IMG/VR virus record: IMGVR_UViG_3300031452_000005
Direction: 5' to 3' (one strand)
DNA length: 64,000 bases
Origin: a virus
Part shown: piece by piece, positions 1 through 64,000 of the stretch
Position numbering within the stretch: position 1 is the first letter of the stretch
Layout of the letters: the number at the start of each line of letters is the position of its first letter
Translations under genes and position numbers: made by a program
The notes under the pieces: model-generated
Databases searched by the model: none
What the model was told of the DNA's origin: nothing
Seen by the model: only the letters and a program-made list of their open reading frames with translations

Positions 1-2
1 GT

Positions 3-98
3 GTCGAGATGCTCTACAAGACCATCGCCGAGCGTGACGCGGCCCTGGCGCATACACAGCAGATAGACACGGCAACCGATGCCCGGCAAGGGGACTAG
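3..98 (+). CDS. 3' end of an upstream late gene (partial)
   Basis: Open frame from window edge (VEMLYKTIAERDAALAHTQQ...GD*) ending TAG at 96-98, 2 nt before next ATG. Confidence 0.4.
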   Translation, partial: VEMLYKTIAERDAALAHTQQIDTATDARQGD

Positions 99-100
99 CG

Positions 101-379
101 ATGTTGGAGCCATGCGACCTGATTATCGAACCGGGGGCCGGGGCGCGTATTCAGGAAACATTCGCCAACGCCCGCTACATCGCCGACGTGACCACGCATA
201 CCGTCCTTGTGCGCGGCAATGATGTTGAGGTTGCCGTGACGCCGCGCATGGACGACAACGATTGTCATCTCGCCTATGATACCGCGCTGCATGTCCGTGA
301 CGCCGCCCTAGCAGCGACGCGCGCAACGAAAGCAGCGACAACAGCAGCGACAACAGCCGACGCATCGGTGGAGGGGTAG
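101..379 (+). CDS. hypothetical phage protein
   Basis: 92-aa ORF tightly packed between neighbours. Confidence 0.55.
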   Translation: MLEPCDLIIEPGAGARIQETFANARYIADVTTHTVLVRGNDVEVAVTPRMDDNDCHLAYDTALHVRDAALAATRATKAATTAATTADASVEG

Positions 380-385
380 CCTGCC

Positions 386-817
386 ATGGCCCTGACGTAC
401 TCCTACGACCCCACGGTCATGACCGGCCCCCAGGCCGTCGTCAACAAGATACGACGCCTCGCGGGCGATACTGACACGTTCGGCATGACGGCGGAGACAC
501 CGCGCTCCGAGCGCACGGCCATTTGGAGTGACCAGGACCTGCTGGGCTACCTCGCGGACACCGGCGACTCGTGGTACGCCGCCGCGCTCGCGCTGGAAGC
601 CCTGGCGCAACGCTATGCCGTCATGGCGGTGGGCGTCGATCTAGGCGGTGGCGGCAACATTAACTACGGTTCTGTGAGCGCCCTGCTGGCCCAACGCGCT
701 AAAGACCTCATCGACCGTTTGGAGAGCATGCCTGCGGAAGCAATTTCGGAAAATGACTGGAATGATTTCAGCCTTCGCCGGATTTACGCGAACTCCGCTT
801 TGCGTCAGTTGCCATAA
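386..817 (+). CDS. head-to-tail adaptor (SPP1 gp15-like connector)
   Basis: Motif IRRLAGDTD...SDQDLLGYL...AAALALEALAQRYA typical of adaptor proteins; first gene of the neck module. Confidence 0.7.
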   Translation: MALTYSYDPTVMTGPQAVVNKIRRLAGDTDTFGMTAETPRSERTAIWSDQDLLGYLADTGDSWYAAALALEALAQRYAVMAVGVDLGGGGNINYGSVSALLAQRAKDLIDRLESMPAEAISENDWNDFSLRRIYANSALRQLP

Positions 818-836
818 GCACGAGGGGGTGGCTGAA

Positions 837-1070
837 ATGACCGCGCAACACACCTGTTGGCGGCATCTAACGCGTATGGGGACATGGAACGAACGTGCCG
901 CGCGCGCGCCTAGAGGGTGGCGCTGTCTGATTGCCATCACAGGGCGCGAGGTGGCGATCCTTCGTTGGCGTTTCTTTTGCTGGTGCCATAGGGGGCAGGT
1001 ATTTCGTGCCTTTGACCCTGCGACGATCGTGCGTGCCGTGCGTGACGATGTGGAAGCGTGGGCGCTCTGA
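837..1070 (+). CDS. hypothetical protein
   Basis: ATG at 837 after GAGGGGG; Trp/Arg-rich 77 aa. Confidence 0.4.
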   Translation: MTAQHTCWRHLTRMGTWNERAARAPRGWRCLIAITGREVAILRWRFFCWCHRGQVFRAFDPATIVRAVRDDVEAWAL

Positions 1071-1205
1071 TGATTTCGTTCAACGTGAACGATACGCGGG
1101 CAACGGCGACGGTTTCACGCCAGGTGGTGTCGGGTAGTAAGTCTTACGGACCACCTCCCGGTGTCAAGCGTGGGTAACGCGTCAGGGAAAAGGAGATGTA
1201 GTATC

Positions 1206-1340
1206 ATGGATGGTTTTGCTGGCGGAGTCTTCGTGATAGCGACGATCATTTGGGTGTACGGTAGATCAATCATTGCATTCGTAGCAGGATTGCGTAACGC
1301 GATCATGCATGGGCAAGGTCCAGGGGATCAAGATTTATAA
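1206..1340 (+). CDS. small single-pass membrane protein (44 aa)
   Basis: Read manually: AAGGAG RBS, MDGFAGGVFVIATIIWVYGRSIIAFVAGLRNAIMHGQGPGDQDL*. Confidence 0.5.
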   Translation: MDGFAGGVFVIATIIWVYGRSIIAFVAGLRNAIMHGQGPGDQDL

Positions 1341-1489
1341 CGCCGCCCTAAACAGCCTAGATCGCGCTGGATTGGCCCGCCGCGCCGCTTAGGCGACGTG
1401 GGAAGACCCCGGCTTTCGCCGTGTGGTGTATCACCCTCTCTCAGAGGCTCTCAGGGGCGCGCGTCGCGTTGGGAGAGGGAAAGATAGGC

Positions 1490-2080
1490 ATGATATCGTT
1501 CAACCTCTCCCAAGCGCTCTCCGACACGCTAACGCAGCGCATCTCCCTATTCGCAGGGAAGCAACACTGCTGGCTGGCCGTGCGCCTCACCATCACGACG
1601 GTGGACCCGCGTACCGGCCAGGCCGCGACGACGTGTCCGGTCTGCTGGGACGCCGCCGAGCAACGCCCCACCGTGGAGAACGACCCGACCTGCCTGGGGA
1701 CGGGGTTTATCGTGCCCGCTAGTGGCGCTGTGCCACAACAGGCGGGCTACCTTAACCCCGTGCCCATCCAGGCGTTTGTGGTCGAGAATGAGCAGCACAC
1801 CGAGCAGTCCGAGCAAGGGGTCGTGCAGTTCGCCCAGGACACGCTCTACTACGCCGGGGGCGAAACGGTCGTCAAGAAAGGCGATGCGATCATCCGCGTC
1901 ATTTTCCCGGAGCGGGCCACGACGCGCTTTGTGGTGGGTGACATGCTCACGCCCCACGTCCTAGGTGGGCAAGTCCTCATGGGGAGCCCTGCACTGGAAC
2001 GCCGCGCACACGGGGACCCGATTTTTTCGATCCCTCTCACCGACCCTTCACCGGATGCCCCAGGAACATGGGAGGGGTAG
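1490..2080 (+). CDS. head closure / stopper protein
   Basis: GGAGAGGG RBS before ATG 1490; CPVC...CLGTGF motif and KKGDAIIRV segment seen in myovirus neck proteins; position after adaptor. Confidence 0.6.
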   Translation: MISFNLSQALSDTLTQRISLFAGKQHCWLAVRLTITTVDPRTGQAATTCPVCWDAAEQRPTVENDPTCLGTGFIVPASGAVPQQAGYLNPVPIQAFVVENEQHTEQSEQGVVQFAQDTLYYAGGETVVKKGDAIIRVIFPERATTRFVVGDMLTPHVLGGQVLMGSPALERRAHGDPIFSIPLTDPSPDAPGTWEG

Positions 2081-2084
2081 GCCG

Positions 2085-2639
2085 TCAGGAAACATGCTTC
2101 CATTGTGTGCCAGTAATCACGCGCGTAATTGTGTGCCTAGAAACTCCGAAGTGACGTGCGATAGATGTGCATTGTTCACCGCTAGCAAACCTGTCTTTAA
2201 TGGGGATGATATCGGCCTCAGTGAGTTTAGCGTCAGGTCGGTTTGACCCGCGGCTTAACGTTTCAGGATGCATACGCGCTCCACTTCTGTCGCCGCGCGC
2301 CAACTTTTCCGGGTGTAGCCTTTGATAACTGCGATCTCCCATTGCCATGCGGCCTTTGCGCCTAGCATCCTCTTGATTATCGGCGTTGGTCCCCAGGAAC
2401 AAATGGTCGGGATTGCAACATAGTGGCACATCGCATTTATGGCAGACCATTAAGGCGTTAGGAATGGGGCCGTTAGCCAGTTCCCATGCGACGCGATGGG
2501 CCGTGCGCTGAACCCCATGAATGGTGACAACCCCGTATTTGCCGTTACCACTCTTCGGTTTCCATAGCCAACACGTATCAGTCTTGTTGAGACGTGCCCA
2601 AAAGTGTTTGGCAACCTCTTCCTCTGTTAGTCGGCGCAT
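2085..2639 (-). CDS. HNH homing endonuclease (I-HmuI-like, HNH_3)
   Basis: FWARLNKTDTCWLW...AHRVAW...VCHKCDVPLCCNPDHLFLGTNADN; C-terminal HTH-like tail; AGGAGG RBS; visibly lower GC than flanks. Confidence 0.9.
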   Translation of the reverse strand: MRRLTEEEVAKHFWARLNKTDTCWLWKPKSGNGKYGVVTIHGVQRTAHRVAWELANGPIPNALMVCHKCDVPLCCNPDHLFLGTNADNQEDARRKGRMAMGDRSYQRLHPEKLARGDRSGARMHPETLSRGSNRPDAKLTEADIIPIKDRFASGEQCTSIARHFGVSRHTITRVITGTQWKHVS

Positions 2640-2810
2640 AAGGAAGCCCTCCTTGTGACTGGGCGTCTTGCTTAGGGACAACCACAGATAGCCACAAAGA
2701 GGGCATGAAAAAGCGCCCATGATCCGTGTATTCAATTGTCCCTAAGCACTCTAATTATACCACGAAACGCCTTCAGCATGCGTGGGAGGGCTAGCGTTTA
2801 TAGTACGAGT

Positions 2811-3506
2811 ATGAACACGCAAGACATGCCGCATGATTTGCCCGCAAAGTATGTATGCCCTGGATGTCGGGACGTGTGCCCAACCGATGAAGCGCTACAA
2901 GCGCCAATTCGTCGCATTGAACCGCGCGACCCCTATTATGGCACGGCGCGTACTCAATTGGTTTGTCCTGCATGCGCCGCGAACCGAAACGCGCAAGGGT
3001 ATGTCACCGCCGCGTTTCGATATGGCGGGACGCAGGGCGCACGCGACTCCTATGCTGACCTGGACACGGGGTACGCCGCGAAAGATGGCACGACAATTAC
3101 CTATAGCGCGATAAAACGGGGGCTCGCAGACATTGACGATCCGCGAGGACCCGTGCCATCACATGATGGCGAACAAAAAAGGGTCCCATTCCATCCCCCC
3201 GCTGATCCAGAAGCGACTGCGCACGCCCGTGCGGTCGCGGCCGAGCGCGTGAAGGAGCGGCAGGCGCTGGAGGCGCAACACGCTGCGTCGGTCGCGGCCA
3301 TCGCACAAGCGGTCAAAAACAACATCGCACAAGAAATAGCCGCACGAACCATATGCATGACAGCAACGGACGATGAACTGAAAACGACAGACATGTCCGA
3401 TATGCGGTCTCGCTTGCCGACGCCCACCGATCAGGATGAGAGGACGCTTGTCTTGTTACCGGATTACACGTTGGCCTATTCCGACGGTCACGCATCGGAT
3501 GCTTGA
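2811..3506 (+). CDS. hypothetical protein with two CxxC motifs (possible Zn finger)
   Basis: CPGC and CPAC motifs; GGGAGGG upstream of ATG 2811. Confidence 0.5.
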   Translation: MNTQDMPHDLPAKYVCPGCRDVCPTDEALQAPIRRIEPRDPYYGTARTQLVCPACAANRNAQGYVTAAFRYGGTQGARDSYADLDTGYAAKDGTTITYSAIKRGLADIDDPRGPVPSHDGEQKRVPFHPPADPEATAHARAVAAERVKERQALEAQHAASVAAIAQAVKNNIAQEIAARTICMTATDDELKTTDMSDMRSRLPTPTDQDERTLVLLPDYTLAYSDGHASDA

Positions 3507-3521
3507 AGGGGGCTTGATTAT

Positions 3522-3848
3522 ATGAGCGACACGACGACGACAACCGACCCCGTACAATTGCGCGCCCCAGCGGGCCGCGCCCACTACATCGCCGCCACGG
3601 GGCGCTACTACGCGACGGGCGACGATGGCCTGGTCGTCCCGCCCGGCGTCGATAGCCACGACGCCGACGAATTGCGGCGCGCGGGCTACCTGCCACCGGA
3701 GGACGCGCGCACCGCCGCCCAGCGGCGCAAACAGGCCGCCAGCGTGCCTGCCACGACCGACGGGCAAGCCGCGACCGTCCCCGCCATCGCCGCGACGGTC
3801 GGCGGCGCGTCCGTGACCGCCACGCCCACCAAGGCGGCAGGCGCTTAG
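3522..3848 (+). CDS. small virion/neck-region protein
   Basis: 108-aa ORF in the late operon with GAAGGGGG RBS; Ala/Thr-rich C-terminus. Confidence 0.5.
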   Translation: MSDTTTTTDPVQLRAPAGRAHYIAATGRYYATGDDGLVVPPGVDSHDADELRRAGYLPPEDARTAAQRRKQAASVPATTDGQAATVPAIAATVGGASVTATPTKAAGA

Positions 3849-3879
3849 TTGCACACAGCGTCGCACAGGAGGCGTCCGT

Positions 3880-4290
3880 ATGGCCTCCCACGCGACGCTG
3901 GCGGCGGCCGTGGACGCCCTACGCCAGCGCCTGGAAGATGGCGCGGACGCGGCGCTCAAGGCCGTGGGCGACGCGTGGGCCGAGGAAGCGTCGGCGCTCG
4001 CGCCCGTCGATACGGGCACGCTGGCGCGTAGTCTCGTTTTCGTGCCCACCGCACACCTGACGGGCGAACTCAGGATGGTCTACTACGGCGCCATTGTGCG
4101 CGCGGGCGTCCCCGCCCATACCGCCGTGCGCGTCCTCACCGCGACCCACACGCGGCCACAGGCGTCGTTCGCGCCTGCCCCGCACAAGGGACAAGGGGCA
4201 AACGACTTCATCGGGCGTGCGTGGGCCTCTGAGCGTGTCCGTGCGGTCCTCGCACAGTTCGGGACGTACACTTTCACCCCTGGACTTTGA
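3880..4290 (+). CDS. HK97 gp10-like neck/tail completion protein
   Basis: LAPVDTGTLARS motif characteristic of the HK97 gp10 family; GGAGG RBS. Confidence 0.8.
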   Translation: MASHATLAAAVDALRQRLEDGADAALKAVGDAWAEEASALAPVDTGTLARSLVFVPTAHLTGELRMVYYGAIVRAGVPAHTAVRVLTATHTRPQASFAPAPHKGQGANDFIGRAWASERVRAVLAQFGTYTFTPGL

Positions 4291-4386
4291 CACTCCCACG
4301 CACGCTCTCAGCGCGTGACAAGGCTAAGGGGGCTGGAGCGGGCGTGTCGGCGTCGCGCCTCGCACAGCCAAGGAAGGGCAAACGGC

Positions 4387-5112
4387 ATGACGCAATCGCC
4401 CACGCCACCGCCCGGCCCGTTGCTGGCGAGTTTCGCCGGCTTTGGCGAGGAGGCGGTGCGTGACCTCTGCGGCATCCTGGGTCCGCTGTTCGCCGTGCTG
4501 ACCGATCAGGTGGGCAATCCGGCGAACGTGCGCGTTGACGCGGCCTACGCCGACGAGGCGGGCAAGTACCCCCAGGTCGTCCCCCGCGTGAAACTCGGCC
4601 CGCAGCCGATCAACCCCGGCAATAACATCGCGTGGGCGGATAGGACGGTCGGCGGCAACGCCTACTATGGCGAGGAGGCGACCGACTCGCAGATCATCTT
4701 CGACATCTACGCTCTCTCGGACCCCCAGCGCCAATACCTCATGGCCTACCTACGCTACGGCATCCAGACGGCGTACACCATCGACGCCACGAGCGGCCAG
4801 CCCATCGGGGCCTACGTCCTGAAGCAGATGGACGACGCCGGCATCATCCCCAAGCGGTTCATGGCCGACCAGGCGCCGGACCCGCGCACGACCGACGACC
4901 GACCCTACGGGCAGGTCTACCGCGCGACCGTCGCCATGCAGGCCGACGTGGCCTGTAGCTGGGTCGTGCCCCTGACGGCTTACCCGTCGATCACGGTCCA
5001 GGTCACGGCCACGCCCGATGTCCCCGACCCCTTCGCCAACACGGTCCTCTACGTGCCCGCGAAGCTCCCGCCGTTCCCGTCCGTGACGGACCCGCCCATC
5101 CTTATCCCGTAA
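4387..5112 (+). CDS. tail terminator / sheath-stabilising protein
   Basis: Position between gp10-like gene and sheath; FDIYALSDPQRQYL segment like tail terminators. Confidence 0.6.
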   Translation: MTQSPTPPPGPLLASFAGFGEEAVRDLCGILGPLFAVLTDQVGNPANVRVDAAYADEAGKYPQVVPRVKLGPQPINPGNNIAWADRTVGGNAYYGEEATDSQIIFDIYALSDPQRQYLMAYLRYGIQTAYTIDATSGQPIGAYVLKQMDDAGIIPKRFMADQAPDPRTTDDRPYGQVYRATVAMQADVACSWVVPLTAYPSITVQVTATPDVPDPFANTVLYVPAKLPPFPSVTDPPILIP

Positions 5113-5275
5113 CACGCCCGCGTCTACAGGACATGACGTGTCTCCGCGCCTATCGCGCATCGCCCCTGTCCGTATCGCCCCTGTCGTTCCCCGCGACGCG
5201 TCGCGCCCGCAACAAGCGGGCGCCGTGTCGAAGCATCGGCGCGCTCGCGCCCGTATCTCCGCGAGGTCATCCATC

Positions 5276-6778
5276 ATGCCAAACTACGCGGCATCGCGCG
5301 TCGTCGTCAACCCCACGCAGGTCGCCACCCAGTTGTCGGCCGGCACGGCGGCCAATACCGTCCTGGCCCTGTTCATCGCCCCGCAAGGGCCGGACACGCC
5401 GACCCTGTTCTCTCCGGCGCAGGGCGGCCAGCTGTACGGCGTCCCGTCCTCCCCCGCCTCGGTCGGCTACACCGGCCCGCTCGGCATCACCATCCTGGGC
5501 CAGCAGTCGCAAACGGCGCGTTCTTCGCCTATCAACATCATGGGGTGTCGCACCAACGTCACGCGCGCGCAGGCCACCGTGGGCGGCCTCACCGTGCAGG
5601 GCGTCGGCCTCTACGCCGGCAGCAAGGGCAACAGCCTGGCCGTGCAGTACACCGCGACCACCACCGCCATCACCTCCGTCACCGTCGTGGACACGAGCAA
5701 CGCCAACGCGCCCCTGCTCACGATCACGAACGCGCAGGCGACGGCGGGCCTTGGCAGTTGGGCCGCGATCCAGTTGGCGATCAACGGCGCGCAGCCGGTC
5801 GGCAACCTGGCCTCCGTGGTCTACGTGTCCGCCGTCAACACGGCGGCGCTCTATCCCGGCACGCCGCCCGCCGCGCCAGGCACGGCGCTGATAGGGGGTG
5901 TGGACAACAACGGCGGCGGCGCGGCCGACGCGACCGTGGCCTCCCTGCTGAATCAAAGCCTGCCCTTCCGCGCCGACTATATCTGGGCCGGCTTCGACGC
6001 GGCGACCATCGCCCCCACGCTACTGACGCACCTGGCGGCGGCGCAGGCCGCCAACCAATTCCGCTACGCCACGCTTGGCCCGGCGGCGGGCACGGCCTAC
6101 ACGAGCCTGTCGGGGTCGTACACGACGCCGTTCCTGGCCGACACGCTGCAATGCATGGCCCCCGACCTGGGCATCCTGGGTCCGGGGTCGAGCACCCCCG
6201 GCGGCGGCGGCGGCGTGGTGGACGGCTTCTATCTGGCCGCCGCCGTCAGCGCCCTCAAGGCCACCGGGCGTCGGCGCGTGACCTGCAACAAGAACCAGCC
6301 GTTGGCTGGTTTCGTGGGCTTTGGGCACACCGGCCTGGCGGGCGCGCCGACGCCACCACAAGCGCAGGCGCTGGGCCAGGCCGGGACGGTCGTGCTGCGG
6401 CAGGCCATCAATGGCGGTCCCATCACCATCGCCGACAACATCACCACCACGCCCGAATACCCCGCCGGTTCGTCGCAGGTCAACATCTTCTACGAGGTGT
6501 CGATGCGCGACGTGGATAACGCCGTCAAGGCCGACCTGTACCAGGCGGTTGACCCGTTCAGCGGCCAGGCCCGCCTCGACAGCGCGAGCGACGTCGCCGA
6601 CATCACCTACGCCATCGACCGCGCCGTGTCCGGCATGGGCGACAACATCAACGGCTACGGCCCCAACGGCGTCCAGTTGTCCATCAACCCGACCACCGGC
6701 AACCCCCAGGCCGCCGTCAACCTCCTCTACCCGTTCCCTTATGGCGAGATTGACATAACGCCCATCGTCAGCATTTGA
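5276..6778 (+). CDS. tail sheath protein
   Basis: About 500 aa, sheath-type C-terminal region (AQALGQAGTVVL...ITIADNITT...VSMRDVDN); directly upstream of tube gene. Confidence 0.85.
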   Translation: MPNYAASRVVVNPTQVATQLSAGTAANTVLALFIAPQGPDTPTLFSPAQGGQLYGVPSSPASVGYTGPLGITILGQQSQTARSSPINIMGCRTNVTRAQATVGGLTVQGVGLYAGSKGNSLAVQYTATTTAITSVTVVDTSNANAPLLTITNAQATAGLGSWAAIQLAINGAQPVGNLASVVYVSAVNTAALYPGTPPAAPGTALIGGVDNNGGGAADATVASLLNQSLPFRADYIWAGFDAATIAPTLLTHLAAAQAANQFRYATLGPAAGTAYTSLSGSYTTPFLADTLQCMAPDLGILGPGSSTPGGGGGVVDGFYLAAAVSALKATGRRRVTCNKNQPLAGFVGFGHTGLAGAPTPPQAQALGQAGTVVLRQAINGGPITIADNITTTPEYPAGSSQVNIFYEVSMRDVDNAVKADLYQAVDPFSGQARLDSASDVADITYAIDRAVSGMGDNINGYGPNGVQLSINPTTGNPQAAVNLLYPFPYGEIDITPIVSI

Positions 6779-6903
6779 TACGCCGACGATAGGGGCGGGG
6801 TAGACCACCGCTAAGAGCGGGCTATCGGGCGACGCATAGACGCCCACACACGACACGCGCGCCCCACACGAGCGGGCGCGCCGTACCCATCGAGGAGTCG
6901 CAC

Positions 6904-7739
6904 ATGGCGACAGGCAGACCTGTCCTCTCGCAGGGCATACACACCTACATGCGAGACGGCAACCGCACCAACAAGCGTCACGCCCGCTACGGCCAGTTGT
7001 ACCTCAATAGCCAGATCATCGGCGGCGTGCAGATGTTCAACTACCGCGAGACCAACGGCACCCACCTGGAGCCGGAAGGCGGCTCGGACTACAACGAGAT
7101 CGTCGTGGGCCAGCGCCAGTTCAGCGTCACGCTGCGTCGCCAGATGGTGCGCGGCTCCGACCTCGCCGAGATGGTGCGCAACGAGTTCCCCGATGTGCAG
7201 GATGTCGATTTTAGGGACTTACCCTTCGTCTTACGGTATCACTACCTATACACGAGTGCTACTAATAAGACGAAGTACGAAGATGCGACGTTCGTCTGCT
7301 AGATGCGGCGTCCTGCATCGGTAACGATGCAGTTAAATGTTGGAGAACTCGGGGAACGCTGAGATGTGGCGCGTGAGCGTCCGCCAATCCCGAACCTTCG
7401 CTACAGTACGCGCAAGCGAAAAAATCTCTCTGAGATTATCTGTAGAGGGCGTAGAGACTATGCGCCAACCCCCGCGCGAGCGGGTGAAGATATAGTCCGA
7501 CCTTACGGGAACAACAACCGTAAGAGCGTGCCAGAAATGTGTACGCCTATCGCGTTTATGCGTGCGATTAGTAACAAAATGGGCATATGAGCGACATTTC
7601 CATCAGCGATTACGCATGGGGCTACGACAGTCCCAACGGACTTCTGACTGAGAACTTCACCGCTATCTCACGCGGGTATGGTTTCTCCGACGACGGCAAG
7701 CAGAGCCGCGGCGTTGCCAAGGCGCTGCTCGGCAACTAA
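6904..7739 (+). CDS. tail tube protein, split: join(6904..7292,7583..7739), 181 aa
   Basis: Exon 1 resembles tube proteins but stops at 7302; removing 7293-7582 restores the frame (...YEDAT-L-HMSDISISDYAWGYDSPNGLLTENFTAISRGY...GN*). Confidence 0.85.
7293..7582 (+). ncRNA. group I self-splicing intron, no internal ORF
   Basis: P GAACTCGGGGAAC (7345), Q AATCCCGAACC (7386), R GTAGAGACTA (7451), S GAAGATATAGTCCGA (7486); P7 GACTA/TAGTC, P3 GTTGG/CCAAC, P2 CTGCATCG-GTAA-CGATGCAG, P8 CCCGC-GCGA-GCGGG, P9 CTTACGG/CCGTAAG; U7292.G7307 in P1; P10 GCAT/ATGC; terminal G7582. Confidence 0.92.
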
Positions 7740-8929
7740 TCGGCGTCTTCAAGTGAGAAGGACATTTGCCCGTCGTTTGACACCGCGCGTTTGCGCTCGG
7801 ACGACAGACGGCGGGCTTCCGTCCATTTCGCGCGCCATTCCGGGTCGGCCCACAATGCTTTCTTGGCTTCCGCGTGCTTGGCTTTGTTGTCGGGATCGGA
7901 GAAATGTGCGCGATGTCCCGCCATCTTCTTCTCAACGGTCGCGGGGTCACGCAAGTTAGCCCTGACATCAACACCTTGCGCTTTTTGCTCCGCGATATAG
8001 GCCGACAACCCCGCGCCGATCTTGGCGCGTGTCTCAGCGGTACGCTCTTGTCCCATGTGCGCCTCAGATTGTCGCCGTAAGGACTCAGGAGTATTGGCCG
8101 CACGTCGGTTCGCGGACATCGTGGCGCGCGTTGCGTCCGATACGGCATGCCCTGTGCTTGCCGCCGCTAACTTCGCGCGGTATTCTGGGTTGGCCGACCT
8201 TTTCTTGTCTGCCGCTGCCATGCGTGCCTTCATCTCAGGGCTACGCTTCTGGCCCTTGTTGGCGGCAGATACCTTCGCGCGCGCTTCGGGGCTATTGGTC
8301 TTGCCTAGGTGCGACTGGCGCATCTTTTCGCGCACTTCGGGCTTGCCCAATGCTTCGGCTCGCCGCGCATTGTTATATGCCTGTTGTTCAGGCGTGCGAT
8401 TGCGCGCCGCCGCGATAAGCGCCGCTGTACATTTGGGTAGCCATACCGCGTCATCGTTGATGCGATGACGTTCCCATCGGGCCAATTGGATGGCCGATAG
8501 GCGCTCTCGCAGAGCGGCAGGGCGTTTTTGCCCAAGCACGCGTTTCCGCGCCGCCGTACGCATTTCTAGGGTCCAACTCTCGGTACTTATCCCATCGCCA
8601 CCGCGCGTCGCATTGACCAAGTGGCATCCGATTGACAGGTAATACTCAATCAATCGGATTTCTTCCAGCGCGGCGAGTGCATTAGTCGGATGAACGTGGA
8701 GGACGGCCATGGTTGGCCGCAACCCGCGTTGCATCAGAGACTTGATCCAATTGTTTTTATATGTCATGGCGCGAAGCGACGACGGGCGCATGTGTTCTTG
8801 CAGTCGACGCTTCGGCTTGTCCGTCTTGCCGACGTACCGCACGTCACCCGTATCGGGTTCGTTGAGCGTGTACGTGTAAACGGGACGTGCGACGGTCATG
8901 GGGAGGTCGTACACTGAGGATAGGTCCAT
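7736..8929 (-). CDS. GIY-YIG homing endonuclease with NUMOD3-like repeats
   Basis: YTYTL...RYVGKT...RLQEH...LEEIRLI...LVN catalytic pattern; repeated GKTNSPEARAKVS-type DNA-binding motifs. Confidence 0.9.
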   Translation of the reverse strand: MDLSSVYDLPMTVARPVYTYTLNEPDTGDVRYVGKTDKPKRRLQEHMRPSSLRAMTYKNNWIKSLMQRGLRPTMAVLHVHPTNALAALEEIRLIEYYLSIGCHLVNATRGGDGISTESWTLEMRTAARKRVLGQKRPAALRERLSAIQLARWERHRINDDAVWLPKCTAALIAAARNRTPEQQAYNNARRAEALGKPEVREKMRQSHLGKTNSPEARAKVSAANKGQKRSPEMKARMAAADKKRSANPEYRAKLAAASTGHAVSDATRATMSANRRAANTPESLRRQSEAHMGQERTAETRAKIGAGLSAYIAEQKAQGVDVRANLRDPATVEKKMAGHRAHFSDPDNKAKHAEAKKALWADPEWRAKWTEARRLSSERKRAVSNDGQMSFSLEDAD

Positions 8930-9074
8930 AGCTAGGCACCTCTGCTGTGGGCTTAGAAGCGTCGGGGTGTTAGTTGCACTTACCGGCGCTTCGTTGTGTC
9001 TTATCTCCTCTCATTATACCACTTTCACCCCTGCATCCTTCATTTTCGGCCCCATTTAGTAAGGCGCGGTTTAC

Positions 9075-9533
9075 GTGGACGACACGGGCACCCTTCTGTT
9101 TTTCGGCGCGCTGGGTCCCATCGTGGCGCCAGTGCTCTACGCCGACCAGGAATGGGAGGCCGAGTGGCACATCCTCGACTACGAGGAGCGCTGCACCCTG
9201 GACGAGCGCGTCGCCCGCGTCCCCCTTATCCATCAGGACAAGGCGCGCAAGGCCATCCGCATCGCCATGGCCCTGCGTAAGGTCAATGGGCGGCGTGTCA
9301 CGTTCCACGGCGAAGATGAGCAGGAGGAGTTCCTGGCGCGCATGCAGTGGCTTGACACGTACCCCGAGCCGTTCGTGGATGCCGTGTACTACTCCTATCA
9401 ACTGGCCGAACAGAAGCCCGTCGTCCGCCGTCAACAACTGAGCCAAGACCCAAACGTACCGGCCCCCTCGCACGGGGGCAATGGCGACACCTCCGCGACA
9501 GCGGACACTTCAACGGTCCCGACCGCCGACTGA
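9075..9533 (+). CDS. tail assembly chaperone (G)
   Basis: Between tube and tape measure genes; carries a slippery site near its 3' end. Confidence 0.75.
   Translation: MDDTGTLLFFGALGPIVAPVLYADQEWEAEWHILDYEERCTLDERVARVPLIHQDKARKAIRIAMALRKVNGRRVTFHGEDEQEEFLARMQWLDTYPEPFVDAVYYSYQLAEQKPVVRRQQLSQDPNVPAPSHGGNGDTSATADTSTVPTAD
9449..9479 (+). promoter_or_regulatory. programmed -1 ribosomal frameshift signal giving GT product 9075..9868
   Basis: In-frame C CCA AAC heptamer (9449-9455), 6-nt spacer, GCCCCC-TCGCAC-GGGGGC hairpin; -1 frame open to TGA 9868 (RGQWRHLRDSGHF...LTPYEWAY...), overlapping the tape measure ATG. Confidence 0.8.
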
Positions 9534-9864
9534 CCCCCTACGAGTGGGCCTACGTCTCCCTCAACCGTGAACTTGACGAGGATGAACGGCAGGCCGAGCG
9601 CCGCGAAGATAAACTGGCGGCCTATGCTATCGCGCATAACCCCCAGGCCGCTTACGAGGCGCTGGTGCCCGATGGCGGGCGGCGCGACCCGGCCGAAGCC
9701 GAGGACGAGTTCTTCGAGACCGACCCGTGGTGGATCGACGCGCCGGCCATGATCGGCGACCCCGCCGATTATGACGGGATGGGCGACGACGACAACCCTG
9801 CCAGCGCCGTGGGCGTTGGCGGGAACGATGACGACGTAGACGACGGGTGGGGCCTGAGAACACG

Positions 9865-12800
9865 ATGAGCGAGAACGAAAACGTCGGCATCGAACTGGGC
9901 GTGGACGCCGACGCCGCGCTCACCACGTTCCAGGAGTTGACAGCGGCGGCGCTCACGGCCGACGAGGCCATCCAGCAACTCAAGCAGCATCAGGTCGAAT
10001 TAGCGAACGCCATCCCCGGTAATCCCCAGGCGTCGTCCTACACCGAGGTGGCGACACGTTTCCAGCAGATGGACCCGTCGCTCATCCGCGACACGTATCC
10101 TGAGATCGCCCAGACACAAAATGCCCTCAATGCGCGGCGTACCGAGGTTCGGGCGCAGGCCATGGATTTCGTCGGCGCGAATCCCCAGGTCGCCGCGCAA
10201 CCGCTCCCCGACACGCTGGCCCAGTTCCAGCAGGCCATGGCCCAGCGGGAGCAGCAGCAGCAGGCCCAGCGGGAGCGGCAGGCCCAGCAGCAGGCGGCAG
10301 GTGTTATCCCCCCCGCGCGCTATGGTAGCGAGACGGCGCCCGTTCTAGCGCCCCCAGTCGCGACGGCGGGAGCGGCGCCGCAAGGACTGCCCACGGTCGG
10401 CCCCTCTGTCTCGCCGACGAACACGCCGCCATCCCTGCCAACGCCGACGCCGACGGGCGTCCCCGTGAGTGTCCCTCTCGCCACGACGGGCGATGAGCGC
10501 CTCGCGCAAGCCCTAACGGCGCACAGCCAACCCCCTGCCACGGCGACGGCAACCGCGACGCCTGATGCCACGACCGACGCTATGCCTGGCGCGACCACAG
10601 GCGCGGCGCCCCAGCCCATGCCGATACCCGTGGGCGTCCAGCCCGTCGCTCCTCTTGCCACCACGGGCGATGACCGCCTCGCGCAAGCGCTGACGACTCA
10701 GAACCAGCCAGCTGCGACGGCGCCCCCGGCAACAGCCGCCCCGGCCGATGTCGCGGGACCATTGCCAGAGACCTTTGAGGAATTGGCGGCGGCGGCCCGT
10801 GCCGCCGACACCCAACTCCAGGGACTCAAGCAGCGACTGCTCGATGCGTTCAACGCCATCCCCCGTGGGTCACAACCGGAGGCCGCGTCCTATGGTGAGG
10901 CGGTGGGGCGACTGCGGCAGATGGACCCGTCCGTCGTTCAGGAATTGCACCCTGATATCACTCGCACGCAGGGCGCCATCAACGCCCGGCGCGACGAACT
11001 CACCGGGCAGGTGAGCCACTTCGCCGCTGACAACCCCGAGGCCGCCGCTGAACCCCTGCCCGCGCAACAGGACATGCTCACGCGCTGGCAAGACCTGCTG
11101 CGGCAGCACAACGCGCAGCAGCAGGCCGCGACGGGGCCGGGACAGGGTGGCGGCGACGGACAGGGCGGCGACGACGCCTTGCCCAATGCGGGCGGCGCCA
11201 CATACTACCGCCAGAGCGCGCGCTCTGGCCCTTTCGTGCCCCCCGGCATGGAACGCCTGGCCCGCTTCGGCTACGACGCGACCCAGCAGATGGACGCCCA
11301 CGATGCACGCCAACGGTCGGGCCTGCCCGGCATCAACGGCGGCGGCAACAGTGGTAACGGCGGCGGCAACGGCAATGACACAACACAGCAGGACAGGACG
11401 GCCACCGTCCTGAGCGAACACATCGCGCAGGCGCTCACGCGCGGCGCGAGTGGCCTTGTCGCGGGCGGCATCCAGGGCGCGGCCAACGCGGCCGGTCTGG
11501 GCGCCACCGGCGATATTGTCGCCGGGTTAGCACGCCCTCTGATGGGTTTGATGGGTGAGGCCACGTTGCCCCTGGCCGCCGCCGCCGCTGTCGGTGGCGC
11601 GGCCCTTGGTGTGGGCGACCTCCAGGCCAAATATACCACTGATCGTCAGAGTTTGGCCGGATCTATCGGCACACGGAGCGGAGCCACGCCGGGCAGTGAG
11701 TTGTCAACGGCCATGCATGCCGGCTGGCCGTTCGATTTCAAGGAGGGGGAGAGCGCGGCGGCCGCACGCCAGTTAGGGCTGGCCGGTGTCGATTCGTCGC
11801 AGCTTGGGGGCGGGCTCGACGCGTCGATGGCCCTTGCGCGCCATGGCGGCATCGGGCTTGACCAGGCGACCAGCACCGTCGGCGGGCTTATGCAATCTGG
11901 GATGTCGGGCAATCAGGTCGCCGACTACCTCGCCACGCTCGACCAAGCCGCTCGGCAGACGGGGGTCTCCGTTACTCGACTTGCGGAAGGTGTGACGCAT
12001 CTCAACCAGGCGGCCGGCGTCGGGCAGATTAGCATCAACGGCCTGGCGGCGGCCCAGGCGCTCACGGACCGGACGGGGACCAAGATCGACATAGGGCAGG
12101 CTATGTCCGGCGCTATCGGCGCGACGGGCACGACAGCCCTCGCACAAGGCGCGTTGCTTGGCTTAAATCCGGCGCAATTCGAGACCGCGACCCAGAACCC
12201 TGCCGTGCTACTGGATAGTTATGCTAACCTTGCCCGCCGGTACGATGTCGGCACGGGCGGCGTCCAGGTCGCCCAGCAGGCGATGTCGGCGGCCGGCTTC
12301 GACTTCTCGAAGATGGACAGCCATCAAGCCGATGTGTTTACGCGCAAGTTGGTCGCGCAAGGCCCCCGCGCCGCGCAAGCCTACGAAGACAGCATCACCA
12401 AAAAGGAGCATGCTCCGGGAGCGCCGGGGCCGCACACAGGGGCCGATTATATCCAAGCCGGCAAGACGATCGCGGACGCCATCACGGGACCAACGGCCAA
12501 GCTGGGCATCGTGCTCGACGCGGGCGCGGCGGCCTTGGGTAACGCGGCGGGCGCAATCAATCGAGCGGTGGCGCGCTCCGATCCGCGTTACGGCCTGAAT
12601 GGAACGGACACCAGCGCCGGCCCGAACCCCTACCATATCCAGCCGACGCGGCCTCTACAGGGGGACAACACGGTCCCCTTAGCGCCCCTCTCCCCCTACG
12701 ATCTTGGTATCCATACCATTGGGTCAGCACCAGCGCCGACGCCCCCTGGCTTCGTGCCCAACCTGCCCGGCTTGGTAGCGGCCCAATATCAAGGGTTGCA

Positions 12801-13434
12801 AGTGCCCAATCTCGCGGGCAGCGAACAATACGCGTCGCCTGCCATCGTCAACGACATCGTGTCAGCGGCGCGTGCGGATAAGCTTTCTCCTGGGCCGATG
12901 TTGGCCCAGGCGGCGCAAGAATCGGGCTTCAATCCCAATAATCGGGCGAAAGACGGAGGGACGGGGCTTTTTCAATTCACGGACCCAGCCGTAAGTCGGG
13001 AATATTTAGGGCAAGCATCCCATGAGTTGCATCGCACGATGCCGTCTGACTGGCATCAAGCCGCTCTCGACCCGCAGGTTGCGTCACGCGCCGCCGCCGA
13101 CTACGACAAAGCCTTACTGCAAGGCACGCACGGCAACTGGGCGAAGGCGGCGGCTCAGTTTAACGCGGGGCCACATGGCTGGGATCTGACGAACAAGCCG
13201 GGGCAGGGCCAGATGTACGGCATCGGTGTCGCGGGCAATGGCGAAACGGTCCAGCATCAACTCGCCATTAGCGTGACGGTGCAAGACCAAAATGGCAATA
13301 AGGTGGGGCAAACCAAGACGCAGCACAACATCAATACGTCGAAGAAGGTGGTCGCCGCGCAAAGTTATGGTCCGCAAGATAACTCATCACCCACGGTGGG
13401 CTTGCCCCTTGGCTTGCCTGCCCGTATCAAGTAG
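9865..13434 (+). CDS. tape measure protein with C-terminal lytic transglycosylase (SLT/GH23-like) domain
   Basis: ATGA overlap with GT stop; long Ala/Gly/Gln-rich body; QESGFNP...GLFQF...AQFNAG transglycosylase motifs. Confidence 0.88.
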   Translation: MSENENVGIELGVDADAALTTFQELTAAALTADEAIQQLKQHQVELANAIPGNPQASSYTEVATRFQQMDPSLIRDTYPEIAQTQNALNARRTEVRAQAMDFVGANPQVAAQPLPDTLAQFQQAMAQREQQQQAQRERQAQQQAAGVIPPARYGSETAPVLAPPVATAGAAPQGLPTVGPSVSPTNTPPSLPTPTPTGVPVSVPLATTGDERLAQALTAHSQPPATATATATPDATTDAMPGATTGAAPQPMPIPVGVQPVAPLATTGDDRLAQALTTQNQPAATAPPATAAPADVAGPLPETFEELAAAARAADTQLQGLKQRLLDAFNAIPRGSQPEAASYGEAVGRLRQMDPSVVQELHPDITRTQGAINARRDELTGQVSHFAADNPEAAAEPLPAQQDMLTRWQDLLRQHNAQQQAATGPGQGGGDGQGGDDALPNAGGATYYRQSARSGPFVPPGMERLARFGYDATQQMDAHDARQRSGLPGINGGGNSGNGGGNGNDTTQQDRTATVLSEHIAQALTRGASGLVAGGIQGAANAAGLGATGDIVAGLARPLMGLMGEATLPLAAAAAVGGAALGVGDLQAKYTTDRQSLAGSIGTRSGATPGSELSTAMHAGWPFDFKEGESAAAARQLGLAGVDSSQLGGGLDASMALARHGGIGLDQATSTVGGLMQSGMSGNQVADYLATLDQAARQTGVSVTRLAEGVTHLNQAAGVGQISINGLAAAQALTDRTGTKIDIGQAMSGAIGATGTTALAQGALLGLNPAQFETATQNPAVLLDSYANLARRYDVGTGGVQVAQQAMSAAGFDFSKMDSHQADVFTRKLVAQGPRAAQAYEDSITKKEHAPGAPGPHTGADYIQAGKTIADAITGPTAKLGIVLDAGAAALGNAAGAINRAVARSDPRYGLNGTDTSAGPNPYHIQPTRPLQGDNTVPLAPLSPYDLGIHTIGSAPAPTPPGFVPNLPGLVAAQYQGLQVPNLAGSEQYASPAIVNDIVSAARADKLSPGPMLAQAAQESGFNPNNRAKDGGTGLFQFTDPAVSREYLGQASHELHRTMPSDWHQAALDPQVASRAAADYDKALLQGTHGNWAKAAAQFNAGPHGWDLTNKPGQGQMYGIGVAGNGETVQHQLAISVTVQDQNGNKVGQTKTQHNINTSKKVVAAQSYGPQDNSSPTVGLPLGLPARIK

Positions 13435-13448
13435 CTACGAAGTGGCGG

Positions 13449-13937
13449 CTAGAAACTGGGCGGGGCCGATGTTCCGCCGATATGGGCTATCGTCGTCAAA
13501 AAGGCGTGCAGGGCGGTTAGATACGATTGGCTATCACGTTGCACATCTAAGGATGTGAGAATGTCCCCTTGCGCTGTCAGTGACGCTTGTTCATCAATCG
13601 TCATAGCAAGCGCGGCGTTAATCGTTTGTTGAGCTTGCTGTATGGCGGGCATGAGTGATGTTGCATCTGTGGATGAAAGAGACGTAAGCGTTTTAGCGGA
13701 TGATGAACAAATACCTTCTTGACTCTGAAGGGCAAGTGACACGACGCCTGCTGTTTGCATATGCTGATCACTTGTATGCGCTATAGCGACGACACAATAA
13801 TTTGTTGTGTGTATGAGCGTGAGTGCCTGTGCATGTACCGATGGGCGTGCAGGTTGTAGCGCAACGACGATAATCCAGCCCATGATAACAATGATGATCC
13901 CAATGAATATCCATCCAACTGCCCGCATATAGACCAT
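13449..13937 (-). CDS. membrane-anchored hypothetical protein (162 aa)
   Basis: GAGGGAGGGG RBS; N-terminal hydrophobic helix WIFIGIIIVIMGWIIVVAL; lower GC. Confidence 0.6.
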   Translation of the reverse strand: MVYMRAVGWIFIGIIIVIMGWIIVVALQPARPSVHAQALTLIHTTNYCVVAIAHTSDQHMQTAGVVSLALQSQEGICSSSAKTLTSLSSTDATSLMPAIQQAQQTINAALAMTIDEQASLTAQGDILTSLDVQRDSQSYLTALHAFLTTIAHIGGTSAPPSF

Positions 13938-13992
13938 AGTACCCCTCCCTCTACGCGCACTAGTGTAGAGGGAGAAAGCCAGTGAGGTCAAG

Positions 13993-15240
13993 TTAGAGTG
14001 GCAACGCGAGTTGTTCGCAAGGTGTCTGTTTATTTTCGCGCTTACGCTCGTGAGCGGCTTTAACCGCAGCGATTCGTTTCTCTTGAAAAGCAGGATCAGC
14101 CAATTTCGCTTTGAGCCGTTCAATCCTCTTTGCTTCAACTATGGGGTCGTTTCGCAGTTTCGTCATTGCCGCTCTCAACGTATCCTTATCTTCGGCGGTT
14201 AAGACGCGGTTATTGTTTTGGTGACCGCGTATGTACGTGCGCTTATAGCCTTTCGGTCCTCGCGCATTCATTAAGGTGTTACACGCACATGCACACAAGA
14301 TTTGCTCTGGTGGCAGTTTCGCCCTCTCGGCCTTTAACGTAGCATTACGCGCTTGGTGCGCTGCCGCTATCTTGGCCCGTGTTTTAATTAAATGATGAAC
14401 ATCGCCGCTTGCGCGTCTTTTGGTCCATTCATCTTTTAAGCGTTCGCTGCACTTCTGGCGAAACTCTGGGGTCTGCGATGCGGCCTTCACTTTTGCTAGA
14501 GTTTCATCGGAGCGGGCGCGCATTGCTTTGCTGATATTGCGCCGCGCCTCACCAGATACGACAAAGCCTTGTTCGCGTCTCAAGTCCGCTCTTTCTTTTG
14601 CGGCGACGCACAAGCGTGCACGAGTTTCTTCGCTGATAGGTGCAATACCACCATTAGCGCGTCGCCATTCATATGATGCCTTAGCTGATGCAGACATTTT
14701 GGCTCTCACATCTGGATTGGATTTGATGGCGTTGTTGCCTGCCTTGGATATTCTTTCCCTATCTTCAACACTTATATGGGATGCGCCTAAAAGGGCTCTT
14801 TGGCGTCGGGCTTCCGGCGTCATGGCAAGGTAAGCGGCACGCATGTTTGATCGCCCTTGCTCGCTTATAGGCTTACCCCTCTTTGCGTCAGCACTCCTCT
14901 TGACGACTTCGGGTGGTTGCTTGAAGCCAAGAGCACCTTCACCGCCATCTGTATGGTTGGTTATATTAACGCCGATGGAGCGAAAATAGGCGATGAGGCG
15001 TTTTCCCTCAACGCACGCGGCTGTATTGTTAGGCCACTTTACCAACCCCGTAAGAATAGGCTTCGCTCCTTGGGCCATCAGGCGCTTTATCCAACGGTAT
15101 TTTCGTGTTCTGCTCTCATGCTCATATAAGCGACAATGCTGCCAGTAACGATGCTGAGGATTAAGAGCTTTGCCGACATACCTGATGTCGAGTGTAAAAG
15201 GGTCTTGAAGTAAATAGGTCCATACAGGCTTTGTTGTCAT
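13993..15240 (-). CDS. GIY-YIG homing endonuclease with NUMOD3-like repeats
   Basis: WTYLLQDP...RYVGKA...RYWQH...VEGKRL...ITNHTDGGEG; GGAGG RBS before ATG 15240; related to 7736..8929. Confidence 0.88.
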   Translation of the reverse strand: MTTKPVWTYLLQDPFTLDIRYVGKALNPQHRYWQHCRLYEHESRTRKYRWIKRLMAQGAKPILTGLVKWPNNTAACVEGKRLIAYFRSIGVNITNHTDGGEGALGFKQPPEVVKRSADAKRGKPISEQGRSNMRAAYLAMTPEARRQRALLGASHISVEDRERISKAGNNAIKSNPDVRAKMSASAKASYEWRRANGGIAPISEETRARLCVAAKERADLRREQGFVVSGEARRNISKAMRARSDETLAKVKAASQTPEFRQKCSERLKDEWTKRRASGDVHHLIKTRAKIAAAHQARNATLKAERAKLPPEQILCACACNTLMNARGPKGYKRTYIRGHQNNNRVLTAEDKDTLRAAMTKLRNDPIVEAKRIERLKAKLADPAFQEKRIAAVKAAHERKRENKQTPCEQLALPL

Positions 15241-15312
15241 CTCAACCTCCATGCGTGATGGCTGGCAACTCTACATTGCCAGCCATCCATCTAGTACTCG
15301 CACGCGCTCCAT

Positions 15313-15525
15313 CTAGCGCGGTAACTGCCTTGCTTCAACAGTACTCGGAACAAACGTCAGCCGTGTCAGCGTGATGCTCTCCGGCCCGATGGTCTTGTTG
15401 TCGCGCAGGCGATACACGTCGGCGTAGCCATTGTCGTCTGGGAGAAGATAGGGCGGGTCGGGCGAGAACATTTCACCGCTATGGATGTAGTCGAGCGGCG
15501 GGCGATGCGGTATAGTCGGTGTCAC
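15313..15525 (-). CDS. hypothetical protein
   Basis: 70 aa, GTG start overlapping upstream stop, GGGAGG RBS. Confidence 0.55.
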   Translation of the reverse strand: MTPTIPHRPPLDYIHSGEMFSPDPPYLLPDDNGYADVYRLRDNKTIGPESITLTRLTFVPSTVEARQLPR

Positions 15526-15815
15526 GATGCGCCTCCCTGTCGATCCACCATGGCCGCTTTGGAATACTCACGCGCGTAGGCCCTGATGTGATCCGACAGG
15601 CGATAGAGCATTGCCGCGTAGGCCATGGAGTCCATGGAAGCGGGACCGGTCGCCCCCTCCGCTTGTATATGGCCCCGCACATCAACCTGACCGAGCGGCG
15701 CGGCCAGGTCGCCGGCCACCGTCACCATGAACGACTCACGACGCGCATGAGTGATCTGAAATGACTCTACGGCGGGGCCGCGCTTGACCGAGGATGTGTG
15801 TGGTTGTGCGACCAT
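15522..15815 (-). CDS. hypothetical protein, paralogue of 15817..16119
   Basis: GGGGAGG RBS; shares APLGQ(V/I)xVR...Y..(ML/AL)....DH...YA with neighbour. Confidence 0.6.
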   Translation of the reverse strand: MVAQPHTSSVKRGPAVESFQITHARRESFMVTVAGDLAAPLGQVDVRGHIQAEGATGPASMDSMAYAAMLYRLSDHIRAYAREYSKAAMVDRQGGAS

Positions 15816-15816
15816 G

Positions 15817-16119
15817 TTACACCTCCCCGTCAAGCGAGGCGGCAAAGTCGCAGTCGCCCGCATAGACTTCCAGGTGATCCGCGAAGATACGTAGCGCGTT
15901 GACGTACTCTGTAGGGTCGATAGTGGCAGGTGCCAACGGTCCACGCTCCAGGCGTACCTTAATCTGACCGAGCGGGGCATCAGCCGCCGCGATCACCGTC
16001 AGCTTCATGTCATGGATGGGGTCAATGTCAATGCGGTCCACGAAAACGGGATAGAGGCGCGGCGTTGTGGCGCGATTGGTACGTAATGGTACAGTGTAGG
16101 GTCTCTGTGCTATACTCAT
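15817..16119 (-). CDS. hypothetical protein, paralogue of 15522..15815
   Basis: GAGGAG RBS before ATG 16119; shared motif as above. Confidence 0.6.
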   Translation of the reverse strand: MSIAQRPYTVPLRTNRATTPRLYPVFVDRIDIDPIHDMKLTVIAAADAPLGQIKVRLERGPLAPATIDPTEYVNALRIFADHLEVYAGDCDFAASLDGEV

Positions 16120-16221
16120 AACTGAATGGCTCCTCACGGGGCTATATAGCCTACACATCGCTCCCGCAAAGACGAGATGTGTAGGCTTCTTCATTGGAAG
16201 GCAACTTACCTACCTGCTCAA

Positions 16222-16250
16222 AGTATAGCTTTGTAAAGCTATACTGTCAA
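16222..16250 (-). promoter_or_regulatory. sigma70-type promoter overlapped by palindromic operator
   Basis: Minus strand TTGACA-17 nt-TATACT; perfect 11-bp inverted repeat AGTATAGCTTT-GT-AAAGCTATACT (16222-16245). Confidence 0.8.
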
Positions 16251-16265
16251 GGGAGGGTAGAATTG

Positions 16266-16541
16266 ATGATGAGTGTCGCGGATCGGTTCATACCGCATAT
16301 CGAGAAAGTGGATATTGAGTACTTCGCGCTAGATGAAGCAGCTAGGCGCGCTGGTTATAAATCAACAAGCACGTTACAGGCGGCAGCACGAAGCGGTCGC
16401 CTGCGAACGCTTATGGGCGCCGGCAAACCGCCCTATTTAACTTCTCAGCCTTGGCTAGATGACTACCTTGCTGGCTTGCGGTTCAACACGCAGTTCCGGG
16501 GCAAGCCGCGCGGGACCGAAGATGATGAGGTGATGGAGTGA
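16266..16541 (+). CDS. excisionase-type (HTH_17-like) DNA-binding protein
   Basis: FALDEAARRAGYKSTSTLQAAARSGRL winged-helix pattern; divergent from the promoter. Confidence 0.7.
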   Translation: MMSVADRFIPHIEKVDIEYFALDEAARRAGYKSTSTLQAAARSGRLRTLMGAGKPPYLTSQPWLDDYLAGLRFNTQFRGKPRGTEDDEVME

Positions 16542-16554
16542 TGGGGGCGACGCT

Positions 16555-16980
16555 GTGAGCGATAACGATGTCCTACTCTCGGGCATTCTGCTCACCGACC
16601 CTGTGACCGAAGAAACAGACGAGGGCGTGGCTACCACTTTCACGATGACAGGCGGTCGAGTTGCCCTCGATCCGAACAAGGCAACAGAGCATGCTCAAAC
16701 CGTGACCCAACAGAGTGTAGATCATGCCTATAGAAACCTTGAAGCAGCGAGGGCGTCTGGTCATACATACAGCGTCGTCGTTCCTGACGTTGCGGGTGAG
16801 TTTACTCTTTTCTATTTGCGAAGGGGGCGATCCGTGACTGTTTTAGGGGCAGTAGATGCGACCACTCAGAAGGTGACAGGCGTGCGCCTTGTCAACAGCA
16901 CGCTATTCCTTGCTTTTTTAGATGACGATGAAAAATGGCGTGTTGTCCCATTGCAAGGAGCTGATGCTTTTGAGCAATAA
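16555..16980 (+). CDS. SSB-like OB-fold protein
   Basis: NDVLLSGILLTDP...EGVATTFT...YSVVVP..AGE....LRRGRSVTVLG follows the SSB strand pattern; no acidic DDDIPF tail. Confidence 0.5.
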   Translation: MSDNDVLLSGILLTDPVTEETDEGVATTFTMTGGRVALDPNKATEHAQTVTQQSVDHAYRNLEAARASGHTYSVVVPDVAGEFTLFYLRRGRSVTVLGAVDATTQKVTGVRLVNSTLFLAFLDDDEKWRVVPLQGADAFEQ

Positions 16981-17101
16981 GCAGGCGTCAGCGCGTCGCC
17001 TGGGGCCGCGTGCCATTATGACCACGCAAGCCTGGCTAGACGACTACCTCGCAGGACGCTGGGAGCGCAAGCCCAAAGAGGGCAGCGATGAACCTGCCTA
17101 A
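16979..17101 (+). pseudogene. C-terminal remnant of a second HTH gene
   Basis: ARRLGPRAIMTTQAWLDDYLAGRWERKPKEG* matches LTSQPWLDDYLAG...GKPRG of 16266..16541, also at DNA level; helix-turn-helix half missing. Confidence 0.6.
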
Positions 17102-17127
17102 CTCCTATCTAAAGACCAATTCTCTCT

Positions 17128-17161
17128 AACCCCGCTGGCTGTGCCAAGCGGGGTTCTTCTT
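17128..17161 (+). terminator. probable intrinsic terminator
   Basis: AACCCCGC-TGGC-TGT-GCCA-A-GCGGGGTT followed by CTTCTT. Confidence 0.5.
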
Positions 17162-17180
17162 GGCCCGCGAGGTACTGTGC

Positions 17181-17678
17181 ATGGCCCAATTGACCGAGGC
17201 GCAACGCCTTTATCGCTTCGTGGAAAAGGCCAAAAAAGAGACGCGCAAGGCGTTCCTCGTCACAGAGGGCGCCGCGACAATTTTCAGGATAAACCCCCAG
17301 CAGTTCCACAACACGGGCGAGGCCGTCCAGATGGACGTGCAAACGCTCGACGGCTTCGGCCTGGTGGACTTCGGCGTCAAACCCAACGTGATGACCATGC
17401 AGGGCTTCACCGGCCTCGACGGGCGGGATGGTCCTGGCGGGCTGTACGCGCTGGAACGCTTCCGCCCGCTGCTGGGGCGGCGCAACAAGATGATCCTGTT
17501 CGGGTTCCCTGCCCGCTTCGAGGGCGTGCGCTACTGCTACCTGCGCACCTTTACGGACAGCATTAGCATCGACAAGCACTTGTACTTCCAATATGATATT
17601 CAGTTGGTGGAATATGGCCCCCATGTGAATGCTCCAGCCGTGCGCGTGCCGTCCGGCTTTTCGCCCCTTGTGTCGTAG
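17181..17678 (+). CDS. baseplate/tail tube initiator-type protein
   Basis: IFRINPQQF...VQTLDGFGLVDFG...FQYDIQLVE pattern; usual position after the tape measure gene. Confidence 0.6.
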   Translation: MAQLTEAQRLYRFVEKAKKETRKAFLVTEGAATIFRINPQQFHNTGEAVQMDVQTLDGFGLVDFGVKPNVMTMQGFTGLDGRDGPGGLYALERFRPLLGRRNKMILFGFPARFEGVRYCYLRTFTDSISIDKHLYFQYDIQLVEYGPHVNAPAVRVPSGFSPLVS

Positions 17679-17690
17679 GAGTCGCGACCG

Positions 17691-17882
17691 ATGAACACGT
17701 CGCGCTATGTCTGGCAGGTGCACGATACGCTGGTGGGCGTCGCGGGGGCGCAACTGGCCCCATCGGGCTATGATGACGTGTACACGCTGATGAACGACAT
17801 ATATGCCGCCAATCCGACGGTCATAGACTATTTCGCCATCCCTGCGGGGACGGTTATCCTCATCCCATACAAATCGTCGTAG
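17691..17882 (+). CDS. LysM-like tail protein (P2 gpX-like)
   Basis: Y..QVHDTLVGVA...IYAANP.V.D...IPAGTVILIP LysM pattern. Confidence 0.7.
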   Translation: MNTSRYVWQVHDTLVGVAGAQLAPSGYDDVYTLMNDIYAANPTVIDYFAIPAGTVILIPYKSS

Positions 17883-17911
17883 TCTGAGGCATGCGCGCGT
17901 GAGGTTGAGGC

Positions 17912-20029
17912 ATGGGTACATGGCGTCTCGATGCGTCCTACGACATAACTCTTTCTAGGAAGAATCCCAAGGCCGGGACGCGCGGCCAGCCGGACATCCT
18001 CTCGTGGCAATTGCGTACCCTGTCCGAGTTCCAGGGCCTGCTGGCGACCACGAACACATCGAGCCAGGCCACCATCACGCTCAACGACCCCACTGGCGCG
18101 CTGATGGACACCGTGAACCCGCAACCCATGGATGTCGTGACAGTGCGCCTGCGCAATCGGCGCGGCGTGACGGCGGGCGCGTGGGCGGGCTACCTCGATG
18201 AGTGCCGCGAGATACACGACCCATCGGCGGGGCGCACGGTGTCCCTGAAGTGCCGCGGCCCCTACAAAAAGTGGGAGGTCGGTCGTCAGAGCGCGGGCGA
18301 TGTGCTCGCCCTCGCCATGGCCGGGATGCGTAACGTGGCCGGCGCCGAAGTGGTCCGCTACAGCGCGCGGGCCGTGGGCTACAATCCGGCCAACATTACC
18401 TTTGACCCCGTAGCCGACAGCGGCACGGGCCTGTATCCATCCATCGCGCAATCCACGATGGTCAACCCTGACCAGCAGACGTGGAGCGCGCCCGTCCAGC
18501 AGATGCTCGCCTCGTCGGGCCTGGAGTTCTTCTTCGATGAGGATGGTTACGGCCATTATCGGCGCGTCGGCTTCCTTGGATCGGGCCAGAAATACATTCC
18601 CCAAATCGCACTCGAAGATGTGCTGCACGCCGACCTGGGCAACGGCGACACGGGCCTCGTCACGTCGGTTGAAGTTCGATGGGGGCCGCTCCCTGTGACG
18701 GGCAAGACGGCGGCGCATGCCTATGCGCCGCAGAGCATGGCTGACCAGTTAGGGTCGCGCCCACTCGTCATCCAGGCGCCGTGGATACTTGGTGGCCCAA
18801 GCGCCACCAACAATCAAGTTCCAGCCGGCGCACAATTCCTGGCCGAGACACTTTTAGACCAATACGCGAGCGGCGCCGCCACGGCCTCCGTCATCGTCAT
18901 AGCTGATCCCGCGCAGTACAGGGTCGGGACGCTGGTCGATATGCCAGGTGTCCGCAAGGGGCAGGGTGTCACGCGCTACTATATTTCTTCGTGCATCTAT
19001 CTTTGCCAATGGGGGGGACAGTGGGTCTGCACATTGGGCTTGGTGTACGGGCGGGCACCGGGCAACAGGTTCCCTTATGTGGACGGCATCAGCTATCCCG
19101 TCTTAAAGGTAGACCCGACCTATGGACCGCAAAGCAACATCCCGTTCCTAGCCTTCGACCCCACGAATACCAAGAAGGTCACGACACCGCTGACGGTGCA
19201 GGCCCAACCGACCCTATCTGTCAACCAGGCGACATCGTCCTCGCTGCCCGTGGGCGCCGTCATCGAATTGCGGCAGACGGTGAGCGGCGGCGGGCAGTGG
19301 GTCGGGCCGTCGCACCAATATACGATTGTGGCCGCGCCGCAGGGGCAAGACCCCGGTGTGATCGGCCTGCGATCAGGCAGTGGCGTGGCCTACGCCACGA
19401 TCATCACCCTCGGGTCGGGCGACACTGGGAGCGGGACGGGCACGGGCGACGGGTCGACGACTACCAACTCCCTGACACAAGGGCCGCCGACACGGCCGCA
19501 GGGCACCGCCTCCAACGGGCAATCCGTGAGCACGTCACTGACACTCGACAATCCGCCGACGACACTGGCGCAACGGGCGCTGACGGCAGCGCTTACGCGC
19601 AATGGTAGCCCATACAAATCATTCCACGCGGGTCCCACGAGTTACGATTGTTCTGGTTTGGTGGCGTGGGCGTTCAACACCGTCGGATTCCCCCTCGTCA
19701 CGCCGAACAATTGGTCAAACGATGGTGAAAATGGGGACGAGGGGGCGAACGGCGGACCAGATGGGGAGTTCTATTATTTCCTCAACCACGGCGCCGTTGA
19801 GCGCCCAAGCGTTGATGACGCGCAGCCTGCGGACTTAATCTTTTGTTGGAGTAGGAGTGATCCTAACCAGAGGGGCTTTAGCCACATCGCTTTCCTGCTA
19901 CGACCCGGTGTGAGTTTTGGCGGCAACAGCCCGACGCTCGGCGTTGGCCCTATCGCCATCGCGGGGTTCCATAGCGACGCGGGATCGCCGTTCAATCGCG
20001 CCCTCGATATGAGTCGCATCCATCTCTGA
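17912..20029 (+). CDS. baseplate hub protein with C-terminal NlpC/P60 peptidase
   Basis: Hub-like N-terminus (ATITLND...GYLDE...EFFFDEDG); PY...GP..YDCSGLV...PADLIF...HIA catalytic Cys/His. Confidence 0.8.
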   Translation: MGTWRLDASYDITLSRKNPKAGTRGQPDILSWQLRTLSEFQGLLATTNTSSQATITLNDPTGALMDTVNPQPMDVVTVRLRNRRGVTAGAWAGYLDECREIHDPSAGRTVSLKCRGPYKKWEVGRQSAGDVLALAMAGMRNVAGAEVVRYSARAVGYNPANITFDPVADSGTGLYPSIAQSTMVNPDQQTWSAPVQQMLASSGLEFFFDEDGYGHYRRVGFLGSGQKYIPQIALEDVLHADLGNGDTGLVTSVEVRWGPLPVTGKTAAHAYAPQSMADQLGSRPLVIQAPWILGGPSATNNQVPAGAQFLAETLLDQYASGAATASVIVIADPAQYRVGTLVDMPGVRKGQGVTRYYISSCIYLCQWGGQWVCTLGLVYGRAPGNRFPYVDGISYPVLKVDPTYGPQSNIPFLAFDPTNTKKVTTPLTVQAQPTLSVNQATSSSLPVGAVIELRQTVSGGGQWVGPSHQYTIVAAPQGQDPGVIGLRSGSGVAYATIITLGSGDTGSGTGTGDGSTTTNSLTQGPPTRPQGTASNGQSVSTSLTLDNPPTTLAQRALTAALTRNGSPYKSFHAGPTSYDCSGLVAWAFNTVGFPLVTPNNWSNDGENGDEGANGGPDGEFYYFLNHGAVERPSVDDAQPADLIFCWSRSDPNQRGFSHIAFLLRPGVSFGGNSPTLGVGPIAIAGFHSDAGSPFNRALDMSRIHL

Positions 20030-20038
20030 TGCGGGAGA

Positions 20039-20497
20039 GTGGCGTCCATGTCCATCTACGACGCCACGCCCGCCCGCGTCGGCACGGTGGCGGGCTTCGA
20101 CCAACAGACAGGCGCGCTCCTCGTGGCCTTCCACGACTGGCCCGGCCCGCCGCAACCCGTGATGCAACCCACGCCGGCCGCCTCAGGCGCACAGACGGGC
20201 GATGTGGTCCTGGTCCACTACGGCACGGCGGGCTACCCGCTCGGCGTGACGCGCATCGGCGGCACACCCGTTAGCGGGTGTGCCGCCGGCAGCGTCAACA
20301 GCGGGACGGCGACCGTGACCGCCGCCACGTCCGTCGTCGTGGCCCACGGGCTGACGGCGACGCCCACACAGGTCCAGGTGACGCCGCAAGGTAATCCTGG
20401 CGGCGCGTGGTGGGTCTCTGCCCCCACGGCCACATCATTCATGATCAACATCGCCGTAAGCGGCACGGTCGGCTTCTACTGGTCGGCGCATATTTGA
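20039..20497 (+). CDS. baseplate spike (gpV-like)
   Basis: ARVGTVAGFD...GDVVLV OB-fold pattern; position after hub. Confidence 0.6.
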   Translation: MASMSIYDATPARVGTVAGFDQQTGALLVAFHDWPGPPQPVMQPTPAASGAQTGDVVLVHYGTAGYPLGVTRIGGTPVSGCAAGSVNSGTATVTAATSVVVAHGLTATPTQVQVTPQGNPGGAWWVSAPTATSFMINIAVSGTVGFYWSAHI

Positions 20498-20550
20498 TGC
20501 AGCGGTCGGCCCCCGCGACAATGAGATGCCGGACAGGGGAGAGATAGGCG

Positions 20551-21024
20551 ATGCCGACGAACACGCCGGGGCAGACGCCGGTAGACTTCAAGGTTGTGCG
20601 CCGCGAGAATCCTCTGACGCGCGCGCTGACCATCGACTTCGAGATCGCTCCAAACGGCGACCTGGCCGTGGTCACGGGGATCGACCTGCTGGTGCAGACG
20701 GTGACGCGCTGGGTCACGTTGCGCGTCGGCGCGTATCCCTTCCGTCCGACCTACGGCAACCCCATCCTGGACCTGCCGGGGCAGGCCGCGCCCGCCGACC
20801 CGTCCGGCGAGATCGTGGCGCTGTTGCAGGTGGCCGAGGCGACCTTCCTCCAGGCGCAGGCCCAGGCCGCGTCGCGGGGGCAGTTGTCGCCCACCGAAAC
20901 GGCCACGGCGTTCGGTGCGGCGCAGGTGGCGCGGGGACCGAACCCGGGCCAGTATCAACTCACCTTCACCGTCACGAATGCGATCAACCAGACAGGCGCC
21001 GCTACCGTGCCCCTTGCTAGTTGA
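20551..21024 (+). CDS. baseplate wedge subunit (gp25/DUF2634-like)
   Basis: GDLAVVTG.DLLVQ....TLRVGAYPFRPTYG motif. Confidence 0.75.
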   Translation: MPTNTPGQTPVDFKVVRRENPLTRALTIDFEIAPNGDLAVVTGIDLLVQTVTRWVTLRVGAYPFRPTYGNPILDLPGQAAPADPSGEIVALLQVAEATFLQAQAQAASRGQLSPTETATAFGAAQVARGPNPGQYQLTFTVTNAINQTGAATVPLAS

Positions 21025-21092
21025 GGGGTTGCTCCGCTTGACACAGTGGTGGGGCTTTAGCCGCCCTGGGGATACATAGGGGGCTGACGTAC

Positions 21093-22286
21093 ATGAGTTC
21101 GCCGCAATCCCCGCAAGACAGCGTGAGTCTCTGGCAATCTCGCGTGGCTGCAAACGCGCCGTCCCTGTCCCTCTCAGATATGATGTACAGTGTGGCGTTC
21201 GCCCAGTCCATCCTCTCCGACAACCAGGACATACGCGTGCTGCTGACGCAGAGCGCGCCCAACATCAGCGTGCTCTCGGCGGTCGGTTTCCCGCTCGACG
21301 CACTGGCGGCCAACGTCGGATTGAAGCGCACCCCGGCGACGCCGACCGTGCTGACGCTGCAACTCTCCCGTGCCAATCCGAACGATACGTCACAGACAGT
21401 GACCGTACAGGCCGAGTCGGTGTGGTCCGTGACATCGGACGGCGTGACCACGGCCGCCGTCGCCTTCGCCATCAATCAGGCCGTGTCTATTGGCTCGGGT
21501 AGCACGGCACCCGTCACCGTCACGGCCACGGCCACCACGGCGGGGAGCGTCGGCAACGTCGCGCCCGGCAACGTCGTCGTGCCGGTGGTGGCGACAGGGA
21601 CGCCCGTGGCCGTCGTCGCCACCAACCCGCCGCAGGGGGCCGGCGGCACGCAAGGTTACACCACGGCGGGGACGGACGGCGAGTATCCCTCACCGGGCGC
21701 GGGCGACGACAAATTGCGCGCGCGTATCCAGGCCGCGACACAGCCGATCTACAGCGCCGCCGCCGTCACCAGCGCCATCCTCTCCATCCCGAATGTGACA
21801 GACGCGCTCGTCATTGACCCGCAGAACGGCAATGGCACGATAGAATATCTATGGGCACAGGCGGACGGCACGACGCCCGGCCTCGTTGGCTCCACGATCA
21901 CGGCGGGGACGCTCGCGGCCACGGTGGACGCCGCCGTGCGCGAGGAACTACCGCCCAACGTCGTGCCCACGGCGTTGGCCTTTGCCGTCACGACGCTCAC
22001 CAACATCACCGTGACGTTCAGCGCCCCCGCCACGGTGGCGACGGCCACGATCACGCCTCAGATACAGACAGCTATCGTCGCCTACGTCAATGGCCTGCCC
22101 CACGGGCAGGTCCCCACGCCCTTCGGCATCATCGGCGCGGTCAATGCCGCCACCGGATACGTCCTGACGGCAGGCGGCAACCTCACCGTCACAAGCACCA
22201 CGCCAGCCATCGGCGCCGCATCGCCCACGGTCGAGTACCGCATCGCGGGCACGCCCGCGTCGGTCGTCACCGTCAACCGATTGTAG
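21093..22286 (+). CDS. baseplate J-like protein
   Basis: LDALAANVGLKR.PAT...ATTAGSVGNV...AGTDGE...DDKLRAR pattern. Confidence 0.85.
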   Translation: MSSPQSPQDSVSLWQSRVAANAPSLSLSDMMYSVAFAQSILSDNQDIRVLLTQSAPNISVLSAVGFPLDALAANVGLKRTPATPTVLTLQLSRANPNDTSQTVTVQAESVWSVTSDGVTTAAVAFAINQAVSIGSGSTAPVTVTATATTAGSVGNVAPGNVVVPVVATGTPVAVVATNPPQGAGGTQGYTTAGTDGEYPSPGAGDDKLRARIQAATQPIYSAAAVTSAILSIPNVTDALVIDPQNGNGTIEYLWAQADGTTPGLVGSTITAGTLAATVDAAVREELPPNVVPTALAFAVTTLTNITVTFSAPATVATATITPQIQTAIVAYVNGLPHGQVPTPFGIIGAVNAATGYVLTAGGNLTVTSTTPAIGAASPTVEYRIAGTPASVVTVNRL

Positions 22287-22394
22287 CGCCGTCATCGCCA
22301 TCGGTGCGTCCTCGCCCTCCCGATCACCCACGTTTTTCGGGGCGTGCATCGCGCATCCGCGCGCGCGCGCCATGCCCAATGGGAGAGGATGCGC

Positions 22395-24401
22395 ATGACG
22401 TTCTATGCGGGCGGCGCGACGCCGGACGCCGCCACCGGGGAGTTCCCCGACAGTGCGGGCCTTCGCGTCAGGGGCGCGGCGGTCACGACGACCGCCGCGC
22501 CGCCCACGACCTCTGTGCAGGGGGGCGTCACATCCTCCGGCGGCAGCATGCCGCCGGGTCTTGCGCCAGGGATGGCCCCCTCCGTCGCCCGCGCCTCCAT
22601 GCGCCTCCGGCGCTACCAATACACCGACGACTGGAACGCGGGCATCCTGACGGGCGCCACGCTCGACACGGTGGTCTATGCCGGCGCGTACGGCCACGCG
22701 GCGGTCGTCCCGCAGGCGGTGTCGACGTTCGCAACCATCACGGGGGCGCAGGCGGTCAGGACGTCCCAGTCGCCGGCCACCGGCGTGCCCGTCATGGTCG
22801 CCGTCAACACGCTCGGTCTGCCCGTGCCCGCCTTCCAGACGGAGGGGGGCGTCGCCTACTCGTACCAGGCCGGCGACGGCATCCAGTTTACCACGACGGC
22901 GACCGGCGCGGTCCAGATACAACTCGCGGGCTTCCTCCGCGCGGGCGTCGTCGCGGCGGGGCCGCCGACGGTGGACGCGGGCGCCATCCGCAACGGCTGT
23001 ATCGCCAACCTCATCGTCGACGGCGTGGTGCGGCAGACGCTGGACACGGCCAACGGCGCGCCGCTCGCCCAGGTCTACTTGACCGGGCCATCGCATAGTG
23101 TCCAGGTGGTCCACAGCGGGTCGTACGGCAACGCCGTCCGCCCTATCGGACCCGTGACCCAGACGGCGGGCGGCTCCAGCGGAGGTGGCGCGTCCGTCGC
23201 CGCGCAGGCGCTGCCGACGCCCCTCGCGCATCCGACCTTCGTGGCGGCGCTGTGGCGGGTCGCGCAGGTGACGGATGGCGCGCACTACGCGCTCTACCGG
23301 ACCCTGCCGGGCGGGTCCGAATCACAAATCGCGACGGGTCTGCAAACGGGCATGCACTACGTGCAATACGTGCCAGGCGTCGACCTGTTGGTCGGCAATG
23401 GGACGCTGCTGGCGACGGGCGACGGGGCCACGTTCACCACGGATGTCGTGACGTTCGCGGTCGAGTCTGTCGCGGTCGGCGTCTCCTCGGGCGCCGCGAC
23501 CGGCGGCAGCACGTACACGACGCCGACGATGGACAACGGGGACCCGCGCACCCAATGGTTCCTGGCGGAGTGGGACCAGGACCCCGGGATGCCGCCGCTG
23601 TCGGCGCGCATCCTGACGGGCGACACGCCGACGCCCGACCAGTCGTGGTCATCGGCCGCCATCCCCCTCGCGGGCGCGACCGTCCTCCCATCGGGGCGCG
23701 GCGTCGGCACGGCTGGATTGCTGGCCTCGGGCGTCGCCAGGGGCCGCTACGGTGTGCTCGTGTTCTCATTCCCGGCGGTCTCGACCGTCCCGGCGTGGAT
23801 GCGCGATCTGTGCGTCTACGCCTGGATACCGGAGCGCGACCCGGCGATTATGCGCAAGGTGGGTTGGCCCGACGACGTAGAAGAGATTGGCCCGACGATG
23901 GCGGCGTACATGGGCACGCTGGCCGTGGTCGGCGCCGAGTTGCGTCAGGACGTGTACGACTTCGTGGGCAGCTACGGCATCCAGGGCGCGGTAGACCAAT
24001 ACCTGGCCGCGCACGGGGCCGATCGTGACATCGCACGCTACGCGGGCGAACCACCGCAATCGTACCGCACGCGCCTGCTGGCGGCCTCGTCGGCGCGCAC
24101 GACTCAGGCATCCGTCCCTGGCCTGTGCTCTCAGATTGCCCAGCTGGTGGTGGGAACGACGGACGGCCTCTCCACCTCCGTGGTTGGGGGGTACACCGTG
24201 TCGTCCTGCCAGGGCGTCGTGGTAGCGCAAGCGGCGGGGCAGCAGGTCCGCATCACCATCCCCGCGCCGCCCTACGCGGGCCTGCCGGGGTTGTCCGCGG
24301 CCCAGGCCCCGCAGGTGATAACCGCGCACATTCAGACGATCGCCCCGTTGGCGACGGTCGTGTTCCCTAATCGCACCGGCTCAAACATTACATTTTCCTG
24401 A
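22395..24401 (+). CDS. baseplate wedge protein: long beta-rich N-terminus plus gpI-like C-terminal domain
   Basis: C-terminal GAVDQYLAAHGADRDIARYAGEPPQSYRTRL motif; follows J-like gene. Confidence 0.55.
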   Translation: MTFYAGGATPDAATGEFPDSAGLRVRGAAVTTTAAPPTTSVQGGVTSSGGSMPPGLAPGMAPSVARASMRLRRYQYTDDWNAGILTGATLDTVVYAGAYGHAAVVPQAVSTFATITGAQAVRTSQSPATGVPVMVAVNTLGLPVPAFQTEGGVAYSYQAGDGIQFTTTATGAVQIQLAGFLRAGVVAAGPPTVDAGAIRNGCIANLIVDGVVRQTLDTANGAPLAQVYLTGPSHSVQVVHSGSYGNAVRPIGPVTQTAGGSSGGGASVAAQALPTPLAHPTFVAALWRVAQVTDGAHYALYRTLPGGSESQIATGLQTGMHYVQYVPGVDLLVGNGTLLATGDGATFTTDVVTFAVESVAVGVSSGAATGGSTYTTPTMDNGDPRTQWFLAEWDQDPGMPPLSARILTGDTPTPDQSWSSAAIPLAGATVLPSGRGVGTAGLLASGVARGRYGVLVFSFPAVSTVPAWMRDLCVYAWIPERDPAIMRKVGWPDDVEEIGPTMAAYMGTLAVVGAELRQDVYDFVGSYGIQGAVDQYLAAHGADRDIARYAGEPPQSYRTRLLAASSARTTQASVPGLCSQIAQLVVGTTDGLSTSVVGGYTVSSCQGVVVAQAAGQQVRITIPAPPYAGLPGLSAAQAPQVITAHIQTIAPLATVVFPNRTGSNITFS

Positions 24402-24436
24402 TAGCCGTTCGTCGTTCGTCGATAGGAGGCGCGCCG

Positions 24437-25822
24437 ATGCCCGAGTTCGTGGACGCCAGCCCGACCCAGGTCGGCACTGCCCTGAGCAGCCCGACGCTGG
24501 ACGCCCTGGTGGTGGCGCAGACCTACCTCGTCACCGGCGCGGCCCCCGCCCCTGCCGCGACGCTGGCGCAGCCGTTCCCGTCTGTCGGCGTCGTGTTCAA
24601 CAACGGGGCGACGGCGACCTACACCTCCATTGCCGCCGCAACCCTCTCGCTGACGGCCTCGGCCGACAATTATATAGATGCGACACAGGGTGGAGCCTAC
24701 GCATCTCCGCTGGCGGTGGGGCACGGCGCCGCGCCGCCAGCGGTCGCGGCGGGCAACCTCCGCGTTTTCAAGGCCGTCACGGCGGCGGGCGGCGTGTCGA
24801 GCGCGACCCTGATCGCGCCGACGCAGCCGCTCAATGCGACGCAAGTCCAGAACGCCGTCCAACTCAACCCAGCGGCGGCGCAACCCGGCTCTATCGCCAT
24901 CACGGGCACGGTGGCGGCGGGGAGCGACGTGACGACGGGCGGCGGCGCCAGCCTCGGCGCGGCGTACAACACGGCCAATGCCGCGCAGGCGAGCGCCAAC
25001 AGCGCGAACAATGCCGCCGCCACTGCCCAAGCGTCGGCCACGACCGCGCAGACCAACGCGACCAACGCGACCAACGCCGCAGGGACCGCGCAGACGTCGG
25101 CCAACGCGGCGCAGACAGCGGCCAACGTGGCGCAGACAGCGGCCAACAATGCGCAAAGCACGGCGAACAGCGCGCAAGCGGAGGCCAACACGTCCGTCCA
25201 ACTCAACCCATCGGCGCCACAATCCGGCGCTATCAGCATCGTGAATGCGATGAGTGCCGCGCAATTCCTGGTGCCGGGCAAGGGCATGATCCGGCAGGCG
25301 ACGTGGGCGCTGTGCAACGCTAACGCCACCGCGCCAGAGACCAACGCCAACGATTATCAAGTCGCGGACTGGTCTCCCCTGTTCGTGCCCATCAATATGC
25401 AGTTGGGTCAGGGGTTAGCCTGGGGCGTCGCGGCCAACAACCCGCACTCCCCGACGAACCCGTATATCAATTTCTCGACCACCGGTGGCGCACTCATCAT
25501 TCACGTCTCCGCGTCGTTCTACTGCCAAAACAACGTAGACGACTGGATGCAGATGGGTGTATCCATCGACGGCGGGATCGTGACGCAACTCGATTATGCC
25601 GGCATCGTCCCCAATGGAACGACAAACAAACTCCCCATCAAGGCGAACGGGTATGGGTCATTGATCGGAACAACCGTCCTCAACCCCAATCCCGGCAACC
25701 ACACGCTGCTGCTTGTCGTCAACTGCGGTGGCGGGCAAGGGGCCAACGCCATCATCCAAGTGCTCCCCGCCGTATCCGGTGGACAATCGTACTACAATCT
25801 GCTGCTGGCCGAGATGGGCTAA
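24437..25822 (+). CDS. tail fibre / receptor-binding protein
   Basis: AQTAAN-type heptad segment flanked by two VQLNP..Q.G.I.I repeats; beta-rich C-terminal domain. Confidence 0.7.
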   Translation: MPEFVDASPTQVGTALSSPTLDALVVAQTYLVTGAAPAPAATLAQPFPSVGVVFNNGATATYTSIAAATLSLTASADNYIDATQGGAYASPLAVGHGAAPPAVAAGNLRVFKAVTAAGGVSSATLIAPTQPLNATQVQNAVQLNPAAAQPGSIAITGTVAAGSDVTTGGGASLGAAYNTANAAQASANSANNAAATAQASATTAQTNATNATNAAGTAQTSANAAQTAANVAQTAANNAQSTANSAQAEANTSVQLNPSAPQSGAISIVNAMSAAQFLVPGKGMIRQATWALCNANATAPETNANDYQVADWSPLFVPINMQLGQGLAWGVAANNPHSPTNPYINFSTTGGALIIHVSASFYCQNNVDDWMQMGVSIDGGIVTQLDYAGIVPNGTTNKLPIKANGYGSLIGTTVLNPNPGNHTLLLVVNCGGGQGANAIIQVLPAVSGGQSYYNLLLAEMG

Positions 25823-25834
25823 GAGGAGGACGCC

Positions 25835-26353
25835 ATGTCCGACACGCCGACGACCACGCCGACGCCAGCGGCGTCCGCGACACCTATGGCCCCCAATCTG
25901 ACACCGACGCCAGCCACCGCGCCCCTGGACCCCTCACTGTCCCCCACACCCGTATCGGTCGCCCCCGTCGCCGTCCCTCCTGTCCCCGTCGCCGTCCCTC
26001 CTATCCCCGCCGTCCCGCCGCCGCCCATGGTCGGCGCCCAGGACGTGCGCGTGTCCATCGACCCCGTGACGGGCGTCGGCACGCTTACGGGAACCCAGTT
26101 GTGGCTTGACGGCGAACAGCGGTCGGAGCCGCAGAACACGCTACGCCCCGACCAGATCGCCTACGGCACCGCCGAGATACCGGCCGTCCTCGAAAAGTTG
26201 ATGGCAGACATCGGGGCCAACGGCGGCACGGCCACCCCCGCCCACTTGGCGCTTGTCGTCGAGTTCGTGGACGCGCTCCGGGCCACGCCCGCGCCGCCCC
26301 AGGCGCCCGCCCAACCGACGACCTACGACGCGCCTAACCTCTTGTCGCCCTGA
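25835..26353 (+). CDS. Pro/Thr-rich hypothetical protein (possible fibre chaperone)
   Basis: AGAGGAGG RBS; directly after the fibre gene. Confidence 0.5.
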   Translation: MSDTPTTTPTPAASATPMAPNLTPTPATAPLDPSLSPTPVSVAPVAVPPVPVAVPPIPAVPPPPMVGAQDVRVSIDPVTGVGTLTGTQLWLDGEQRSEPQNTLRPDQIAYGTAEIPAVLEKLMADIGANGGTATPAHLALVVEFVDALRATPAPPQAPAQPTTYDAPNLLSP

Positions 26354-26910
26354 CACTCCCACGCCGACAAGTTGTGGGATTCGTGCACCCCTGTTACCCC
26401 GCCTGTCTACCGCCGTCGCGCCCCCTCTGACGCTACCCCTCTCGAAGTCGAACGGATGTGCCGCTTTGCCGCACCATACACGCACAAACCCTATCCCGCG
26501 CACGGACACGCCGCCGCGCGCCCCGACGCCCGAATGGCGCATCGAGCGCGTGCCCGACATGGACCGCCGCATGACGCCGGTAGACCTGTGCCCCTCATGC
26601 GGGGCGCCCGCGCCGCTCTCAGCGTCCCTGCGCGCGTCGTTCGGGCGCGGCTGGTCCACTGTCCCCTCACGCACCTATAACGCCCTCTCCGTGGCTCCTC
26701 AACGCACGATAGACCCCTGCATCCATTGGGTCGGCGTCGCGGCATCGTTAGGTGAGGCGAAGGCGCTGCTGCCTCAGGGGGGCGTGGCACGGGCGCGGCA
26801 CGCCACGGACGCGCAAGAACGCGCGCGGGCGGGCGTCGATAGCCGCTGGCGCTGCTGGCGTCCCGACGATGACAATGGGCATGTTGCCCAGTAGAAGGGA
26901 TAACGCGCTC

Positions 26911-27702
26911 ATGCAAACCACTGACCAACCCAACTCCGAGAGCATACAACCACCCCTGCTGGTGCTGGCGCAGCAACTCGGAGTATTGCAGGCAAAACAG
27001 GACGAGTTCGCGCGGCACATCTACGACGCCCACGCCCACGACAAGCGTTTCGCCGATGTGTTTGAGCGCCTGGATTCGATACGTGATGATTTGACACGCG
27101 TCCTGCGCGAGGAAATCAGCGCCTTCACCGCCAAAGACCAGGCCGGACAAGAAGGGCTGAAAAAGCAACTCGTGGAGATTCGCGCTATCGCCGTCGAGAG
27201 CCAGGAGGAAGCCGAATACCGTAAGGCGCGCGAAGCGCATATGGAGCGGCAAGATGAGCAAACGGCGGTCATGACCACGCACATCACGGAGTTGCGGGGT
27301 CTCTTGCACGCGCAGACGGCGATTGAAGCCACGCGCCAAGAAGCGCTCAAAGAGGCCGAACGCGTGGAAGCCGCGCGTGAGGAGAAGCGGCGCCAGCATA
27401 TCGCTTTGGTCGCCAAGCAGACGGAACAACAAACCAGGGACCTGAGCGCCCAAATCGCCGCCCAGAACAAGCAACTAGGCGATACGTTGGCGCGCTACTT
27501 TGGCCCCCTGGGCGTGGCCGCGTTCTCCTACTTCTTAGTTGGATCAAGTACAGCCGGGCAAACCCGCACGCTTGTGCTGGCCGGTATCGTGGTCGTGGTC
27601 ATTATCTACATCATCGCCATGATTGTCCGTCGGGCGGTGATCGCGCGTCAACTCCGCGCCTTGCAACGCGCGGAACGCCCAGGGGAACGAGAGGCGCCCT
27701 GA
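26911..27702 (+). CDS. coiled-coil protein with two C-terminal transmembrane helices (holin-like candidate)
   Basis: AGAAGGGA RBS; long Glu/Gln/Arg helix then FGPLGVAAFSYFLV and LVLAGIVVVVIIYIIAMIV. Confidence 0.55.
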   Translation: MQTTDQPNSESIQPPLLVLAQQLGVLQAKQDEFARHIYDAHAHDKRFADVFERLDSIRDDLTRVLREEISAFTAKDQAGQEGLKKQLVEIRAIAVESQEEAEYRKAREAHMERQDEQTAVMTTHITELRGLLHAQTAIEATRQEALKEAERVEAAREEKRRQHIALVAKQTEQQTRDLSAQIAAQNKQLGDTLARYFGPLGVAAFSYFLVGSSTAGQTRTLVLAGIVVVVIIYIIAMIVRRAVIARQLRALQRAERPGEREAP

Positions 27703-28424
27703 TGCGCTGGTCCAGATTGTCTACCCTGGTATGGCGCAACCTGCACATCCCCATCGGCGCCATCGCGGTTTACGCCGACGTGATGACGCCCGTTCTGCAT
27801 CTTCATCCATGGGGATTTTTGGTTTTGTACATCATCGTCGCCACGCTCACGGGGGGCGTCGGCGTGGGGTGTCTCGCCACTGGCATTTCGCTGTATACGG
27901 CGACGCTCTTAGGCGCACGGTTCCCCGCCTTGCCGCTGGAAACAGCCACGATCATGGCGGGCGCCACGTTCTTGTTGTGGCACGAGTACACGCGCGGTCA
28001 GGCCACGCAGGTCGCTGTCGTAGAGGCGCGTCAGCACGAACAACGTCTCCTGGCCGCGTGGCCTGCGGCGGTCATTGGCATCAACGCACACGGCATTATC
28101 ACGCGCTGGAACGCGCGCGCGGTCTCCCTGCTTGGCTACAGCGAGCAGGACGCGGTTGGCGCGGAACTGGCCGACTTGCTGATCCCCGTCCGACATCAGA
28201 CCGCACACCGCGTCGGGATCAAGCACGCGCTCAAAACGGGCGAGGGTCCGATTGAGATGCGCTGGCTGTCCCTGCCTGCGCGCTGCAAAGATAACTCTGA
28301 GCGGCGCGTCACTATGATGCTGGTGCGTGCGGGTGATCCCGTGACGGCCACCGCGAACGGTCGGGACGTGGCGTGGGTGGCGTTCATCAGCGATCCTGAT
28401 AGCCCCGTGACCTATATTGAATAG
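27702..28424 (+). CDS. membrane protein with PAS domain and no kinase domain
   Basis: About 4 hydrophobic segments (DUF4118-like) then AVIGINAHGIITRWNARAVSLLGYSEQDAVG...LIP...ARCKD S-box pattern; stops at the end of PAS. Confidence 0.75.
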   Translation: MRWSRLSTLVWRNLHIPIGAIAVYADVMTPVLHLHPWGFLVLYIIVATLTGGVGVGCLATGISLYTATLLGARFPALPLETATIMAGATFLLWHEYTRGQATQVAVVEARQHEQRLLAAWPAAVIGINAHGIITRWNARAVSLLGYSEQDAVGAELADLLIPVRHQTAHRVGIKHALKTGEGPIEMRWLSLPARCKDNSERRVTMMLVRAGDPVTATANGRDVAWVAFISDPDSPVTYIE

Positions 28425-28635
28425 CCTGCGGAGAAAGACGGTCGCGCTGGTGCGTGAAAAGAGGCGCGCGATGGGCGTGGCGCGGGCCATCCCCATCGTC
28501 GTGATCTCGGCGTGGGCGGAGGATAGTGCCCATAGCGCCGGGGTGTCCCGCGACGGGTGGCTCGAAAAGCCGTTCGAGTTGCACGACATCTACACCATCG
28601 TCGCACGTTATGCGGGCGTTCCTGCGCCACCGTAG
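28417..28635 (+). CDS. C-terminal half of a CheY-like receiver domain (fragment)
   Basis: IPIVVISA...AG...GWLEKPFEL..I..IV; acidic pocket and phospho-Asp half absent. Confidence 0.65.
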   Translation: MNSLRRKTVALVREKRRAMGVARAIPIVVISAWAEDSAHSAGVSRDGWLEKPFELHDIYTIVARYAGVPAPP

Positions 28636-28691
28636 CCCTGTATCTCTATCCGTATGTATGTCTAATCACATTGCCCCCTTGGAGGTTCCCC

Positions 28692-29330
28692 ATGCCCAAA
28701 TCCGCGCCCGGCGATAAGGTCGCCATCGACCACGCCACGACGGCCAGCGCCGTCGTCACCCCCGCGTCCGCCCTTCCCTCAACGGATGGGACGCCCGTCC
28801 TCGTCGCCCTCTACCACGGCGACGGGCGTTCCCTGTTTGTGCCGGAGGACCAGGCCGACACCTGGATACGCGAGGGCTTCACCCGCGAACGCCACGACAT
28901 CGGCGAGTTGTCCGGCCAGACGGCGCTCTTGTTCGACAGCGCCAAGGGCGCCGTCGCCGCCTATGCCGACGAGGCATCCAAGAACGCCACGCTCACGAAA
29001 GGCGACACCTCGAATATGTATGTGGCGGAGCACGCCATGGCCGACCTCGTGGAGACGTGGGGTCGCCTACATCGCGCCATCCACGCACAGAAAGGCGTCG
29101 CGCAGGGCGAGGCGGTCGCGGTGACAGACCATGCGACCGGGCAATCCGTGCAGGTGGACCCCCACCAGCATGACCTGTACGCGACTGGCCCCACCGAGGC
29201 GTACACCGGCACGGGCAACCCATACCAGAAGCCCGCCGAGGTGACGCAAGCGCACATCAAAGAGCAAATAGCAGCGGGGCGCGACCCTATGGAGCAGCAT
29301 CCCGCCACCGTAGCGGCGCGCGGCAAATAG
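28692..29330 (+). CDS. hypothetical late protein
   Basis: GGAGG RBS; 212 aa. Confidence 0.55.
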   Translation: MPKSAPGDKVAIDHATTASAVVTPASALPSTDGTPVLVALYHGDGRSLFVPEDQADTWIREGFTRERHDIGELSGQTALLFDSAKGAVAAYADEASKNATLTKGDTSNMYVAEHAMADLVETWGRLHRAIHAQKGVAQGEAVAVTDHATGQSVQVDPHQHDLYATGPTEAYTGTGNPYQKPAEVTQAHIKEQIAAGRDPMEQHPATVAARGK

Positions 29331-30029
29331 ATGACACAGGGCGCGCACGCCACACTGGCCGCGCATGATACGACGACAGACAGAGGGCAACACACGATGA
29401 CCACGATGACATCCAGCGTTTTGTACGAACACGCCGACCTGGGGCGCATCTACGCGCCCGTCGCCCTGACGCGCGCCCTCTCGCTGCCGGGGCGGCCCGC
29501 GCACACGCCGCCAGCCGGTGAGTACGGCGTCTGCGTCGCCGTCCAGAAGCGCCCCGTCTATGACGAGGCGGGCGTCCTACGCAAGATGGCGATGATCTGG
29601 CACAGTGTCACCCACAACGAGCGCGTCAATCAGGGCGCGCTCCGGCAGGATGTGGCCGTGTTCCAGAGCACCGCCATGGCCTTCACGACCATCGCCCTCG
29701 CCAGCGCCACACTCACCAAGACGGCCACCGACCTCTCATTGGGGAGCGCGACGGCGGCCGTCACGACCAACGAGTTCACGACGCTGGGCCTGGCCCGCGC
29801 CGTGGGCACGCTCGGCACGTACACGGCGCCCACGGCGCTGGGTGGACAGTTTTCCCAACCCCTATCAAAAACATTTACGGCGACCGGAAACGCCACCGTG
29901 TACGGGAGCGGCCTGTTCGATAGCGTGACCGTGGCGTCGAGTAGCCAATATTGCGAAGATAATTTCTCCAGCACCGCAGTCATGGTGAATGCCGATTCTT
30001 TGACCGCGACATGGACAATCCAAAATTGA
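29331..30029 (+). CDS. minor virion protein
   Basis: C-terminal SGLFDS....MVNADSLTATWTI beta-sandwich pattern seen in phage minor tail proteins. Confidence 0.55.
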   Translation: MTQGAHATLAAHDTTTDRGQHTMTTMTSSVLYEHADLGRIYAPVALTRALSLPGRPAHTPPAGEYGVCVAVQKRPVYDEAGVLRKMAMIWHSVTHNERVNQGALRQDVAVFQSTAMAFTTIALASATLTKTATDLSLGSATAAVTTNEFTTLGLARAVGTLGTYTAPTALGGQFSQPLSKTFTATGNATVYGSGLFDSVTVASSSQYCEDNFSSTAVMVNADSLTATWTIQN

Positions 30030-30048
30030 GTCTCGCCATCTGCTTGAT

Positions 30049-30789
30049 TCAAGGCTGCTTCCATGCGCGGCGCGCCAGCACGTTACACACCTGGGCCTCG
30101 GATAGGCCGTAGCGCTCCATGAGCGTTTTGCTATCAAGGTCACTGGCGCGCATCTCCTCAGCGATAGCGTAGTTGATCTTGGCAACGGCACCGCGTTGGA
30201 TGTTACGCGTGTGTGTGACGGGTTCGAGATGGTCAGGGCGCACACAATCACGCCGACGGCAGAGGTGATCCAATTCATATCCGTCCGCAATGGGGCCAAA
30301 CCTTTCCTCGTAAAACACGCGATGGGCCAGGCTTCCACGTTTGCCGTCGGCGCTGGTATATGATCCGTAGCCATCACTCTGCTTGCCGCGTCGCCAGATC
30401 CAGCACGGCGTGTCGTATCCGCAATCCGTGACGATATACAGCGCGCCCGTATATTTCACGGCTTGATGTCCGGGGCGATAGCGACGATGGTGTCCGATTG
30501 CATACCCCGAGAGGGGTACGCTCTTAGTCGCAACGGCCGTTTGGCCCCCGCATCCACACATGCATATCCCAGACGGATTAGGGTCTTCCACGCCGATAAG
30601 CAGTTGCATGTAACGCGCACGCGTACTGTGCTTAGGCATAAATCGACAAGGCTTGCCCTTGACAGACCTATCCCTTGTGTTCGTCGATGTAGCGATAGGC
30701 GTGACGCCCCCACACCCGCATTGACATAACCCCTCTGGAATACACGTCCCGCTGTCGTCGCCGTTAACCCTATCGTTCGCTTGCTCCAT
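30049..30789 (-). CDS. HNH homing endonuclease with two N-terminal CxCGCG zinc-binding repeats
   Basis: GLCQCGCG and GICMCGCG; CWIW...GYG...LAHRVFY...ELDHLCRRRDCVRPDHLEPVTHTRN. Confidence 0.88.
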   Translation of the reverse strand: MEQANDRVNGDDSGTCIPEGLCQCGCGGVTPIATSTNTRDRSVKGKPCRFMPKHSTRARYMQLLIGVEDPNPSGICMCGCGGQTAVATKSVPLSGYAIGHHRRYRPGHQAVKYTGALYIVTDCGYDTPCWIWRRGKQSDGYGSYTSADGKRGSLAHRVFYEERFGPIADGYELDHLCRRRDCVRPDHLEPVTHTRNIQRGAVAKINYAIAEEMRASDLDSKTLMERYGLSEAQVCNVLARRAWKQP

Positions 30790-31040
30790 CTTCGTATGCC
30801 TCGCACGCATAGAATAAGGGCCATTCGGACGGCAACGGTGCGAGCGCCGCCATCCAGGAATGACCCCATCATGTAGTGTATCCGACCGCCCATTACCCTC
30901 GCACGGCTTTGGTGGTCGCACCTACATTATACCACATCTACCGTTGAAAATAGCATGATAGACTTGCACTAAATAGCCCCATCAGGGCCTATCCGTCGCC
31001 AATTGTCGCCGCGCGCTGTCTCGGGGAGGGGAGGTCGAGC

Positions 31041-34000
31041 GTGGCTGTATCCCGCATCCAAGGCGTGGCCGCGGCGCTCGGCGCGACGGCCACCACGATT
31101 TCGGCGACGTTGCCCGCCGCGCCCACGGCGGGCAACCTCCTCCTGTTTTCATTGGAAGTCAAGAGCGGCACGCTCACGCCGACGACCCCTGCGGGGCTGA
31201 CCCTGGAAAAAAGCGTCGCCAATGGCACGATTGCGTCGGGCTATCTTTATTCGCGCATCGTGCAGGCCGGCGATAGCGCGACATGGACTCTGGGCAATCT
31301 CGCGTCCGCCGCCTATATGGGACTCGCTATCACGGAGTTCAGCGGGCAGGCAAGCGGCACGGCGTGGAATAATGCGCTGGCGACAGCTTCGGGTAGTAAT
31401 GCGATTGAACAGTGCGCCACTATCACGCCAACCGTCAACAACTGTCTGATCCACTGCGACTTTCAAGAAAACAGCTCGGATGCCTTTAGCGCAGCGGCGG
31501 CTCCCTGGACGCAGGGCTACCAATACGTGACCACGGTGAGCGCGAGCTGTTCCCTGGATGCGCAGTACCAGACGCAGGCGACGGCGGCGGCCATTACAAA
31601 CAGCGTGAACGTCGGCGCCACGCACAGTTACCAGGCGTTCATCGTCGCCATCGCCCCCGCGACCGCCACGGCCTACACGCGCGGGGTGATGTCGTCCGTC
31701 GTGTCATCACCCGCCGGGGCGCGCGCCGCGACCACCGCACGATCCACCACCGCATCCGTGTCCGCGCTCCCGACGGCGGTGCGGCAGGCCACGACGGCGC
31801 GCGCCACCACGGTAGCCACCGCCACGACGGCGACGGCGGCGCAGGCCCATACCTACGGGCGCGCGACGACCACCGCGACCGGAGCCACGATACCCGCGCC
31901 CGCACGCCTCTACGCGCCGCAGCGGCGCGTAGACGCGTCGGTCTCGCCCACGATGACCACAAGCCGCACGGCGACAACGGGACGCCCCACGGCGATCTCC
32001 GTGGCGCACACAGCGGCGCTTGCGGTCGTTCGCCTATCTACGCGTGCGTCCTCCGTCTCCCTGTCGGTGGTCGCTTCAACGGTGCGCGCCGTCGTCACGG
32101 GCCGGGCGTCCGCGCTGTCCATCCTCACGGGGAGCACGGCGACAGTGGCGCGCGCCTACAATCGCGCCCCGTCGAGCGCGGTCACCGCGTCCTCAACCGT
32201 TAGCCGCACGGCAACCGCGACACGCACGGGGACGCTCTCCGTCACGGCGATGCCCCAAGCGACGCGCGGGATCACGGCGGCGCGCGCGATGTCCGCGACC
32301 ATCAGCGCCGCCGTCGCGGCGGCCCGCGCCTCCTTATCGAGTCGTGCAACGTCCACAACGACACCTGCGACGACGCGCGCCAACGCGGCCCGTTCTTTCG
32401 CCCGATCCCCGCTCTCGACCGTCGCGGCAACCGGCGCGACCACGCGCCTCTACGCAGCGGCGCGGACGCATACAACCGCTATCGGCGTCACAGCGACGGC
32501 AGCGCGCCAGGCGACGGCGGCACGTCAGGCGGCGGCGGCTATCCTGTCCGCGCCGACGGTGGGCATCGGCAAGACCTTCGTGCGCGCGGACTCAGCGTTC
32601 GCGCAGATCACCGCGACGGCGACGCGCCTATCTGGACTGTTCGCGCGCGCCCTCTCCTCCGCGACGGCAGCGGCGACGCACGCGACGCGCGCCGCGACGG
32701 CGGCGAGACAGGGGACAGCGACCGTCGCCGCGACCGTGACGACGACCCGCGCGGTCGTCGTCACGCGTCCTCTGACGACGACAACGGTGATCACACCCAC
32801 TGTCCTCTCGACGCGCTCTTACCCGCGCACATCCGTGTCCACCACAGCGGTCACGACCACGACAAGCGCGACGCACGCCGCCTCACGCCTCACGACCGTA
32901 TCCATCGCGTTCGTCGGGGCGACACAGCGAACCGCCCTCGTGGTGCGTGCGCCAGTCATGTCCATCTCCACCACGACACAAGGGGCGCGCGCAGGCATTC
33001 AGGCACGCGCCGGCGCCCTCTCGGTCGCGGTGAACCCGACAAGCGCACGCTCCCTGACCGTCGCCCGCCCCGCGACCACGACGGTCGTGGCAACGGCAGG
33101 CGCGGCGGTCATGCGCGCCTATGCGCGTGCCCCGTTCGCGTCTGTCACGCCGACGACGACCGTCATGGGGGCAACGGTGCGCGTCCGTGCTGTATCTGTC
33201 TCAACTATTATCTCAGCGGTAGCGACGCGCATCGGCGCGTATCCTCGTGCTGCGTCCATCTCTCTTGCATCGACCATCACGCAGGGGCGACTATCCACCT
33301 CGACGCGCGCCCTGCTCACAGCCGCCTCGTCGTCGGCCTTCGTCTCGACCGGCAATAACCCCGTGCGCGGGGCGACGGTCGCGGTCGCGGTCGCGGTCGC
33401 GGCGGCGCGTACGCTCGTGCGGACGATCCCTGTGGTGTCACAGATCGCGGCATCCATTGCCACGTCCCGTGTCGAAGCCTTCGTGCGGGGCGCTGGGAGC
33501 GCCACACCATCGTCGCCTCTGGCGACGCGGCAGACAAGCGCGGGCCGGTCGGCGTCGGTCGTGGTCGCGGTCACGACCATAGTGGCGCGACTAATGGTCA
33601 TCGGGCGGTCTATCACCACGTCCGTCGCGCCGTCATCGTCGGTCGGCTCCTCGGTCCAGCACACCGCCGGGTCGTTGTCCCGCGTCGCCTCGGCGGCGGT
33701 CGCGCCCCTCTCCCGCGCCGTCCGCGCCGTTGTGGCCGCACGGTCGGCGTCCTCCTCATCAGCGGCGTCTGTCTCCGTCACGGCGACGCGCTTGACCCGT
33801 CCGCGCGGCGCCGCCACGTCCGTCGTGTCGCGGACAGGTTTATCGTCCGCGACGCAACGCGTGCGCGCGGCTCTCGCAGGGACGGCGCCAGGGAGTACGA
33901 CGACGCGCGTCGCCGCGGCCATACGACCCACCACCACGGCCACGGGGAACGCTGCGACAACGGTGCCTCACTCATCGTTCAGCCGCGTGTCGGCAGACGC

Positions 34001-34733
34001 TCGCGTTCCCACGACAACCGTGGCGCGGGCGTCCACCTTTGTGCGCGGCTCGACGTTCATCCAGTCCATGACCGCCGGCATCGCGGGCGCCCGCGCGGTG
34101 GCGCGGGCCTTGGGGTCGGCCATCGGCGCGCTGGCGCGGGCGATGGGTCTCGCGTCCCATGCCGCACGCATCCGCGCCACGTTCGTCGTGCCGCGGCGTT
34201 CCCTGACGTTCGTGGCCCCGGCGCGTCTCGCCGCTTTCGTCATCCCGGCGCGTCCCGTCAGCTTCGCGGCCCCCACGCGCGGGGCAGCGCTCATATTCGC
34301 GGTCCAAGCGCGACCGTTGTCGTTCGTCGTCGCGCCGGGGCCGGGCGCGACGGGGGTTATCGCCGGGGAGGGAGAGAGCATGCGCGCGACATTCCAGACC
34401 GTGGACGGCACATCGTTCCTCAACCCGCTTGACCAGGCCGTGCCGTTCACCGGCGACATCTCAGCCATCCTGCCGGGCGGGAGTGGCGTCGGCGCGACCG
34501 TGGCCGTCTACGCGGTCACAGGCATCCCCCAGGACGGGAGCGCGTCGTTCGACGCCACTCCCGTGGTGCAGGGCACGCCGACGCTCGCCTCCACGGGCAT
34601 CCTGTCCCTGAGCGTGGGGAACGGCGCGACCGTCCCGCAGGCGCCGGGCGTCACGTACCGGCTACGCCTGCGGGTCGTCTCCGGCGCGACGGTGCAAGAG
34701 GTGACGGTTGATCTGCCGTGCGTCGCGGATTAA
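31041..34733 (+). CDS. large Thr/Ala/Ser/Arg repeat protein, probable virion fibre
   Basis: N- and C-terminal globular regions flanking a 20-residue R-x13-R-x5 repeat tract; GGGGAGG RBS. Confidence 0.6.
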   Translation: MAVSRIQGVAAALGATATTISATLPAAPTAGNLLLFSLEVKSGTLTPTTPAGLTLEKSVANGTIASGYLYSRIVQAGDSATWTLGNLASAAYMGLAITEFSGQASGTAWNNALATASGSNAIEQCATITPTVNNCLIHCDFQENSSDAFSAAAAPWTQGYQYVTTVSASCSLDAQYQTQATAAAITNSVNVGATHSYQAFIVAIAPATATAYTRGVMSSVVSSPAGARAATTARSTTASVSALPTAVRQATTARATTVATATTATAAQAHTYGRATTTATGATIPAPARLYAPQRRVDASVSPTMTTSRTATTGRPTAISVAHTAALAVVRLSTRASSVSLSVVASTVRAVVTGRASALSILTGSTATVARAYNRAPSSAVTASSTVSRTATATRTGTLSVTAMPQATRGITAARAMSATISAAVAAARASLSSRATSTTTPATTRANAARSFARSPLSTVAATGATTRLYAAARTHTTAIGVTATAARQATAARQAAAAILSAPTVGIGKTFVRADSAFAQITATATRLSGLFARALSSATAAATHATRAATAARQGTATVAATVTTTRAVVVTRPLTTTTVITPTVLSTRSYPRTSVSTTAVTTTTSATHAASRLTTVSIAFVGATQRTALVVRAPVMSISTTTQGARAGIQARAGALSVAVNPTSARSLTVARPATTTVVATAGAAVMRAYARAPFASVTPTTTVMGATVRVRAVSVSTIISAVATRIGAYPRAASISLASTITQGRLSTSTRALLTAASSSAFVSTGNNPVRGATVAVAVAVAAARTLVRTIPVVSQIAASIATSRVEAFVRGAGSATPSSPLATRQTSAGRSASVVVAVTTIVARLMVIGRSITTSVAPSSSVGSSVQHTAGSLSRVASAAVAPLSRAVRAVVAARSASSSSAASVSVTATRLTRPRGAATSVVSRTGLSSATQRVRAALAGTAPGSTTTRVAAAIRPTTTATGNAATTVPHSSFSRVSADARVPTTTVARASTFVRGSTFIQSMTAGIAGARAVARALGSAIGALARAMGLASHAARIRATFVVPRRSLTFVAPARLAAFVIPARPVSFAAPTRGAALIFAVQARPLSFVVAPGPGATGVIAGEGESMRATFQTVDGTSFLNPLDQAVPFTGDISAILPGGSGVGATVAVYAVTGIPQDGSASFDATPVVQGTPTLASTGILSLSVGNGATVPQAPGVTYRLRLRVVSGATVQEVTVDLPCVAD

Positions 34734-34841
34734 ACACGCCACTCCGCGACGCCTGTCTCTATCCAGGTGACGCCCGTCGCCGTCGTCTGCCGCACCGCTT
34801 GTCCGCGTGTGCGGCCTTTTTGGATCTTTTTGAGGTGTCAC

Positions 34842-37800
34842 ATGCTGTCCACTCGCCGCGTCTTCATCGGGCGTCTTCTCCTCGTGTGTGTGCTCGTGCT
34901 CACGGCGTTCGGGGGAGGCGTGGTGGGCAGGATCACCAGCCGCACCAGCGCGCCTGTCGCCGCACCCGTTTCTGTCAGGACGACCGTGCCTGTCGGCGCG
35001 CAGCCGCCGCAGGCGGGCACGGGGCTCTATCCCGATCACCAGCCACCCACCGGGGGGGCGGCGGAGCGGGGACGCCAGGGGCAAGGACCGGGGAGGCAAC
35101 CGGAGCGAGGACGCCAGGGGCAGCGGACGGGGCGTGGACCCCGTCTGGCCGCGACGAGTAGTGCCGCCATCACGGGCCTCCATGTCGCGGGCAATCAGAT
35201 CGTCAACGGCAACAATACGCCCGTTGTGCTGCGCGGCGTCGACCGTATGGGCAGTGAGTACTCCTGTGTCGGCAACAGTAATCTGGGCTACGGCGTGTTT
35301 GACACCAACGCGACGAGCGTCGGCCCGGTCGATCAATCCAGCGTGAATGCGATGCTGGCCTGGAACATCAATGCGGTGCGCCTGCCGCTCAACGAGGACT
35401 GCTGGCTGGGGATCAATCTCCCCAGCGGCAATACCTACCAGGGCACGGCCTACCAGACGGCCATTGAAAACTACGTCTCGCTGCTCAACAGCAACGGGAT
35501 CGCCGTTATCCTCGACCTCCAGTGGGGTCAGCCGGGCACGATTATCGCTAATCAAACCGCGCCGGTGGGCAACGGGTCAGGTCAGGAGCCAATGCCCGAC
35601 GCCGACCACGCTGGCGCGTTCTGGACCTCCGTCGCCACGGCGTTCAAGAGCAATACGTCCGTCCTTTTCGACGCCTTCAACGAGCCGTTCCCCGACAACA
35701 ATACGGTCAACAGTACGGCGGCCTGGACCTGCTGGAGGGACGGCGGCAATTGTAGCACGGCGGGCATCACGTACACGGTCGCGGGCATGCAGACGCTCGT
35801 GACGGACATTCGCAACGCCGGCGCGACGACGCAGCCGATCATGCTCGGCGGCATCAACTATAGCAACTCGTTCCAGCAGTGGCTCACCTATAAGCCGACC
35901 GACCCCAATAACGGCCTCGTGGCGTCGTGGCACTCCTACAACTTCAACCCGTGCAACACGCAGACCTGTTGGGACCAATACATCGCCCCGGTCGCGCAGA
36001 GCGTGCCGGTGCTGGCCGGGGAGATCGGCGAGAACGACTGCGCCACCGGGTATATCAATCCGCTGATGACCTACCTCGACGGCAAGGGCATCGGCTATCT
36101 CGGCTGGTCCTGGTCCGCCTATAACTGCGGGAGCACGCCCTCGCTGCTCGCGGGCATCAGCGGCACGACCTATACCGCCTCGGCGTACGGAACAGGCTTG
36201 CAGGCGCACCTGGTGGCGCTGGCGAACCCCACGGCCACGCCGGGGCCGAGCCCCACGCCCGCGCCGCTCACCGCCGGCACGGTCTATGACGGTACCTATG
36301 AAAACGGGTGGAGTGATTACAGTTATGGCTTTACCCACACCGTCACCTCCACATCCCCCGTGTATGGGGGCGACGCCCAGGCGATTCAGGGGACCTTCGT
36401 TGCGGGCGGCTACGGCGCGGTCAAGTTTCACCAGGTCAGCTTCACGCCAACCGGCTACGGCACGCTGCATTTTGCTGTGCACATGGACGGCACGACTGGC
36501 GACCAGTTCACCGTCAACGCCAACGACAGCACGGGCGCGGCCCTGAGCGCTGGGGTCTCCATCACGCCGACACTCAACGCGTGGACCGCGTTTGACATCC
36601 CCGTGTCCAGCCTGGATAGCACGCCCACGGCGATGACCGACTTCTCCATCCATGAGTATAGCGGCAAAGGCGCGACAATCTCCGTGGACGACGTGCGCTT
36701 TGTCGCGGCGACCACGACGGCGGCCACGGCGACGCCGCTGGCGACGAATACACCCGCGGCGACGGCAACGCCCGCAGCCACGGCAACGACTGGACCGAGC
36801 GCGACCACCGGCCCGGCCGCGACGGCTGGACCGAGCGCCACGCCCGCACCCGGCAGCGTCGCCGTGACGATCAACACCGGGACAACGCTCGCCGTCATCC
36901 CGGCGACAGGCTATGGGATGAATGACGCGGTGTGGGATTCCCATGCGACCGATGCCGCCGCGAACAGCGCGATGCGGCAACTCAACATGGGCATCATGCG
37001 GATGCCGGGCGGCTCCACCGCCGACGACTATCACTGGGCCAACAACACCGTTGACAACGGCCCGAACTATCCCGGCCACCAGGTCAGCACGACGAGCAAC
37101 CCGGCCGGGACACCGTACTACACCCTGGCGCAAACGGCGCTCAACGCGGGCATGCAGCCATTGATGACGTTCAACTACGGCACCAACGCCACGCTGACCG
37201 GTCCCAACACGAGCACCGATGACGCCAACTGGGTGCAGGACGCCAACGTGACCCGGCATTTGGGCATCAAATACTGGGAGCAAGGAAATGAGAACTTCGG
37301 GGGTGGTTATTACGACTATTCCTACTTCGAGTCAAACCTGAACAATAACAGGACCCCGCAACAGTACGCCGCCGACCTCAACACGAACGCGGCGGCGATG
37401 AAGGCGGTTGACCCCTCTATTCTGATCGGCGCGTCGCTGGAGGTTCCCGGCTACTACCCGTGGGGCGCGGGGACCAACCAGTACCTTACCGGCGGCAACG
37501 GCGCGGCCAACCCCGGCGTCGGACCAACCGGATTAGACTGGAACAATACGGTCATCGCCAATGCCTGCAACAACATCGGCTTCATCGACGCGCACTGGTA
37601 TCCGATCAACCAGACCACGGGCACCGACGCGCAACTCCTCGGGTCTGTCCATGGCTACGACCCTGCCAGTCAGAACAAGGGTGGCGCCACGCCTTCGTCG
37701 TTCCAAGGGCCGGCCGGCATGATGACCGAACTCAAGAATGAGTTGAACACCTATTGCCCCAGTCGGGCCAGTCAGATCAAGGTTTTCATAGGCGAGTCCA

Positions 37801-39578
37801 ACTCCAATGAGGACAGTCCGCAGCGGGTGTCGATTGTGGACGGCCTGTTCGCCGCCGACCAATTCCCGACCTGGCTAGAGAATGGCGCGGCCAACGTGTC
37901 CTGGTGGGACCTGCACAACGGATCCAACGCCAATCACCCCGCGCCCACGGGCGTCACGGTTAGTGCGGGCAACTACTCCGACCTGGGCACGCTGTCGGCG
38001 GGTAGTTCAGGTGAACCGACTGCGAACACACCGTTTCCGTCGTGGTACGGGATGCGTCTGGACGCGCTAATGGCGTCGCCGGGCGATAGTTTGGTCCAGG
38101 CCACAAGCCCCCTCGCGTCGCTCGTGATCCATGCGGCCAAACGCGGCGACGGGACGATGGGTATCCTCTTGATTAATGAAGATCCGTCCAACAGCCATAC
38201 CGCCGCGCTCAACATCGCGGGCTTTACGCCGGTGGGGACGGCCGCGACCTACTCCTACGGGCAGGCCCAGGCGTCCACGGCCAACTATGCGGCGGGCATT
38301 GTCACCGGGACGGCCCCCGCCGTGCAGGGCATGAATGTCACCGTCGCTCCCTACACGATGGAGACGCTAGTGCTGCAACCGAGCGGCGGCGCGAGTACGC
38401 CAACGCCGACGCCGACGACCGCGCCCGCGCCGAGCAATCAGGTCCCGCTCGCTGGGGTCTACAACTTCCCCGGCATCGTCGCGGATGGAACGACGTTTAC
38501 AACTGCGAACAGCGTTGATGGCTGCTGCTCCAACCTCTCGTCAAACGCGCTAGCGACGGCTGGCTACAGCGGAAATAGCACGCTGACGACCGGCGGCAAT
38601 ACCTACACGACCGGCCCGACGACGGGGAACGACGTGATCCGCATGGCGGGGCAGACGATCAATCTGGGCGGACAGATGACGGGCACATCCCTCTCCATCA
38701 TCGGCTTCGGGGTGACGGGCACGCAAACGGGGAACGTGACCGTGCAGTACACCAACGGCACGACGGGCTCCTTCCCGCTCGGGTTGCCGGACTGGATACA
38801 GGGAGGCACGACCAATCAGGTCGTGCAGAGCGCGTACCGCGTCAACACCAACGGCACGACCGACCCCAACAACAAGCCGACCTTGTACAACGCGCAGGTG
38901 GGACCACTAACCGCTGGTATTTCAAGCATCACGCTCCCCACGAACAACAATATGTATATGGTGGCGGCATCGGTGATCGGGGGCGCGCCGACCGCGACCA
39001 GCACCGCGACCAGTACGCCGCCCGCGCTGCCCGCCGCCACGAATACGGCTGCGCCCATCCCGACGGCGACCGCCGCCACTACCTCGTTACCGACCGCGCC
39101 ACCCATCCCGACCGCGCCACCCATCCCGACCGCGACGCCCATCCCGACCGCGACCAGTACGCCGCCCGCGCTGCCCGCCGCCACGAATACGGCTGCGCCC
39201 ATCCCGACGGCGACACCCGGCGGGCCGGCGGCCACGCCGACGCCCTACAGTGTAACGCTGGTCTTCGTCCCCTCCACCGTGGCGCGGGGGGCGACAGGGG
39301 CGACACTGGTCATCGCGGCAACCATCCGCTCCAGCGCTTTCCTGGCGCGTCCCCTCGTCACCATCACCCTTGCCACGGGAGCGACGACCGTTGCGACGCT
39401 GACGCCGTATCGCGCGCCGTTGTTCCTACGGGCGGGCCGTCCCACCTTCGTCGTGTTCACCTGGGCCGTTCCATCAACCGCCCCATCGGGTGGTTATAGC
39501 GTCGTCGCGCACCTCGCCGCGCGCGGGGGCGGGTCCCTCGCCGACTCCACGCCGCAACCGTTCACGCTCGGCGCGTGA
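34842..39578 (+). CDS. signal-anchored multidomain glycoside hydrolase: GH5 + CBM-like + second clan GH-A domain (GH51/GH79-like) + accessory beta domains
   Basis: GH5 motifs VRLPLNEDCW, FNEP, WHSY, GEIG, GWSW; second domain RMPGGSTAD, YWEQGNE, DAHWYP, IGESN; Pro/Thr linkers; hydrophobic N-terminus. Confidence 0.85.
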   Translation: MLSTRRVFIGRLLLVCVLVLTAFGGGVVGRITSRTSAPVAAPVSVRTTVPVGAQPPQAGTGLYPDHQPPTGGAAERGRQGQGPGRQPERGRQGQRTGRGPRLAATSSAAITGLHVAGNQIVNGNNTPVVLRGVDRMGSEYSCVGNSNLGYGVFDTNATSVGPVDQSSVNAMLAWNINAVRLPLNEDCWLGINLPSGNTYQGTAYQTAIENYVSLLNSNGIAVILDLQWGQPGTIIANQTAPVGNGSGQEPMPDADHAGAFWTSVATAFKSNTSVLFDAFNEPFPDNNTVNSTAAWTCWRDGGNCSTAGITYTVAGMQTLVTDIRNAGATTQPIMLGGINYSNSFQQWLTYKPTDPNNGLVASWHSYNFNPCNTQTCWDQYIAPVAQSVPVLAGEIGENDCATGYINPLMTYLDGKGIGYLGWSWSAYNCGSTPSLLAGISGTTYTASAYGTGLQAHLVALANPTATPGPSPTPAPLTAGTVYDGTYENGWSDYSYGFTHTVTSTSPVYGGDAQAIQGTFVAGGYGAVKFHQVSFTPTGYGTLHFAVHMDGTTGDQFTVNANDSTGAALSAGVSITPTLNAWTAFDIPVSSLDSTPTAMTDFSIHEYSGKGATISVDDVRFVAATTTAATATPLATNTPAATATPAATATTGPSATTGPAATAGPSATPAPGSVAVTINTGTTLAVIPATGYGMNDAVWDSHATDAAANSAMRQLNMGIMRMPGGSTADDYHWANNTVDNGPNYPGHQVSTTSNPAGTPYYTLAQTALNAGMQPLMTFNYGTNATLTGPNTSTDDANWVQDANVTRHLGIKYWEQGNENFGGGYYDYSYFESNLNNNRTPQQYAADLNTNAAAMKAVDPSILIGASLEVPGYYPWGAGTNQYLTGGNGAANPGVGPTGLDWNNTVIANACNNIGFIDAHWYPINQTTGTDAQLLGSVHGYDPASQNKGGATPSSFQGPAGMMTELKNELNTYCPSRASQIKVFIGESNSNEDSPQRVSIVDGLFAADQFPTWLENGAANVSWWDLHNGSNANHPAPTGVTVSAGNYSDLGTLSAGSSGEPTANTPFPSWYGMRLDALMASPGDSLVQATSPLASLVIHAAKRGDGTMGILLINEDPSNSHTAALNIAGFTPVGTAATYSYGQAQASTANYAAGIVTGTAPAVQGMNVTVAPYTMETLVLQPSGGASTPTPTPTTAPAPSNQVPLAGVYNFPGIVADGTTFTTANSVDGCCSNLSSNALATAGYSGNSTLTTGGNTYTTGPTTGNDVIRMAGQTINLGGQMTGTSLSIIGFGVTGTQTGNVTVQYTNGTTGSFPLGLPDWIQGGTTNQVVQSAYRVNTNGTTDPNNKPTLYNAQVGPLTAGISSITLPTNNNMYMVAASVIGGAPTATSTATSTPPALPAATNTAAPIPTATAATTSLPTAPPIPTAPPIPTATPIPTATSTPPALPAATNTAAPIPTATPGGPAATPTPYSVTLVFVPSTVARGATGATLVIAATIRSSAFLARPLVTITLATGATTVATLTPYRAPLFLRAGRPTFVVFTWAVPSTAPSGGYSVVAHLAARGGGSLADSTPQPFTLGA

Positions 39579-39617
39579 CGCGCCAGGACCAAGAGGGAAA
39601 GGGGGGCGCATAGCGCC

Positions 39618-40181
39618 ATGGCACTCATCTTCAGGACGGTGTTCGCCCCGTCGTTGGTTGGCGTGGCCTACGCGCCAGCGTTGCCTGCGTGGCTCTCGTT
39701 CGCGAGCACGCTCGACGGGACGGCCATCACGCCGCAACCGACGATCATCAACTTGACCAACGGCCAGTTCTCGCTCTCCTACGACACGACGACGGTTGGC
39801 GGTGACATCGGCGCCGGGGTCCTCGACCTGTCCGCGCTGCCTGGCATTGCCACGTCCGATCGCCACATCGCGGTCGACTTCTCGACAGGGGACAAGAATA
39901 ACTACACGCTGAGTGGGGAGGAATACGCCACGCCGTTCCCCGCGGCGGTGCGCGCGGCGTTGCCCGAGTTCGACAGCCTCGACGGCGCGCTCACGCTCCG
40001 GGTCGCGCTCCAACTGGTCGTAGCGTTCATTACCGGCAACTACACCGTGCAGCAGAACGCGCCGTTGCCCAATCAGCAGACCGTCCAGTACACGAGGGCG
40101 GACCTGGTGACGCCGCTCTCGACCACCGTCACCAGTTTCGACCCCGTGAATGGGAGTCCCACGCGGCGCGTCCGACAATGA
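39618..40181 (+). CDS. probable virion protein
   Basis: C-terminal LTLRVALQLVVAFITG...D..NG..TR pattern recalled from phage structural proteins. Confidence 0.45.
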   Translation: MALIFRTVFAPSLVGVAYAPALPAWLSFASTLDGTAITPQPTIINLTNGQFSLSYDTTTVGGDIGAGVLDLSALPGIATSDRHIAVDFSTGDKNNYTLSGEEYATPFPAAVRAALPEFDSLDGALTLRVALQLVVAFITGNYTVQQNAPLPNQQTVQYTRADLVTPLSTTVTSFDPVNGSPTRRVRQ

Positions 40182-40196
40182 GAGAGGGGATATCGC

Positions 40197-41075
40197 ATGC
40201 AGTTCATCACCAACCTATCCATATTTTTGCGCGACCCGCTGGCCGGCGCCTTGGTCGTGGCAATCGTCGTATCGCTGGTCAAACCATGGATCGAGGTGTC
40301 CATCAAACCTAACAACCCGCGCCACGACCCCCTCATCCGCCTACTCGCCATCCTTTTCGGGATACTGCTCTATCTGGGCGTGAGCCTGGCGACGAACGTG
40401 TCCTGGGGCGCGGCGCTTGTCGTGCTCGCACTCCTCAATGGCGGCGTCATCGGACTGATGAGCATCGCGACCTACCACCTTGTGTCTGGTTCGTGGATAC
40501 CGACGCCGGACGGGCAAAACACGGCGGCATCGAGCACGACCTCGCCGACGACCAGCGGCCCTGCCCCGGCGCTTCTCGCGCGCGGTGTCCCCGCGCCGTC
40601 GGTGGATATCGACGGGATCATGGCTCAGGCCACGGATGCCGCGACAGCGACGGCCCACGACGTGGCGACCGACACCGCCACCATCACCGCGCGCGATGTC
40701 GCCGCGTCCACGGCAACCAATGTCGTGGAGATGGGCTTGCAGGATGTGGCCAACCAGGTGTTCGCCATGGTGCGCACGGCCCTGAGCGCGTCTGCAACGC
40801 CGTTGACCGCCCCGACTACACACACCGTCTCCGCACGCGTATCCGTCGAAAGAACGCCCATCGTGGATACAGCGCCCCCCGCGCCAACCGTGCGCGTGTC
40901 GCGCGGGAAAGTGACCCCGGTCGCGCCACCCGCCACACTAAGCGCGTCACCGCTCCCTGCCGACGCGCTCATCACGTCCGTCGCAACGGTGCCCCTGTCG
41001 GCCACCCCGCCGACCGACAAGACTATCCTCATCGAGGATCCGGGCCTGCCGCCCACCGACCCCGCGCACGACTAG
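40197..41075 (+). CDS. holin-like protein with low-complexity Thr/Ala/Pro C-terminus
   Basis: Three hydrophobic helices in the first 100 aa ending GLMSIATYHLV. Confidence 0.6.
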   Translation: MQFITNLSIFLRDPLAGALVVAIVVSLVKPWIEVSIKPNNPRHDPLIRLLAILFGILLYLGVSLATNVSWGAALVVLALLNGGVIGLMSIATYHLVSGSWIPTPDGQNTAASSTTSPTTSGPAPALLARGVPAPSVDIDGIMAQATDAATATAHDVATDTATITARDVAASTATNVVEMGLQDVANQVFAMVRTALSASATPLTAPTTHTVSARVSVERTPIVDTAPPAPTVRVSRGKVTPVAPPATLSASPLPADALITSVATVPLSATPPTDKTILIEDPGLPPTDPAHD

Positions 41076-41079
41076 CGCG

Positions 41080-41328
41080 ATGGGCGATTTGCTCTATTTC
41101 ACGCCGACGACCATCGTCCCCGCGACCACGACACAGGCCGCCACGGTCGTGTCCGTCGCCGCGACGATGACCGCCGAGGGGATGCCTGTCTGGTCCATCG
41201 TCGCCGAACGCGACACGGCCCTGACCGCCGATGACCGCGTGGCGGTAGAGTACGCGCGCCGTCCCGGCAAACCGTGCCCCGTCGCGGGCGGCGACACCAT
41301 CCGCATCGCCGTCGCCTCCGTGGTCTGA
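41080..41328 (+). CDS. hypothetical protein
   Basis: 82-aa ORF packed 4 nt after upstream stop. Confidence 0.45.
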   Translation: MGDLLYFTPTTIVPATTTQAATVVSVAATMTAEGMPVWSIVAERDTALTADDRVAVEYARRPGKPCPVAGGDTIRIAVASVV

Positions 41329-41403
41329 ACGGCCACAGCCCCAACGCCCGTGGCCCATACGCCCGTGGCCCGCACGCCCATCGCGTCCAGGAGAGATTAA
41401 ATT

Positions 41404-44400
41404 ATGGCAGGGACCACGACGACCCCCACTTCGACGACGACCACGATACCGGCGTCCTATCTCGTCGGCGGCACGAATACGCCGAACGACGGACGGACGG
41501 TCCCGGCCGTCGTACTGATGGACCCGACGACCGGGTTGCCGCTGGTCGCCCAACCCGTCACCGTGGCGGCGTTGCCCCTACCCACCGGGGCGGCGCAGGA
41601 CCTCACGCTGACTGACGGCCAGCAGAAGGCACAGATCACGACGCTCCCCGCCGATGGGGCAACCTTCGCCACCCTCTCGGCGGCGTACATCACCCCCACG
41701 GTGGGTGGACCCCCTGATAGCGCCCCCCCCGCGAGCACCCTTGTCCTCCCCCTGGGCAACGGCCAATCCAGTTGGGACGCATCCATCGGCGGGACCATCG
41801 CACCCTCACTGGTCGCGCCCACCGCCGCCCCCGCGCCTGCGCTGTCCTATGGAACGGGCAATACGGTCGCGGCAGGCGTCTACGGGGTGCAGGTGTCCTA
41901 CATTAACAGCACCGGCGAAACGCTGCCCAGTCCCGCGCTGGCGCTGACGGTGCCCCCCCCCACTCCGGCGCCCGCGACGGCCCCGACCGTGGCCGCACCG
42001 ACGCCAGGCGGCCTGGTCGATGCCGGCGCGCATGTCTATGCCGTGACCGTCCTCACCCCCATTGGCGAGACCACGGCAGGCACGGTTTCCACCGCCGTGA
42101 CGGCCTACGCGTCCATCGCGGCCCCCGCGACGGCCCCGACCGTGGCCGCACCGACGCCAGGCGGCCTGGTCGATGCCGGCGCGCATGTCTATGCCGTGAC
42201 GCTGGTGAACCCTGCGGGCGAGACCACGGCAGGGACCGTCTCCACCGCCGTGACGGCCTACGCGTCCATCGCGGCCCCCACGACCGCCCCGACCGTGGGC
42301 GCGGCCATGCCAGGCGGCGCGGTGGACGCGGGCGCGCACGTCTATGCCGCCACGTTCACCAACCCCGCTGGTGAAACGACGCTCAGCACAGTCTCGGCCA
42401 CCGTGACGACGTTCGCCCCCCTCACGACGCCTGCCCCCGCGCCCACCGTGGCGACGGCCACGACGGGTGGCGCGGGGTTGGCGCCGGCCACCGCCTACAC
42501 CTACGCCATCACGGTTGAAAACAGCATCGGGGAAACCACCGTTGGCCCCGCCTCGACCAGTGTGACGACGGGGGCGGGCGCGACCAACTCCGTCACGCTC
42601 TCGGCCATTCCGACCGCGCCCGTGGGGAGCAGCGCGCGCAGGATTTACCGCGCCACGGCCGGCGGTCTCTACGGGTTGATCGCGATCATCGCCGACGACA
42701 CGACGACGTCCTACACCGACACGGGCGCCGTCCCGCAGGGGAACACGCCGCCAACCGTGAACACCACCAACGCACAGACTGTCCCCCTCGCGGCCCTGCC
42801 GACCGGCCCCGCCGGCACGACCGCGCGCAAACTGTACCGCTCGAAAGCGGGCACGACGACGCCCCTCTATCTGGTGGCAACCCTCGCCGATAATACGACC
42901 GTCACCTATACCGATACGATGGCGGACGCGGCGCTGGGCGTCGTGTCGCCCGTAGCGAACACGACCGAGGCGCAGACCGTGCCGCTGACGGCCATCCCGA
43001 CCGGCGCGGCTGGCACGACCGCGCGCAAGGTGTATCGGTCGAAAGCAGGCACCACCACACCGCTGTACCTGGTGGCGACCCTCACCGACAACACAACCGC
43101 TGTGTATACGGACGCCACGGCGGACGCCGCGCTGGGTGTCGTGTCGCCGGTCGCAAATACGACCGAGGCGCAGACGGTGGCGCTCACGGCCATCCCTAGC
43201 GGCCCCGCCGGCACAACCGGGCGCAAGCTGTACCGCTCCAAGGTCGGAACCACCACGCCCCTCTATCTGGTAGCGACCCTCGCCGATAATACGACCGTCA
43301 CCTATACCGACACGACGGCAGACGCCTCCTTGGGCGGGGCATCACCGTCCGTGAACAGTAGCGGCGCAAACACCCTCACCCTCCCCTCACCCCCGCCGTC
43401 GAGCAACGCGACGGGATGGTACGCCTATGTGACGCAGCCGGGGGGCGTGACCTACACGGGGCAGCAGGCGGCGGGATCACCCACCGCTATCGGGTCGCCG
43501 CTGACGTTGACGGCGCCCCCGACGACGACCGGCGCGGCGCCGCTCACGGTCGCGACCACGGTCGTGACGAGTGTGGCGTTCGACGGTACGCTCGACCCCA
43601 ACCCGGCGACAACGGCGTGGTTCGCCGTCCCTGCCATCCCGCTGGGTATGGCATCGGCTTCTCCGACGTTCACCCTGACCCCCGCGCCCCATGCGACGGC
43701 GACGGTGCATGGCGGCGCGGGTGGATACGCGCAGGTGCGCATCAGGGTGGTGACCTACAACGGAACGGACCAGGTGGCGGTCACGCTACGGGCGTCGGCG
43801 GCGTCGCCCATCGTGCGGACGGTCGCGGTCGCCACGACGCCGCCCGACCTCGCGGCCACGGCCGCGTTGGCGGCATCTCAGGCGTCCCCCACGTCCCCCA
43901 CAGCGGCTATTCCTAGCAGCGCGCTGGCCTTGCCGCTGGGGTCGGGACAGGCCAGTTGGGATGCTTACGTCGGCGGCGCCATCGCGCCCCCGATGGTCGC
44001 GCCCGTCGCCGCGCCCGCGCCTGCCGTGACCTACGTCGTCGGCGGCACGGTCGCGCCCGGTGTCTATGGGTTGGAAGTATCCTACATCAACACGACCGGT
44101 GAGACCACGCCCTCGCCTGCGACCTCCATCACGGTGCCCGCCCCCGTGCCCGCGCCGACGACGGCCCCGACCGTGGGCGCAGCGACAGCAAATGGCGCGG
44201 TGGACGCGGGCACGCACGTCTATGCGGCGACACTGGTTAACGCCATCGGCGAGACCACGGCAGGGACCGTCTCCACCGCCGCGACGGCCTACGCATCCAT
44301 CCCCGCGCCGACGACCGCCCCGACCGTGGGCGCGGCCATGCCAGGCGGCGCGGTGGACGCGGGCGCGCACGTCTATGCCGCCACGCTGGTCAATGCGGCG

Positions 44401-46458
44401 GGCGAAACGCCGAGTGGAACCGTCTCAGCCGCCGTGACGACCATCGCCGCGCTCGCCGCCACCGTGCCGCCCGTGCCGACGACCGCCACCACGGGCGGCA
44501 CGGTCGGGGCCGCGCTCGCCGCCCCCGCCGCCCCCGCGCCGACGACCGCCACCACGGGAGGCACGGTGGCGGCGGGCACCTATCCCGTGGCCGTCACCTA
44601 CGTCAACCCCGCCGGCGAAACGGTCGGCTCGGCTAACGGCAGCGTGACAACCACGGGCACGACCTCAACCATTACGGTCCCGGCCCCGGCGGCGAGCGGC
44701 AACGCCACCGCCTACTACGCCTACGTGGGCGCGGCGGGCGGCGCGGCGGGGTCCGGCACGCGGCAACAGGTGGCGGGATCGCCGACCGCGCTGGGGACCG
44801 CCTACACCTTGACCGCGCCTCCGACCACGACCGGCGCCGCTATCCCGACCACGACCACCGCGTATCTGCCCTATGCCATTGAGGTGACCTACGTCAACGC
44901 GGCGGGTGAAACGGTGGCATCGGCATCCGCCTCAATCACCCCGACCACGACCACCAGTACGATCACCGTGCCCGCGCCCGCCGCCAGCGGCAACGCCACG
45001 GGCTACTATGCCTATGTGACGCAGGCCAATGGCACGACGTATACGCGGCAACAGGCCGCCGGGAGTCCGACCGCGCTCGGCACGGCGTTCACGTTGACCG
45101 CGCCCCCGACCACGACGGGCGCGGCGCCACCAACCGTGAACACCACGAACACGCAGACGGTGGCGCTCACGGCCATTCCCACCGGCCCCGCCGCGACCAC
45201 CGCGCGCAAGGTGTATCGGTCGAAAGCAGGCACCACCACACCGCTGTACCTGGTGGCGACCCTCACCGACAACACAACCGCTGTGTACACCGATACGATG
45301 GCCGACGCGGCGCTGGGCGCGGCGTCACCTGCGGCGAACACGACCGAGGCGCAGACGGTGGCGCTCTCAGCCATCCCGACCGGCGCGGCTGGCACGACCG
45401 CGCGCAAGGTCTACCGCTCCAAAGCGGGGACCACCACACCCCTTTATCTGTTGGCGACGCTCGCCAACAACACGACCACGGTGTATACCGACGCGACGGC
45501 GGACGCCGCACTGGGTGTCGTGTCGCCGGCGCTCAACAGTAGCGGCGCGAACACCCTCACCCTTCCGTCACCCCCGCCGTCGAGCAACGCCACGGGCTAC
45601 TACGTGTACACCACGCAGCCGGGGGGCGTGACGTACACGCGACAGCAGGCGGCGGGCAGTCCCACTGCCATCGGCACGGCGTACGTGCTGGGGACCCCGC
45701 CGATCACGACGGGGGCAGGGCCGCTCGCGGCGGCGACGAGCGTGGCGACGAGCGTGGCCTTCGACGCCACGCTGGACCCCAACCCGCTGACGACGGCGTG
45801 GTTCCCGGTGAACCCGACGCAACTGGGCGGGCCGCAGGACGGCCCGGTGGCGGCGCTGACGCTCGCCGGGGCGCCGGTGGCGGTCCATGGGGGCGCGGCA
45901 GGCTACGCGCAGGTGCGGGTCCGCGTCCAAAGTTACAACGGCACGGACAGCCTCGCGACGATGCTGCGCGCGTCGGCGGCGTCGCCCTCGGTGATCAAGG
46001 CAACCATCAGCCCGCTCACCTCGGTCGATGTTGTCACGATTGGCAAGGTGTACACCCCAATTTACACGGAGTCCGCGCCCTCCGCGCGTCTCGCCACGGG
46101 CGGCACGACGGTCTACCAGCAGGTCTTCGTGCCCATCGCGTTCCCGGCGGGGTTCAACCCGACCGAACTGGGCCTCTCGGGCGTGCTCGGCCCGTTGACC
46201 TTTGCCACTAATGGGACGCCGGCGGGTCAGGTCCAACTCAACCTGGAGCACCAGGACGCCGGTGGGCGCTGGACGCAAATCTGGAACTCGGGGCCGATCA
46301 CCGCGAACGCGGGTGTCGCCAGCTACCCATCAACGAGTGTTGGCGCCGGTCTAACCAACAACGTCTGCTTCACCAACACGTTGCGGTGGAACTATGTGTT
46401 CACCGGCACATTCACCGCCGCATCCCTGACGGAGCAAGTGTCCCTCTGGGGCAAGTGA
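41404..46458 (+). CDS. giant repeat virion/accessory protein with nested FN3/Ig-like domains
   Basis: GGAGAG RBS; runs of A-halves (PTV..GG.V.AG.Y..T....GETT) followed by runs of B-halves (V.L.AIP.G....RK.YRS..Y.VATL.DNTT..YTD). Confidence 0.7.
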   Translation: MAGTTTTPTSTTTTIPASYLVGGTNTPNDGRTVPAVVLMDPTTGLPLVAQPVTVAALPLPTGAAQDLTLTDGQQKAQITTLPADGATFATLSAAYITPTVGGPPDSAPPASTLVLPLGNGQSSWDASIGGTIAPSLVAPTAAPAPALSYGTGNTVAAGVYGVQVSYINSTGETLPSPALALTVPPPTPAPATAPTVAAPTPGGLVDAGAHVYAVTVLTPIGETTAGTVSTAVTAYASIAAPATAPTVAAPTPGGLVDAGAHVYAVTLVNPAGETTAGTVSTAVTAYASIAAPTTAPTVGAAMPGGAVDAGAHVYAATFTNPAGETTLSTVSATVTTFAPLTTPAPAPTVATATTGGAGLAPATAYTYAITVENSIGETTVGPASTSVTTGAGATNSVTLSAIPTAPVGSSARRIYRATAGGLYGLIAIIADDTTTSYTDTGAVPQGNTPPTVNTTNAQTVPLAALPTGPAGTTARKLYRSKAGTTTPLYLVATLADNTTVTYTDTMADAALGVVSPVANTTEAQTVPLTAIPTGAAGTTARKVYRSKAGTTTPLYLVATLTDNTTAVYTDATADAALGVVSPVANTTEAQTVALTAIPSGPAGTTGRKLYRSKVGTTTPLYLVATLADNTTVTYTDTTADASLGGASPSVNSSGANTLTLPSPPPSSNATGWYAYVTQPGGVTYTGQQAAGSPTAIGSPLTLTAPPTTTGAAPLTVATTVVTSVAFDGTLDPNPATTAWFAVPAIPLGMASASPTFTLTPAPHATATVHGGAGGYAQVRIRVVTYNGTDQVAVTLRASAASPIVRTVAVATTPPDLAATAALAASQASPTSPTAAIPSSALALPLGSGQASWDAYVGGAIAPPMVAPVAAPAPAVTYVVGGTVAPGVYGLEVSYINTTGETTPSPATSITVPAPVPAPTTAPTVGAATANGAVDAGTHVYAATLVNAIGETTAGTVSTAATAYASIPAPTTAPTVGAAMPGGAVDAGAHVYAATLVNAAGETPSGTVSAAVTTIAALAATVPPVPTTATTGGTVGAALAAPAAPAPTTATTGGTVAAGTYPVAVTYVNPAGETVGSANGSVTTTGTTSTITVPAPAASGNATAYYAYVGAAGGAAGSGTRQQVAGSPTALGTAYTLTAPPTTTGAAIPTTTTAYLPYAIEVTYVNAAGETVASASASITPTTTTSTITVPAPAASGNATGYYAYVTQANGTTYTRQQAAGSPTALGTAFTLTAPPTTTGAAPPTVNTTNTQTVALTAIPTGPAATTARKVYRSKAGTTTPLYLVATLTDNTTAVYTDTMADAALGAASPAANTTEAQTVALSAIPTGAAGTTARKVYRSKAGTTTPLYLLATLANNTTTVYTDATADAALGVVSPALNSSGANTLTLPSPPPSSNATGYYVYTTQPGGVTYTRQQAAGSPTAIGTAYVLGTPPITTGAGPLAAATSVATSVAFDATLDPNPLTTAWFPVNPTQLGGPQDGPVAALTLAGAPVAVHGGAAGYAQVRVRVQSYNGTDSLATMLRASAASPSVIKATISPLTSVDVVTIGKVYTPIYTESAPSARLATGGTTVYQQVFVPIAFPAGFNPTELGLSGVLGPLTFATNGTPAGQVQLNLEHQDAGGRWTQIWNSGPITANAGVASYPSTSVGAGLTNNVCFTNTLRWNYVFTGTFTAASLTEQVSLWGK

Positions 46459-46518
46459 CCAAAGACCGTCGCGCCGAGGCACGCGCCTCGGCGGGGCTGG
46501 TCCATGCCGTCCAGGTGT

Positions 46519-46564
46519 CACGGCGGTGCGCCTCCTCGGCGCACCGAGGAGGCGCACCGCCGTG
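46519..46564. repeat. perfect 21-bp inverted repeat with 4-nt loop
   Basis: CACGGCGGTGCGCCTCCTCGG-CGCA-CCGAGGAGGCGCACCGCCGTG; related 9-bp hairpin at 46472-46493. Confidence 0.9.
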
Positions 46565-46674
46565 CATCGACGCGCGCGGCCACACTACCGCCGCCGTGAC
46601 AGGCGATAGCCCCGACCGCGCGACAGGCCCGACGACCCACCGCATATCCAACGTCTAACGGAACAGGCGCGACA

Positions 46675-46908
46675 ATGCACGACCACAAACAGCCAGCGAC
46701 CATGACGCCCGTGTACCTGACGGAAACTGAACTCCGCCGCATGCTCGACCGGACGGCCTTTTCGCCGGGCACACAGGGCTACAGCGAGGAAACGTACCAG
46801 ACCGCGCTCAAACTTGCTAGCGCGCTTCTTGTGCTTTTGGCCGCGCCTGAGTTGGAGGTAGCGAAGATGCTTATGCCGGGCAAAGCTGACAAGGTGGATG
46901 TGCCATGA
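46675..46908 (+). CDS. hypothetical protein
   Basis: 77 aa; ATGA overlap with next ORF. Confidence 0.45.
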   Translation: MHDHKQPATMTPVYLTETELRRMLDRTAFSPGTQGYSEETYQTALKLASALLVLLAAPELEVAKMLMPGKADKVDVP

Positions 46909-47084
46909 CGCCTGACGAGGTAGCGCAGGAACGCGCCGACCCCACTGGGCTGGCGTCGCGCCCTGACAGGCGCCTGTCGCTGTGGCTGCGGGCGCACGCG
47001 GGGCAAATCGGCACGGTGATGATGGCGGTGGCTGTGATAGGGGCGCTGGTGTGCGTGTGGTGGATCGTGAGCGGTGGGTGGTAA
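46905..47084 (+). CDS. small membrane protein (59 aa)
   Basis: Read manually; C-terminal IGTVMMAVAVIGALVCVWWIVSGGW helix. Confidence 0.5.
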   Translation: MTPDEVAQERADPTGLASRPDRRLSLWLRAHAGQIGTVMMAVAVIGALVCVWWIVSGGW

Positions 47085-47137
47085 GCGGCAAGACGTTTGA
47101 CGCGCAGCCGTATGGCTATATGTAAGGGGAGAGAGTA

Positions 47138-47749
47138 ATGGCAGAACACGGCTCGAAACTTATCAGGACGCTCCGCGAAACGGCTTTATATCCTCCACAT
47201 CCGCCTCGTAAAGCGACGGCTTTGTACAACAAAAGCCACCATCGCCTTGTTGTGGAGTTAGATAGACCTTGCCTTGTTTGCGGCGTGCGCAACAGCGACT
47301 TGCAAGACCCAGCGCGTCGCAATGACTCCAAGATCAATCCTTGGGGAGCGAAACAATTAGAGTCGCACCACAGAATTGTGGAGGATTCGCTAGCGAACGC
47401 TATTGATGTCGCCAAGTTCAACAAGCATATCGTGCCTGGTCTACTCAAACACACAGGCGACGAGGCAAAGTTCGGGCATGACTTTACGCAAGATGAGATG
47501 GTCGCATTTATACACGGCGATGAACTCAATTTATGGATACTTTGCGACGTGCATCATAGACATAGCGCAGTAGGTATTCATAGTATAACTTATAGTGTAT
47601 GGTCCGTGCAGCATCTTCTGCTTGACAACTACGACTTGACAGGGTACACGCCACCCACGCCACAAGAAGCCGCGCAGATTGCGGCGCTACCAACCACTCA
47701 GGGTGTGGCAGTGCCAGTGCCAACAGTCCCATCAGACGACATGCCCTAG
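47138..47749 (+). CDS. HNH-fold zinc-binding phage protein
   Basis: CLVC...ESHH...NLWILCDVHH...GIH pattern; GGGAGAG RBS. Confidence 0.6.
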   Translation: MAEHGSKLIRTLRETALYPPHPPRKATALYNKSHHRLVVELDRPCLVCGVRNSDLQDPARRNDSKINPWGAKQLESHHRIVEDSLANAIDVAKFNKHIVPGLLKHTGDEAKFGHDFTQDEMVAFIHGDELNLWILCDVHHRHSAVGIHSITYSVWSVQHLLLDNYDLTGYTPPTPQEAAQIAALPTTQGVAVPVPTVPSDDMP

Positions 47750-47760
47750 AGTACGCGACG

Positions 47761-49050
47761 CTATTTGACGCGTGCGTAAGTCTTGCCAGCAGCAATCGCG
47801 TATGAGGCCGAACGAGATAACCCGTAGCAAACCCCTACCTCATCCGCTTTCTCGCCATTTGCACAGCGACTTCTAAAGTCACGCACTTGATCCGCTGTCA
47901 ATTTTGCGATAGGTCGTCTATCGCTTTCTCTTGCAATACCCATGTTTTCACAAGGGGGCAAGTGGTTCCATGTTTTACTAGTAACAATTAGGCGGATATT
48001 GTTGCGATGAACGTTATACTGGCTAGCAAGCGATTCAGTTGACGCCCCTGCATCATATTCCGTCCTAATGCTAACCACCATCGCATCGGTTAATTTGGTG
48101 CTACCCCGCCGCAGAGCCGTACACGGTGGCTCGGCTACATGCTGCCACCATTCACCTGATATAGCTTTCTTAACGGTTCCTAAACTTACGCCGTAAAGAA
48201 TCGCCATTTCTGCTTTGCGAGTACCATTTCGATAAGCGGTTCGCATACTGCCGACTATTTCTTCAGTTAGCACCGCGTTGCCGTGGTCAACGCCTCGTGC
48301 TCGTTTGAGACTAGCACGTCCCCGACTGTACATGTCTTGGACATTATCCGCGTGCGTCCCACCGATAAGATGGTCAGGTCTGACGCATAGACCATTGTCG
48401 CATGTGTGCCGCGCAAGAATGTCAGGGGTTAAGGTTTTTACTTTCAAGAGCAGCGAAAAACGCTGGGCATATATCTGCCTTTTACGCCCATTATGCGTGA
48501 CGTGAAAAAGGCCGTAACGTCCCTCCGCAGTGCCGCCTTTCCATAGCCAACACCCCTCACTCTTTTCAACGTAAGACCAGAAGCGCGCTATTGTCTGCTC
48601 CAAGCTATACACCTTGTCTAGGCAAAGCAGTGAGTCAGATGGTTGGTGCATACGTATTTGGCCATTACCAGCGGCAATGGCAATTCGATTGGTCAGTTTA
48701 CAACCTTGTTCATGGTGGGCAATGATCTGTAAATGCTCGCGCTCAAACGATAAGGCAGCGGTGGTTTCTTCTAGAATCCGCACTCCTGGCAGCGCCCCAA
48801 TAGCAAGGACTTCTCCGAGCCATCGGTTTTTAGGCGTATTACGCTTTAATGAGCTGCGCCCTACGTGAGACCTTAGACGGGAATCGGGATTATTGGCGCG
48901 CCCGATATAGCGCACCTCATCGGTGCGAGGGTCGGTAAGTGCATAGATATAGTAGACATCGCTAGTTCGCACTCGTTGACGCGCGCGCTGCTGACGGGGT
49001 AGCAAAGATACAGGAGGAAATGCTAATTGGGTAGACTGAGAGTAAGCCAT
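47761..49050 (-). CDS. hybrid GIY-YIG + HNH endonuclease with C-terminal HTH repeats
   Basis: YYIYALTD...RYIGR...RLRSH...FERE...LTN then CWLW..RYG...RHTCDNGLCVRPDHLIGGTHADN then three (K/V)LT.. HTH repeats. Confidence 0.85.
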   Translation of the reverse strand: MAYSQSTQLAFPPVSLLPRQQRARQRVRTSDVYYIYALTDPRTDEVRYIGRANNPDSRLRSHVGRSSLKRNTPKNRWLGEVLAIGALPGVRILEETTAALSFEREHLQIIAHHEQGCKLTNRIAIAAGNGQIRMHQPSDSLLCLDKVYSLEQTIARFWSYVEKSEGCWLWKGGTAEGRYGLFHVTHNGRKRQIYAQRFSLLLKVKTLTPDILARHTCDNGLCVRPDHLIGGTHADNVQDMYSRGRASLKRARGVDHGNAVLTEEIVGSMRTAYRNGTRKAEMAILYGVSLGTVKKAISGEWWQHVAEPPCTALRRGSTKLTDAMVVSIRTEYDAGASTESLASQYNVHRNNIRLIVTSKTWNHLPPCENMGIARESDRRPIAKLTADQVRDFRSRCANGEKADEVGVCYGLSRSASYAIAAGKTYARVK

Positions 49051-49255
49051 AGCGGAACTCAACCTTTCGCTTGTGGTCTAGGCGCTGTCTGGAACTTCGA
49101 CCTTCCGGCCAGCGCCGCTTGTATTTATACGCCCTCGCGTCGTATCCATTGGGGCATTTGTCCCGCTTGCACGGGGTTTATAGCATCCCGCTTAGACCAA
49201 CCCGCCCCGAAAAACGGCGGGTAGAGGAATCGAACCTCTGTCTCAAGGGCCACCC
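49051..49255 (-). ncRNA. structured 5' leader RNA of the hybrid endonuclease, with tRNA-like T-arm
   Basis: AGAGG-TTCGATT-CCTCT stacked on 7-bp ACCCGCC/GGCGGGT; long-range TGGTCTA/TAGACCA; GCAA, GCGA, GGAA loops; hairpin over RBS. Confidence 0.5.
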
Positions 49256-49317
49256 TAATTATACCATTTTCGCCCCTCCCCACGCCTATTTCACCGCCTA
49301 CCAAGGATGCTTCTCGC

Positions 49318-49554
49318 ATGGACCTACGCGAAGAATTAGCCGCACTAGAGCACGACCAGTGGGCGCTATGGGCCGCTGACATCGCCAAGACCGAGGCCAT
49401 TACGCCCGCACGCCTAGCGCGCTGGCAGCGTCTCATCGCGTTGCCCTACGCGGACCTGACCGAGGCTGAGAAAGACCAGGACCGCGAATGGGCTGACAAG
49501 GTGCTGGACCTCGTGCAAGAAAGGTCGCTGGATGGACCAACATCTCAAAGGTGA
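49318..49554 (+). CDS. small RyR-domain-like phage protein
   Basis: LAALEHDQW...RW...PYADLTEAEKDQDREWA motif. Confidence 0.6.
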   Translation: MDLREELAALEHDQWALWAADIAKTEAITPARLARWQRLIALPYADLTEAEKDQDREWADKVLDLVQERSLDGPTSQR

Positions 49555-49630
49555 AGCCATTGCCCTCATTGCGTGGCTTGCCACAATGGGCGTTGCTCTT
49601 GCCCTGCACCTCGCTAATTTGTTTTACTAG
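49532..49630 (+). CDS. small hydrophobic peptide (32 aa)
   Basis: Read manually: MDQHLKGEAIALIAWLATMGVALALHLANLFY*. Confidence 0.4.
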   Translation: MDQHLKGEAIALIAWLATMGVALALHLANLFY

Positions 49631-49644
49631 CGTTAGGATTCCCC

Positions 49645-50064
49645 ATGCTCTACGATCACACTCACGCCCCTATCTTCGGGCCACCCCTCGACCCCAACAC
49701 GACCTACTCCGCTATCTACAGTGAGGGGAACGCGGACTGGCCCTATCGCCCCACCTATCGCCCCTCACCGTCATCCATTGAGCCGCTGCACCACATCGGT
49801 GACTATCCGTGGCCCACGCCACATCCCACCTACCCCTATCCGGCCATCCCGACGCCTCTCCAACCCCTGACCATCACCACGACGGCCAATGCCGCTCCCA
49901 CGCTCGCTGAGAGGCCGGAGGACACGCTAGCCCGCGCCTGCTACGAGATCGCCGCTGCCGCCGCACGGCTACAGGCGAGCGCCGACGCCTTGGGCCTTGA
50001 CCTCGACAGGGACGCTATCCGCAAGGCGATTTACAGGAAAATCGCGGACGCGTTGGGGGACTAA
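49645..50064 (+). CDS. hypothetical Pro-rich protein
   Basis: 139-aa ORF in tight operon. Confidence 0.5.
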   Translation: MLYDHTHAPIFGPPLDPNTTYSAIYSEGNADWPYRPTYRPSPSSIEPLHHIGDYPWPTPHPTYPYPAIPTPLQPLTITTTANAAPTLAERPEDTLARACYEIAAAAARLQASADALGLDLDRDAIRKAIYRKIADALGD

Positions 50065-50066
50065 CA

Positions 50067-50297
50067 ATGTCAGACGTTGGTTATAGCGGCACGCTGCATA
50101 TCACCCCTGAGCAGGCCGACCGTCTCACCGACTACTACAATACCCTCAACACCGAGCGTGGCTATCTCAAACGCGCGTATAACAAGCAAGCCGTGAAGGC
50201 GGTGGACACAGCGCTTGCCGCCATTGGTTTGTATTTCGCGCCAATGAGCACGGAGTATGAAGGATACTACCTCGCTGTCAAAGCGATGGGAGACTAG
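50067..50297 (+). CDS. hypothetical protein
   Basis: 76 aa; GGGGGA RBS. Confidence 0.55.
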   Translation: MSDVGYSGTLHITPEQADRLTDYYNTLNTERGYLKRAYNKQAVKAVDTALAAIGLYFAPMSTEYEGYYLAVKAMGD

Positions 50298-50361
50298 CAA
50301 TGTTCAGCGAAGGACTGTTTCTCGACGCTCTCTAGATGCCTAGCTCGCATCTAGAGGGTCT

Positions 50362-50688
50362 ATGGATACGGAATCGGATTCGCGTGCTTACGGCTATTGG
50401 CACGGCGGCGAACGTCGCTGGCCGGTACGCCATCATTCGGGCATCGGCATGGAACGAACATGCCACCCTAAATGGTGGAAGCCGCATCGCCCACAGCGCA
50501 AGAACTACATCAAGGCGTATTACTCTTCAACAGGCGAGTGGGATTGGGTTGATGGATGGTCGTCAACGAGGGCGCATCGTTTTGTCGTGCGCGTCGCCAA
50601 CCGCCGCTATCGTCACCGCTGCAAGCAGATGATCCGCACGGGCTACTATCACAATTTCCCCTACGTTAGTGTCGATTGGGTGTGGTGA
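50362..50688 (+). CDS. Arg/Trp/His-rich small basic protein
   Basis: RVANRRYRHRCKQMIR...W; RBS lies in hairpin 50330-50356. Confidence 0.6.
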   Translation: MDTESDSRAYGYWHGGERRWPVRHHSGIGMERTCHPKWWKPHRPQRKNYIKAYYSSTGEWDWVDGWSSTRAHRFVVRVANRRYRHRCKQMIRTGYYHNFPYVSVDWVW

Positions 50689-50691
50689 ATC

Positions 50692-51066
50692 ATGAGTAAT
50701 TGCACTAATGCTGAAACGATGCCAACACATCGCGTCTACATTCTCTGGCGTGCGGACCTCACGCCCACAGACCAGATCATCCAAGCGTCACATGCCGCTA
50801 TGGAGATGGCCTGGGTGTGCCCGCGCACCGAAGGGCTAGTCCACATTTGCTTGCTTGAAGTCCGCGACGACGATGCGCTACAACGTGCCGCGATGCGTTT
50901 ACGGCAAGCGGGCATCAGGGTGTATGCCTTTACCGAGCCGAGCGCGCATATTGTTGGCGATTATACCGCGCTGGCAACGGAACCTCTCAGCGAGGAACGA
51001 CGGCAACCATTGAAGAAATACAAGCTATGGGGCGTAGGGCGCGCGACTGATTCGGTGGAACCATGA
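50692..51066 (+). CDS. peptidyl-tRNA hydrolase 2 (Pth2)-like protein
   Basis: YILWRADLT..DQIIQASHAA...LLEV.D...L...F.EP....YTALATEP...LKKYKL. Confidence 0.7.
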   Translation: MSNCTNAETMPTHRVYILWRADLTPTDQIIQASHAAMEMAWVCPRTEGLVHICLLEVRDDDALQRAAMRLRQAGIRVYAFTEPSAHIVGDYTALATEPLSEERRQPLKKYKLWGVGRATDSVEP

Positions 51067-51398
51067 CCCAACGCGCCATCAAACCTATCGCACTCGCCGT
51101 CCTGGCCTGGACGGCGATCATGGCCGGCATCTGGCTAGGCCAGCGCATCGCGCAACGCCCCTGCCCCACGACGCCCCCACGCGTCATCACACGCATCGTG
51201 ACGCACATCATCTACGCGCCTATGCCTATGCCTACCGCTGGCCCTGTCGTTGTCACGGTGCGCCCTGGAACGCACCACACGCTTTGTGTGTATGTCAACG
51301 GCAAGGGACCGATAGACCCTATCGGCTTGCAAGACTGTTGGGGCGCTCCCGACAAGGAATACAAGGACGCCCATGGACATACAATCGACCCCTACTGA
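51063..51398 (+). CDS. membrane-anchored hypothetical protein
   Basis: N-terminal hydrophobic helix; ATGA overlap. Confidence 0.5.
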   Translation: MTQRAIKPIALAVLAWTAIMAGIWLGQRIAQRPCPTTPPRVITRIVTHIIYAPMPMPTAGPVVVTVRPGTHHTLCVYVNGKGPIDPIGLQDCWGAPDKEYKDAHGHTIDPY

Positions 51399-51984
51399 GT
51401 TGACGTTGTGGGTCGTTATATCGGCCAACACACAATGGCCGGGCGATCCTATCATCGGGGCCATGTCCCGCCGGTTGGGACATGCCGCCATCAAGCCGAC
51501 CGCGACACATGCGTTCCTCGTGTTGCGCGAACCAAGCGGCAACGTCTACGCCATCGAGGCTGTGCCCCATAAGGGCGTGCATCTGTTCACGATGGACGAG
51601 AAGCGCGGTCAGTGTCTCCGCTGGTATTGCGTGCCTGGGACTAACGAGCAGATACGGCGCATATGGGATGAGGCCGAGAGGCATCTGAACCGGCCCTATG
51701 ATTGGATAGGGCTTGTGCTCGTTTTGCTGTTCATGCTCCTGAAAAGGCCCAGTCTATTTTACATAAGACGCGCGGAGCTTTTCTGTAGCGCTCTGGTGGT
51801 CTGGACTCTTAAGGTAGCCGGGTTTGATGTGCTACCGGGCGTGCATATCGACAACGTAGACCCCGCCCGTTTGGACGGCGTTCTTGCTATCCGTGGGTGG
51901 GGATGCGACGCGCCCGATTGGTTTATCGCGCCGCAAGGCAACGATGTACGCCCTACTCCCGACCCCGACCACTCGCATCTCTAG
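51373..51984 (+). CDS. permuted papain-like (YaeF/YiiX, C92) amidase
   Basis: THAFLV...IEA....GV...A...LNRPYD...FCSALV: His precedes Cys as in permuted NlpC/P60. Confidence 0.75.
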   Translation: MDIQSTPTELTLWVVISANTQWPGDPIIGAMSRRLGHAAIKPTATHAFLVLREPSGNVYAIEAVPHKGVHLFTMDEKRGQCLRWYCVPGTNEQIRRIWDEAERHLNRPYDWIGLVLVLLFMLLKRPSLFYIRRAELFCSALVVWTLKVAGFDVLPGVHIDNVDPARLDGVLAIRGWGCDAPDWFIAPQGNDVRPTPDPDHSHL

Positions 51985-52054
51985 CCCGACGACAATGATA
52001 CACGCCTTCAGCGCCTTCGTGTAGCCATGACACTTACCACGGACGAGGTTCGCT

Positions 52055-53230
52055 ATGCTCCTCGAACCTTTCACGACTCGTGCCCTGCTGCTCGATGTCA
52101 GCCGTGGTGTGATGCCCACCCTGGACCAGTTCAAGGCGTTGATCGACCGATTAGTAGCGGCCAACATGACCGCGATTTGCCTCTACCTAGAGCCACAATC
52201 CTGGTCCAGTGAGGCATGGCCGGCGCTTGATCCCGACTACCCCACGCTAACGCCCAACACCCTCCGCGCTATCGACGCTTACTGTACGGCGCGTGGACTG
52301 ACGATCATCCCTGCCATTCAGTCGCTCGGGCACATGACCGCGCTTGTATCGCATCCCGATTGGTCACATCTCGCGTTGTCGGATGAGCGCTGGTCCATCA
52401 AGCCGTGCCCTGAAACCTACGACCTGTTGGGGCGCCTGTACGCCGATATACTAGCCTGTTATTCTGGCCCCTATGTCCACGCGTGTATGGATGAGCCGAC
52501 CGACCTGCTGCCGAGCGACCGCTACAGTCATGCGGTTGCCATGGGCTACCTGCCCCCGCTAGACTATCAGCCACGCACCATGCGCGGCACGGTCGCGGCC
52601 ATCGACCTCTACGCCCATCATCTGCATGCCATGCAGGCTATCGCCTATCAGCACGGCAAAAAGATGATCCTGTGGGATGACATCTTGGCACAACACCCCG
52701 CGCTTGTGTGCGACGTGCCGCGCTCCTCTATCGTCGCGTCGTGGTTCTATGCGCCACTCTCCGACGACGACGCCATCCACCTTTCAGCCCTGCATAGCAT
52801 CGGTATCGAGACGTGGGTCACCGCCTCTACGCACGGGCACGACACGCGCCTCTCCGTGGCCGAACGCTGCCAACGGGCGCGGGCGAATATCGACGCGCAG
52901 GTGTTGCTGGGCCGGACGCACGGCAGTACGGGCTTTTGTCTCGCGGCCTGGGGCGATGGTGGCTACAACCCTCTGGATGCGGCGCTAGACGCCGCGCTGG
53001 CGCATCTCATAACCGCGCATGTTCCTATCCCCCCGCTAGATCGTCAGACGCGCTACGCCGTCTACAGCGCGCTACAGCGCGTCTACGGTCGTGCCGTCCG
53101 CATCAGCGAAAGCACGATGGGCATGGAGATGGCGGAGCGCAAGACGCTCCACGCCGATAAAAGGCGCTACGTGCCGATGGATGCTCTCGCGGCCATCACA
53201 GGGACCTGCCAGGAAGCCCACCGCCTTTAG
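52055..53230 (+). CDS. GH20 beta-N-acetylhexosaminidase-like protein
   Basis: RALLLDVSR, IIPAIQSLGHM, HACMDE (catalytic DE), MILWDD. Confidence 0.8.
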   Translation: MLLEPFTTRALLLDVSRGVMPTLDQFKALIDRLVAANMTAICLYLEPQSWSSEAWPALDPDYPTLTPNTLRAIDAYCTARGLTIIPAIQSLGHMTALVSHPDWSHLALSDERWSIKPCPETYDLLGRLYADILACYSGPYVHACMDEPTDLLPSDRYSHAVAMGYLPPLDYQPRTMRGTVAAIDLYAHHLHAMQAIAYQHGKKMILWDDILAQHPALVCDVPRSSIVASWFYAPLSDDDAIHLSALHSIGIETWVTASTHGHDTRLSVAERCQRARANIDAQVLLGRTHGSTGFCLAAWGDGGYNPLDAALDAALAHLITAHVPIPPLDRQTRYAVYSALQRVYGRAVRISESTMGMEMAERKTLHADKRRYVPMDALAAITGTCQEAHRL

Positions 53231-53265
53231 CCGTGGGTACATCACCAACTGAGGCCGGCATCGTT

Positions 53266-53475
53266 ATGACCCAGGCCCAACACCGCGCCCGCGCCCTCAT
53301 CGTCGCCCTCGTGCTCCTCGTCCTCCTGGCGTTAGCCTACGCCGCCTGGAATGACTGGGAACGTGGCGGGGCGGGCATCAATGGTTGCTGGACGGTAGGC
53401 CCGGTCGGCGGGTGCCTCTGGACGATCAACCCACATCAACAAGCCACGGCGACGTATGGCCACGAGCACTACTGA
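53266..53475 (+). CDS. small membrane protein
   Basis: ALIVALVLLVLLALAYAAW helix; CxxxxxxxxC. Confidence 0.5.
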   Translation: MTQAQHRARALIVALVLLVLLALAYAAWNDWERGGAGINGCWTVGPVGGCLWTINPHQQATATYGHEHY

Positions 53476-53508
53476 AAACGCCCACCCCCAACGGAAAGGT
53501 AAACCCAC

Positions 53509-54432
53509 ATGCTCATCGTCTTAGACATCTCCAATCTGCAAGGGCCTAATGTTGACTTCAAGCTACTTAAAGCTAATGGGGTTTCAGGCATCCTGGCGAA
53601 AGCGGTGGAAGGCACCGGCTATCGAGACCCAACATTTTACAATAACTGGATGCGGGCGAAAGATGCGGGCCTGCTCGTGGGCGCGTACGGCTTCTCTCGT
53701 CAGGACCTGGGGCTACGCGCCGAAGATGAAGCCTACTACCTGCTCGAAAACCTCCCGCCGCTCGACACATCAGATAGCGTCTGGCAGGACCTCGAAGTAG
53801 GGAACGGCGACCTGACCGACTACGCCCTGACCTACGCCGACTACATCACGCGTCACATCGGTTTCTTCAGTGGCGTCTATTCCTACCCATGGTTCATCGC
53901 CAACCACCTACAGGGCGCCGCACTCGCCAACCTCAATCTCTGGCTAGCGTCCTACCAGGCGCTCTACGACAGCCAGGGCAATGTGCAATGGCCGCCGTGC
54001 CCGGTGCCCTGGCGCGAATATGTAATTTGGCAGCAGACGAGCAACGCGCGCTACCCGTCCATTCCTGATGTCGTTGATTTGTCCGTGATTCAACGCGACC
54101 TCGCGGGCCTCATGGCGCTCGGCAAGCCCGCGCCCATCGCGACCCCGCCCGTCGTCGTGCCTCCCGTTACCGTGCCTCCCGTGACGCCGCCGGTGACGCA
54201 AACGCCTATCACGCCTCCCCCCGGCAGGGTCAATCACTACGCGATCAAGGGATGTGCCTTGAAGCCGGCGCCCGACCACGGGAGCCGCGCGCTCGTCATG
54301 CTCGCGCCCGGCGCGCGCATCCAAGTCAGTGACCAGACAAAGATAGCCAACGGTGAGAAGTGGTCGTTCGTAGGCTACGGCGCCCATGGGACCTACTACA
54401 CCGGGTATTTGTTGACGACCAACATTCGCTAG
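53509..54432 (+). CDS. endolysin: GH25 muramidase + Pro linker + SH3b-like domain
   Basis: LDISNLQG, AKAVEG, GAYGF, DLE, LWLASY, IWQQT, VDLS. Confidence 0.92.
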   Translation: MLIVLDISNLQGPNVDFKLLKANGVSGILAKAVEGTGYRDPTFYNNWMRAKDAGLLVGAYGFSRQDLGLRAEDEAYYLLENLPPLDTSDSVWQDLEVGNGDLTDYALTYADYITRHIGFFSGVYSYPWFIANHLQGAALANLNLWLASYQALYDSQGNVQWPPCPVPWREYVIWQQTSNARYPSIPDVVDLSVIQRDLAGLMALGKPAPIATPPVVVPPVTVPPVTPPVTQTPITPPPGRVNHYAIKGCALKPAPDHGSRALVMLAPGARIQVSDQTKIANGEKWSFVGYGAHGTYYTGYLLTTNIR

Positions 54433-54497
54433 CGAGAGAGGAACACGACCATGCCCCTCCGACCCCTGATCGCGCCTGGCGCCCTGGAGGCAATCAC

Positions 54498-54740
54498 ATG
54501 ACCACGCAGACCTACGACGACCCCAGCGATGCCTACGCCGACCCGCACTTCGATGCCGTCTTGACTATCCTTGCCACTGCGGCTGACGCGTTCGGACGAA
54601 CGTCTAGCGTGGCCGATGCGCTTGACCGTGCCAATATGCAACAGGGTGTTACCACAAGCGCCGCCGTCGCTATCGTGCGCCTCTACGCGCGCAAGGGCAC
54701 ACCACGACCAACGTCACCAGCTATAGCGCAAGAAGGGTAG
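54498..54740 (+). CDS. hypothetical protein
   Basis: GGAGG RBS before ATG 54498. Confidence 0.5.
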   Translation: MTTQTYDDPSDAYADPHFDAVLTILATAADAFGRTSSVADALDRANMQQGVTTSAAVAIVRLYARKGTPRPTSPAIAQEG

Positions 54741-54773
54741 ACATGGCAAGCGTTTCTATCGTCAATCTCTGGG

Positions 54774-55397
54774 TTAAATGTGTGTCCAATTGCAACGCCT
54801 TACGATGAGACCAATCATACCCCTAGATACCCCGTATTCAAGAGACAATGACACGTAAGAATGACCATCTTCTGCATATTTGCGTCTAATATCACGCACC
54901 TGATCCTCCGTAAGAACGGCCATGGGGTGTCGGGAACCACGAATGATCCACTCTGGGTGCAGGATTAAGGGATGATTGGCGCCGCGATGGATGTTGTTGT
55001 TAGGTTGTTTCGAGTGATGGCGATCACCATGAGCCAGTCGTCCTTTAAGATTTGCATCGCGCGTATTGTCAGCATGCGTCCCTAAAAATAAATGTGATGG
55101 ACGTACACATAGGCGGTTGTCGCAATGGTGACACACAAGCAAGTCTTGAGGCAATGCGCCGTACTCAAGCAAAAACGCTACGCGGTGTGCTGGCAATGGA
55201 CGATCTTTCATCCTAACGCCTTGTGCGTCAGATACATAGAACTGAACGCCGACCATTCCATATCCTTCGGGCCTGCGACTTGCTGTCCAAAGCCAACAGC
55301 CGTCAGTTTTCTTGACTTTGGCCCAGAAACGCACGCGTAACCGATCAGGATGTAAAACGTCGTTAATCGTAAAAGCATCACAGTGTAAGATGGACAT
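54774..55397 (-). CDS. HNH homing endonuclease (I-HmuI-like, HNH_3)
   Basis: [14 protein letters not shown]...GYG...AHRVAF...[24 protein letters not shown]; related to 2085..2639. Confidence 0.9.
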
Positions 55398-55496
55398 GTC
55401 GGCACCTCCTCAGGGTGTTGACCATGCTCCCGGCTGTTCTAGCAGTGCGGGAGCTTTTTATTGCCTATAAACATTATACCATGAAATGGGGTAGAA

Positions 55497-56318
55497 ATGA
55501 ACATTTCTCTCGTTAATCTCTGGGTTTTAGTAAGCCAACTGTATGCATCGACTGATGATGGGCAACCACCAGAGGATGCCTATTTACAGTGTGGACCTGG
55601 TTGCGTGACGATGATTGAGCGGTTTTTATTCGGGCCGGGGCCTGCACTGGTATCTCCCGATACCGTGAAGGACCGCATCCTCAGCCAAGGGGCGATTGGG
55701 GTAACGTTCCTCTGGCAGTTATCTGACTATCTACTCAAACAGGGGATTCCAAACCACTGGTGGGTCGGCCATGGCATCGGCTCCGTCGAGGACCGCCGCG
55801 CCTATCGCGATGCGCTCGCCCTCAGTCACCCTAACATCGCGCTCTATTTCTGGGACGTATCGGCACAGTCCGGCGGCCACTTTTGCAATGTCGTCGCCGA
55901 CGATGACGCGGGCACGAGTGTGCGCGCGAATCCCTGGACGGACACCTTCGAGACGTACGACGCCGCGTGGTGGGCACAAGCGTACCAGGGTTGCGGTCTC
56001 ATTGTGGACATTGACCCCGCGACGTTCCGCGCCCAGAAAGGGCTGACGCCGCCGCCGCCCGCACCCTCGTCGCCGCCCATCACGCCAAAGCCAGTGCCGA
56101 CACCCAAACCGGCGCCGACGCCGAACGTTCATTTTCGCATGCTGTTTGACGGAGCGCTTCACAGCCGTCCCGCTGATCACGCGCCCCTTACCACGCATGT
56201 CAAGAAGGGCGACATCCTGACGGCCGTCACGGGCGAAAGCAGCCCCTGGTGTTCGGTCCGCACGGCGCATGGGGTGTGGGGTTGGAACCGTGCATCGTCG
56301 TATACTATTGTTAAGTAG
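55497..56318 (+). CDS. C39-like cysteine peptidase + Pro linker + SH3b-like domain
   Basis: QCGPGC...GHF.NV...NPW catalytic pattern; C-terminal PWCSVRT...WGW. Confidence 0.7.
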   Translation: MNISLVNLWVLVSQLYASTDDGQPPEDAYLQCGPGCVTMIERFLFGPGPALVSPDTVKDRILSQGAIGVTFLWQLSDYLLKQGIPNHWWVGHGIGSVEDRRAYRDALALSHPNIALYFWDVSAQSGGHFCNVVADDDAGTSVRANPWTDTFETYDAAWWAQAYQGCGLIVDIDPATFRAQKGLTPPPPAPSSPPITPKPVPTPKPAPTPNVHFRMLFDGALHSRPADHAPLTTHVKKGDILTAVTGESSPWCSVRTAHGVWGWNRASSYTIVK

Positions 56319-56386
56319 GACTATCCTTATTAAGTAGACTGCATGGGCGCCTTGTGGCGCGTGTAACTTAACAGAAAGGCGCGACC

Positions 56387-57616
56387 ATGCCCCTCAGAGT
56401 TCTGATCGCGCTTGGCGCGTTCGTCGTGATCTTCGCGCTCTCCGTGGCGCTCCATGCCCTCGTGCTGCACACGCGTCACCCGCGCCCCGTCTTCCACGCC
56501 ATTCGACGTTCACCCTGGCATCTGCCGCACAGCATGATTATTGCCGTCCTCCTCATCAATCCGATCCTGCTGGCAGGCGTCGCATTGTTCGTGGCGCGCT
56601 ATGGCGGCGGCGCGCTCACGCCACACCCCGCGGTCGTGCGCCTCGCGGGTGGCGGCTATGACCGCAACCTTCAACAGTACGCGCCCCCAGCCCCAAATCA
56701 GTCGACCACGTTATCGTGCAGCGGTTGGGCCGTGACCACATCGCTTTGGATCGAAGCGCGCGAACGGGGCGATGCGCCGCCCTTCGCGGGTTACAGCGGC
56801 TTTTACCCCTATGGCATCGCTACGGGTGGCGTCAACGAGATCCGCACCTTTGCCCAGACGGCCCTGGCAGCGGCGCGCTATGGCTCCGTCAGTCGTGCGA
56901 CCTGGCCCTATGCGGGCTACCCGCCCTACAGCGTGCAAGCACATGCGCGTGAGCAGGGCGCGTCCTACCGCTTCCTTGACGGCAGTTTAGGGCAGGCCGA
57001 ACGCGCCGTCGATGAGGGATATGCGCCCGTGCTGTTGATCAATGTCCGAGACGGATTTTACAATGCTTTCTCAACGCCAAACTTCGACAATAGTGGATTT
57101 TTTCACTACACACATTTTGTGAGTATGTTAGATTACCGCGCCGATGGATCGGTGCTCATCGCTAATTGGTATGGCTCTGGATGGGGCATCAATGGTTTCG
57201 CCTGGATGTCGCCACGTTCATGGTCGCAGGTGCTCCAGGTCGGCATTGTCGCGCCCGGAGCGCTGGCGTGGCCTGTCGTCAAACCAATCACGCCGCTGCC
57301 CCGTGTGAAGCTCACCGCTCGCCCCATCGTCAAGCCGCGTCCTATCGTCAAGTCGCGTCCTACGCCCAAGCCGGTCACGCCCCACAAGAAGCCCGTCACG
57401 CCCCACAAGAAGCCCGTTGCGCGCGTGCTGTACACGTTGCGCGCCACGCACGCGCTGCGCAATGCGCCCTTCGGTGGTAGCCGTCATTTGGCGACGATGC
57501 TCAAGGGTTGGCAAGTGCGCGGAACAGGCCAGGTCGTGCATGGCTGGCGCAGGGTTGTCGAATTGTCGCGTAAGCATATCGTCGGCTGGGCCTATACGAG
57601 TTGGCTCAGGCCGTAG
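56387..57616 (+). CDS. papain-like C1 peptidase with N-terminal membrane segments and SH3b-like domain
   Basis: NQ....SCSGWA, WPY, HFVSMLDY, IANWYGSGWGINGFAWM; KPVTPHK linker repeats. Confidence 0.8.
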   Translation: MPLRVLIALGAFVVIFALSVALHALVLHTRHPRPVFHAIRRSPWHLPHSMIIAVLLINPILLAGVALFVARYGGGALTPHPAVVRLAGGGYDRNLQQYAPPAPNQSTTLSCSGWAVTTSLWIEARERGDAPPFAGYSGFYPYGIATGGVNEIRTFAQTALAAARYGSVSRATWPYAGYPPYSVQAHAREQGASYRFLDGSLGQAERAVDEGYAPVLLINVRDGFYNAFSTPNFDNSGFFHYTHFVSMLDYRADGSVLIANWYGSGWGINGFAWMSPRSWSQVLQVGIVAPGALAWPVVKPITPLPRVKLTARPIVKPRPIVKSRPTPKPVTPHKKPVTPHKKPVARVLYTLRATHALRNAPFGGSRHLATMLKGWQVRGTGQVVHGWRRVVELSRKHIVGWAYTSWLRP

Positions 57617-57633
57617 TACTTCGAGGAGCATCC

Positions 57634-58479
57634 ATGTCCACGACACCCAACCCCACACCGGCTCCGGTGCCCACGCCGACCACATACACGCCGACCATCG
57701 CTACACCATCTATTGCGAGTGCACCTGTCGCGCCCGTCGTCGTGTCGGCGCCGATCCCCCCCGTCGCGCCGACGCCGGCGGCGTTGCCCACGTCCACGCC
57801 GGTCGTCGCCCTGTACAACAAGTCGACGGTGGTGGCCGATAGCGAGATAGCGGCCGTAGCCGCCGCTCTCCAAGTGCAGGTAGACCGGGATTTTGGTCCC
57901 CTGTGGAAGTGCGCCGCTGAGATTGTAGCTGTGCCTTCGATAGGGACGCCGCCGCCCCACGCCTGGGTCATGGAGATCGCCGACGACGCGCCCGCAAACA
58001 TGCCGGGGGTATTAGGATTCCACGACACGGCGGCCGACGATACGCCCGAAGGCTTCGACTTTGCCGGGACCGACAAGAAGTACGGCCAGTCGTACACGCT
58101 CACGGCCAGCCACGAGCTTGTGGAACTGCTCGCAGACCAGTGGGCCATATCGTGTTGCTTCGTGCAGACGAGCGACACGGCCGGCCTCCTCTATCCGATA
58201 GAAACGGCCGATCCGGTGGAGGGCGCCGACGCGGGCTACCTCATCGACAATGTTTTGGTGTCGGATTTTGTGACGCCCGCATGGTTCGACAATCAACTGG
58301 CGCCAGGGTCCGCGAAGTTCGACTTTTGTGGACACTTAACCAAACCGCTAGAGGTCATGCAGGGCGGCTATGTGAGCGTGTTCCAAGTCCTGACTGGATC
58401 AGGATGGACGCAGCGAAACAGCATGGAAGTCATTGGGAAAGCACCCGACTACAACGACGACCCGCGCCATCGTCGCTAA
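57634..58479 (+). CDS. zincin-like metalloprotease candidate
   Basis: LGFH...TASHELVE...ETADPVE...VSDFVTPAWF; Pro/Thr-rich N-terminus. Confidence 0.55.
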   Translation: MSTTPNPTPAPVPTPTTYTPTIATPSIASAPVAPVVVSAPIPPVAPTPAALPTSTPVVALYNKSTVVADSEIAAVAAALQVQVDRDFGPLWKCAAEIVAVPSIGTPPPHAWVMEIADDAPANMPGVLGFHDTAADDTPEGFDFAGTDKKYGQSYTLTASHELVELLADQWAISCCFVQTSDTAGLLYPIETADPVEGADAGYLIDNVLVSDFVTPAWFDNQLAPGSAKFDFCGHLTKPLEVMQGGYVSVFQVLTGSGWTQRNSMEVIGKAPDYNDDPRHRR

Positions 58480-58498
58480 ACACGTTGCGCGCCATATC

Positions 58499-58537
58499 AA
58501 AATCCCGGCTACTCGCATGAGTAGCCGGGATTTTTTT
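58499..58537. terminator. bidirectional intrinsic terminator
   Basis: AAAATCCCGGCTACTC-GCAT-GAGTAGCCGGGATTTTTTT at the convergence of + and - gene blocks. Confidence 0.9.
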
Positions 58538-58559
58538 GCGTTCAAGAAGATCTTACTCC

Positions 58560-58748
58560 TTAGCGCACTACATTCCTGCGTTCCACCGCCGCGAACAACA
58601 AAATCAGCACGCCACTCCCCAGGTATGGCTGTCCAAGGTGCGCCAGCACGGCCAGTATAACTCCAAGCCCGGTCGTGCCCATGATGCATCGACGATAGCG
58701 TCGCCAGAGGTGAACGCGACGTGGTTGCCATAGCTCAACTTTGTTCAT
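58560..58748 (-). CDS. small two-helix membrane protein
   Basis: Hydrophobic C-terminal half; ends just before the terminator. Confidence 0.45.
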   Translation of the reverse strand: MNKVELWQPRRVHLWRRYRRCIMGTTGLGVILAVLAHLGQPYLGSGVLILLFAAVERRNVVR

Positions 58749-58776
58749 AGCCCTCCCCCCTTGCGGCTAAGCGGCA

Positions 58777-59049
58777 TTAACGGCTAGCCATCTGGTGTTC
58801 TATAGTCGCCGGATCGACATGCAGCATCTCGCATAGGGCATATTCAGATTCCGTCAATCCCGGGATATGCAAGGTATCCTTTATCCATCGCTCATGTTTA
58901 ATCTTGCCGGCTATATCCGTCAACGCGATATGACAAGGGATGCACATCAACCACACACGTCCTGCTAGGCTGCGATCCCCCGTGATAGTGTGCAACTTGA
59001 CATTAGGAACGCTGCACAGTTCACATGTACCAAGAGTATTGCTTTGCAT
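58777..59049 (-). CDS. CxxC...CxxC hypothetical protein
   Basis: CELC and CIPC; start uncertain. Confidence 0.45.
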   Translation of the reverse strand: MQSNTLGTCELCSVPNVKLHTITGDRSLAGRVWLMCIPCHIALTDIAGKIKHERWIKDTLHIPGLTESEYALCEMLHVDPATIEHQMASR

Positions 59050-59225
59050 GCCGTCAGTTCGCACGATGCGTGACAATCTTGGCAGATCAAAGATACATCG
59101 CCCCACGCGCCGCTCGTTGCCGAGAATCCCAACGTATCATCAACGATGACAACCTTGCTGCCACACGCATCACAGATGATGGTGAAGCCGGGATGCGTCT
59201 TCTTTGCTTCTTGTTCGTCTATCAT
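58965..59225 (-). CDS. zinc-ribbon hypothetical protein
   Basis: CDAC and CQDC; 3' end overlaps neighbour. Confidence 0.45.
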   Translation of the reverse strand: MIDEQEAKKTHPGFTIICDACGSKVVIVDDTLGFSATSGAWGDVSLICQDCHASCELTACKAILLVHVNCAAFLMSSCTLSRGIAA

Positions 59226-59236
59226 GTCCCCTGATC

Positions 59237-59389
59237 CTATTTACACCCGTCGCGCGGCCCAACGTTGACCACGCATGGCGTCTGGTGCGAGTGGGCGTCC
59301 CAATAGACCACAGCGCCGGCCATAAGACCAACGGCGATAAGCAGGAAAGCCAACGCGCATATTGCCGCGATGATATATTCCTTATCCAC
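59237..59389 (-). CDS. small membrane protein (50 aa)
   Basis: Read manually: VDKEYIIAAICALAFLLIAVGLMAGAVVYW... Confidence 0.45.
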   Translation of the reverse strand: MDKEYIIAAICALAFLLIAVGLMAGAVVYWDAHSHQTPCVVNVGPRDGCK

Positions 59390-59408
59390 GTTCGCTACGC
59401 CTCCGCAC

Positions 59409-59828
59409 CTATCCAATCAAAGCACTGAGCGCGCCCTCGATAGATGCGATTTTAGTTTGCGTCGCGCTCAAGTCGGCCTCAACCCTAGCGCGTTCGTTAT
59501 ACATCCCACGCAAGAGCGTTTGCAGCAACAGCGACAAAGATGGCCGATCCGCGTCGGGTTTGGGCGTGCGATTGTTCGCCCATCGCTGACGCGCCGCTTT
59601 GCTAGCCCGCGCGGCACGCTGCTCACTTGTCATTTTAGCTGTGGCGATAGCGACGGCGGTGCGGGTACCGTCGCGTAGGCGCGTACGCTGCTCCTCGGTA
59701 AGCGCCACCCCGCGTACCAGTCGCGACACATGGCTGGGATGCGTGTGTAGTTGCTCCGCTATTTCAGCCAGCGATAAGCCCTCGCTCCTCAACAATCTCG
59801 CTTGTTCGCGCAACGGTGATTGGCGCAT
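59409..59828 (-). CDS. HTH DNA-binding protein
   Basis: ARLLRSEGLSLAEIAEQLHTHPSHVSRLVR. Confidence 0.7.
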   Translation of the reverse strand: MRQSPLREQARLLRSEGLSLAEIAEQLHTHPSHVSRLVRGVALTEEQRTRLRDGTRTAVAIATAKMTSEQRAARASKAARQRWANNRTPKPDADRPSLSLLLQTLLRGMYNERARVEADLSATQTKIASIEGALSALIG

Positions 59829-59844
59829 GTCATCTAAGCCTCGT

Positions 59845-60024
59845 TTAGCCTTCATCGGCCCTAAGTGTTAATGGCGCCAGTTCGGCCATAAGGTGGTTGT
59901 GACAGTCCCCACATATAACGTACTTGCGATAGAAGTTGTCGGGCGTCATCAACACGACTTCGTGCTGCGTCCCGTGCTCCACTTCTTTCCCGCATCGACC
60001 GCATTGCCACATCCAAATAGACAT
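59845..60024 (-). CDS. small zinc-finger protein (59 aa)
   Basis: Read manually: CGRC...CGDC. Confidence 0.55.
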   Translation of the reverse strand: MSIWMWQCGRCGKEVEHGTQHEVVLMTPDNFYRKYVICGDCHNHLMAELAPLTLRADEG

Positions 60025-60042
60025 GCACTCTACTCCCTAACA

Positions 60043-60345
60043 TTAATCATTGTCGCGAATCATGCGTTCAATATCACTATCCGTGAACGTAATTCTGGGT
60101 TTCCACTGAGGAAAAGACATGCGTCGTTCGCTGTCAAGGTCGTTTGTTAGCGTGATATTGGCCTTGCCGAGCATGGATGTGATGCGACGCGCGGTTATAT
60201 CCGTTAATGTAACCTGCGCTTGCGCTCGCTGCTGCACGGTATCGTCAGGGTGCGCTCGCGTGTAATTCATGGCGTCAACCCATAACTCGTCAAGCGCGCA
60301 CTGTATCTCATCGCTAATTCGCTTACTCATCCCTAGCATTTTCAT
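60043..60345 (-). CDS. hypothetical protein
   Basis: GGAGA RBS; 100 aa. Confidence 0.5.
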   Translation of the reverse strand: MKMLGMSKRISDEIQCALDELWVDAMNYTRAHPDDTVQQRAQAQVTLTDITARRITSMLGKANITLTNDLDSERRMSFPQWKPRITFTDSDIERMIRDND

Positions 60346-60374
60346 CTCCTATGTTGGCTAAGACTTCGTATCAC

Positions 60375-60623
60375 TCACCCCGAGATGCGTTCCAATCGCA
60401 GCAATTCTATCGTCTCGCCGCACTCCATGTCGGGGAAGTCCGAGTCACAGTGGCGCGCGATAAACAGACTCCTGTTGCAGTCACATCCGTAGTTGCCATT
60501 GGTGTACTGGTACTCAGCCATACGGGCGTCCTCAAACGCGTCCTCATACGAGTAGGTGACGCCGTTATAGCGTAGCCATACGCGCACGATGTAGGTGTAC
60601 GGTGCCCGCTCAAAGTTGATCAT
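60375..60623 (-). CDS. hypothetical phage protein
   Basis: GNYGCDCNRSLF Cys motif; GGGGGA RBS. Confidence 0.6.
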   Translation of the reverse strand: MINFERAPYTYIVRVWLRYNGVTYSYEDAFEDARMAEYQYTNGNYGCDCNRSLFIARHCDSDFPDMECGETIELLRLERISG

Positions 60624-60647
60624 AGTTGTCCCCCTGAGTGCTAAGGT

Positions 60648-60863
60648 TCATTGTCCATCTAATTTTACGATCTCGCCGAGCGGTGGCGGCGTATGCGTTT
60701 GCCACTCAGCAACGCCTACGATATCGCGTTCGTGGACCTTCAAGACGATCCCCATCCCAGTATCTATGACACGATACCATCCAGGCCCTTCCAATTCAGC
60801 CACCACGGCGTAGGGCGTGGAATCGTCGCGGAGTAGGACACGCTGGTTAATCTGATAGGTCAT
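60648..60863 (-). CDS. hypothetical SH3/KOW-like small protein
   Basis: YQINQRVLL...AVVAE...WYRV...KVHERDI. Confidence 0.45.
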   Translation of the reverse strand: MTYQINQRVLLRDDSTPYAVVAELEGPGWYRVIDTGMGIVLKVHERDIVGVAEWQTHTPPPLGEIVKLDGQ

Positions 60864-61126
60864 GACGCCAACCACCACGTACGCGCCACTGTACGCCCAT
60901 GAGATAAACAGTACGACTTGCCGGCAACCACCGTCAGCTCGTCGCCTCTAAAGTAGTGGCCGCACGTCGCGCACGCCGACTCAATCACGGCGCCCCCTTT
61001 ATCGGCCGTTTCCTCGTCAGCATCCGGCCACATTTCAGCGCAGTCCGGGCACATCCAGCCACCCATCGTCGGGATGATGCCGTTTTCTTTGCCACAGCCG
61101 ACGCAATCTCTCACCAGTGCCATTTC
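60860..61126 (-). CDS. multi-CxxC zinc-finger protein
   Basis: CVGC, CPDC, CATC, CLSH. Confidence 0.55.
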   Translation of the reverse strand, partial: EMALVRDCVGCGKENGIIPTMGGWMCPDCAEMWPDADEETADKGGAVIESACATCGHYFRGDELTVVAGKSYCLSHGRTVARTWWLAS

Positions 61127-61128
61127 CA

Positions 61129-61347
61129 CTACTCCCCGTTTGTACTCCGTTGGCACTCGTACACGAGCATGAACCCTGTCACGTCATCGTCTTGCTTGTA
61201 CATAGTGCCCATGCATCCTGAATTGCGGCACCGACAACGCACTTCCCCGAAGTTTGTCTCCTTGTCTCGATAGGTTCGATCACGACTATAGTTACCGGGA
61301 TCATGGCCCATCAATTGGGCTTTCCTCTTAGCCTCTGCTGGTTTCAT
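61129..61347 (-). CDS. Cys-containing hypothetical protein
   Basis: CRCRNSGC; GGGGAG RBS. Confidence 0.5.
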   Translation of the reverse strand: MKPAEAKRKAQLMGHDPGNYSRDRTYRDKETNFGEVRCRCRNSGCMGTMYKQDDDVTGFMLVYECQRSTNGE

Positions 61348-61555
61348 GGATACTCCCCTGTCGCTCAATTCCTAATCGCCGCCGCAACTCACCCAACTCT
61401 AGACGCGAGCGCACGACATGTGTATCACCCGTTTCAGCATCTTTGAGAATGACATAGTATGTATGGCCCTTGCGCGTATCCCCGCTGCTGTCGATAGACA
61501 ACCGCACGTCTGTTTTCAATTCGCGCTTTAGATCAAGCAGTGTAGCGTATTGCAT
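61328..61555 (-). CDS. hypothetical protein
   Basis: 75 aa; GGGAAG RBS. Confidence 0.5.
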   Translation of the reverse strand: MQYATLLDLKRELKTDVRLSIDSSGDTRKGHTYYVILKDAETGDTHVVRSRLELGELRRRLGIERQGSIHETSRG

Positions 61556-61580
61556 GTTCTCTATCTTCCCTTAGCGTTCT

Positions 61581-61769
61581 TTACGCGCTGCCGTAGTTAC
61601 GGTCAGCCCTGTCAAACAAGCGGTCCTTGATAGCCTCAATTTCCCGCTCGATCTTGCGACGCTCATCCCCGTCGATGTTGTGGTAGCGATCTAGGAAACG
61701 CCCAGCATAGTCGTTGATGGCATCTCCTGCTACGCACAAGGCGATCAAGCGCGCATCCTTTCTGTTCAT
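61581..61769 (-). CDS. hypothetical protein
   Basis: 62 aa; GGGAG RBS. Confidence 0.5.
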   Translation of the reverse strand: MNRKDARLIALCVAGDAINDYAGRFLDRYHNIDGDERRKIEREIEAIKDRLFDRADRNYGSA

Positions 61770-61809
61770 GCTTGCTCCCGCTGATACTTACACATGCCAT
61801 ACATATCAT

Positions 61810-62046
61810 CTACGGCCACGAGGCTTCCAGCCAATCAATGTACTCGCGCACCTCATTCCATGCACAGGCGCGACCTTCCTCCCACATCCAGAGGGGGTCT
61901 TTGGCGCGTTGATCTGGCGAGAGGTTGAGACTATCGCGCTTGGATGCCGCGATACGCGCCTGATCCTCAACGCGGTGCCTGAAACTCTGCCAGTTGCTTT
62001 TGTCTAGCGTGATGCTCAGGCCCGTTTCCGTTGCCATGCGTCTCAT
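61810..62046 (-). CDS. hypothetical protein
   Basis: 78 aa; AAGGAG RBS. Confidence 0.5.
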   Translation of the reverse strand: MRRMATETGLSITLDKSNWQSFRHRVEDQARIAASKRDSLNLSPDQRAKDPLWMWEEGRACAWNEVREYIDWLEASWP

Positions 62047-62070
62047 CTCCTTGCCCGTCGATCATCACCC

Positions 62071-62280
62071 TTAGTGGCGGGCTTTGATCCGTTCGACACC
62101 TGCATTTACACGTTCGCGCATGAGTAGGTACAACTCAATAGCGGCCGTCATGTCATCTTCCAGTTCGTGCGCTTCCTCAAAGTTGACGTGATGCTCTTGG
62201 ATGAACCACTCGCTGAGAGGCACGGCACCATCCTCTAGCGCCTCTTTGGCTTGCTCCAATAGGAATGTACGCCTATCCAT
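62071..62280 (-). CDS. hypothetical acidic protein
   Basis: 69 aa; GAGG RBS. Confidence 0.55.
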   Translation of the reverse strand: MDRRTFLLEQAKEALEDGAVPLSEWFIQEHHVNFEEAHELEDDMTAAIELYLLMRERVNAGVERIKARH

Positions 62281-62336
62281 ATCTACCTCACTGCAAGACT
62301 ATTACAATCTCCTTGATTGACTATCTCGCATGTCTA

Positions 62337-62744
62337 TCATAGACCGGCTGTGTTCTCTGCCATCACGCGTACTGCAATAGCCGCCGCTGTCGGTGGCCTT
62401 ACCATCCCTCGATCTGTCATGATGGCTACAAGGGCCTCCAGGTCGCTCACCGTCGCATCCTTGCTCCACTCAAACGAGTCGATGATACCAATGAGGTCGT
62501 GGCGGCGCTTCTCGCGCAAGCCTTCTTCGTACATGTGCTGTACGTGGTCATTCCATGGGACAACGCGCGTCGGAGTCCACGAATCGCCATGGCCCAAAAG
62601 CCGCCCGTCGAGCTTGAATTGTTCGCCGTTGTCAAGGGTGATACGCGTCTTGGCAACCTTCATCACAGTGGCCGGCGTTATCACTGAAGGGCCACTGTAA
62701 CTGTGCGGGACGATGCCAACCTTCTGCCCCTCGTGCCATTCCAT
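62337..62744 (-). CDS. hypothetical protein (beta-barrel-like N-terminus)
   Basis: GGAGA RBS before ATG 62744. Confidence 0.55.
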   Translation of the reverse strand: MEWHEGQKVGIVPHSYSGPSVITPATVMKVAKTRITLDNGEQFKLDGRLLGHGDSWTPTRVVPWNDHVQHMYEEGLREKRRHDLIGIIDSFEWSKDATVSDLEALVAIMTDRGMVRPPTAAAIAVRVMAENTAGL

Positions 62745-62761
62745 CACTAATTCTCCATGTC

Positions 62762-62935
62762 TTACGTAGCTTTGCGCCGAGCCTGGCGCCGTTTGCCTGT
62801 CTTGATGATGATGGAATAGGTCTTGCGCCACAGCAGGAATTGGATCTGCATCGTTTCGCCCTGACTGCACACCTCGACGCCCAATTTGCGCCACTGCCGG
62901 ACGTGCGTGTAGTAGTACGTTTCGTGGATGTACAT
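62762..62935 (-). CDS. small basic protein (57 aa)
   Basis: Read manually; TGATG overlap with upstream stop. Confidence 0.45.
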   Translation of the reverse strand: MYIHETYYYTHVRQWRKLGVEVCSQGETMQIQFLLWRKTYSIIIKTGKRRQARRKAT

Positions 62936-63222
62936 CAACGGTCGCCAATCTTGGTCGTGCTATACAGCCAGTGTTGCGTCCCGCCCTCTTCGCTCACGCG
63001 CACAAGTTCGCCTATCTCGACAAGCCTATCCACCGCGGCCAGCATCGTCCATGTATCGGCCCCACCAGCCAGCGTGACGGTCGCGCCCATGAGTCTGCCC
63101 AGGCTGAAAGCGCCGGCACTCTTGATGAGGTCGCGGCTTGCGTCACGCGTCGCCATGAGAATGCGTTGCCCGTTGTCCGTGAACAGGTTAGGCTTCTCTG
63201 TTTCGTAGTCGTATGCCATCAC
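62935..63222 (-). CDS. hypothetical phage protein
   Basis: 95 aa; AAGGAG RBS. Confidence 0.55.
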   Translation of the reverse strand: MMAYDYETEKPNLFTDNGQRILMATRDASRDLIKSAGAFSLGRLMGATVTLAGGADTWTMLAAVDRLVEIGELVRVSEEGGTQHWLYSTTKIGDR

Positions 63223-63224
63223 CC

Positions 63225-63605
63225 TTACTCCTTCGTTCCCTCATCCGCAAGCGCCTCCCAAGCCTCTGCACGATAGGCGGGATTGGAATAGAACGCGGAT
63301 TCTACATCCCAGTCAAATCCCGACTCGTATTCCTCACGATCTTCATAGCCTTCGGGCAGGTCTGTTGACAGAGCGTCGTTCCCGTTTTCCGTTAAGGTCA
63401 AGACATCGACGCCTAGAGCGTCGGCAATACCCGCAACTGTCCTGTAACCTGGTACACGGCAACCATCTTCCCAACGTGCAATGTCTGCTTGTGTCCTGTG
63501 TATGCATGCGGCAAGTTCCTCCTGAGTGATGCCCCGCTTAACACGTAGCACACGAAGGCGTCGGGCGAACACTGCTGGATCTGCCATCCATACTATCGCC
63601 GCCAT
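63225..63605 (-). CDS. XRE/Cro-C1 family HTH regulator
   Basis: RLRVLRVKRGITQEELAACI...IARWEDG.RVP....IADALGV. Confidence 0.85.
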   Translation of the reverse strand: MAAIVWMADPAVFARRLRVLRVKRGITQEELAACIHRTQADIARWEDGCRVPGYRTVAGIADALGVDVLTLTENGNDALSTDLPEGYEDREEYESGFDWDVESAFYSNPAYRAEAWEALADEGTKE

Positions 63606-63608
63606 CGT

Positions 63609-63887
63609 CTAGCCCTCCTGTCCGCTATGGTGTGGAGCCTTGGGTAGCGCCGCCGCTGTTTCCTTCGTCAGCAGGTAGGCCAGCACGAGCAGATCGCCCG
63701 AACGGCGTGTGAAAATCGCATAGGGCACGCGCAACAGGCCGGCCGGTTCAGTCCAACCTGCGAACGTGCCGCGCGTGAAATGCTCCTTCTCGTCCGTCAT
63801 GCTCTTGAACGTGTAGCGCGTGGCTGTGGCCGTCCCTGTGGGTTCTGCCGCTATCTTTGCCTTCATGCTATCCATCTCCCCTCGCAC
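63609..63887 (-). CDS. hypothetical protein
   Basis: 92 aa; start uncertain (63887 or 63866). Confidence 0.5.
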   Translation of the reverse strand: MRGEMDSMKAKIAAEPTGTATATRYTFKSMTDEKEHFTRGTFAGWTEPAGLLRVPYAIFTRRSGDLLVLAYLLTKETAAALPKAPHHSGQEG

Positions 63888-64000
63888 ATCACTAACCGCC
63901 TACCACGGCGTTCTCAATTTCTTCGGCCAGGAGTCCCCTGCCTTTAGGCATGGGGAGGAATGGCCGTCCTTATCGCAGTCTTCATCAGACGTGGAAATAA

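Follow-up and report, generated by a model that had tools for sequence, protein, structure and literature searches.

The window analysed here, a 64,000-nucleotide stretch of DNA, comes from an uncultivated myovirus and carries at 6904-7739, on the forward strand, a tail tube gene whose reading frame is broken by a 290-nt insertion. Exon 1 (6904-7291) is preceded by a GAGGAG Shine-Dalgarno sequence at 6892-6897 and supplies 129 codons plus the first base of the Trp130 codon, and exon 2 (7582-7739) supplies the last two bases of that codon, 51 further codons and a TAA stop. The segment between them (7292-7581, forward strand) has the features of a group I intron without an open reading frame (ORF), and its GC content is 53% compared with 63% for the window. 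The tail sheath gene (5276-6778, forward strand) lies directly upstream of the tube gene, with a tail completion gene (3880-4290) further upstream. On the other side, a free-standing GIY-YIG/NUMOD3 homing endonuclease gene of 397 aa (7736-8929, reverse strand) stands tail to tail with exon 2 and overlaps its stop codon, and a tape measure gene (9847-13434) that includes a lytic domain follows downstream. A search of sequencing runs matched the stretch to rock-metagenome DNA runs only.

The tail tube gene and its homologues

Automated gene calling does not recover the tube protein. The ORF list of the window holds only a 132-aa ORF (6904-7302) and a 50-aa ORF (7587-7739), the 181-aa tube being absent, and public gene calls on sister contigs split the gene likewise into hypothetical proteins of 133 and 50 aa. 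An earlier reading of this DNA, made from the sequence only (hereafter the sequence-only reading), had anticipated that the ORF track would stop at 132 aa and that annotation would miss the gene, and both sets of calls agree with it. A search with the exon 1 product returned three relatives, namely P0001 (133 aa, 99% identical), which is truncated like exon 1 of the window, and two continuous proteins that are colinear with exon 1 and also cover exon 2, P0002 (182 aa, 90% identical) and P0003 (186 aa, 71% identical). The same identities hold for the proteins of the intronless alleles found in other contigs (90% for L004, 71% for L005 and L006). Homologous tubes that end at the exon 1 stop without aligning to exon 2 had been named beforehand as the observation that would speak against an intron, and P0002 and P0003 instead span exon 2.

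The identification of the split gene as a tail tube gene, also made in the sequence-only reading, rests on its predicted fold and on its neighbours. Neither the exons nor any of the 26 homologues that were found by exhaustive HMMER search and aligned have a Pfam or PHROG match, and the protein family itself is small, with 29 representatives in 1.8 billion proteins. Across IMG/VR, JGI metagenomes and GTDB genomes it was found only at intronless loci like that of P0003, and none of these was in a bacterial genome. An AlphaFold (AF2) model of the intronless homologue P0002, built from the 26-sequence alignment, reached a pLDDT of 84.6, and its best PDB match in Foldseek is the tube of phage 812 (probability 1.00, E 1.6e-7, TM 0.73 by target), with further matches at probability 1.00 to the tubes of PVC, AFP, T4 gp19, pyocin and others. 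The upstream gene at 5276-6778, which likewise has no Pfam or PHROG match, was recognised as a sheath gene from its ESM Atlas comparison with Phage_sheath_1/1C clusters (feature score 0.97-0.98; TM 0.60-0.67), and the order sheath, tube, chaperone and tape measure is present in the window. The tail tube label is thus supported by the fold matches together with the sheath gene upstream and the tape measure gene downstream.

Boundaries of the intervening sequence

The position of the insertion was established by aligning the DNA of the window and of a second intron-bearing phage type with the intronless alleles. This second type is represented by L001, to which L002, L003, L023 and L028 are identical, so two distinct intron copies are compared here. 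At the junction site, all three intronless alleles (L004, L005 and L006) read ACGT-GGCA, and because only the removal of 7292-7581 reproduces this sequence, the intervening sequence is 7292-7581 and not 7293-7582, the interval given in the sequence-only reading, which is hereby shifted one base to the left. The spliced 181-aa product aligns end to end with the intronless proteins P0002 and P0003, with Trp130 restored. Removal of 290 nt had been predicted to leave an uninterrupted 181-aa frame, and it does so in either register. [quoted passage not shown]

In the earlier register, the intron would be equally real, with the cut after U7292 (paired with G7307) and exon 2 starting at G7583, and the exons would join as ACGUU-GCAU with a TTG codon for Leu130. 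The RNA pairing accommodates this well, as U7292.G7307 too is a wobble pair, the intron could equally end in a G (G7582), P1 and P10 are contiguous and form a neater stack without a mismatch, and the product is likewise 181 aa long; in the corrected register, G7582 stands opposite G7307, so that P10 begins with a one-base mismatch beside P1. However, the junction ACGTTGCA occurs in no intronless allele, L004, L005 and L006 all reading ACGTGGCA, and in the alignment of 26 homologues the column is Trp in 18 and Leu in none. Moreover, excision of an intron acquired by homing or reverse splicing should give back the sequence that preceded its entry. We therefore regard the earlier register as improbable. 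On the evidence of the intronless alleles and the conserved Trp codon (TGG), the cut would fall after U7291, paired with G7308, and the terminal G (omega G) would be G7581 on the forward strand; relative to its one-base alternative, this alignment-based register is very probably the right one. In this way, intronless alleles can decide between splice registers where RNA pairing by itself permits more than one.

Several further features were seen around the insertion site. One tube homologue, P0020 (137 aa, 35% identical), ends exactly at the conserved Trp, and it could be another tube split by an intron at the same site or simply the end of a contig. The approximately 75 nt of exon 1 before the insertion (window 7217-7286, L004 2719-2788) are AT-rich and contain rare codons. 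This upstream stretch is about 97% identical between the intron-bearing L001 and the intronless L004, while the genes are otherwise 75-84% identical, and the alleles diverge sharply right 3' of the insertion site. The jump in identity could mark an old recombination or conversion boundary.

Fold and conservation of the intron

At the curated gathering threshold, no Rfam family matches the whole 64-kb window. At E<=0.1, the only match among 4,227 families is the group I intron family RF00028, which is placed at 7286-7524 with 26.1 bits (E 0.014) in the window-wide search and scores 26.1-26.6 bits (E 7e-5 to 1e-4) when local stretches are searched. The Rfam check recommended in the sequence-only reading thus gave a divided answer: group I is the sole family found, and its score of 26 bits stays below the curated RF00028 cut-off of 50 bits, at which Rfam misses the tube intron. 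Within the alignment, posterior probabilities are high for J6/7-P7 (AGAGACUA) and J8/7-P7' (GAAGAUAUAGUC). The P1 part of the Rfam alignment is poor, shifting with the stretch searched and containing non-standard pairs, and the splice site was not placed from it. The unconstrained fold of the intron is more stable than that of shuffled sequences (z = -3.75).

The helices were assigned by hand and verified by a pair check in Python and a constrained fold in ViennaRNA; all lie on the forward strand. P1 pairs 7287-7292 with 7307-7312 (G-C, A-U, C-G, G-C, U.G, U.G), its 5' strand containing the splice-site U (7291) and the first intron base (U7292). The sequence-only reading had this helix right, and only its U.G at the cut was one base off, the pair being U7291.G7308. 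The P1 loop contains the in-frame TAG (7300-7302) that ends the unspliced frame of exon 1, just 5' of the internal guide sequence (7303-7312), in which 7307-7312 pair with exon 1 and 7303-7306 with exon 2 at 7583-7586 (P10, as earlier proposed). P2 (7313-7332) has 8 bp and a GUAA tetraloop, and was confirmed by pair check and constrained fold. The 5' strand of P3 (7339-7345) pairs with 7463-7469, as supported by the pair check and the Rfam alignment. P4 (7349-7393, with 7349-7354 paired to 7388-7393) encloses J4/5 and the P5 hairpin (7366-7384, with 7366-7372 paired to 7377-7384 and a GUGA loop). In the constrained fold, P6 (7395-7449, with 7395-7399 and 7402-7406 paired to 7440-7449) contains P6a (7409-7418, GCAA loop) and P6b (7423-7437).

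J6/7 is followed by the P7 5' strand GACUAU (7456-7461; high Rfam posterior), which pairs with 7492-7497 and includes G7456-C7497, presumably the guanosine-binding pair by analogy with Tetrahymena. A single base (7462) then leads into the 3' strand of P3 (7463-7469) and on to P8 (7471-7484, 5 bp, GCGA loop). J8/7 and the 3' strand of P7 (UGAAGAUAUAGUC, 7485-7497) make up the most conserved segment of the core, invariant across 11 related introns. P9 (7502-7524, 7 bp; pair check and constrained fold) is followed by P9.1 (7526-7546), with the conserved loop CAGAAAUG at 7532-7539, and by P9.2 (7547-7571), the latter two from the constrained fold. The intron therefore has P3-P8 and P4-P6 domains, a P3/P7 pseudoknot and conserved J4/5, J6/7 and J8/7, and the complete core claimed earlier can be drawn, with all helices from P1 to P10, in both the window and L001. 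Because only base 7462 separates P7 from P3', there is no room for P7.1 or P7.2, the extra helices between P7 and P3' that mark subgroup IA2 (T4, SPO1 and Twort introns), and on this criterion the tube intron falls outside IA2.

The second variant allowed us to follow how the fold has changed. The L001 type differs from the window in 23 of the 290 intron bases and in two nearby exon bases, and 9 of the 23 belong to a replaced P1 loop. Four pairs carry double compensatory changes (one in P1, one in P3 and two in P8), where 0.115 were expected, and this number was reached in none of 20,000 permutations that placed the same number of substitutions at random. Only one pair is broken, compared with 6.5 expected (P = 0.0025; pair statistics computed in Python). 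In L001, the P1 pair G7290-C7309 has become C-G and the P3 pair U7340-A7468 has also become C-G. Five changes of the wobble type keep the pairing, namely in P2 (U7318-A7327 to U.G), P3 (G7345-C7463 to G.U), P6b, P9.2 and P10 (A7303-U7586 to G.U), and the single broken pair is U7397.G7447 at the base of P6, which has become U-U. Judged from these two variants, the compensatory substitutions imply ongoing selection on the RNA fold. The central claim of the sequence-only reading, that a group I intron splits the tube gene, agrees with the P1-P10 fold, the sole Rfam family, the compensatory changes and the intronless alleles.

The P1 loop is the sole segment to have been replaced wholesale, 9 of 10 bases differing between window 7294-7303 and L001 6394-6403. 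The in-frame stop is nevertheless kept at the same codon, as TAG in the window and TGA in L001, and its retention despite the replaced loop suggests that stopping ribosomes immediately ahead of the guide sequence is under selection. A contig from run X6 (corresponding to 7239-7511) shows a third combination of the intron substitutions. The rock metagenomes X2 and X3 each contain phages of both the window type and the L001 type, at similar depth. In four DNA runs (region 6800-9200), exons 1 and 2 were never found directly joined in a contig lacking the intron, a result to be read with the fact that contigs cannot show absence.

The exons are conserved as coding sequence on both sides of the insertion. 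All 31 codon changes that separate exon 1 from its L001 counterpart are synonymous. In exon 2, 8 codon changes are synonymous and 3 alter the amino acid, from which we conclude that exon 2 is translated. By these counts, purifying selection acts on both exons in two lineages that differ by about 15%. The weakest alternative, a decayed or inactive group I remnant that leaves either a tube made in two pieces of 132 aa and 50 aa or a dead gene, could appeal to the Rfam score under the curated cut-off and to the in-frame ATG at 7587 in exon 2, where gene callers predict the 50-aa ORF, but we consider it very improbable given that no core helix is disrupted in either variant, that the substitutions are compensatory, that the exon 2 changes are largely synonymous and the ATG at 7587 has no Shine-Dalgarno sequence ahead of it, that the splice junction falls within the long beta strand 125-145 of the P0002 model, and that a myovirus needs its tube.

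The conserved core also leads to introns in other virion genes. Among IMG/VR contigs, 23 contain the exact 20-mer that runs from J8/7 through P7' into the start of P9, two of them belonging to the L001-type phage, and nhmmer extends the core similarity over 100-160 nt (E 4e-7 to 2e-6 for L007, L017 and L014). Rfam calls group I introns in contigs bearing the 20-mer, three of them above threshold. In at least seven contigs (L007, L008, L014, L017, L020, L022 and L029), the interrupted gene codes for a major head protein, and the head genes concerned belong to phrog_1357, 267 and 9953. The P8, P9 and P9.1 helices of these introns differ in sequence and pair perfectly at the same offsets: P9 is formed by seven different helices of 6 to 7 bp at one offset, different P8 hairpins occupy the same place, and in L007, L017 and L029 the P9.1 stem covaries fully while its loop CAGAAAUG is kept. 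These introns thus share the P8-P7'-P9 layout and the 20-mer with the tube intron; they differ from it in splitting capsid genes, in that several carry endonuclease ORFs, and in that P1-P6 cannot be aligned by sequence. The shared motif suggests that introns with the 20-mer may form a clade favouring highly expressed virion genes, and a compact clade marked by the 20-mer and the P9.1 loop may be under-detected by Rfam. Taken with these relatives, the tube intron suggests that the record from cultured phages underestimates how common introns are in the late structural genes of uncultured ones.

Predicted splicing, possible mobility and known systems

We interpret the locus, with a probability of roughly 0.88, as a group I intron of 290 nt, lacking an ORF, that interrupts the Trp130 codon behind its first base in the tube gene of an uncultivated myovirus found in rock metagenomes. 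Catalysis and splicing in vivo, as well as any role of the endonuclease, are here what we infer from the insertion site, the fold and its covariation, the tube identity and the selection on both exons. The pre-mRNA would fold into a ribozyme with helices P1 to P10, in which the guide sequence (7303-7312) would first bind exon 1 by P1, placing U7291.G7308 at the cleavage site, and later exon 2 by P10. Splicing would begin when an external guanosine, bound in P7, attacks after U7291; the freed 3'-OH of exon 1 would then attack after G7581, and the exons would be joined as ACGU-GGCAU to give an mRNA for the 181-aa tube protein. Ribosomes on unspliced RNA would halt at the TAG at 7300-7302. As the unspliced mRNA, stopping there, lacks the last 51 residues, which contain four beta strands, tube production should depend on splicing.

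Collaborative homing is defined by endonuclease cleavage at the intron insertion site. The gene abutting exon 2 is a homing endonuclease gene by its matches to Pfam GIY-YIG (24.7 bits, cut-off 22.6) and to the homing endonuclease family PHROG 314 (1e-15), and some sources list homologues of the 397-aa protein as group I intron endonuclease. The window and L001 copies are 84% identical. Intron and GIY-YIG gene are both present in the window, L001-3, L023 and L028 and both absent from L004, L005, L006 and L030-34, although this co-occurrence is a small sample, with two lineages that have both and two that have neither. In the intronless loci, the next tail gene follows the tube about 100 nt downstream, without an endonuclease gene between them. 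The GIY-YIG gene has probably accompanied the intron in its inheritance and perhaps also in its spread. The adjacency could, however, be a coincidence, because the window has several other free-standing endonuclease genes.

Such genes of the HNH and GIY-YIG types are found elsewhere in the tail module, at 2085-2735 and 13993-15252 in the window and at 1-627 and 11365-12351 in L005, their positions varying among relatives. Two possible traces of co-conversion were considered and rejected: GC3 dips near the junction in the intron-bearing alleles but does so in the intronless L004 and L005 too, and the identity between the window and L001 shows no sharp tract.

By analogy with known pairs, the intron may be partnered with the abutting gene in collaborative homing, a suggestion that we rate as possible and on balance doubtful. 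The fuller proposal, in which the pair acts on a virion gene and the intron also comes from an undescribed compact clade specialising in late genes, is a little more speculative still and should be taken as tentative. If it is true, the endonuclease would cut the intronless tube alleles of co-infecting relatives at Trp130, and the intron would shield its own genome.

Established examples of collaborative homing are the ORF-less psbA intron of cyanophage S-PM2 with the free-standing endonuclease F-CphI, and a DNA polymerase intron of T7-like phages with a free-standing endonuclease (PMC3984707; PMC6083498). The tube intron shares with these pairs the lack of an ORF, the adjacent free-standing endonuclease gene and the co-occurrence of the two, whereas the endonuclease here is of the GIY-YIG/NUMOD3 type and lies on the opposite strand, unlike those of the S-PM2 F-CphI and T7-like pairs.

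The closest precedent for the host gene is phage Twort, in which orf142 is the tail tube gene and contains three group I introns (PMC11878797). The Twort record has the sheath as ORF011 and the tube gene starting at 16272, followed by three RF00028 matches of 64-101 bits. Like the tube intron, the orf142 introns are ORF-less and lie in a tube gene directly downstream of a myovirus sheath gene, and phage 812, the best PDB match of the tube model, is Twort-like. The systems differ in that Twort has three introns scoring 64-101 bits and the present phage one intron of 26 bits in a genome of 63% GC, and sequence similarity to the Twort introns is limited to a 12-nt J8/7-P7 motif. ORF018, downstream of the Twort tube gene, has no Pfam match, so no parallel endonuclease is claimed. 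With the intron as query, blastn (distant mode) recovered nothing from 50,697 phage records.

Mycobacteriophages of cluster J offer the nearest parallel in size and setting. A minor tail gene of BAKA and Optimus contains an intron of 265 bp without an endonuclease gene, the capsid gene of LittleE also contains an intron, and splicing of the cluster J introns was shown by RT-PCR and protein sequencing (PMC3706429). In common with the tube intron, these introns are small and ORF-less, interrupt virion structural genes of high-GC phages, were found by means of intronless relatives, and show a final U in exon 1 and a final G in the intron; the cluster J genomes are, like the window, rich in free-standing homing endonuclease genes. 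Their host genes are siphovirus minor tail and capsid genes, in contrast to the myovirus tube gene studied here, for which splicing is predicted from the fold and the alleles. Together with the capsid-gene relatives, the Twort tube and the BAKA and LittleE introns are precedents which indicate that the sequence-only reading understated the matter in calling introns in late genes few. As introns in phage tail and capsid genes are already known, the finding mainly corrects annotation; it is nothing new in kind. What it contributes is a repaired annotation, a corrected splice register and a lead to relatives in capsid genes. It also adds a high-GC, rock-dwelling myovirus to the few phages in which making the tail tube would depend on splicing.

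What the first reader, a model, noticed from the sequence alone, without database searches (positions are those of the whole stretch)
26911..28635. Kinase-less signalling module: coiled-coil membrane protein, membrane PAS sensor and half a receiver
Seen: three coupled ORFs (TGATG overlap at 27700-27704; 8-nt overlap at 28417-28424). The second has DUF4118-like helices and a complete PAS domain and then stops; the third is only the C-terminal half of a receiver. Inference 1: a host hybrid histidine kinase was captured and lost HisKA, HATPase and the phospho-Asp half by internal deletion. Inference 2: the PAS protein works with the upstream holin-like protein as an environment-sensing lysis timer or as a decoy for host two-component systems.
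Basis: partly seen in the sequence, partly recalled or inferred. Interest (0 to 1): 0.65.

Follow-up and report, generated by a model that had tools for sequence, protein, structure and literature searches.

The report
Kinase-less phage membrane PAS sensor cassette
An uncultured phage carries a mobile, well-conserved gene pair, a long coiled-coil membrane protein and a membrane-anchored oxygen-sensor-like PAS protein with no enzyme attached, followed by a dead half of a signalling receiver gene, so the phage probably senses the state of its host without a kinase.

Summary
ORF1 (26911-27702) is a long helix ending in a membrane hairpin. ORF2 (27702-28424) has about 4 membrane helices and a complete PAS domain, and stops there. 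ORF3 (28417-28635) is the C-terminal half of a receiver. Both overlaps are real.

The three are not one unit. ORF1+ORF2 form a cassette shared at 88-93% DNA identity with an otherwise unrelated phage contig. Homology ends exactly at the ORF2 stop. All 17 known ORF2 variants are 240-241 aa, and dN/dS is 0.12-0.13. So ORF2 is a selected, kinase-less sensor, not a decaying kinase.

ORF3 is absent from both relatives fetched. It lacks the phospho-acceptor half and is most likely a fossil. Its cellular relatives sit just after, or fused to, HisKA-HATPase kinases, so an origin from a two-component locus is plausible but unproven.

The PAS domain is closest to FixL haem domains by sequence and fold, and the proximal histidine is invariant.

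A role in lysis is weakly supported. A 63% ORF1 homologue lies two genes before an endolysin elsewhere, but the GH25 here is 25 kb away.

The scan has noted analogous phage PAS/receiver/membrane-hairpin modules on other DNA. No sequence look-alike of ORF1 or ORF2 was found among them.

The parts
26559..26894 (+). ORF0: unannotated conserved small gene directly upstream of ORF1. The start is uncertain: TTG 26466, GTG 26550, ATG 26559 or ATG 26571.
   Evidence: The frame is conserved with L002 8727-9188, and all indels are in frame. dN/dS is 0.29 in this frame against 1.5-1.9 in the two shifted frames. Only its last ~90 nt are present in L001.
26806..26910 (+). Left edge and leader of the mobile ORF1-ORF2 cassette, with the ribosome-binding site GAAGGGA at 26894-26900.
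   Evidence: DNA homology with the otherwise unrelated contig L001 begins at 26806. Alignment A5.
26911..27702 (+). ORF1, 263 aa: one long helix (residues 45-210) running into a two-helix membrane hairpin (about 196-210 and 217-239), then a basic C-terminal tail.
   Evidence: AlphaFold model, mean pLDDT 77. Hydropathy. 12 homologue clusters at 55-90% identity. dN/dS is 0.21-0.30 overall and 0-0.2 in the hairpin. No Pfam, PHROG, PADLOC or NCBIfam family.
27702..28424 (+). ORF2, 240 aa: about 4 membrane helices (18-33, 38-49, 55-70, 79-97; DUF4118-like), a helical linker, then a complete FixL-type PAS domain (about 114-230). His169 sits at the FixL proximal-ligand position. There is no output domain.
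   Evidence: dN/dS is 0.12-0.13, with the membrane part at 0.08-0.10 and the PAS part at 0.13-0.17.
28417..28635 (+). ORF3, 72 aa from TTG (54 aa from ATG 28471, which has AGAGG 6 nt upstream): the 3' half of a receiver gene. Homology runs 28483-28617 (beta4-alpha4-beta5-alpha5, keeping the Ser and Lys). It lacks the acidic pair and the phospho-Asp.
   Evidence: Absent from L001 and L002.
28412..28680 (.). Window-specific segment of 269 nt that carries ORF3. The syntenic relative L002 has 54 nt at this position.
   Evidence: blastn break points and alignment A1.

Best explanation
SHOWN.
- ORF1 and ORF2 are a two-gene phage membrane cassette that moves between phages as a unit and is kept by purifying selection.
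- ORF1 is a long helix of about 25 nm (probably a coiled-coil oligomer), held in the membrane by a C-terminal two-helix hairpin.
- ORF2 is translationally coupled to ORF1. It is a roughly 4-helix membrane domain plus a complete PAS domain whose nearest solved relatives are the FixL haem domains. It has no enzymatic output.
- ORF3 is the 3' half of a receiver gene, found only in this phage.

INFERRED.
(1) Origin. ORF2 is the sensing half of a DUF4118-PAS sensor kinase. ORF3 is the fossil of the receiver that followed, or was fused to, the lost HisKA-HATPase core. ORF3 is no longer needed.
(2) Mechanism. With the kinase gone, ORF2 senses a cytoplasmic signal, most likely O2 or redox through haem on His169. 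It passes the signal on by direct contact within the membrane to its coupled partner ORF1.
(3) Output. The ORF1 hairpin then changes a membrane event, most likely the timing of lysis (holin control). Less likely it blocks superinfection.
For: Cassette and mobility.
- L001 shares only window 26806-28425 with this phage, at 88-93% nt identity. L002 is syntenic over 17 kb.
- Eleven contig lengths recur in both the ORF1 and ORF2 cluster lists, so the two genes co-occur.
- Both genes stay intact in L001 although a TnpB-like gene is inserted between them.

Selection.
- dN/dS is 0.12-0.13 for ORF2 and 0.21-0.30 for ORF1, at dS of 0.12-0.48. Both ORF2 domains are constrained.
- All 17 ORF2 variants end at the same residue.

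PAS type.
- phmmer against the PDB gives FixL 1D06 as top hit, E 3.6e-4, with His169 aligned to the RmFixL chain position I take to be His194.
- Foldseek ranks 1-11 are all FixL, TM-score by target 0.44-0.88, followed by EcDOS/DosP.
- NCBIfam FixL scores 4.8e-6.
- His169 is invariant in the 17 variants and in 8 diverse cellular PAS relatives.
- Position 175, equivalent to FixL Arg200/206, is His or Arg.

Origin.
- DUF4118-like leads.
- ORF3-like receivers lie directly downstream of PAS-HisKA-HATPase (L011) or HisKA-HATPase (L016, L021), or are fused in hybrid kinases (L014, L015).

Lysis hint.
- In L009 the order is ORF1 homologue, a 91-aa ORF, a 231-aa protein with N-terminal membrane helices, then an Amidase_2 endolysin.
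Against: - No contact between ORF1 and ORF2 is shown.
- Haem binding is untested, and the FixL distal Arg (Rm214/Bj220) aligns with Leu.
- ORF1 matches no holin or spanin family and is far larger than known holins.
- In this phage the lysis genes (GH20, GH25, small membrane ORFs) lie at 51-54.5 kb.
- L009 has an ORF1 homologue but no ORF2 and no receiver, so ORF1 works without the sensor.
- The common origin of ORF2 and ORF3 rests on adjacency only. The PAS kinase next to the closest genomic ORF3 relative is unrelated to ORF2.
- ORF3 may have arrived separately, since both relatives lack it.
- The membrane part of the ORF2 model is of low confidence (pLDDT below 50).
Confidence: 0.45

Rival explanations
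1. Decoy or dominant-negative. ORF2 inserts next to a related host DUF4118-PAS sensor kinase, forms mixed dimers through the membrane or PAS domains, and locks host two-component signalling. ORF1 is an unrelated neighbour or a scaffold.
For: ORF2 has the sensing-half architecture of such kinases and has no output of its own. PAS domains commonly dimerise (own knowledge). There is a phage precedent for targeting host kinases: PIT4 (PMC10714779).
Against: No host protein resembles ORF2 beyond generic PAS similarity of up to 38% identity, and none shares its membrane domain clearly. Mixed dimers usually need close kinship. Translational coupling with ORF1 and joint transfer of the pair point to ORF1 as the partner.
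Confidence: 0.15
2. Moron for superinfection exclusion or host-surface change. ORF1-ORF2 is an accessory membrane cassette in the tail-fibre/lysis hot spot that blocks entry of other phages. The PAS domain only tunes this, or serves as a structural module.
For: The cassette sits inside the tail-fibre region in the window and in L001 and moves horizontally. In L009 the ORF1 homologue follows an Acyl_transf_3 gene, a class known from lysogenic conversion (the class attribution is own knowledge). The position resembles HK97 gp15-type morons (own knowledge).
Against: There is no hit to PADLOC defence models beyond coiled-coil noise. No integrase or lysogeny evidence was gathered. Nothing here separates this reading from lysis control.
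Confidence: 0.15
3. ORF3 is a working micro-protein: the alpha4-beta5-alpha5 face of a receiver, made from ATG 28471, which jams host response-regulator or kinase contacts. The three genes would then act together.
For: The frame is open. AGAGG lies 6 nt before ATG 28471. GC3 is 0.81-0.82, like neighbouring genes. The conserved Ser and Lys are kept.
Against: ORF3 is absent from both relatives, while ORF1 and ORF2 are conserved. It lacks beta1-beta3, the core of the fold, so stable folding is unlikely. It has no homologue of its own length and is absent from IMG/VR.
Confidence: 0.06
4. All three ORFs would be debris.
For: ORF3 is clearly a gene fragment. Some ORF3 relatives are fused in hybrid kinases.
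Against: ORF2 and ORF1 are under strong purifying selection at substantial synonymous divergence. ORF2 has a fixed length in 17 variants. The pair has been transferred intact between phages.
Confidence: 0.04

Closest known systems
FixL haem-binding PAS domain (Rhizobium meliloti 1D06/1EW0; Bradyrhizobium japonicum 1DP6, 1XJ6, 8JS5); next EcDOS/DosP
   Same: Best sequence match in the PDB and best fold matches, ranks 1-11. The histidine on the F-alpha helix aligns with the proximal haem ligand and is invariant.
   Different: No HisKA or HATPase follows. ORF2 is membrane-anchored by about 4 helices. The distal Arg that binds O2 in FixL aligns with Leu. The usual DIT motif at the PAS end reads SDPDSP and the protein stops there. 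Haem binding is untested.
DUF4118-PAS-(GAF/PAS)-HisKA-HATPase sensor kinases (for example hits P0122, P0134, P0121; KdpD-type membrane domain)
   Same: The same order of a small helical membrane domain with a GGxGxG motif, a helical linker and a PAS domain. Language-model neighbours of the membrane part are mostly DUF4118 clusters.
   Different: The Pfam DUF4118 model does not hit ORF2 even at E<=10. The transmitter half is absent in all 17 variants.
Single-domain CheY-like receivers encoded just after a kinase (for example L011 in an Anaeromyxobacteraceae MAG; EpsW-type)
   Same: ORF3 aligns at 44-54% to their beta4-alpha5 half and ends where they end.
   Different: ORF3 lacks beta1-beta3, with the acidic pair and the phospho-Asp, so it cannot be phosphorylated.
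Phage 'sensor relay' modules noted earlier in this scan (PAS kinase + lone receiver + coiled-coil two-helix membrane protein, often by lysis genes). These are unchecked AI notes.
   Same: The same three kinds of part: a PAS sensor, a receiver, and a coiled-coil protein with a membrane hairpin. The same placement after tail-fibre genes or near lysis genes.
   Different: Here the kinase core is absent and the receiver is a stump. No sequence look-alike was found. The ORF1 hairpin motif occurs in only one IMG/VR contig. Homology with those hairpin proteins was not testable.
Signal-controlled lysis systems: T4 holin T with antiholins RI/RIII; LytSR with LrgAB/CidAB (own knowledge)
   Same: The idea of a sensed signal modulating a small membrane effector that sets lysis.
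   Different: There is no sequence or family relation. ORF1 is much larger than a holin and hits no lysis family.
Phage LSL4 protein PIT4 (PMC10714779)
   Same: A phage protein that interferes with host two-component kinases. It is the precedent for the decoy rival.
   Different: PIT4 is an early phage protein reported to bind the histidine-kinase domains of host kinases. ORF2 is a membrane PAS protein among late genes.

Membership tests
PAS fold (Pfam PF00989 / TIGR00229) | Score above the curated cut-off; five-stranded sheet with flanking helices | tested here: met
   39.4 bits against a 22.6 cut-off. TIGR00229 33.9 against 22.9. Model strands at 123-127, 132-136, 188-194, 200-209 and 225-230.
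FixL-type haem PAS | Proximal His on the F-alpha helix | tested here: met
   His169 aligns with the His of RmFixL/BjFixL. It is invariant in A2 and A6.
FixL-type haem PAS | Distal Arg (Rm214/Bj220) and propionate-binding Arg (Rm200/Bj206) | tested here: inconclusive
   By hand extension of the alignment, position 175 is His or Arg, and the distal Arg position aligns with Leu, with an Arg two residues earlier. No structure-based alignment was available.
FixL-type haem PAS | Binds haem | not testable with these tools
   Needs spectroscopy of the purified domain.
Sensor histidine kinase | HisKA (or other DHp) with the phospho-His, plus the HATPase_c domain | tested here: not met
   No such Pfam hit. 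The protein ends 10 residues after the PAS domain. All 17 variants are 240-241 aa.
DUF4118 (PF13493) membrane domain | Match to the family model | tested here: inconclusive
   No Pfam hit at E<=10. 24 of 30 named Atlas neighbours are DUF4118 clusters. A weak profile link runs through P0134 and P0121 to the Pfam-confirmed DUF4118 of P0122.
ETR1_N ethylene-binding domain | Match to PF25487 and the Cys-x3-His copper site in helix 2 | tested here: not met
   No Pfam hit. The alignment to P0155 puts a gap at its CGGTH motif.
Response-regulator receiver (PF00072) | Acidic pair, phospho-acceptor Asp, and conserved Thr/Ser and Lys in a full five-stranded alpha/beta fold | tested here: not met
   Only beta4-alpha5, with the Ser and Lys, is present. 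There is no Pfam hit. No N-terminal half exists elsewhere. ORF3 is a fragment of a member, not a member.
Holin (for ORF1) | Small membrane protein of a known holin family, encoded beside the endolysin | tested here: not met
   No PHROG or Pfam holin hit. ORF1 is 263 aa. The GH25 endolysin is 25 kb away. Only L009 places a homologue two genes before an endolysin.
Mobile accessory cassette (moron-like) | The same genes at high identity in otherwise unrelated phage genomes, with sharp homology borders | tested here: met
   L001 shares only 26806-28425. Synonymous divergence of the cassette is below that of flanking genes, 0.46-0.48 against 0.75-0.83.

The most novel reading that the evidence does not exclude
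ORF1-ORF2 is a kinase-independent, haem-PAS-gated membrane switch. It would be a stripped-down derivative of a two-component relay in which the sensor talks directly to a coiled-coil membrane-hairpin effector. Phages would trade it as a plug-in to tie lysis or exclusion to the oxygen or redox state of the infected cell. The receiver stump would be the visible trace of that simplification.
Probability: 0.2. Interest if true: 0.75.

Novelty: new variant of a known kind. Interest (0 to 1): 0.45.

Why it matters
Phages are usually thought to time lysis with holin clocks, and to sense their host only rarely. Here a conserved, horizontally traded sensor with no enzymatic output is coupled to a membrane partner. 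That would be a simple, testable case of a virus reading host physiology, probably O2 or redox, through protein contacts alone. The receiver stump also gives a rare snapshot of how a two-component locus can be pared down to its sensing half and still be kept by selection. If the module turns out to be only a moron of unknown use, the practical gains are smaller: a corrected annotation (ORF3 is a pseudogene fragment, and there is an extra gene, ORF0) and a new phage-only protein pair.

Tried and rejected
- GenBank phages: no DNA match and no protein match for ORF1 or ORF2.
- IMG/VR: ORF2, ORF3 and ORF4 have no relatives. ORF1 has only one contig, by protein, by profile and by a back-translated hairpin motif.
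- No whole genome is held for the window.
- Rfam found nothing in 26000-29000. The promoter/terminator scan gave nothing useful. Repeats flanking the cassette are only chance-level short matches.
- The ETR1-like reading of the membrane domain was rejected.
- Programmed frameshift joining ORF2 and ORF3 was rejected. There is no slippery site at 28410-28424, and the ORF2 stop is conserved in 17 variants.
- The idea that the cassette was inserted into a pre-existing receiver gene was rejected. No 5' receiver half lies upstream, and L002 has the cassette without ORF3.
- The PAS kinase beside the closest genomic ORF3 relative is unrelated to ORF2.
- The Atlas search with ORF1 gave only sub-threshold hits.
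- Literature searches found no description of such a phage module.
Full report
WHAT IS THERE. The three ORFs exist as described. ORF1 ends with TGA at 27700-27702, overlapping the ATG of ORF2 (TGATG). ORF2 ends with TAG at 28422-28424, 8 nt after the TTG that opens ORF3. The mechanical ORF list starts ORF1 at GTG 26752. The region lies among tail and tail-fibre-like genes of an uncultured phage.

ORF2. Pfam PAS scores 39.4 bits (cut-off 22.6, E 6.8e-10) over residues 114-213. No kinase domains are found. The AlphaFold model, built on 13 sequences, gives a complete five-stranded PAS domain at pLDDT 60-89. It is preceded by helices 18-33, 38-49, 55-70 and 79-119, which are modelled with low confidence. 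The protein stops 10 residues after the last strand. Where cellular relatives read RDITERK and continue into a signalling helix, ORF2 reads ISDPDSPVTYIE-stop.

The nearest solved proteins are FixL haem domains. By sequence, 1D06 scores E 3.6e-4 and BjFixL about 1e-3. By fold, Foldseek ranks 1-11 are all FixL, with TM-score by target 0.44-0.88, followed by EcDOS/DosP. NCBIfam also lists FixL, at 4.8e-6. His169 aligns with the proximal haem histidine and is invariant in 17 phage variants and 8 diverse cellular PAS domains. The position equivalent to FixL Arg200/206 is His or Arg. The distal Arg is not conserved by my hand alignment. Haem binding is therefore a lead, not a result.

The membrane part hits no Pfam family even at E<=10. 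Language-model neighbours are mostly DUF4118 clusters. A profile of the membrane part also aligns colinearly with the GGxGxG region of kinase N-termini that match a Pfam-confirmed DUF4118. So 'DUF4118-like' is reasonable but unproven. An ETR1-like reading fails.

ORF3. Pfam sees nothing. A search of 5.8 billion proteins returns only PF00072 receivers of 129-150 aa, best E 1.1e-5. The alignment covers their residues 96-141, i.e. beta4, alpha4, beta5 and alpha5, and ORF3 ends where they end. The conserved Ser/Thr and Lys are kept. The acidic pair and the phospho-Asp are missing. tblastn with full receivers finds no N-terminal half anywhere in the window, L001, L002 or L009. ORF3 is a 3' gene fragment.

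RELATIVES CHANGE THE PICTURE. The metagenome scan gave two phage contigs. L002 is syntenic with the window over about 17 kb at roughly 80% nt identity. L001 shares nothing with the window except 26806-28425, at 88-93%. That stretch is ORF1 plus ORF2 plus about 100 nt of leader, and it ends exactly at the ORF2 stop codon. L001 is a phage too, with tail proteins and a holin-like gene. In L001 a TnpB-like transposase gene has landed between ORF1 and ORF2, yet both remain intact.

Neither relative has ORF3. L002 has 54 nt where the window has 269 nt, and L001 continues with different genes. ORF1-ORF2 is therefore a mobile two-gene cassette, and ORF3 is not part of it.

SELECTION. By Nei-Gojobori, dN/dS for ORF2 is 0.12-0.13 at dS 0.44-0.48, and for ORF1 it is 0.21-0.30. 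Both halves of ORF2 are constrained (membrane part 0.08-0.10, PAS part 0.13-0.17), as is the ORF1 hairpin (0-0.2). Flanking genes give 0.09-0.26. The 17 known ORF2 sequences are all 240-241 aa with the same end. Eleven contig lengths recur in both the ORF1 and ORF2 cluster lists, so the pair co-occurs widely. An exhaustive HMMER search of 1.84 billion representatives found no full-length relative outside this clade, only PAS-level matches in multi-domain signalling proteins.

ORF1. The model is one 166-residue helix (45-210) that runs into a hydrophobic segment, then a six-residue loop, a strongly hydrophobic helix (221-239) and a basic tail. No family in Pfam, PHROGs, PADLOC or NCBIfam fits. 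The family is wider than ORF2, with 12 clusters down to 55% identity.

The one distant member I could inspect is L009, an IMG/VR contig, at 63% identity. It has no ORF2 and no receiver. Its gene order is: Acyl_transf_3, the ORF1 homologue, a 91-aa ORF, a 231-aa protein with N-terminal membrane helices, then an Amidase_2 endolysin. That is the only contextual link to lysis. In the window the GH25 endolysin (53509-54432) lies 25 kb away, beside a GH20 gene and small membrane ORFs of its own.

ORIGIN OF ORF2 AND ORF3. In cellular genomes, ORF3-like receivers lie immediately after a PAS-HisKA-HATPase kinase (L011) or HisKA-HATPase kinases (L016, L021), or are fused in hybrid kinases (L014, L015). 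A deletion running from the end of a PAS domain into the middle of the next receiver (or receiver domain) would give exactly ORF2+ORF3. A receiver fragment landing by chance right behind a sensor gene is unlikely.

I therefore favour a common two-component origin, at about 0.6-0.7. ORF3 would be a leftover later lost from L002, and not carried along when the cassette reached L001. It cannot be proven here. The kinase beside the closest genomic ORF3 relative is unrelated to ORF2, and no intact ancestor was found. Hybrid kinase versus kinase-plus-lone-receiver cannot be decided either, although the best hits are lone receivers.

MECHANISM.
- Shown: a coupled, co-transferred, selected pair of membrane proteins, one of which carries a FixL-like PAS domain and no output.
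- Inferred: the PAS protein senses a cytoplasmic cue (haem/O2/redox is the best guess) and acts through protein contact, most simply on ORF1, whose hairpin is its most conserved part.
- Guessed: the membrane event is lysis timing. Superinfection exclusion and a decoy action on a host kinase are the rivals.

Earlier notes of this scan describe phage modules made of a PAS kinase, a lone receiver and a coiled-coil membrane hairpin, often near lysis genes. They gave me the idea that this locus is a kinase-less derivative of such a relay. I could not test homology with those modules. There was no sequence look-alike, and the ORF1 hairpin motif is confined to one IMG/VR contig.

NOVELTY. PAS sensors, short output-less PAS proteins, gene remnants and phage morons are all known. 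A conserved, horizontally traded phage pair of an output-less membrane PAS sensor and a coiled-coil hairpin protein is not described in the papers I could search. It has no counterpart in 50,697 GenBank phage records. I rate it a new variant of a known kind, of moderate interest.

Noticed in passing
window 26466-26894 (+): An unannotated gene (ORF0, about 110-140 aa) ends 17 nt before ORF1. Its frame is conserved in L002, all indels are in frame, and dN/dS is 0.29 against 1.5-1.9 in the other frames. It contains a CPSCG motif. Function unknown. L001 keeps only its last ~90 nt, so the left border of the cassette cuts through it.
   Followed up: partly
L001 8696-9892 (-): A 398-aa TnpB-like (IS200/IS605-type) transposase gene is inserted exactly between the ORF1 and ORF2 homologues, breaking their translational coupling but leaving both intact.
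   Followed up: partly
window 26911-28424 vs L001: The cassette is mosaic. The ORF1 coiled-coil part differs from L001 at dS 0.06, but ORF2 differs at dS 0.44. This suggests a recombination break point between the two genes, near where L001 carries the transposase.
   Followed up: no
window 27702-28000 (ORF2 residues 1-100): The membrane domain has many invariant polar residues in 17 variants: His15, Asp26, His33, His35, Cys57, Glu80, His94, Glu95. These may form a metal or ligand site in or near the membrane.
   Followed up: no
L009 4485-9000: In an IMG/VR phage the order is: Acyl_transf_3 gene, ORF1 homologue, a 91-aa ORF, a 231-aa protein with N-terminal membrane helices, then an Amidase_2 endolysin with SH3-like tail.
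   Followed up: partly
window 51063-54432: Probable lysis region of this phage: small membrane ORFs (51063-51398, 51373-51984, 53233-53475), a GH20 hexosaminidase-like gene (52055-53230) and a GH25 muramidase (53509-54432).
   Followed up: partly
window 30049-30921 (-): A free-standing HNH endonuclease gene on the opposite strand, between ORF5 and the 1230-aa tail-fibre-like gene. The DNA alignment with L002 breaks from about window 30016 to 32117, a stretch that contains this gene.
   Followed up: no

Follow-up and report, generated by a model that had tools for sequence, protein, structure and literature searches.

Gene, predicted export signal and catalytic modules

On the plus strand of the window, a 64,000-nt stretch of viral DNA (IMG/VR record IMGVR_UViG_3300031452_000005), an open reading frame at 34842-39578 encodes a product of 1,578 aa, starting at an ATG at 34842 and closing with a stop codon at 39576-39578. 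All features described below for this locus lie on the same strand. A Shine-Dalgarno-like GAGGTG (34832-34837) is seen directly in the sequence 4 nt 5′ of the ATG; an alternative, longer start, the GTG at 34767, has no Shine-Dalgarno-like site. Between the upstream gene, which encodes 1230 aa, and the predicted glycanase gene lies a GC-rich hairpin followed by two U-runs (34789-34832), a possible partial terminator. The fold of 34776-34832 (-20.8 kcal/mol, z -3.2) was equalled in stability by none of 200 shuffles. The hairpin was not picked up by a consensus terminator scan, no conserved U-run hairpin corresponds to it in the related phage L001, and the consensus promoter and terminator scan gave fewer sites than were found in shuffles.

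The protein begins with a basic n-region (MLSTRR) and a hydrophobic segment (residues 1-33; 34842-34940), predicted to be a signal anchor or uncleaved signal peptide. This is the sole segment of the protein in which the 19-residue Kyte-Doolittle value exceeds 1.6 (maximum 2.31), and signal cleavage appears doubtful because Pro follows the small-residue sites. An N-terminal hydrophobic segment was present in seven of the seven phage-borne homologues examined: the protein under study (P0001), P0004 and P0138 from L001, P0159 from a second related phage (L016), and P0009, P0007 and P0005 from the phage-like contigs L010, L015 and L017, respectively, with P0009 carrying a lipobox-like LTSC in its signal. 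Exported or SAR endolysins have a signal anchor, and hydropathy predicts an export signal of that kind here. The segment is followed by a Pro/Gly/Arg/Gln low-complexity tether, apparent from the translation (residues 34-110; 34941-35171), whose DNA contains a 32-nt imperfect direct repeat, D3 (copies at 35062-35093 and 35101-35132), and which is not conserved in P0004.

Residues 111-470 (35172-36251) form a GH5 catalytic domain. The Pfam model PF00150 (Cellulase; CAZy family 5, clan GH-A) matched residues 163-427 with an E value of 4.2e-27 and 95.8 bits against a cut-off of 23.5. The acid/base E281 (codon at 35682) lies in the NEP motif at residues 280-282 and the nucleophile E394 (codon at 36021) in the GEIG motif at 393-396. 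R180, N280, E281, H364, Y366, E394 and W424 are all present and are 96-100% conserved among 100 aligned GH5 family members, so that both the family-model match and the hallmark residues place the module in GH5 and predict glycosidase activity. The GH5 subfamily has six conserved Cys columns, those at 142, 187, 297, 371 and 376 being conserved at 95-100%, as would suit an enzyme working outside the cytoplasm. Among solved structures the GH5 mannanases 3wsu and 1bqc come closest, at an E value of 4e-8 only, and 3492 relatives were found in a representative library, 993 of them with E values below 1e-30 and the best at 61% identity.

The second barrel comprises residues 670-1185 (36849-38396) and was characterized from an AlphaFold model (pLDDT 83, pTM 0.88) as a clan GH-A (beta/alpha)8 barrel with a C-terminal beta-sandwich. 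Foldseek placed GH51 at the top, followed by GH44 and GH79, with E values down to 5e-29, TM scores of 0.65-0.72 and 12-18% identity; the GH51 structures 3s2c and 3ug3 gave TM scores of 0.67-0.72. The barrel and sandwich are shared with GH51 alpha-L-arabinofuranosidases (3s2c, 2vrk), GH44 (CelM2, Cel44A) and GH79, as are a Glu after strand 4 in a GNE motif (residues 815-817, E817) and a Glu after strand 7, for which the GESN motif at 984-987 provides E985. Both residues are at least 90% conserved among 36 homologues of the barrel. In contrast to this structural likeness, no Pfam model matched, even at an E value of 5, and phmmer returned a partial match to 2vrk (E 6.7e-5 across 120 residues). 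Assignment to GH51 by sequence family therefore failed for lack of a family-model match, and since GH44 and GH79 score almost equally to GH51, fold alone cannot fix the family. The model thus points to a GH51/GH44/GH79-like fold with a catalytic Glu pair, consistent with the GH51 fold. Among the 72 cellular homologues of the barrel, many carry CBM2, CBM3 or ricin domains.

The remaining modules are non-catalytic. Residues 476-625 (36267-36716) form a beta-sandwich with no Pfam match, and its language-model look-alikes (Atlas features; CBM30, CBM4_9, CBM27 and CIA30, scores 0.93-0.96) are a lead towards a CBM-like domain; block identity is 81% to P0004 and 38% to P0138. A second sandwich at residues 1195-1385 (38424-38996; model pLDDT > 85) has AziU3/U2 as its top fold match (target TM 0.78-0.80) and recurs as a repeat unit, in one to six copies, in cellular secreted enzymes that include GH3, S53 peptidase, PQQ-propeller and same-subfamily GH5 proteins. 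The C-terminal Ig/Fn3-like domain (residues 1466-1578 with the stop codon, 39237-39578; model pLDDT 76-92) shares 63% identity with the C-terminal end of P0138 and about 35% with that of P0004, and its structural matches are of a generic kind: Fn3/Ig domains of GH3 enzymes, carbohydrate-binding domains of Wzt, and RbmA. The share of Pro, Thr and Ala reaches 0.5-0.8 in residues 626-669 and 1386-1465. The latter linker (38997-39236) is encoded by repetitive DNA with a 73-nt direct repeat (39003-39075 and 39147-39219, 97%) and an 18-nt tandem array at 39090-39152.

This layout bears out most of what an earlier sequence-only reading had described, namely a basic and hydrophobic N-terminus, a GH5 domain with both catalytic Glu residues, a second clan-A barrel with GNE and GESN motifs, a further beta domain (of which there are two) and Pro/Thr linkers. 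Its CBM-like domain stands as a sandwich within the layout, but its identity as a CBM is still a lead. Domain order and anchor also agree with its view that the protein resembles a secreted bacterial glycanase and not a tailspike.

Phage location and relatives

Both borders of the gene are bridged by error-free contigs from several rock metagenomes, its GC3 of 0.83 is the same as that of the tail genes of the window, and the related phages L001 and L016 carry it as well. The gene is phage DNA and no chimera, in line with the view of the sequence-only reading that it is not host DNA at a prophage edge. Contigs from public runs break inside the linker, at 39032-39185, and the many joints with short sides (20-29 nt), such as 34691 to 38990 and 37226 to 39978, are indistinguishable from chance matches in GC-rich repeats. 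Rock metagenome was the only habitat label found, and the underlying runs may be the source of the assembly itself; the gene probably comes from a lytic, myovirus-like, uncultured phage of rock microbial communities.

Upstream of the gene lie baseplate J (21093-22286) and an SLT tape measure, and downstream a GH25 gene and homing endonucleases. The products of the immediate neighbours, of 1230 aa upstream and 187 aa downstream, had no family match in PHROGs, Pfam or NCBIfam, and the gene two positions downstream (40197-41075) encodes a multi-pass membrane protein. The earlier description of structural-type genes on both sides is weak; a tail function is indicated by baseplate J and the tape measure, both farther upstream. 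The main lysis cluster, about 12 kb from the glycanase gene, contains GH25, GH20-like and peptidase genes and another hydrolase with an N-terminal anchor (56387-57616). Neither tRNAs in the window nor sugar uptake or catabolic genes near the glycanase gene in the window were found. Viral genes lie on both sides and microbial metabolic genes are absent from the contig, the location expected of a viral auxiliary metabolic gene (AMG) according to Emerson et al. 2018. Searches of PHROGs, Pfam and NCBIfam matched the protein to no family of tail, fibre or spike proteins. When it was considered as a tailspike or tail-fibre depolymerase, a hydrophobic anchor and disordered tether were found in place of an N-terminal adaptor domain; when it was considered as a Sec-exported or SAR endolysin, its catalytic domains were GH5 and GH51-like and not a peptidoglycan-cleaving muramidase, amidase or peptidase.

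An export-tagged GH5 protein occupies the same position in L001, and another, with yet another architecture, directly follows the same PAS gene in L016. Between the window and L001 the flanking genes are 77-95% identical, the GH5 modules 39%, and the CBM-like module with the second barrel 81%; L001 also encodes an additional exported enzyme, GHL15-like, that ends in the same C-terminal domain (P0138). The cassette is a mosaic among close relatives, with a turnover typical of phage genes that face the host surface. In a quick maximum-likelihood tree of 100 GH5 domains, which was star-like with 18 of 97 branches starred, no phage clade was firmly defined. An AU test did not reject P0001 and P0004 as a single clade (p 0.80), the constrained search having given a better tree than the free one, and their GH5 modules may reflect either independent acquisition or fast divergence.

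Signal-peptide-bearing members of the GH5 subfamily were also present in three unrelated phage-like contigs (L010, L015 and L017), which is new here. The homologue in L015 sits in a tight operon with tailspike-like and SLT proteins, and that in L010 comes after an endolysin and two small ORFs. Secreted homologues are found on chromosomes of Chloroflexota and Actinomycetota, and cellular relatives of both catalytic modules are often fused to the cellulose-binding CBM2 or CBM3, to GH9 plus CBM9, or to GH10. One cellular homologue adjoins genes for an AraC regulator and the binding protein of a sugar ABC transporter; another relative (L012) has Mur ligase, Ddl and FemAB genes as neighbours, within a cluster for cell-wall/EPS biosynthesis. 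Among the cultured phages of INPHARED there was no DNA match for 17000-37000, and tblastn found nothing similar to the entire protein or to the 546-aa product encoded at 5138-6778; the GH25 lysin gives no host clue because its INPHARED matches are distant and of mixed hosts. In IMG/VR, the GH5 module, the 187-aa neighbour and baseplate J had no relatives, and the second barrel had just two weak matches, on viral contigs of 288 and 345 kb. Searches of JGI metagenome contigs with the 187-aa neighbour, alone or as an alignment, found none, but the patterns missed even L001, so this result carries little weight. Baseplate J was not found in the three MAGs with GH5 homologues, and a search of 301 genomes from either of those MAGs' two phyla likewise missed it, giving no prophage relatives in these 600 genomes.

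Comparison with known systems

The order GH5, Pro/Thr linker, CBM and second GH is of the same layout type as in secreted bacterial cellulases and hemicellulases. A Chloroflexota chromosomal homologue (L004), 55-60% identical to the window protein, shares the signal peptide, the GH5 start motif AITGLHV(Q/A)GN, the Pro/Thr linkers and accessory sandwiches, and its neighbours are cellular transporters. Unlike these enzymes, the window gene is phage-encoded, is both conserved and reshuffled among related phages and matches phage tail genes in composition. Among phage enzymes, PghP of phiNIT1 is reportedly a soluble, non-virion depolymerase. The GH32 levan-acting depolymerases of Bacillus phages SP10 and phiNIT1 are likewise soluble, non-virion proteins, which have no signal peptide and leave the cell when it lyses (PMC4595243). 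They resemble the proposed role of the window protein in being phage-encoded, in being separate from the virion, and in degrading a host extracellular polymer so that progeny reach new cells, but differ from it in that export signals are predicted in all seven phage homologues and the window protein has two catalytic modules.

Soil viruses from Stordalen Mire encode a GH5 with proven endomannanase activity, published as an AMG (Emerson et al. 2018, PMC6786970) and taken to indicate that soil viruses encode enzymes that cut polysaccharides. Compared by description only, that enzyme and the window protein have in common a GH5 domain, intact catalytic residues and viral genes on both sides. The Stordalen Mire enzyme was read as a plant-polymer AMG, whereas the window protein has 1578 aa, a second catalytic barrel, three accessory sandwiches, a conserved predicted signal anchor and a rock habitat. 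About 5% of 64,678 prophage CAZymes carry signal peptides (PMC13507307) and are, like the window protein, phage-borne and predicted to be actively secreted; that survey is at catalogue level and concerns prophages, whereas the window comes from a probably lytic, uncultured myovirus-like phage. Both viral GH5 enzymes and phage CAZymes with signal peptides have published precedents, and the window protein is an unusually elaborate member of a familiar type of phage cargo.

Possible roles of the predicted exported glycanase

The locus thus combines a multi-modular architecture and intact catalytic residues with a phage location, recurrence in other phages and no recognisable virion-attachment part. 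From these observations we infer export, timing, substrate and benefit as follows. During infection the signal anchor would carry the protein over the cytoplasmic membrane, where it would be retained on the 80-residue flexible tether or released. The disulfide-containing GH5 and GH51-like modules, both belonging to retaining clan GH-A enzymes, would then cut glycan outside the cell, directed to their substrate by the three beta-sandwich modules. As substrate, exopolysaccharide of the host itself, glycan of its sheath or wall, or the matrix of the biofilm around it would be the most likely. If this material were cleared ahead of lysis and during it, progeny would no longer be trapped by glycan and could escape and spread. 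We give about an even chance to this account, in which the phage makes a Sec-exported glycanase that stays out of the virion and attacks glycan of the envelope or the surroundings of the infected cell. It is favoured by the predicted N-terminal signal in every phage-borne homologue examined, by the lack of a tail, fibre or spike family match, by the conserved Cys columns of the GH5 subfamily, by the mosaic cassette, by non-catalytic folds that are generic carbohydrate-binding or Ig-like sandwiches, by the scarcity of plant polymers in a rock habitat, and by the cell-wall/EPS context of L012, the anchored hydrolase at 56387-57616 and the membrane protein two genes downstream. Against it stand the distance of about 12 kb to the main lysis cluster, the star-like GH5 tree, a habitat label taken from runs that are possibly the source of the assembly, and the prediction of export from hydropathy alone.

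The fusions to CBM2/CBM3, GH9 plus CBM9 and GH10 and the AraC/sugar-transporter context also count against that account, since they are a signature of nutritional degradation. They point to its serious rival, that the exported enzyme is a nutritional AMG whose attack on polysaccharide of the environment (mannan, a cellulose-like glucan, polymers decorated with arabinan, or the EPS of cyanobacteria in rock) frees oligosaccharides, which the infected cell would take up to fuel phage production. The architecture and the nearest relatives, which are secreted bacterial polysaccharide degraders (including CBM2/CBM3/ricin fusions), the cellular homologue beside AraC and a sugar-binding protein, the published virus-encoded endomannanase (PMC6786970) and the signal peptides of prophage CAZymes (PMC13507307) all agree with this role. 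However, the payoff of a diffusible or surface enzyme inside one lytic cycle seems doubtful, the habitat is rock, modules are shuffled fast between close relatives, and the gene is placed among tail-region genes rather than in metabolic cargo, with sugar uptake and catabolic genes not found nearby in the window; we regard a nutritional role as possible but somewhat unlikely. The sequence-only reading had proposed either plant polysaccharide degradation or a depolymerase of a glucan capsule or biofilm. The latter is favoured here, although exported rather than carried on the virion; the former fits poorly because the sole habitat label found is rock metagenome, and keeps some probability because cellular relatives are fused to CBM2, CBM3, GH9 and GH10 modules.

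A depolymerase mounted on the baseplate or a fibre, digesting capsule or EPS at adsorption as tailspike depolymerases do, would account for the position of the gene downstream of baseplate J and between long fibre-like ORFs, for the L015 operon and for the mosaic evolution typical of receptor-binding proteins. The conserved signal anchor, the absence of an adaptor domain and of a tail PHROG or Pfam match, and monomer-type TIM barrels on long disordered Pro/Thr linkers instead of trimeric beta-helices make it quite unlikely, and the conserved Cys columns point to a protein that folds outside the cytoplasm, the compartment in which virions are assembled. A further suggestion is an accessory lysis factor, an anchored enzyme that would cut secondary cell-wall polysaccharide outside the membrane and complete lysis of a monoderm host. 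The signal anchor, the anchored hydrolase in the lysis cluster, the nearby multi-pass membrane protein, the L010 homologue following an endolysin and the Mur ligase, Ddl and FemAB neighbours of L012 would suit such a factor, but GH5 and GH51-like enzymes are not known as peptidoglycan hydrolases, the lysis cluster 12 kb away already has GH25, GH20-like and peptidase genes, and a large CBM-rich architecture is unlike known lysis proteins. This role, in the manner of mycobacteriophage LysB or Sec-exported endolysins, is distinctly improbable.

The preferred reading, of an exported glycanase acting around the infected cell, can be extended to the whole subfamily in a speculative and rather unlikely form. 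Signal-peptide enzymes of this GH5 subfamily would be phage-maintained 'exo-lysins', which many unrelated phages of monoderm hosts in soil and rock would export ahead of lysis to dissolve EPS or sheath, in an extra, so far unnamed, compartment-specific release step with a logic like that of LysB and spanins; the hypervariable cassette of the window, L001 and L016 would then track host glycan diversity.

Whether soil-virus glycoside hydrolases are metabolic helpers or tools of viral entry and exit is still debated (bioRxiv 10.1101/2024.12.20.629349). The locus offers a clean test case, being phage-borne with two intact catalytic domains and conserved predicted export signals, and supported by three related phages with reshuffled versions and similar proteins on three more phage-like contigs that are unrelated. 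The modules may, in addition, find use as biofilm-degrading enzymes. If the substrate is cellulose, mannan or arabinan, the locus would argue strongly for viral carbon-degrading enzymes that are actively secreted; if it is host or community exopolysaccharide, many 'carbon-cycling AMGs' of soil viromes would need re-reading as factors of release and spread.

The glycanase gene and its phage setting

The glycanase P0001 is encoded on the forward strand by an ORF of 1578 residues, running from an ATG at 34842 to a stop codon at 39576-39578. A GAGGTG can be read 4 nt 5′ of this ATG, and no site of this type precedes the alternative GTG start at 34767. Between the upstream ORF and the glycanase gene, 34789-34832 can fold into a stable hairpin that carries U-runs (-20.8 kcal/mol, z -3.2). 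Phage genes in the window encode an SLT-domain tape-measure-like protein, baseplate J, an NlpC/P60-like protein, HNH and GIY-YIG endonucleases and a lysis cluster including GH25.

The sequence-only reading had named a chimeric assembly at the borders of the gene as one finding that would overturn it. Five public runs labelled rock metagenome contain 89-99% of sampled words of 33500-40500. In two of the five, one contig spans 29075-39032 and another 39185-42000, with zero differences in either; in run X5, which carries no flag as a possible source of the assembly, the 5′ border lies within contig 34219-35655 and the 3′ border within contig 39185-40733. Because of these border contigs, their even depths and a GC3 (0.83) equal to that of the tail-region genes (0.82-0.88; endonuclease genes differ, at 0.47-0.61), the objection fails. 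The sole contig break, 39032-39185, falls inside the last Pro/Thr linker, encoded by repetitive DNA (39003-39219) made up of a direct repeat of 73 nt (97%) and a tandem array of 18-nt units, where recombination and assembly errors are likely to concentrate. Contigs from several runs join 34691 to 38990 and 37226 to 39978, joins that would omit most of the gene or its 3′ half; their matching sides measure only 20-29 nt, so they could reflect fortuitous similarity in GC-rich repeats and not real deletions. In a further rock-metagenome run, X6, 29000-47000 is represented only by a diverged relative whose contigs are 90-95% identical (35169-35811, for instance), so another sample contains a second strain or species of the phage.

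Two predicted catalytic heads in one protein

The N-terminal basic and hydrophobic segment proposed earlier corresponds to residues 1-33, the sole strongly hydrophobic stretch, which begins straight after MLSTRR. Residues 111-470 match GH5 (PF00150, E 4e-27) with every family hallmark residue present, along with several near-invariant cysteines, and the two catalytic glutamates fall exactly where the sequence-only reading had put them (E281 of NEP, codon 35682; E394 of GEIG, codon 36021). The closest solved structures are GH5 mannanases, at an E of 4e-8 only, too distant for a substrate call. The proposed CBM-like domain could be placed at residues 476-625, as a galactose-binding-type look-alike, by language-model features only. 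For residues 670-1185 a Pfam search gave no match, and a confident predicted model (pLDDT 83, pTM 0.88) comprises a (beta/alpha)8 barrel and a beta-sandwich, whose top fold matches are GH51 arabinofuranosidases with GH44 and GH79 close behind. The expected GNE and GESN motifs lie at residues 815-817 and 984-987, and E817 and E985 are each kept by 90% or more of 36 homologues. Since the GH5 hallmarks are intact and the second barrel combines a GH-A-type fold with conserved glutamates, the label 'bifunctional' is justified at the level of active sites: both, of the retaining clan GH-A type, are intact, and the second head is GH51/GH44/GH79-like by fold.

Linkers rich in Pro/Thr/Ala and two further domains complete the protein. 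Cellular GH3 enzymes, S53 peptidases and PQQ-propeller proteins carry between one and six copies of the first, a beta-sandwich module (residues 1195-1385; model, fold match and homologue search), as do other members of the GH5 subfamily. Residues 1466-1578 are Ig/Fn3-like by model and fold match.

A rebuilt cassette in related phages and other lineages

L001, a 36.9-kb JGI contig, is syntenic with the window, sharing at 64-95% identity a PAS-domain gene, two small genes, the long upstream ORF, a 187-aa gene, a membrane-protein gene and a 1684-aa gene. The upstream ORF (31041-34733, 1230 aa) is 64-71% conserved with an 1826-aa ORF of L001 and has no family match; its N-terminal 200 and C-terminal 150 residues look normal, and some 850 residues between them are low-complexity and Ala/Thr/Arg/Ser-rich. 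At the glycanase position L001 carries two export-tagged enzymes. The first, P0004 (1840 aa), is 81% identical to P0001 over the CBM and second barrel and only 39% over the GH5 module, and has additional CBM4_9 and sandwich modules. Directly 3′ of it, P0138 (L001:15624-18758, 1044 aa) has an N-terminal anchor, a CBM-like domain shared with P0001, a C-terminal domain 63% identical to its P0001 counterpart, and a catalytic region that is GHL15-like as a language-model lead (0.91) and has no Pfam or PDB match. P0001 looks like a recombinant of these two genes. In L016 (1-13845) the PAS gene is 92% identical to that of the window (PAS and upstream genes, 88-92%), and shortly past these genes lies the gene for an anchored protein of 1857 aa that carries DUF4082 and, at its C-terminus, a GH5 domain 51% identical. 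An IS605 OrfB/TnpB-like gene sits just 3′ of the L016 GH5 gene, and an OrfB gene also lies at the L001 edge. Because the window, L001 and L016 each carry differently built versions, the lineage, judged from these sequences, always retains a predicted exported GH5 protein yet freely rebuilds its architecture.

The GH5 subfamily of P0001 comprises 3492 representatives, 993 of them with E below 1e-30 (best identity 61%). Phage-like contexts were found for L010 (endolysin, Erf-like protein, primase-polymerase), L015 (a tight operon with tailspike-like and SLT proteins), L017 (large terminase, portal, head protease) and possibly L019, and these GH5 proteins all have an N-terminal signal peptide, anchor or lipobox-like signal. 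In L010, which is unrelated to the window, three giant consecutive ORFs follow the lysis genes (10001-20984); they encode the GH5 protein itself (1647 aa, lipobox signal), a protein of 962 aa faintly similar to Sortilin/BNR, and a Laminin_G_3 protein of 1047 aa. Cellular-looking contexts include a Chloroflexota MAG (L004, 55-60% identity; betaine transporter and EamA neighbours), large Actinomycetota MAG contigs (L005, L006), a cell-wall/EPS synthesis cluster (L012), a locus adjoining AraC and sugar-binding protein genes (L013) and a GH5-CBM9-GH9 fusion. In a poorly resolved GH5 tree, P0001 falls with the L016, L010 and L015 proteins at weak support (88), and its monophyly with P0004 is neither rejected nor established.

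Possible roles of a probably exported enzyme

Family and fold searches found no tail adaptor, fibre or spike resemblance in any part of P0001. The predicted N-terminal export signal, common to each of the seven phage proteins examined, the cysteines kept across the subfamily, suggestive of disulfides, and the secreted-glycanase architecture point to an extracytoplasmic enzyme. Since these three features occur without any tail-like part, P0001 is read as a glycanase that would be made by the phage and Sec-exported rather than carried on the virion; a virion-mounted depolymerase is improbable. The exported enzyme would act on a bacterial extracellular or envelope glycan, the gain being progeny release and spread, a proposal whose chances we put at about even. 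It is favoured because of fast module turnover, the rock habitat and a neighbourhood of tail-region genes and a multi-pass membrane protein with no metabolic genes. A nutritional auxiliary metabolic gene is less likely but a serious rival, suggested by the cellulose- and hemicellulose-type company that these modules keep in cells (the second barrel has 72 cellular homologues, often fused to CBM2, CBM3 or ricin domains). That P0001 is instead a LysB-like lysis factor cutting wall glycan is quite improbable.

The membrane protein (40197-41075, 292 aa), 73% conserved in L001, has several hydrophobic helices within residues 1-100 and a tail rich in Pro/Thr/Ala; it matches no family and may be a holin-like or membrane-anchoring partner. 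In the lysis cluster, a 409-aa product (56387-57616) likewise begins with a strongly hydrophobic segment (hydropathy 2.87), which brings the anchored hydrolase candidates of this phage to at least two.

Endomannanase activity has been proven for a soil virus GH5 (PMC6786970), signal peptides occur on ~5% of prophage CAZymes (PMC13507307), and a global survey made the case that core viral functions account for most viral CAZymes (bioRxiv 10.1101/2024.12.20.629349). Bacillus phage GH32 enzymes lack signal peptides (PMC4595243), whereas P0001 has a predicted export signal. Since viral GH5 enzymes and phage CAZymes with signal peptides are already published, what is new is confined to the two-headed, export-tagged design of P0001, the mosaic cassette within one phage lineage and its recurrence in several others.

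Follow-up and report, generated by a model that had tools for sequence, protein, structure and literature searches.

Domain insertion in proteins is usually one level deep (PMC13114784). The closest described system to the protein reported here is Si3 of the cyanobacterial RNA polymerase β' subunit (RpoC2), in which copies of one small β domain are inserted in each other, several domains are assembled from distant chain segments, and the chain of the elongated body (about 150 Å) runs back to its start. The Si3 of T. elongatus has been solved and contains eight sandwich-barrel hybrid motifs (SBHMs), four of them discontinuous (PMC10895346), and a six-level nest has been reported for RpoC2 of Prochlorococcus (PMC13114784). 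We analysed a window of 64,000 nucleotides, one strand of IMG/VR virus record IMGVR_UViG_3300031452_000005, and found that one of its proteins, P0001, is likely to share this wiring. Whereas Si3 has the SBHM fold, serves another function and is hosted by the trigger loop of a cellular enzyme, P0001 appears to be built of Ig-like sandwiches and belongs to a family of putative phage structural proteins in which the nest varies in depth from 1 to 8, can fork and, in P0001, occurs twice in one chain. The earlier note on this DNA named no precedent for such an architecture in a virion protein. Our literature search for nested, matryoshka or Russian-doll Ig/FN3 domains in phage tails likewise found no description of it; given the solved Si3, however, recursive nesting as such is not unprecedented.

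Linear tandem FN3/Ig-like stalks, as in phage tail fibres and bacterial fibrillar adhesins, hold a binding part away from the surface. They use the same kind of building block as P0001 and have the same presumed job, but they form a head-to-tail chain that carries its tip at one terminus, whereas in P0001 the tip would lie mid-sequence, two strands would connect every level, and the fn3 family of Pfam is not matched. In the split Ig-like domains of RTX adhesins (MpIBP, FrhA) and in the A/P-repeat stalk of streptococcal antigen I/II, segments flank an inserted distal binding region and the tip is central in the sequence. These proteins differ from P0001 in having a single splitting level, or helix/polyproline pairing, and no recursion of like domains.

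The P0001 reading frame (Table 1) contains 10 N-terminal half-domains (A halves), each a hairpin whose turn reads GET, and 10 corresponding C-terminal half-domains (B halves). Their motif positions confirm that the halves balance like parentheses. In unit 1, the GET hairpins lie at aa 171, 221, 272, 323 and 376 and are followed by B halves of the R-x-Y-R type at aa 412, 475, 541 and 607 and of the NATG type at aa 668. This order, AAAAABBBBB, is one of 252 possible arrangements of five A and five B halves, and it bears out the description of unit 1 as a five-level tower. In unit 2, GET hairpins are found at aa 899, 949, 1000, 1071 and 1168, with B halves of the NATG type at aa 1100, 1197 and 1395 and of the RKVYR type at aa 1268 and 1334; the resulting order, AAA A B A B BBB, is also a valid balanced string. 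The base motifs LPLG.GQ.SWDA (aa 115 and 843) and SVAFD.TLDPNP (aa 723 and 1450) occur once per unit, and the outer halves match by type in both units, as had been noted from the DNA.

Table 1. Features of the P0001 reading frame, in nucleotide positions of the window.
Feature	Position	Strand	Basis or context
Whole ORF, P0001, 1,684 aa	41404..46458	+	closing gene of a putative tail or structural gene block
N-terminal region, aa 1-105	41404..41718	+	sequence comparison
Unit 1 base-N, aa 106-150, LPLG.GQ.SWDA	41719..41853	+	motif
Unit 1 A0 half, aa 151-184; partner B0 at 43351-43530	41854..41955	+	motif; model (single Ig-like domains align over model 44..595); P0066 homology
Unit 1 A1 half, aa 201-235; partner B1 at 43162-43323	42004..42108	+	motif; AlphaFold2 model
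Unit 1 A2 half, aa 252-286; partner B2 at 42964-43125	42157..42261	+	motif; model (FN3 domains align over 136..489)
Unit 1 A3 half, aa 303-337; partner B3 at 42766-42927	42310..42414	+	motif; AlphaFold2 model
Unit 1 tip domain, A4+B4 contiguous, aa 355-442	42466..42729	+	structural matches 9vel_A 281-399, 7qok_A 162-291
Unit 1 B3 half, aa 455-508	42766..42927	+	motif; AlphaFold2 model
Unit 1 B2 half, aa 521-574	42964..43125	+	motif; structural alignment of model
Unit 1 B1 half, aa 587-640	43162..43323	+	motif; AlphaFold2 model
Unit 1 B0 half, NATG type, aa 650-709	43351..43530	+	motif; model alignment; P0066 homology
Unit 1 base-C, aa 715-835, SVAFD, HGGAGGYAQVR	43546..43908	+	motif
Unit 2 base-N, aa 836-878	43909..44037	+	motif
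Unit 2 A0, A1, A2 halves, aa 879-1014; partners B0, B1, B2 at 45145-45711	44038..44445	+	motif; model (A1, A2 pLDDT mostly 73-95)
Unit 2 tip domain 1, A3+B0' contiguous, aa 1051-1143	44554..44832	+	64% identity to contiguous P0066 domain
Unit 2 tip domain 2, A4+B0'' contiguous, aa 1148-1238	44845..45117	+	72% identity to contiguous P0066 domain
Unit 2 B2, B1, B0 halves, aa 1248-1436	45145..45711	+	motif; AlphaFold2 model
Unit 2 base-C, aa 1442-1540	45727..46023	+	motif
Putative C-terminal domain, aa 1545-1684	46036..46455	+	low-confidence model

We consider it likely that P0001 is a structural phage protein with recursive domain-in-domain nesting, two stalks and variable tips. The chain would begin with an N-terminal part of ~105 aa, continue through two tandem units and end in a putative β-sandwich of ~140 aa. 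In each unit, a stalk of recursively nested Ig-like β-sandwich domains would project from a base region. The A half would supply the hairpin with the GET turn and a long strand like FN3 strand F, and the B half four strands, one of which (R-K-x-Y-R) resembles FN3 strand C; A and B would pack as one sandwich, with the next domain inserted between them. The chain would climb via all A halves and return via the B halves in reverse order, so that both ends of every stalk lie at the base and the tip, one domain in unit 1 and two tandem domains in unit 2, is encoded mid-unit. That each module is inserted into a loop of its predecessor, with the chain running out and back, had been proposed from the letters and is now supported by four independent lines of evidence: the balance of halves, homology to a contiguous domain in the protein P0066, covariation, and AlphaFold2 models.

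Relatives of P0001 with E ≤1e-3 form a family of 4,628 50%-identity representatives. We compared A and B copy numbers in a first set of 78 homologues (P0001 and 77 relatives) and a second set of 133 further 50%-identity representatives. In the first set, P0001 included, |nA-nB| was ≤1 in 78 of 78 proteins (r = 0.95), over depths of 1-8, which exceeds what chance would give. Exact balanced strings were found in 52-55 of these 78 and in 85 of the 133 further representatives; in all, balanced strings, some of them forked, are seen in about 140 of the 211 proteins compared. Most non-exact strings have a divergent innermost half within a central gap of 55-80 aa or belong to N-terminally truncated ORFs, and looser HMM thresholds recovered some divergent tips and added false matches. 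Balance is the rule among the homologues compared, with one possible true exception, P0002 (4A:5B). Judged from these sequences, recursive nested wiring is common in uncultured phages.

In P0066, aa 585-710 form a contiguous A+B domain. The halves of this domain match segments that are separated in P0001, namely the A0 segments at aa 154-173 and 881-914 and the B0 segments at aa 642-713 and 1361-1444. Furthermore, the P0066 domain aligns end to end with each of the two central domains of unit 2 (72% and 64% identity). The centre of unit 2, which the earlier note had read as a further nest of the form [X[Y]X], is thus most likely, by this alignment, two contiguous A+B domains in tandem. The tandem reading comes from homology, as the model resolves the centre poorly (pLDDT 35-78); tower 2 would then have four levels and a forked tip. 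Of the two five-level towers originally described, that of unit 1 stands, whereas unit 2 has five domains yet a depth of four.

Covariation between halves was measured in 232 A/B pairs as summed top-10 APC-corrected mutual information. We found that nested pairing gave a value of 1.63, whereas pairings offset by one level gave 0.96 and 1.02 and parallel pairing gave 0.82; in within-protein shuffles, 0 of 200 reached the observed value (shuffle mean 0.76 ± 0.05). The top covarying A/B pairs lie on one antidiagonal (i+j = 37) that is absent in the controls, and at the level of sequence this is the signature of an antiparallel β-ladder between A and B. The covarying strands carry the motifs H-x-Y-A-x-T in A and R-K-x-Y-R in B. 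These data support physical contact between paired A and B halves, within or between chains. Conservation was likewise matched by level, at 0.63/0.65 for A0/B0, 0.58/0.55 for A1/B1, 0.57/0.52 for A2/B2, 0.42/0.42 for A3/B3 and 0.30/0.25 for A4/B4. It thus declines symmetrically, on the A and the B side alike, as one moves from the outermost pair to the innermost, and this gradient marks the tip as the variable end, which probably binds the host.

AlphaFold2 predicted the unit 1 tower with pLDDT around 85-96 and the outer levels of unit 2 with pLDDT above 90. In agreement with the proposed nesting, VIA-align placed single FN3/Ig domains of about 70 residues on the unit 1 model across 136..489 (A2+B2) and across 44..595 (A0+B0). 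The base motifs of the unit 1 model and most of the base and C-terminus of the unit 2 model have pLDDT below 50, and the pTM values of the two models (0.49 and 0.43) reflect these poorly resolved base and terminal parts. The folding alignments comprised only 19-20 sequences. For unit 2 the alignment designated A2 was used; a fragment-based alignment (A3), which placed B-run fragments on the A-run, and an alignment of four-level homologues (A4), whose B side was one level out of register, were left out.

The unit 1 tip (pLDDT about 65-91) has two best structural matches. The top match is a domain of a capsid protein of phage SPO1 (9vel chain A 281-399; Z 10.9, 105 residues, rmsd 2.4 Å, 21% identity), which differs from P0001 in its role and in containing one contiguous domain. 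The other is a whole-domain fold match to IG1/IG2 of the PhicrAss001 muzzle protein gp44 (7qok/7qol; 7qok_A 162-291, Z 9.6, 110 residues, rmsd 2.6 Å), where the insertion, into a β-propeller, is single-level and non-recursive; at 19% identity, homology with the P0001 tip is unproven. The gp44 IG domains have been described with a strand order different from that of canonical FN3. FN3 chains match the nested pairs weakly (Z 3-4, about 65-70 residues), the fn3 profile (PF00041) did not match P0001 even at E up to 1, and the sole trace in a PDB sequence search of P0001 was to FN3con strands (E 0.59). The best structural matches are Ig-like domains with a non-canonical strand order, and the motifs together with the covarying strand pair suggest, tentatively, a permuted order of F-G first, then B-C-C'-E. 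The earlier assignment to FN3/Ig-like modules is supported with these qualifications. The C-terminal domain model (pLDDT 40-70) matches IBDV VP2, CBMs and the tip proteins of lambda and T1 (Z ≤8.3), and a protein-atlas look-up of this part gave scores below 0.9; a jelly-roll or CBM-type β-sandwich is only a lead.

Covariation and count balance would fit equally well if the A-run of one chain zipped onto the B-run of another, in a domain-swapped dimer or trimer of extended chains, and phage fibres are usually oligomers. We regard such inter-chain pairing as improbable, because in the AlphaFold2 monomer the domains are completed by a single chain with high pLDDT, and because the innermost A and B halves are joined by only about 1-10 residues in a compact contiguous domain; with so short a link the chain must turn back at the tip, which places the flanking halves next to each other. 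Prediction of the A-run (aa 188-348) and the B-run (aa 444-652) as two chains gave a score of 0.02, which weighs neither way.

The level-specific antiparallel covariation argues against independent A- and B-runs, for example stacked hairpins followed by four-stranded modules, with equal counts arising from some other co-expansion and the model being an AlphaFold artefact. So do the level-matched conservation, the balanced strings with their forked forms, and the occurrence elsewhere of contiguous A+B domains that stand alone and whose halves match the split outer pair. The tower is without a Pfam domain and the alignments are shallow, which would suit independent runs, and language-model folds of the separated A-run and B-run reached moderate pLDDT each with no interface, a result that by the tool's own statement is no evidence either way. 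We hold independence of the runs to be very unlikely. Neither independently folding halves nor unequal counts in homologues, the two outcomes that speak against nesting, were found as the rule.

The relationships among the copies at the DNA level qualify how the nested stalks may have evolved. A1 and A2 of unit 1, previously called near-identical in DNA, are 87% identical, and their partners B1 and B2 only 72%, a disparity that does not favour the suggested change of stalk length by paired duplication. Inter-unit DNA identities did not separate nested from parallel pairing. P0002, a metagenomic copy 97% identical to P0001, carries four A and five B halves in unit 1 and differs from P0001 by exactly one 153-bp A copy, with the junction inside a stretch identical in A1 and A2. 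Either a half-domain has truly been lost or the assembly has collapsed at this point; copy number thus differs in at least one assembly of the pair, or in one of the two phage populations, and an unbalanced form may exist. The missing copy and its junction could also suggest that the entire repeat pattern arose in the assembly of a GC-rich, repetitive stretch of metagenome, but we give this practically no credence, as the ORF is intact across 5 kb, the copies are just 41-87% identical in DNA, and hundreds of independent contigs from several sources repeat the same architecture.

P0001 is probably a large structural protein, most likely an appendage of the tail, from an uncultured tailed phage of high GC content. 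Upstream of its gene lie genes for a 1,195-aa SLT-domain protein (weak match), a protein with a weak match to the PHROG 'minor tail protein', and a 1,603-aa GH5-domain protein. The gene of the homologue P0016, on a phage-like contig, lies downstream of a weak Tail_completion_gp17 match and beside a large gene of 722 aa, and the top viral fold matches are proteins of uncultured Caudovirales. Pfam and PHROGs searches of P0001 gave no informative match, and none to the tower; tblastn of P0001 against 50,697 phage records found no match, and thus no cultured-phage relative, and a neighbouring tail protein found none in the same records. Since the tower has no Pfam or PHROG match and P0001 no cultured-phage relative, its virion location, for which gene context is the evidence, and its binding function are ones we can only infer. 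Among the proteins compared, aa 1-105 have a counterpart only in P0002 and are presumed to be the attachment part. A five-domain stalk would be extended, roughly 15-20 nm long, and would keep the variable host-binding tip away from the virion. Gain or loss of half-domains may tune reach, given depths of 1-8 in relatives, and valency, through forked tips.

Like domains nested over many levels have been documented mainly in Si3, and the P0001 family would add a second, unrelated fold with the same wiring, in thousands of 50%-identity representatives with depths of 1-8 and forked forms. Branched or hairpin-like appendages are predicted, whose variable, probably host-binding part is encoded mid-gene; this position matters for the annotation of receptor-binding proteins and for the exchange of binding parts. 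The family also offers a graded natural series for the folding and force response of discontinuous domains and for the upkeep of balanced half-domain numbers. A broader proposal, which we put forward tentatively and hold to be rather doubtful as a whole, is that in this very large phage structural family a recursive, parenthesis-like grammar of one Ig-like domain provides a stalk that can evolve: nesting depth would determine how far it reaches and forking how many host-binding tips it carries, and both chain ends would be anchored by the two-stranded wiring, with evolution proceeding by single half-domain gain or loss and unbalanced intermediates such as the 4A:5B form of P0002 being tolerated in natural populations. 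If true, the family would reveal a general design principle of receptor-binding proteins, as yet undescribed, and provide a natural system in which to study how discontinuous domains fold.

Motif scans of the 1,684-aa protein P0001 found ten A segments (N-terminal half-domains), each of ~35-50 aa, in which a GET turn comes after a long strand, and ten B segments (C-terminal half-domains) of ~55-65 aa each. Six of the ten B segments contain an R-[RK]-x-Y-R strand and a Y-T-D strand; the other four are a 'NATG-x-Y' variant that we named B0. With 0 as the outermost level, the first of the two tandem repeat units reads A0 A1 A2 A3 A4 B4 B3 B2 B1 B0, and the second reads A0 A1 A2 A3 B0' A4 B0'' B2 B1 B0. 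Both strings balance like parentheses, as the earlier note had claimed. The outer types also match as it described: in both units the A0 type (V-S-Y-I-N-x-T-G-E-T) has the outer B0 type as its partner, and LPLG.GQ.SWDA and SVAFD.TLDPNP flank each unit. The observation of nested halves is thus confirmed, with two corrections: A1 and A2 of unit 1, called near-identical at the DNA level, are 87% identical, and the centre of unit 2, described as a nested X[Y]X, is best read from sequence homology as two tandem contiguous domains, (A3 B0')(A4 B0'').

The homology in question is to P0066, a protein of 970 aa that is unrelated apart from its one contiguous A+B0 domain. Over its full length this domain matches aa 1157-1243 of P0001 at 72% identity and aa 1060-1148 at 64%, giving tower 2 five domains, a depth of four and a forked tip. 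Taken separately, the C-half of the P0066 domain matches the outer B0 segments of P0001 (aa 642-713 and 1361-1444), and the N-half matches the outer A0 segments (aa 154-173 and 881-914). These data indicate that outer A0 and B0, ~470 residues apart, form the two halves of what is one uninterrupted domain elsewhere.

A word-seeded search yielded 77 relatives, nearly all unnamed and metagenomic, whose strings we read with A and B HMMs made from the window's own copies. Most of them, like P0001, have balanced strings. In all 78 proteins, the window's own included, A and B counts differ by at most one (r 0.95), in agreement with the copy-number balance expected by the earlier note, and 52-55 of the 78 strings are exactly balanced. 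Most off-by-one relatives have a gap of 55-80 aa precisely at the centre, which is a divergent innermost half overlooked by the HMM. Simple four- or five-level towers are the commonest forms, and some relatives reach seven levels or are forked. P0003 (1,593 aa) has a tower eight deep with a side branch, and others, such as P0061 (1,698 aa; up to eight inner domains) and P0070 (1,460 aa), place a single outer split pair around 6-8 tandem contiguous domains; the nesting 'grammar' therefore permits broad forking in addition to deep towers. Links in the tandem arrays are ~1-10 aa from A to B and longer, ~15 aa, from B to A. When 1.84 billion representatives were searched exhaustively with a profile, 4,628 proteins matched at E <=1e-3, 464 of them at E <=1e-30, and 85 of 133 new top matches were exact balanced strings, with depth up to 8. 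Larger imbalances were mostly N-terminally truncated ORFs (first match at residue 1-22, without a Met start) or long undetected gaps. A giant relative, P0124 (2,974 aa), has 14 B-type but only 5 A-type matches, irregularly ordered; its B modules may be used alone or may have partners of an A type that the HMM misses. Members in UniProt and BFVD are titled 'uncharacterized protein [uncultured Caudovirales phage]'. Since only P0002 shares the base and the N- and C-terminal regions of P0001, the tower is a module that occurs within different host proteins.

We assessed covariation in 55 balanced relatives, in which copies matched by the parenthesis rule gave 232 A/B pairs aligned to the HMMs. The sum of the top-10 APC-corrected mutual information values was 1.63 for nested pairing, compared with 0.96 and 1.02 for pairings shifted by +1 and -1 level and 0.82 for parallel pairing. 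None of 200 within-protein shuffles, which gave 0.76 +/- 0.05 with a maximum of 0.94, reached the nested value. The strongest pairs lie on a single antidiagonal, i+j = 37 (A columns 11, 12, 15 and 17 with B columns 26, 25, 22 and 20), whose mean APC-MI was 0.067 for nested pairing and -0.009, -0.009 and 0.002 in the controls. This pattern is the signature of an antiparallel beta-ladder, predicted to join the A strand (consensus H-D-Y-A-V-T-F-V) to the same-level B strand (A-R-K-L-Y-R-T). The covariation is compatible with strands of one chain or of two chains.

Conservation is likewise matched by level. Among 17 five-level relatives, mean pairwise identity declines towards the tip symmetrically in the two halves: 0.63 (A half) and 0.65 (B half) at level 0, 0.58 and 0.55 at level 1, 0.57 and 0.52 at level 2, 0.42 and 0.42 at level 3, and 0.30 and 0.25 at level 4. 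Such level-matched rates are the expectation for two halves of one domain. The tip evolves fast and in some cases carries extra inserts of 110-150 aa, which makes it the obvious candidate for a ligand-binding end.

An AlphaFold2 model of unit 1 (P0001 aa 100-840, 19-row alignment) had a mean pLDDT of 72.9, with ~85-96 across the whole tower and <50 in the base regions. In VIA-align aligned ranges, single FN3/Ig domains align, with ~70 residues, over model residues 136..489 (exactly A2+B2) and 44..595 (A0+B0); the model thus contains discontinuous sandwiches around inner levels, as the earlier note had predicted. Tandem-FN3 chains align across adjacent levels (e.g. 3lpw_B, 111 residues), which hints weakly at an extended rod. 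The contiguous tip domain (model 239-356) resembles a domain of an SPO1 capsid protein (9vel_A; Z 10.9, rmsd 2.4 A over 105 residues), the Ig-like domain IG1 of the PhicrAss001 muzzle protein (7qok_A 162-291, Z 9.6) and an alpha-latrotoxin domain (Z 8.2). IG1 lies inserted between propeller blades (PMC10172136), which fits a tower sandwich that we infer to be a strand-order variant with its two ends together, suited to insertion in a loop. For unit 2 (aa 828-1684), the outer levels were again modelled with high confidence; the two central domains reached only pLDDT 35-78 because the alignment was wrong there, and the base and C-terminus were mostly <50. The C-terminal 140 aa of this weak model resemble a jelly-roll or CBM-type sandwich (Z 8.3 or lower). 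Together, the computational evidence supports the nested reading well, and we consider it very probably correct.

Recursive nesting itself is already known. Si3 of cyanobacterial RNA polymerase, a solved precedent that also nests like domains, comprises eight SBHMs, of which four are assembled from distant segments, in a body 150 A in length (PMC10895346); for Prochlorococcus it is described as a six-level nest, by a survey in which single-level insertions predominated (PMC13114784). The phage tower differs from Si3 in fold, host protein and biology. Our literature search found no description of such towers in phage proteins.

P0001 is the final large gene in a block of big plus-strand genes, among them those for the 1,195-, 705- and 1,603-aa proteins tabulated below. 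GC peaks across its ORF (0.71-0.73) and falls from ~0.72 to 0.59 just past it, where the structural block ends. P0001 and its 705-aa neighbour had no match among 50,697 deposited phage records; the window therefore comes from an uncultured and very divergent tailed phage or prophage. The 1,195-aa protein probably serves as a tape measure and also carries a domain that cuts the cell wall, and the location of the GH5 domain among tail and structural genes suggests a virion-borne glycan depolymerase. The 82-aa ORF might encode a fibre chaperone or adaptor.

Features of P0001 and its gene neighbourhood (window coordinates)
Feature	Position	Strand	Remarks
SLT lytic transglycosylase domain (C-terminal) protein, 1,195 aa	9847-13434	+	weak tape-measure and lytic-tail PHROG matches
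705-aa protein in the gene block of P0001			PHROG match 'minor tail protein'
GH5 cellulase domain protein, 1,603 aa	34767-39578	+	two ORFs upstream of P0001; domain aa 188-452, E 4e-27
82-aa ORF	41080-41328	+	immediately upstream of tower gene; position kept in contig L002 (2677-2925)
P0001	41404-46458	+	single ORF, 1,684 codons
A1/A2 repeat region	42004-42261		compared with L002 3547-3800
HNH endonuclease gene	47138-47749	+	directly past structural block
HNH endonuclease gene	47761-49062	-	directly past structural block; 433-aa HNH endonuclease also has HTH DNA-binding matches

Because depth varies while counts remain balanced, the gain and loss of A halves are coordinated over time with those of B halves. 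The paired duplication proposed in the earlier note is unsupported as a single event, as the partners B1 and B2 are 72% identical in DNA compared with 87% for A1 and A2. P0002, a copy with 97% identity in JGI sample 3300050280 (metagenomic contig L002), has identical DNA around the A1/A2 repeats except that one 153-bp A copy is missing, and the junction sits within a stretch identical in A1 and A2. Its 4A:5B form reflects either natural copy-number polymorphism by recombination, as an unbalanced intermediate, or a collapse during assembly.

These computational results show how the half-domains are wired, and from this wiring we infer a stalk role. Each unit would form a two-stranded, out-and-back stalk holding one or two variable tip domains off the base. 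P0001 would comprise two such stalks and a C-terminal sandwich, and is thus expected to be branched rather than linear; a stalk-and-tip function and a location in the virion are plausible.
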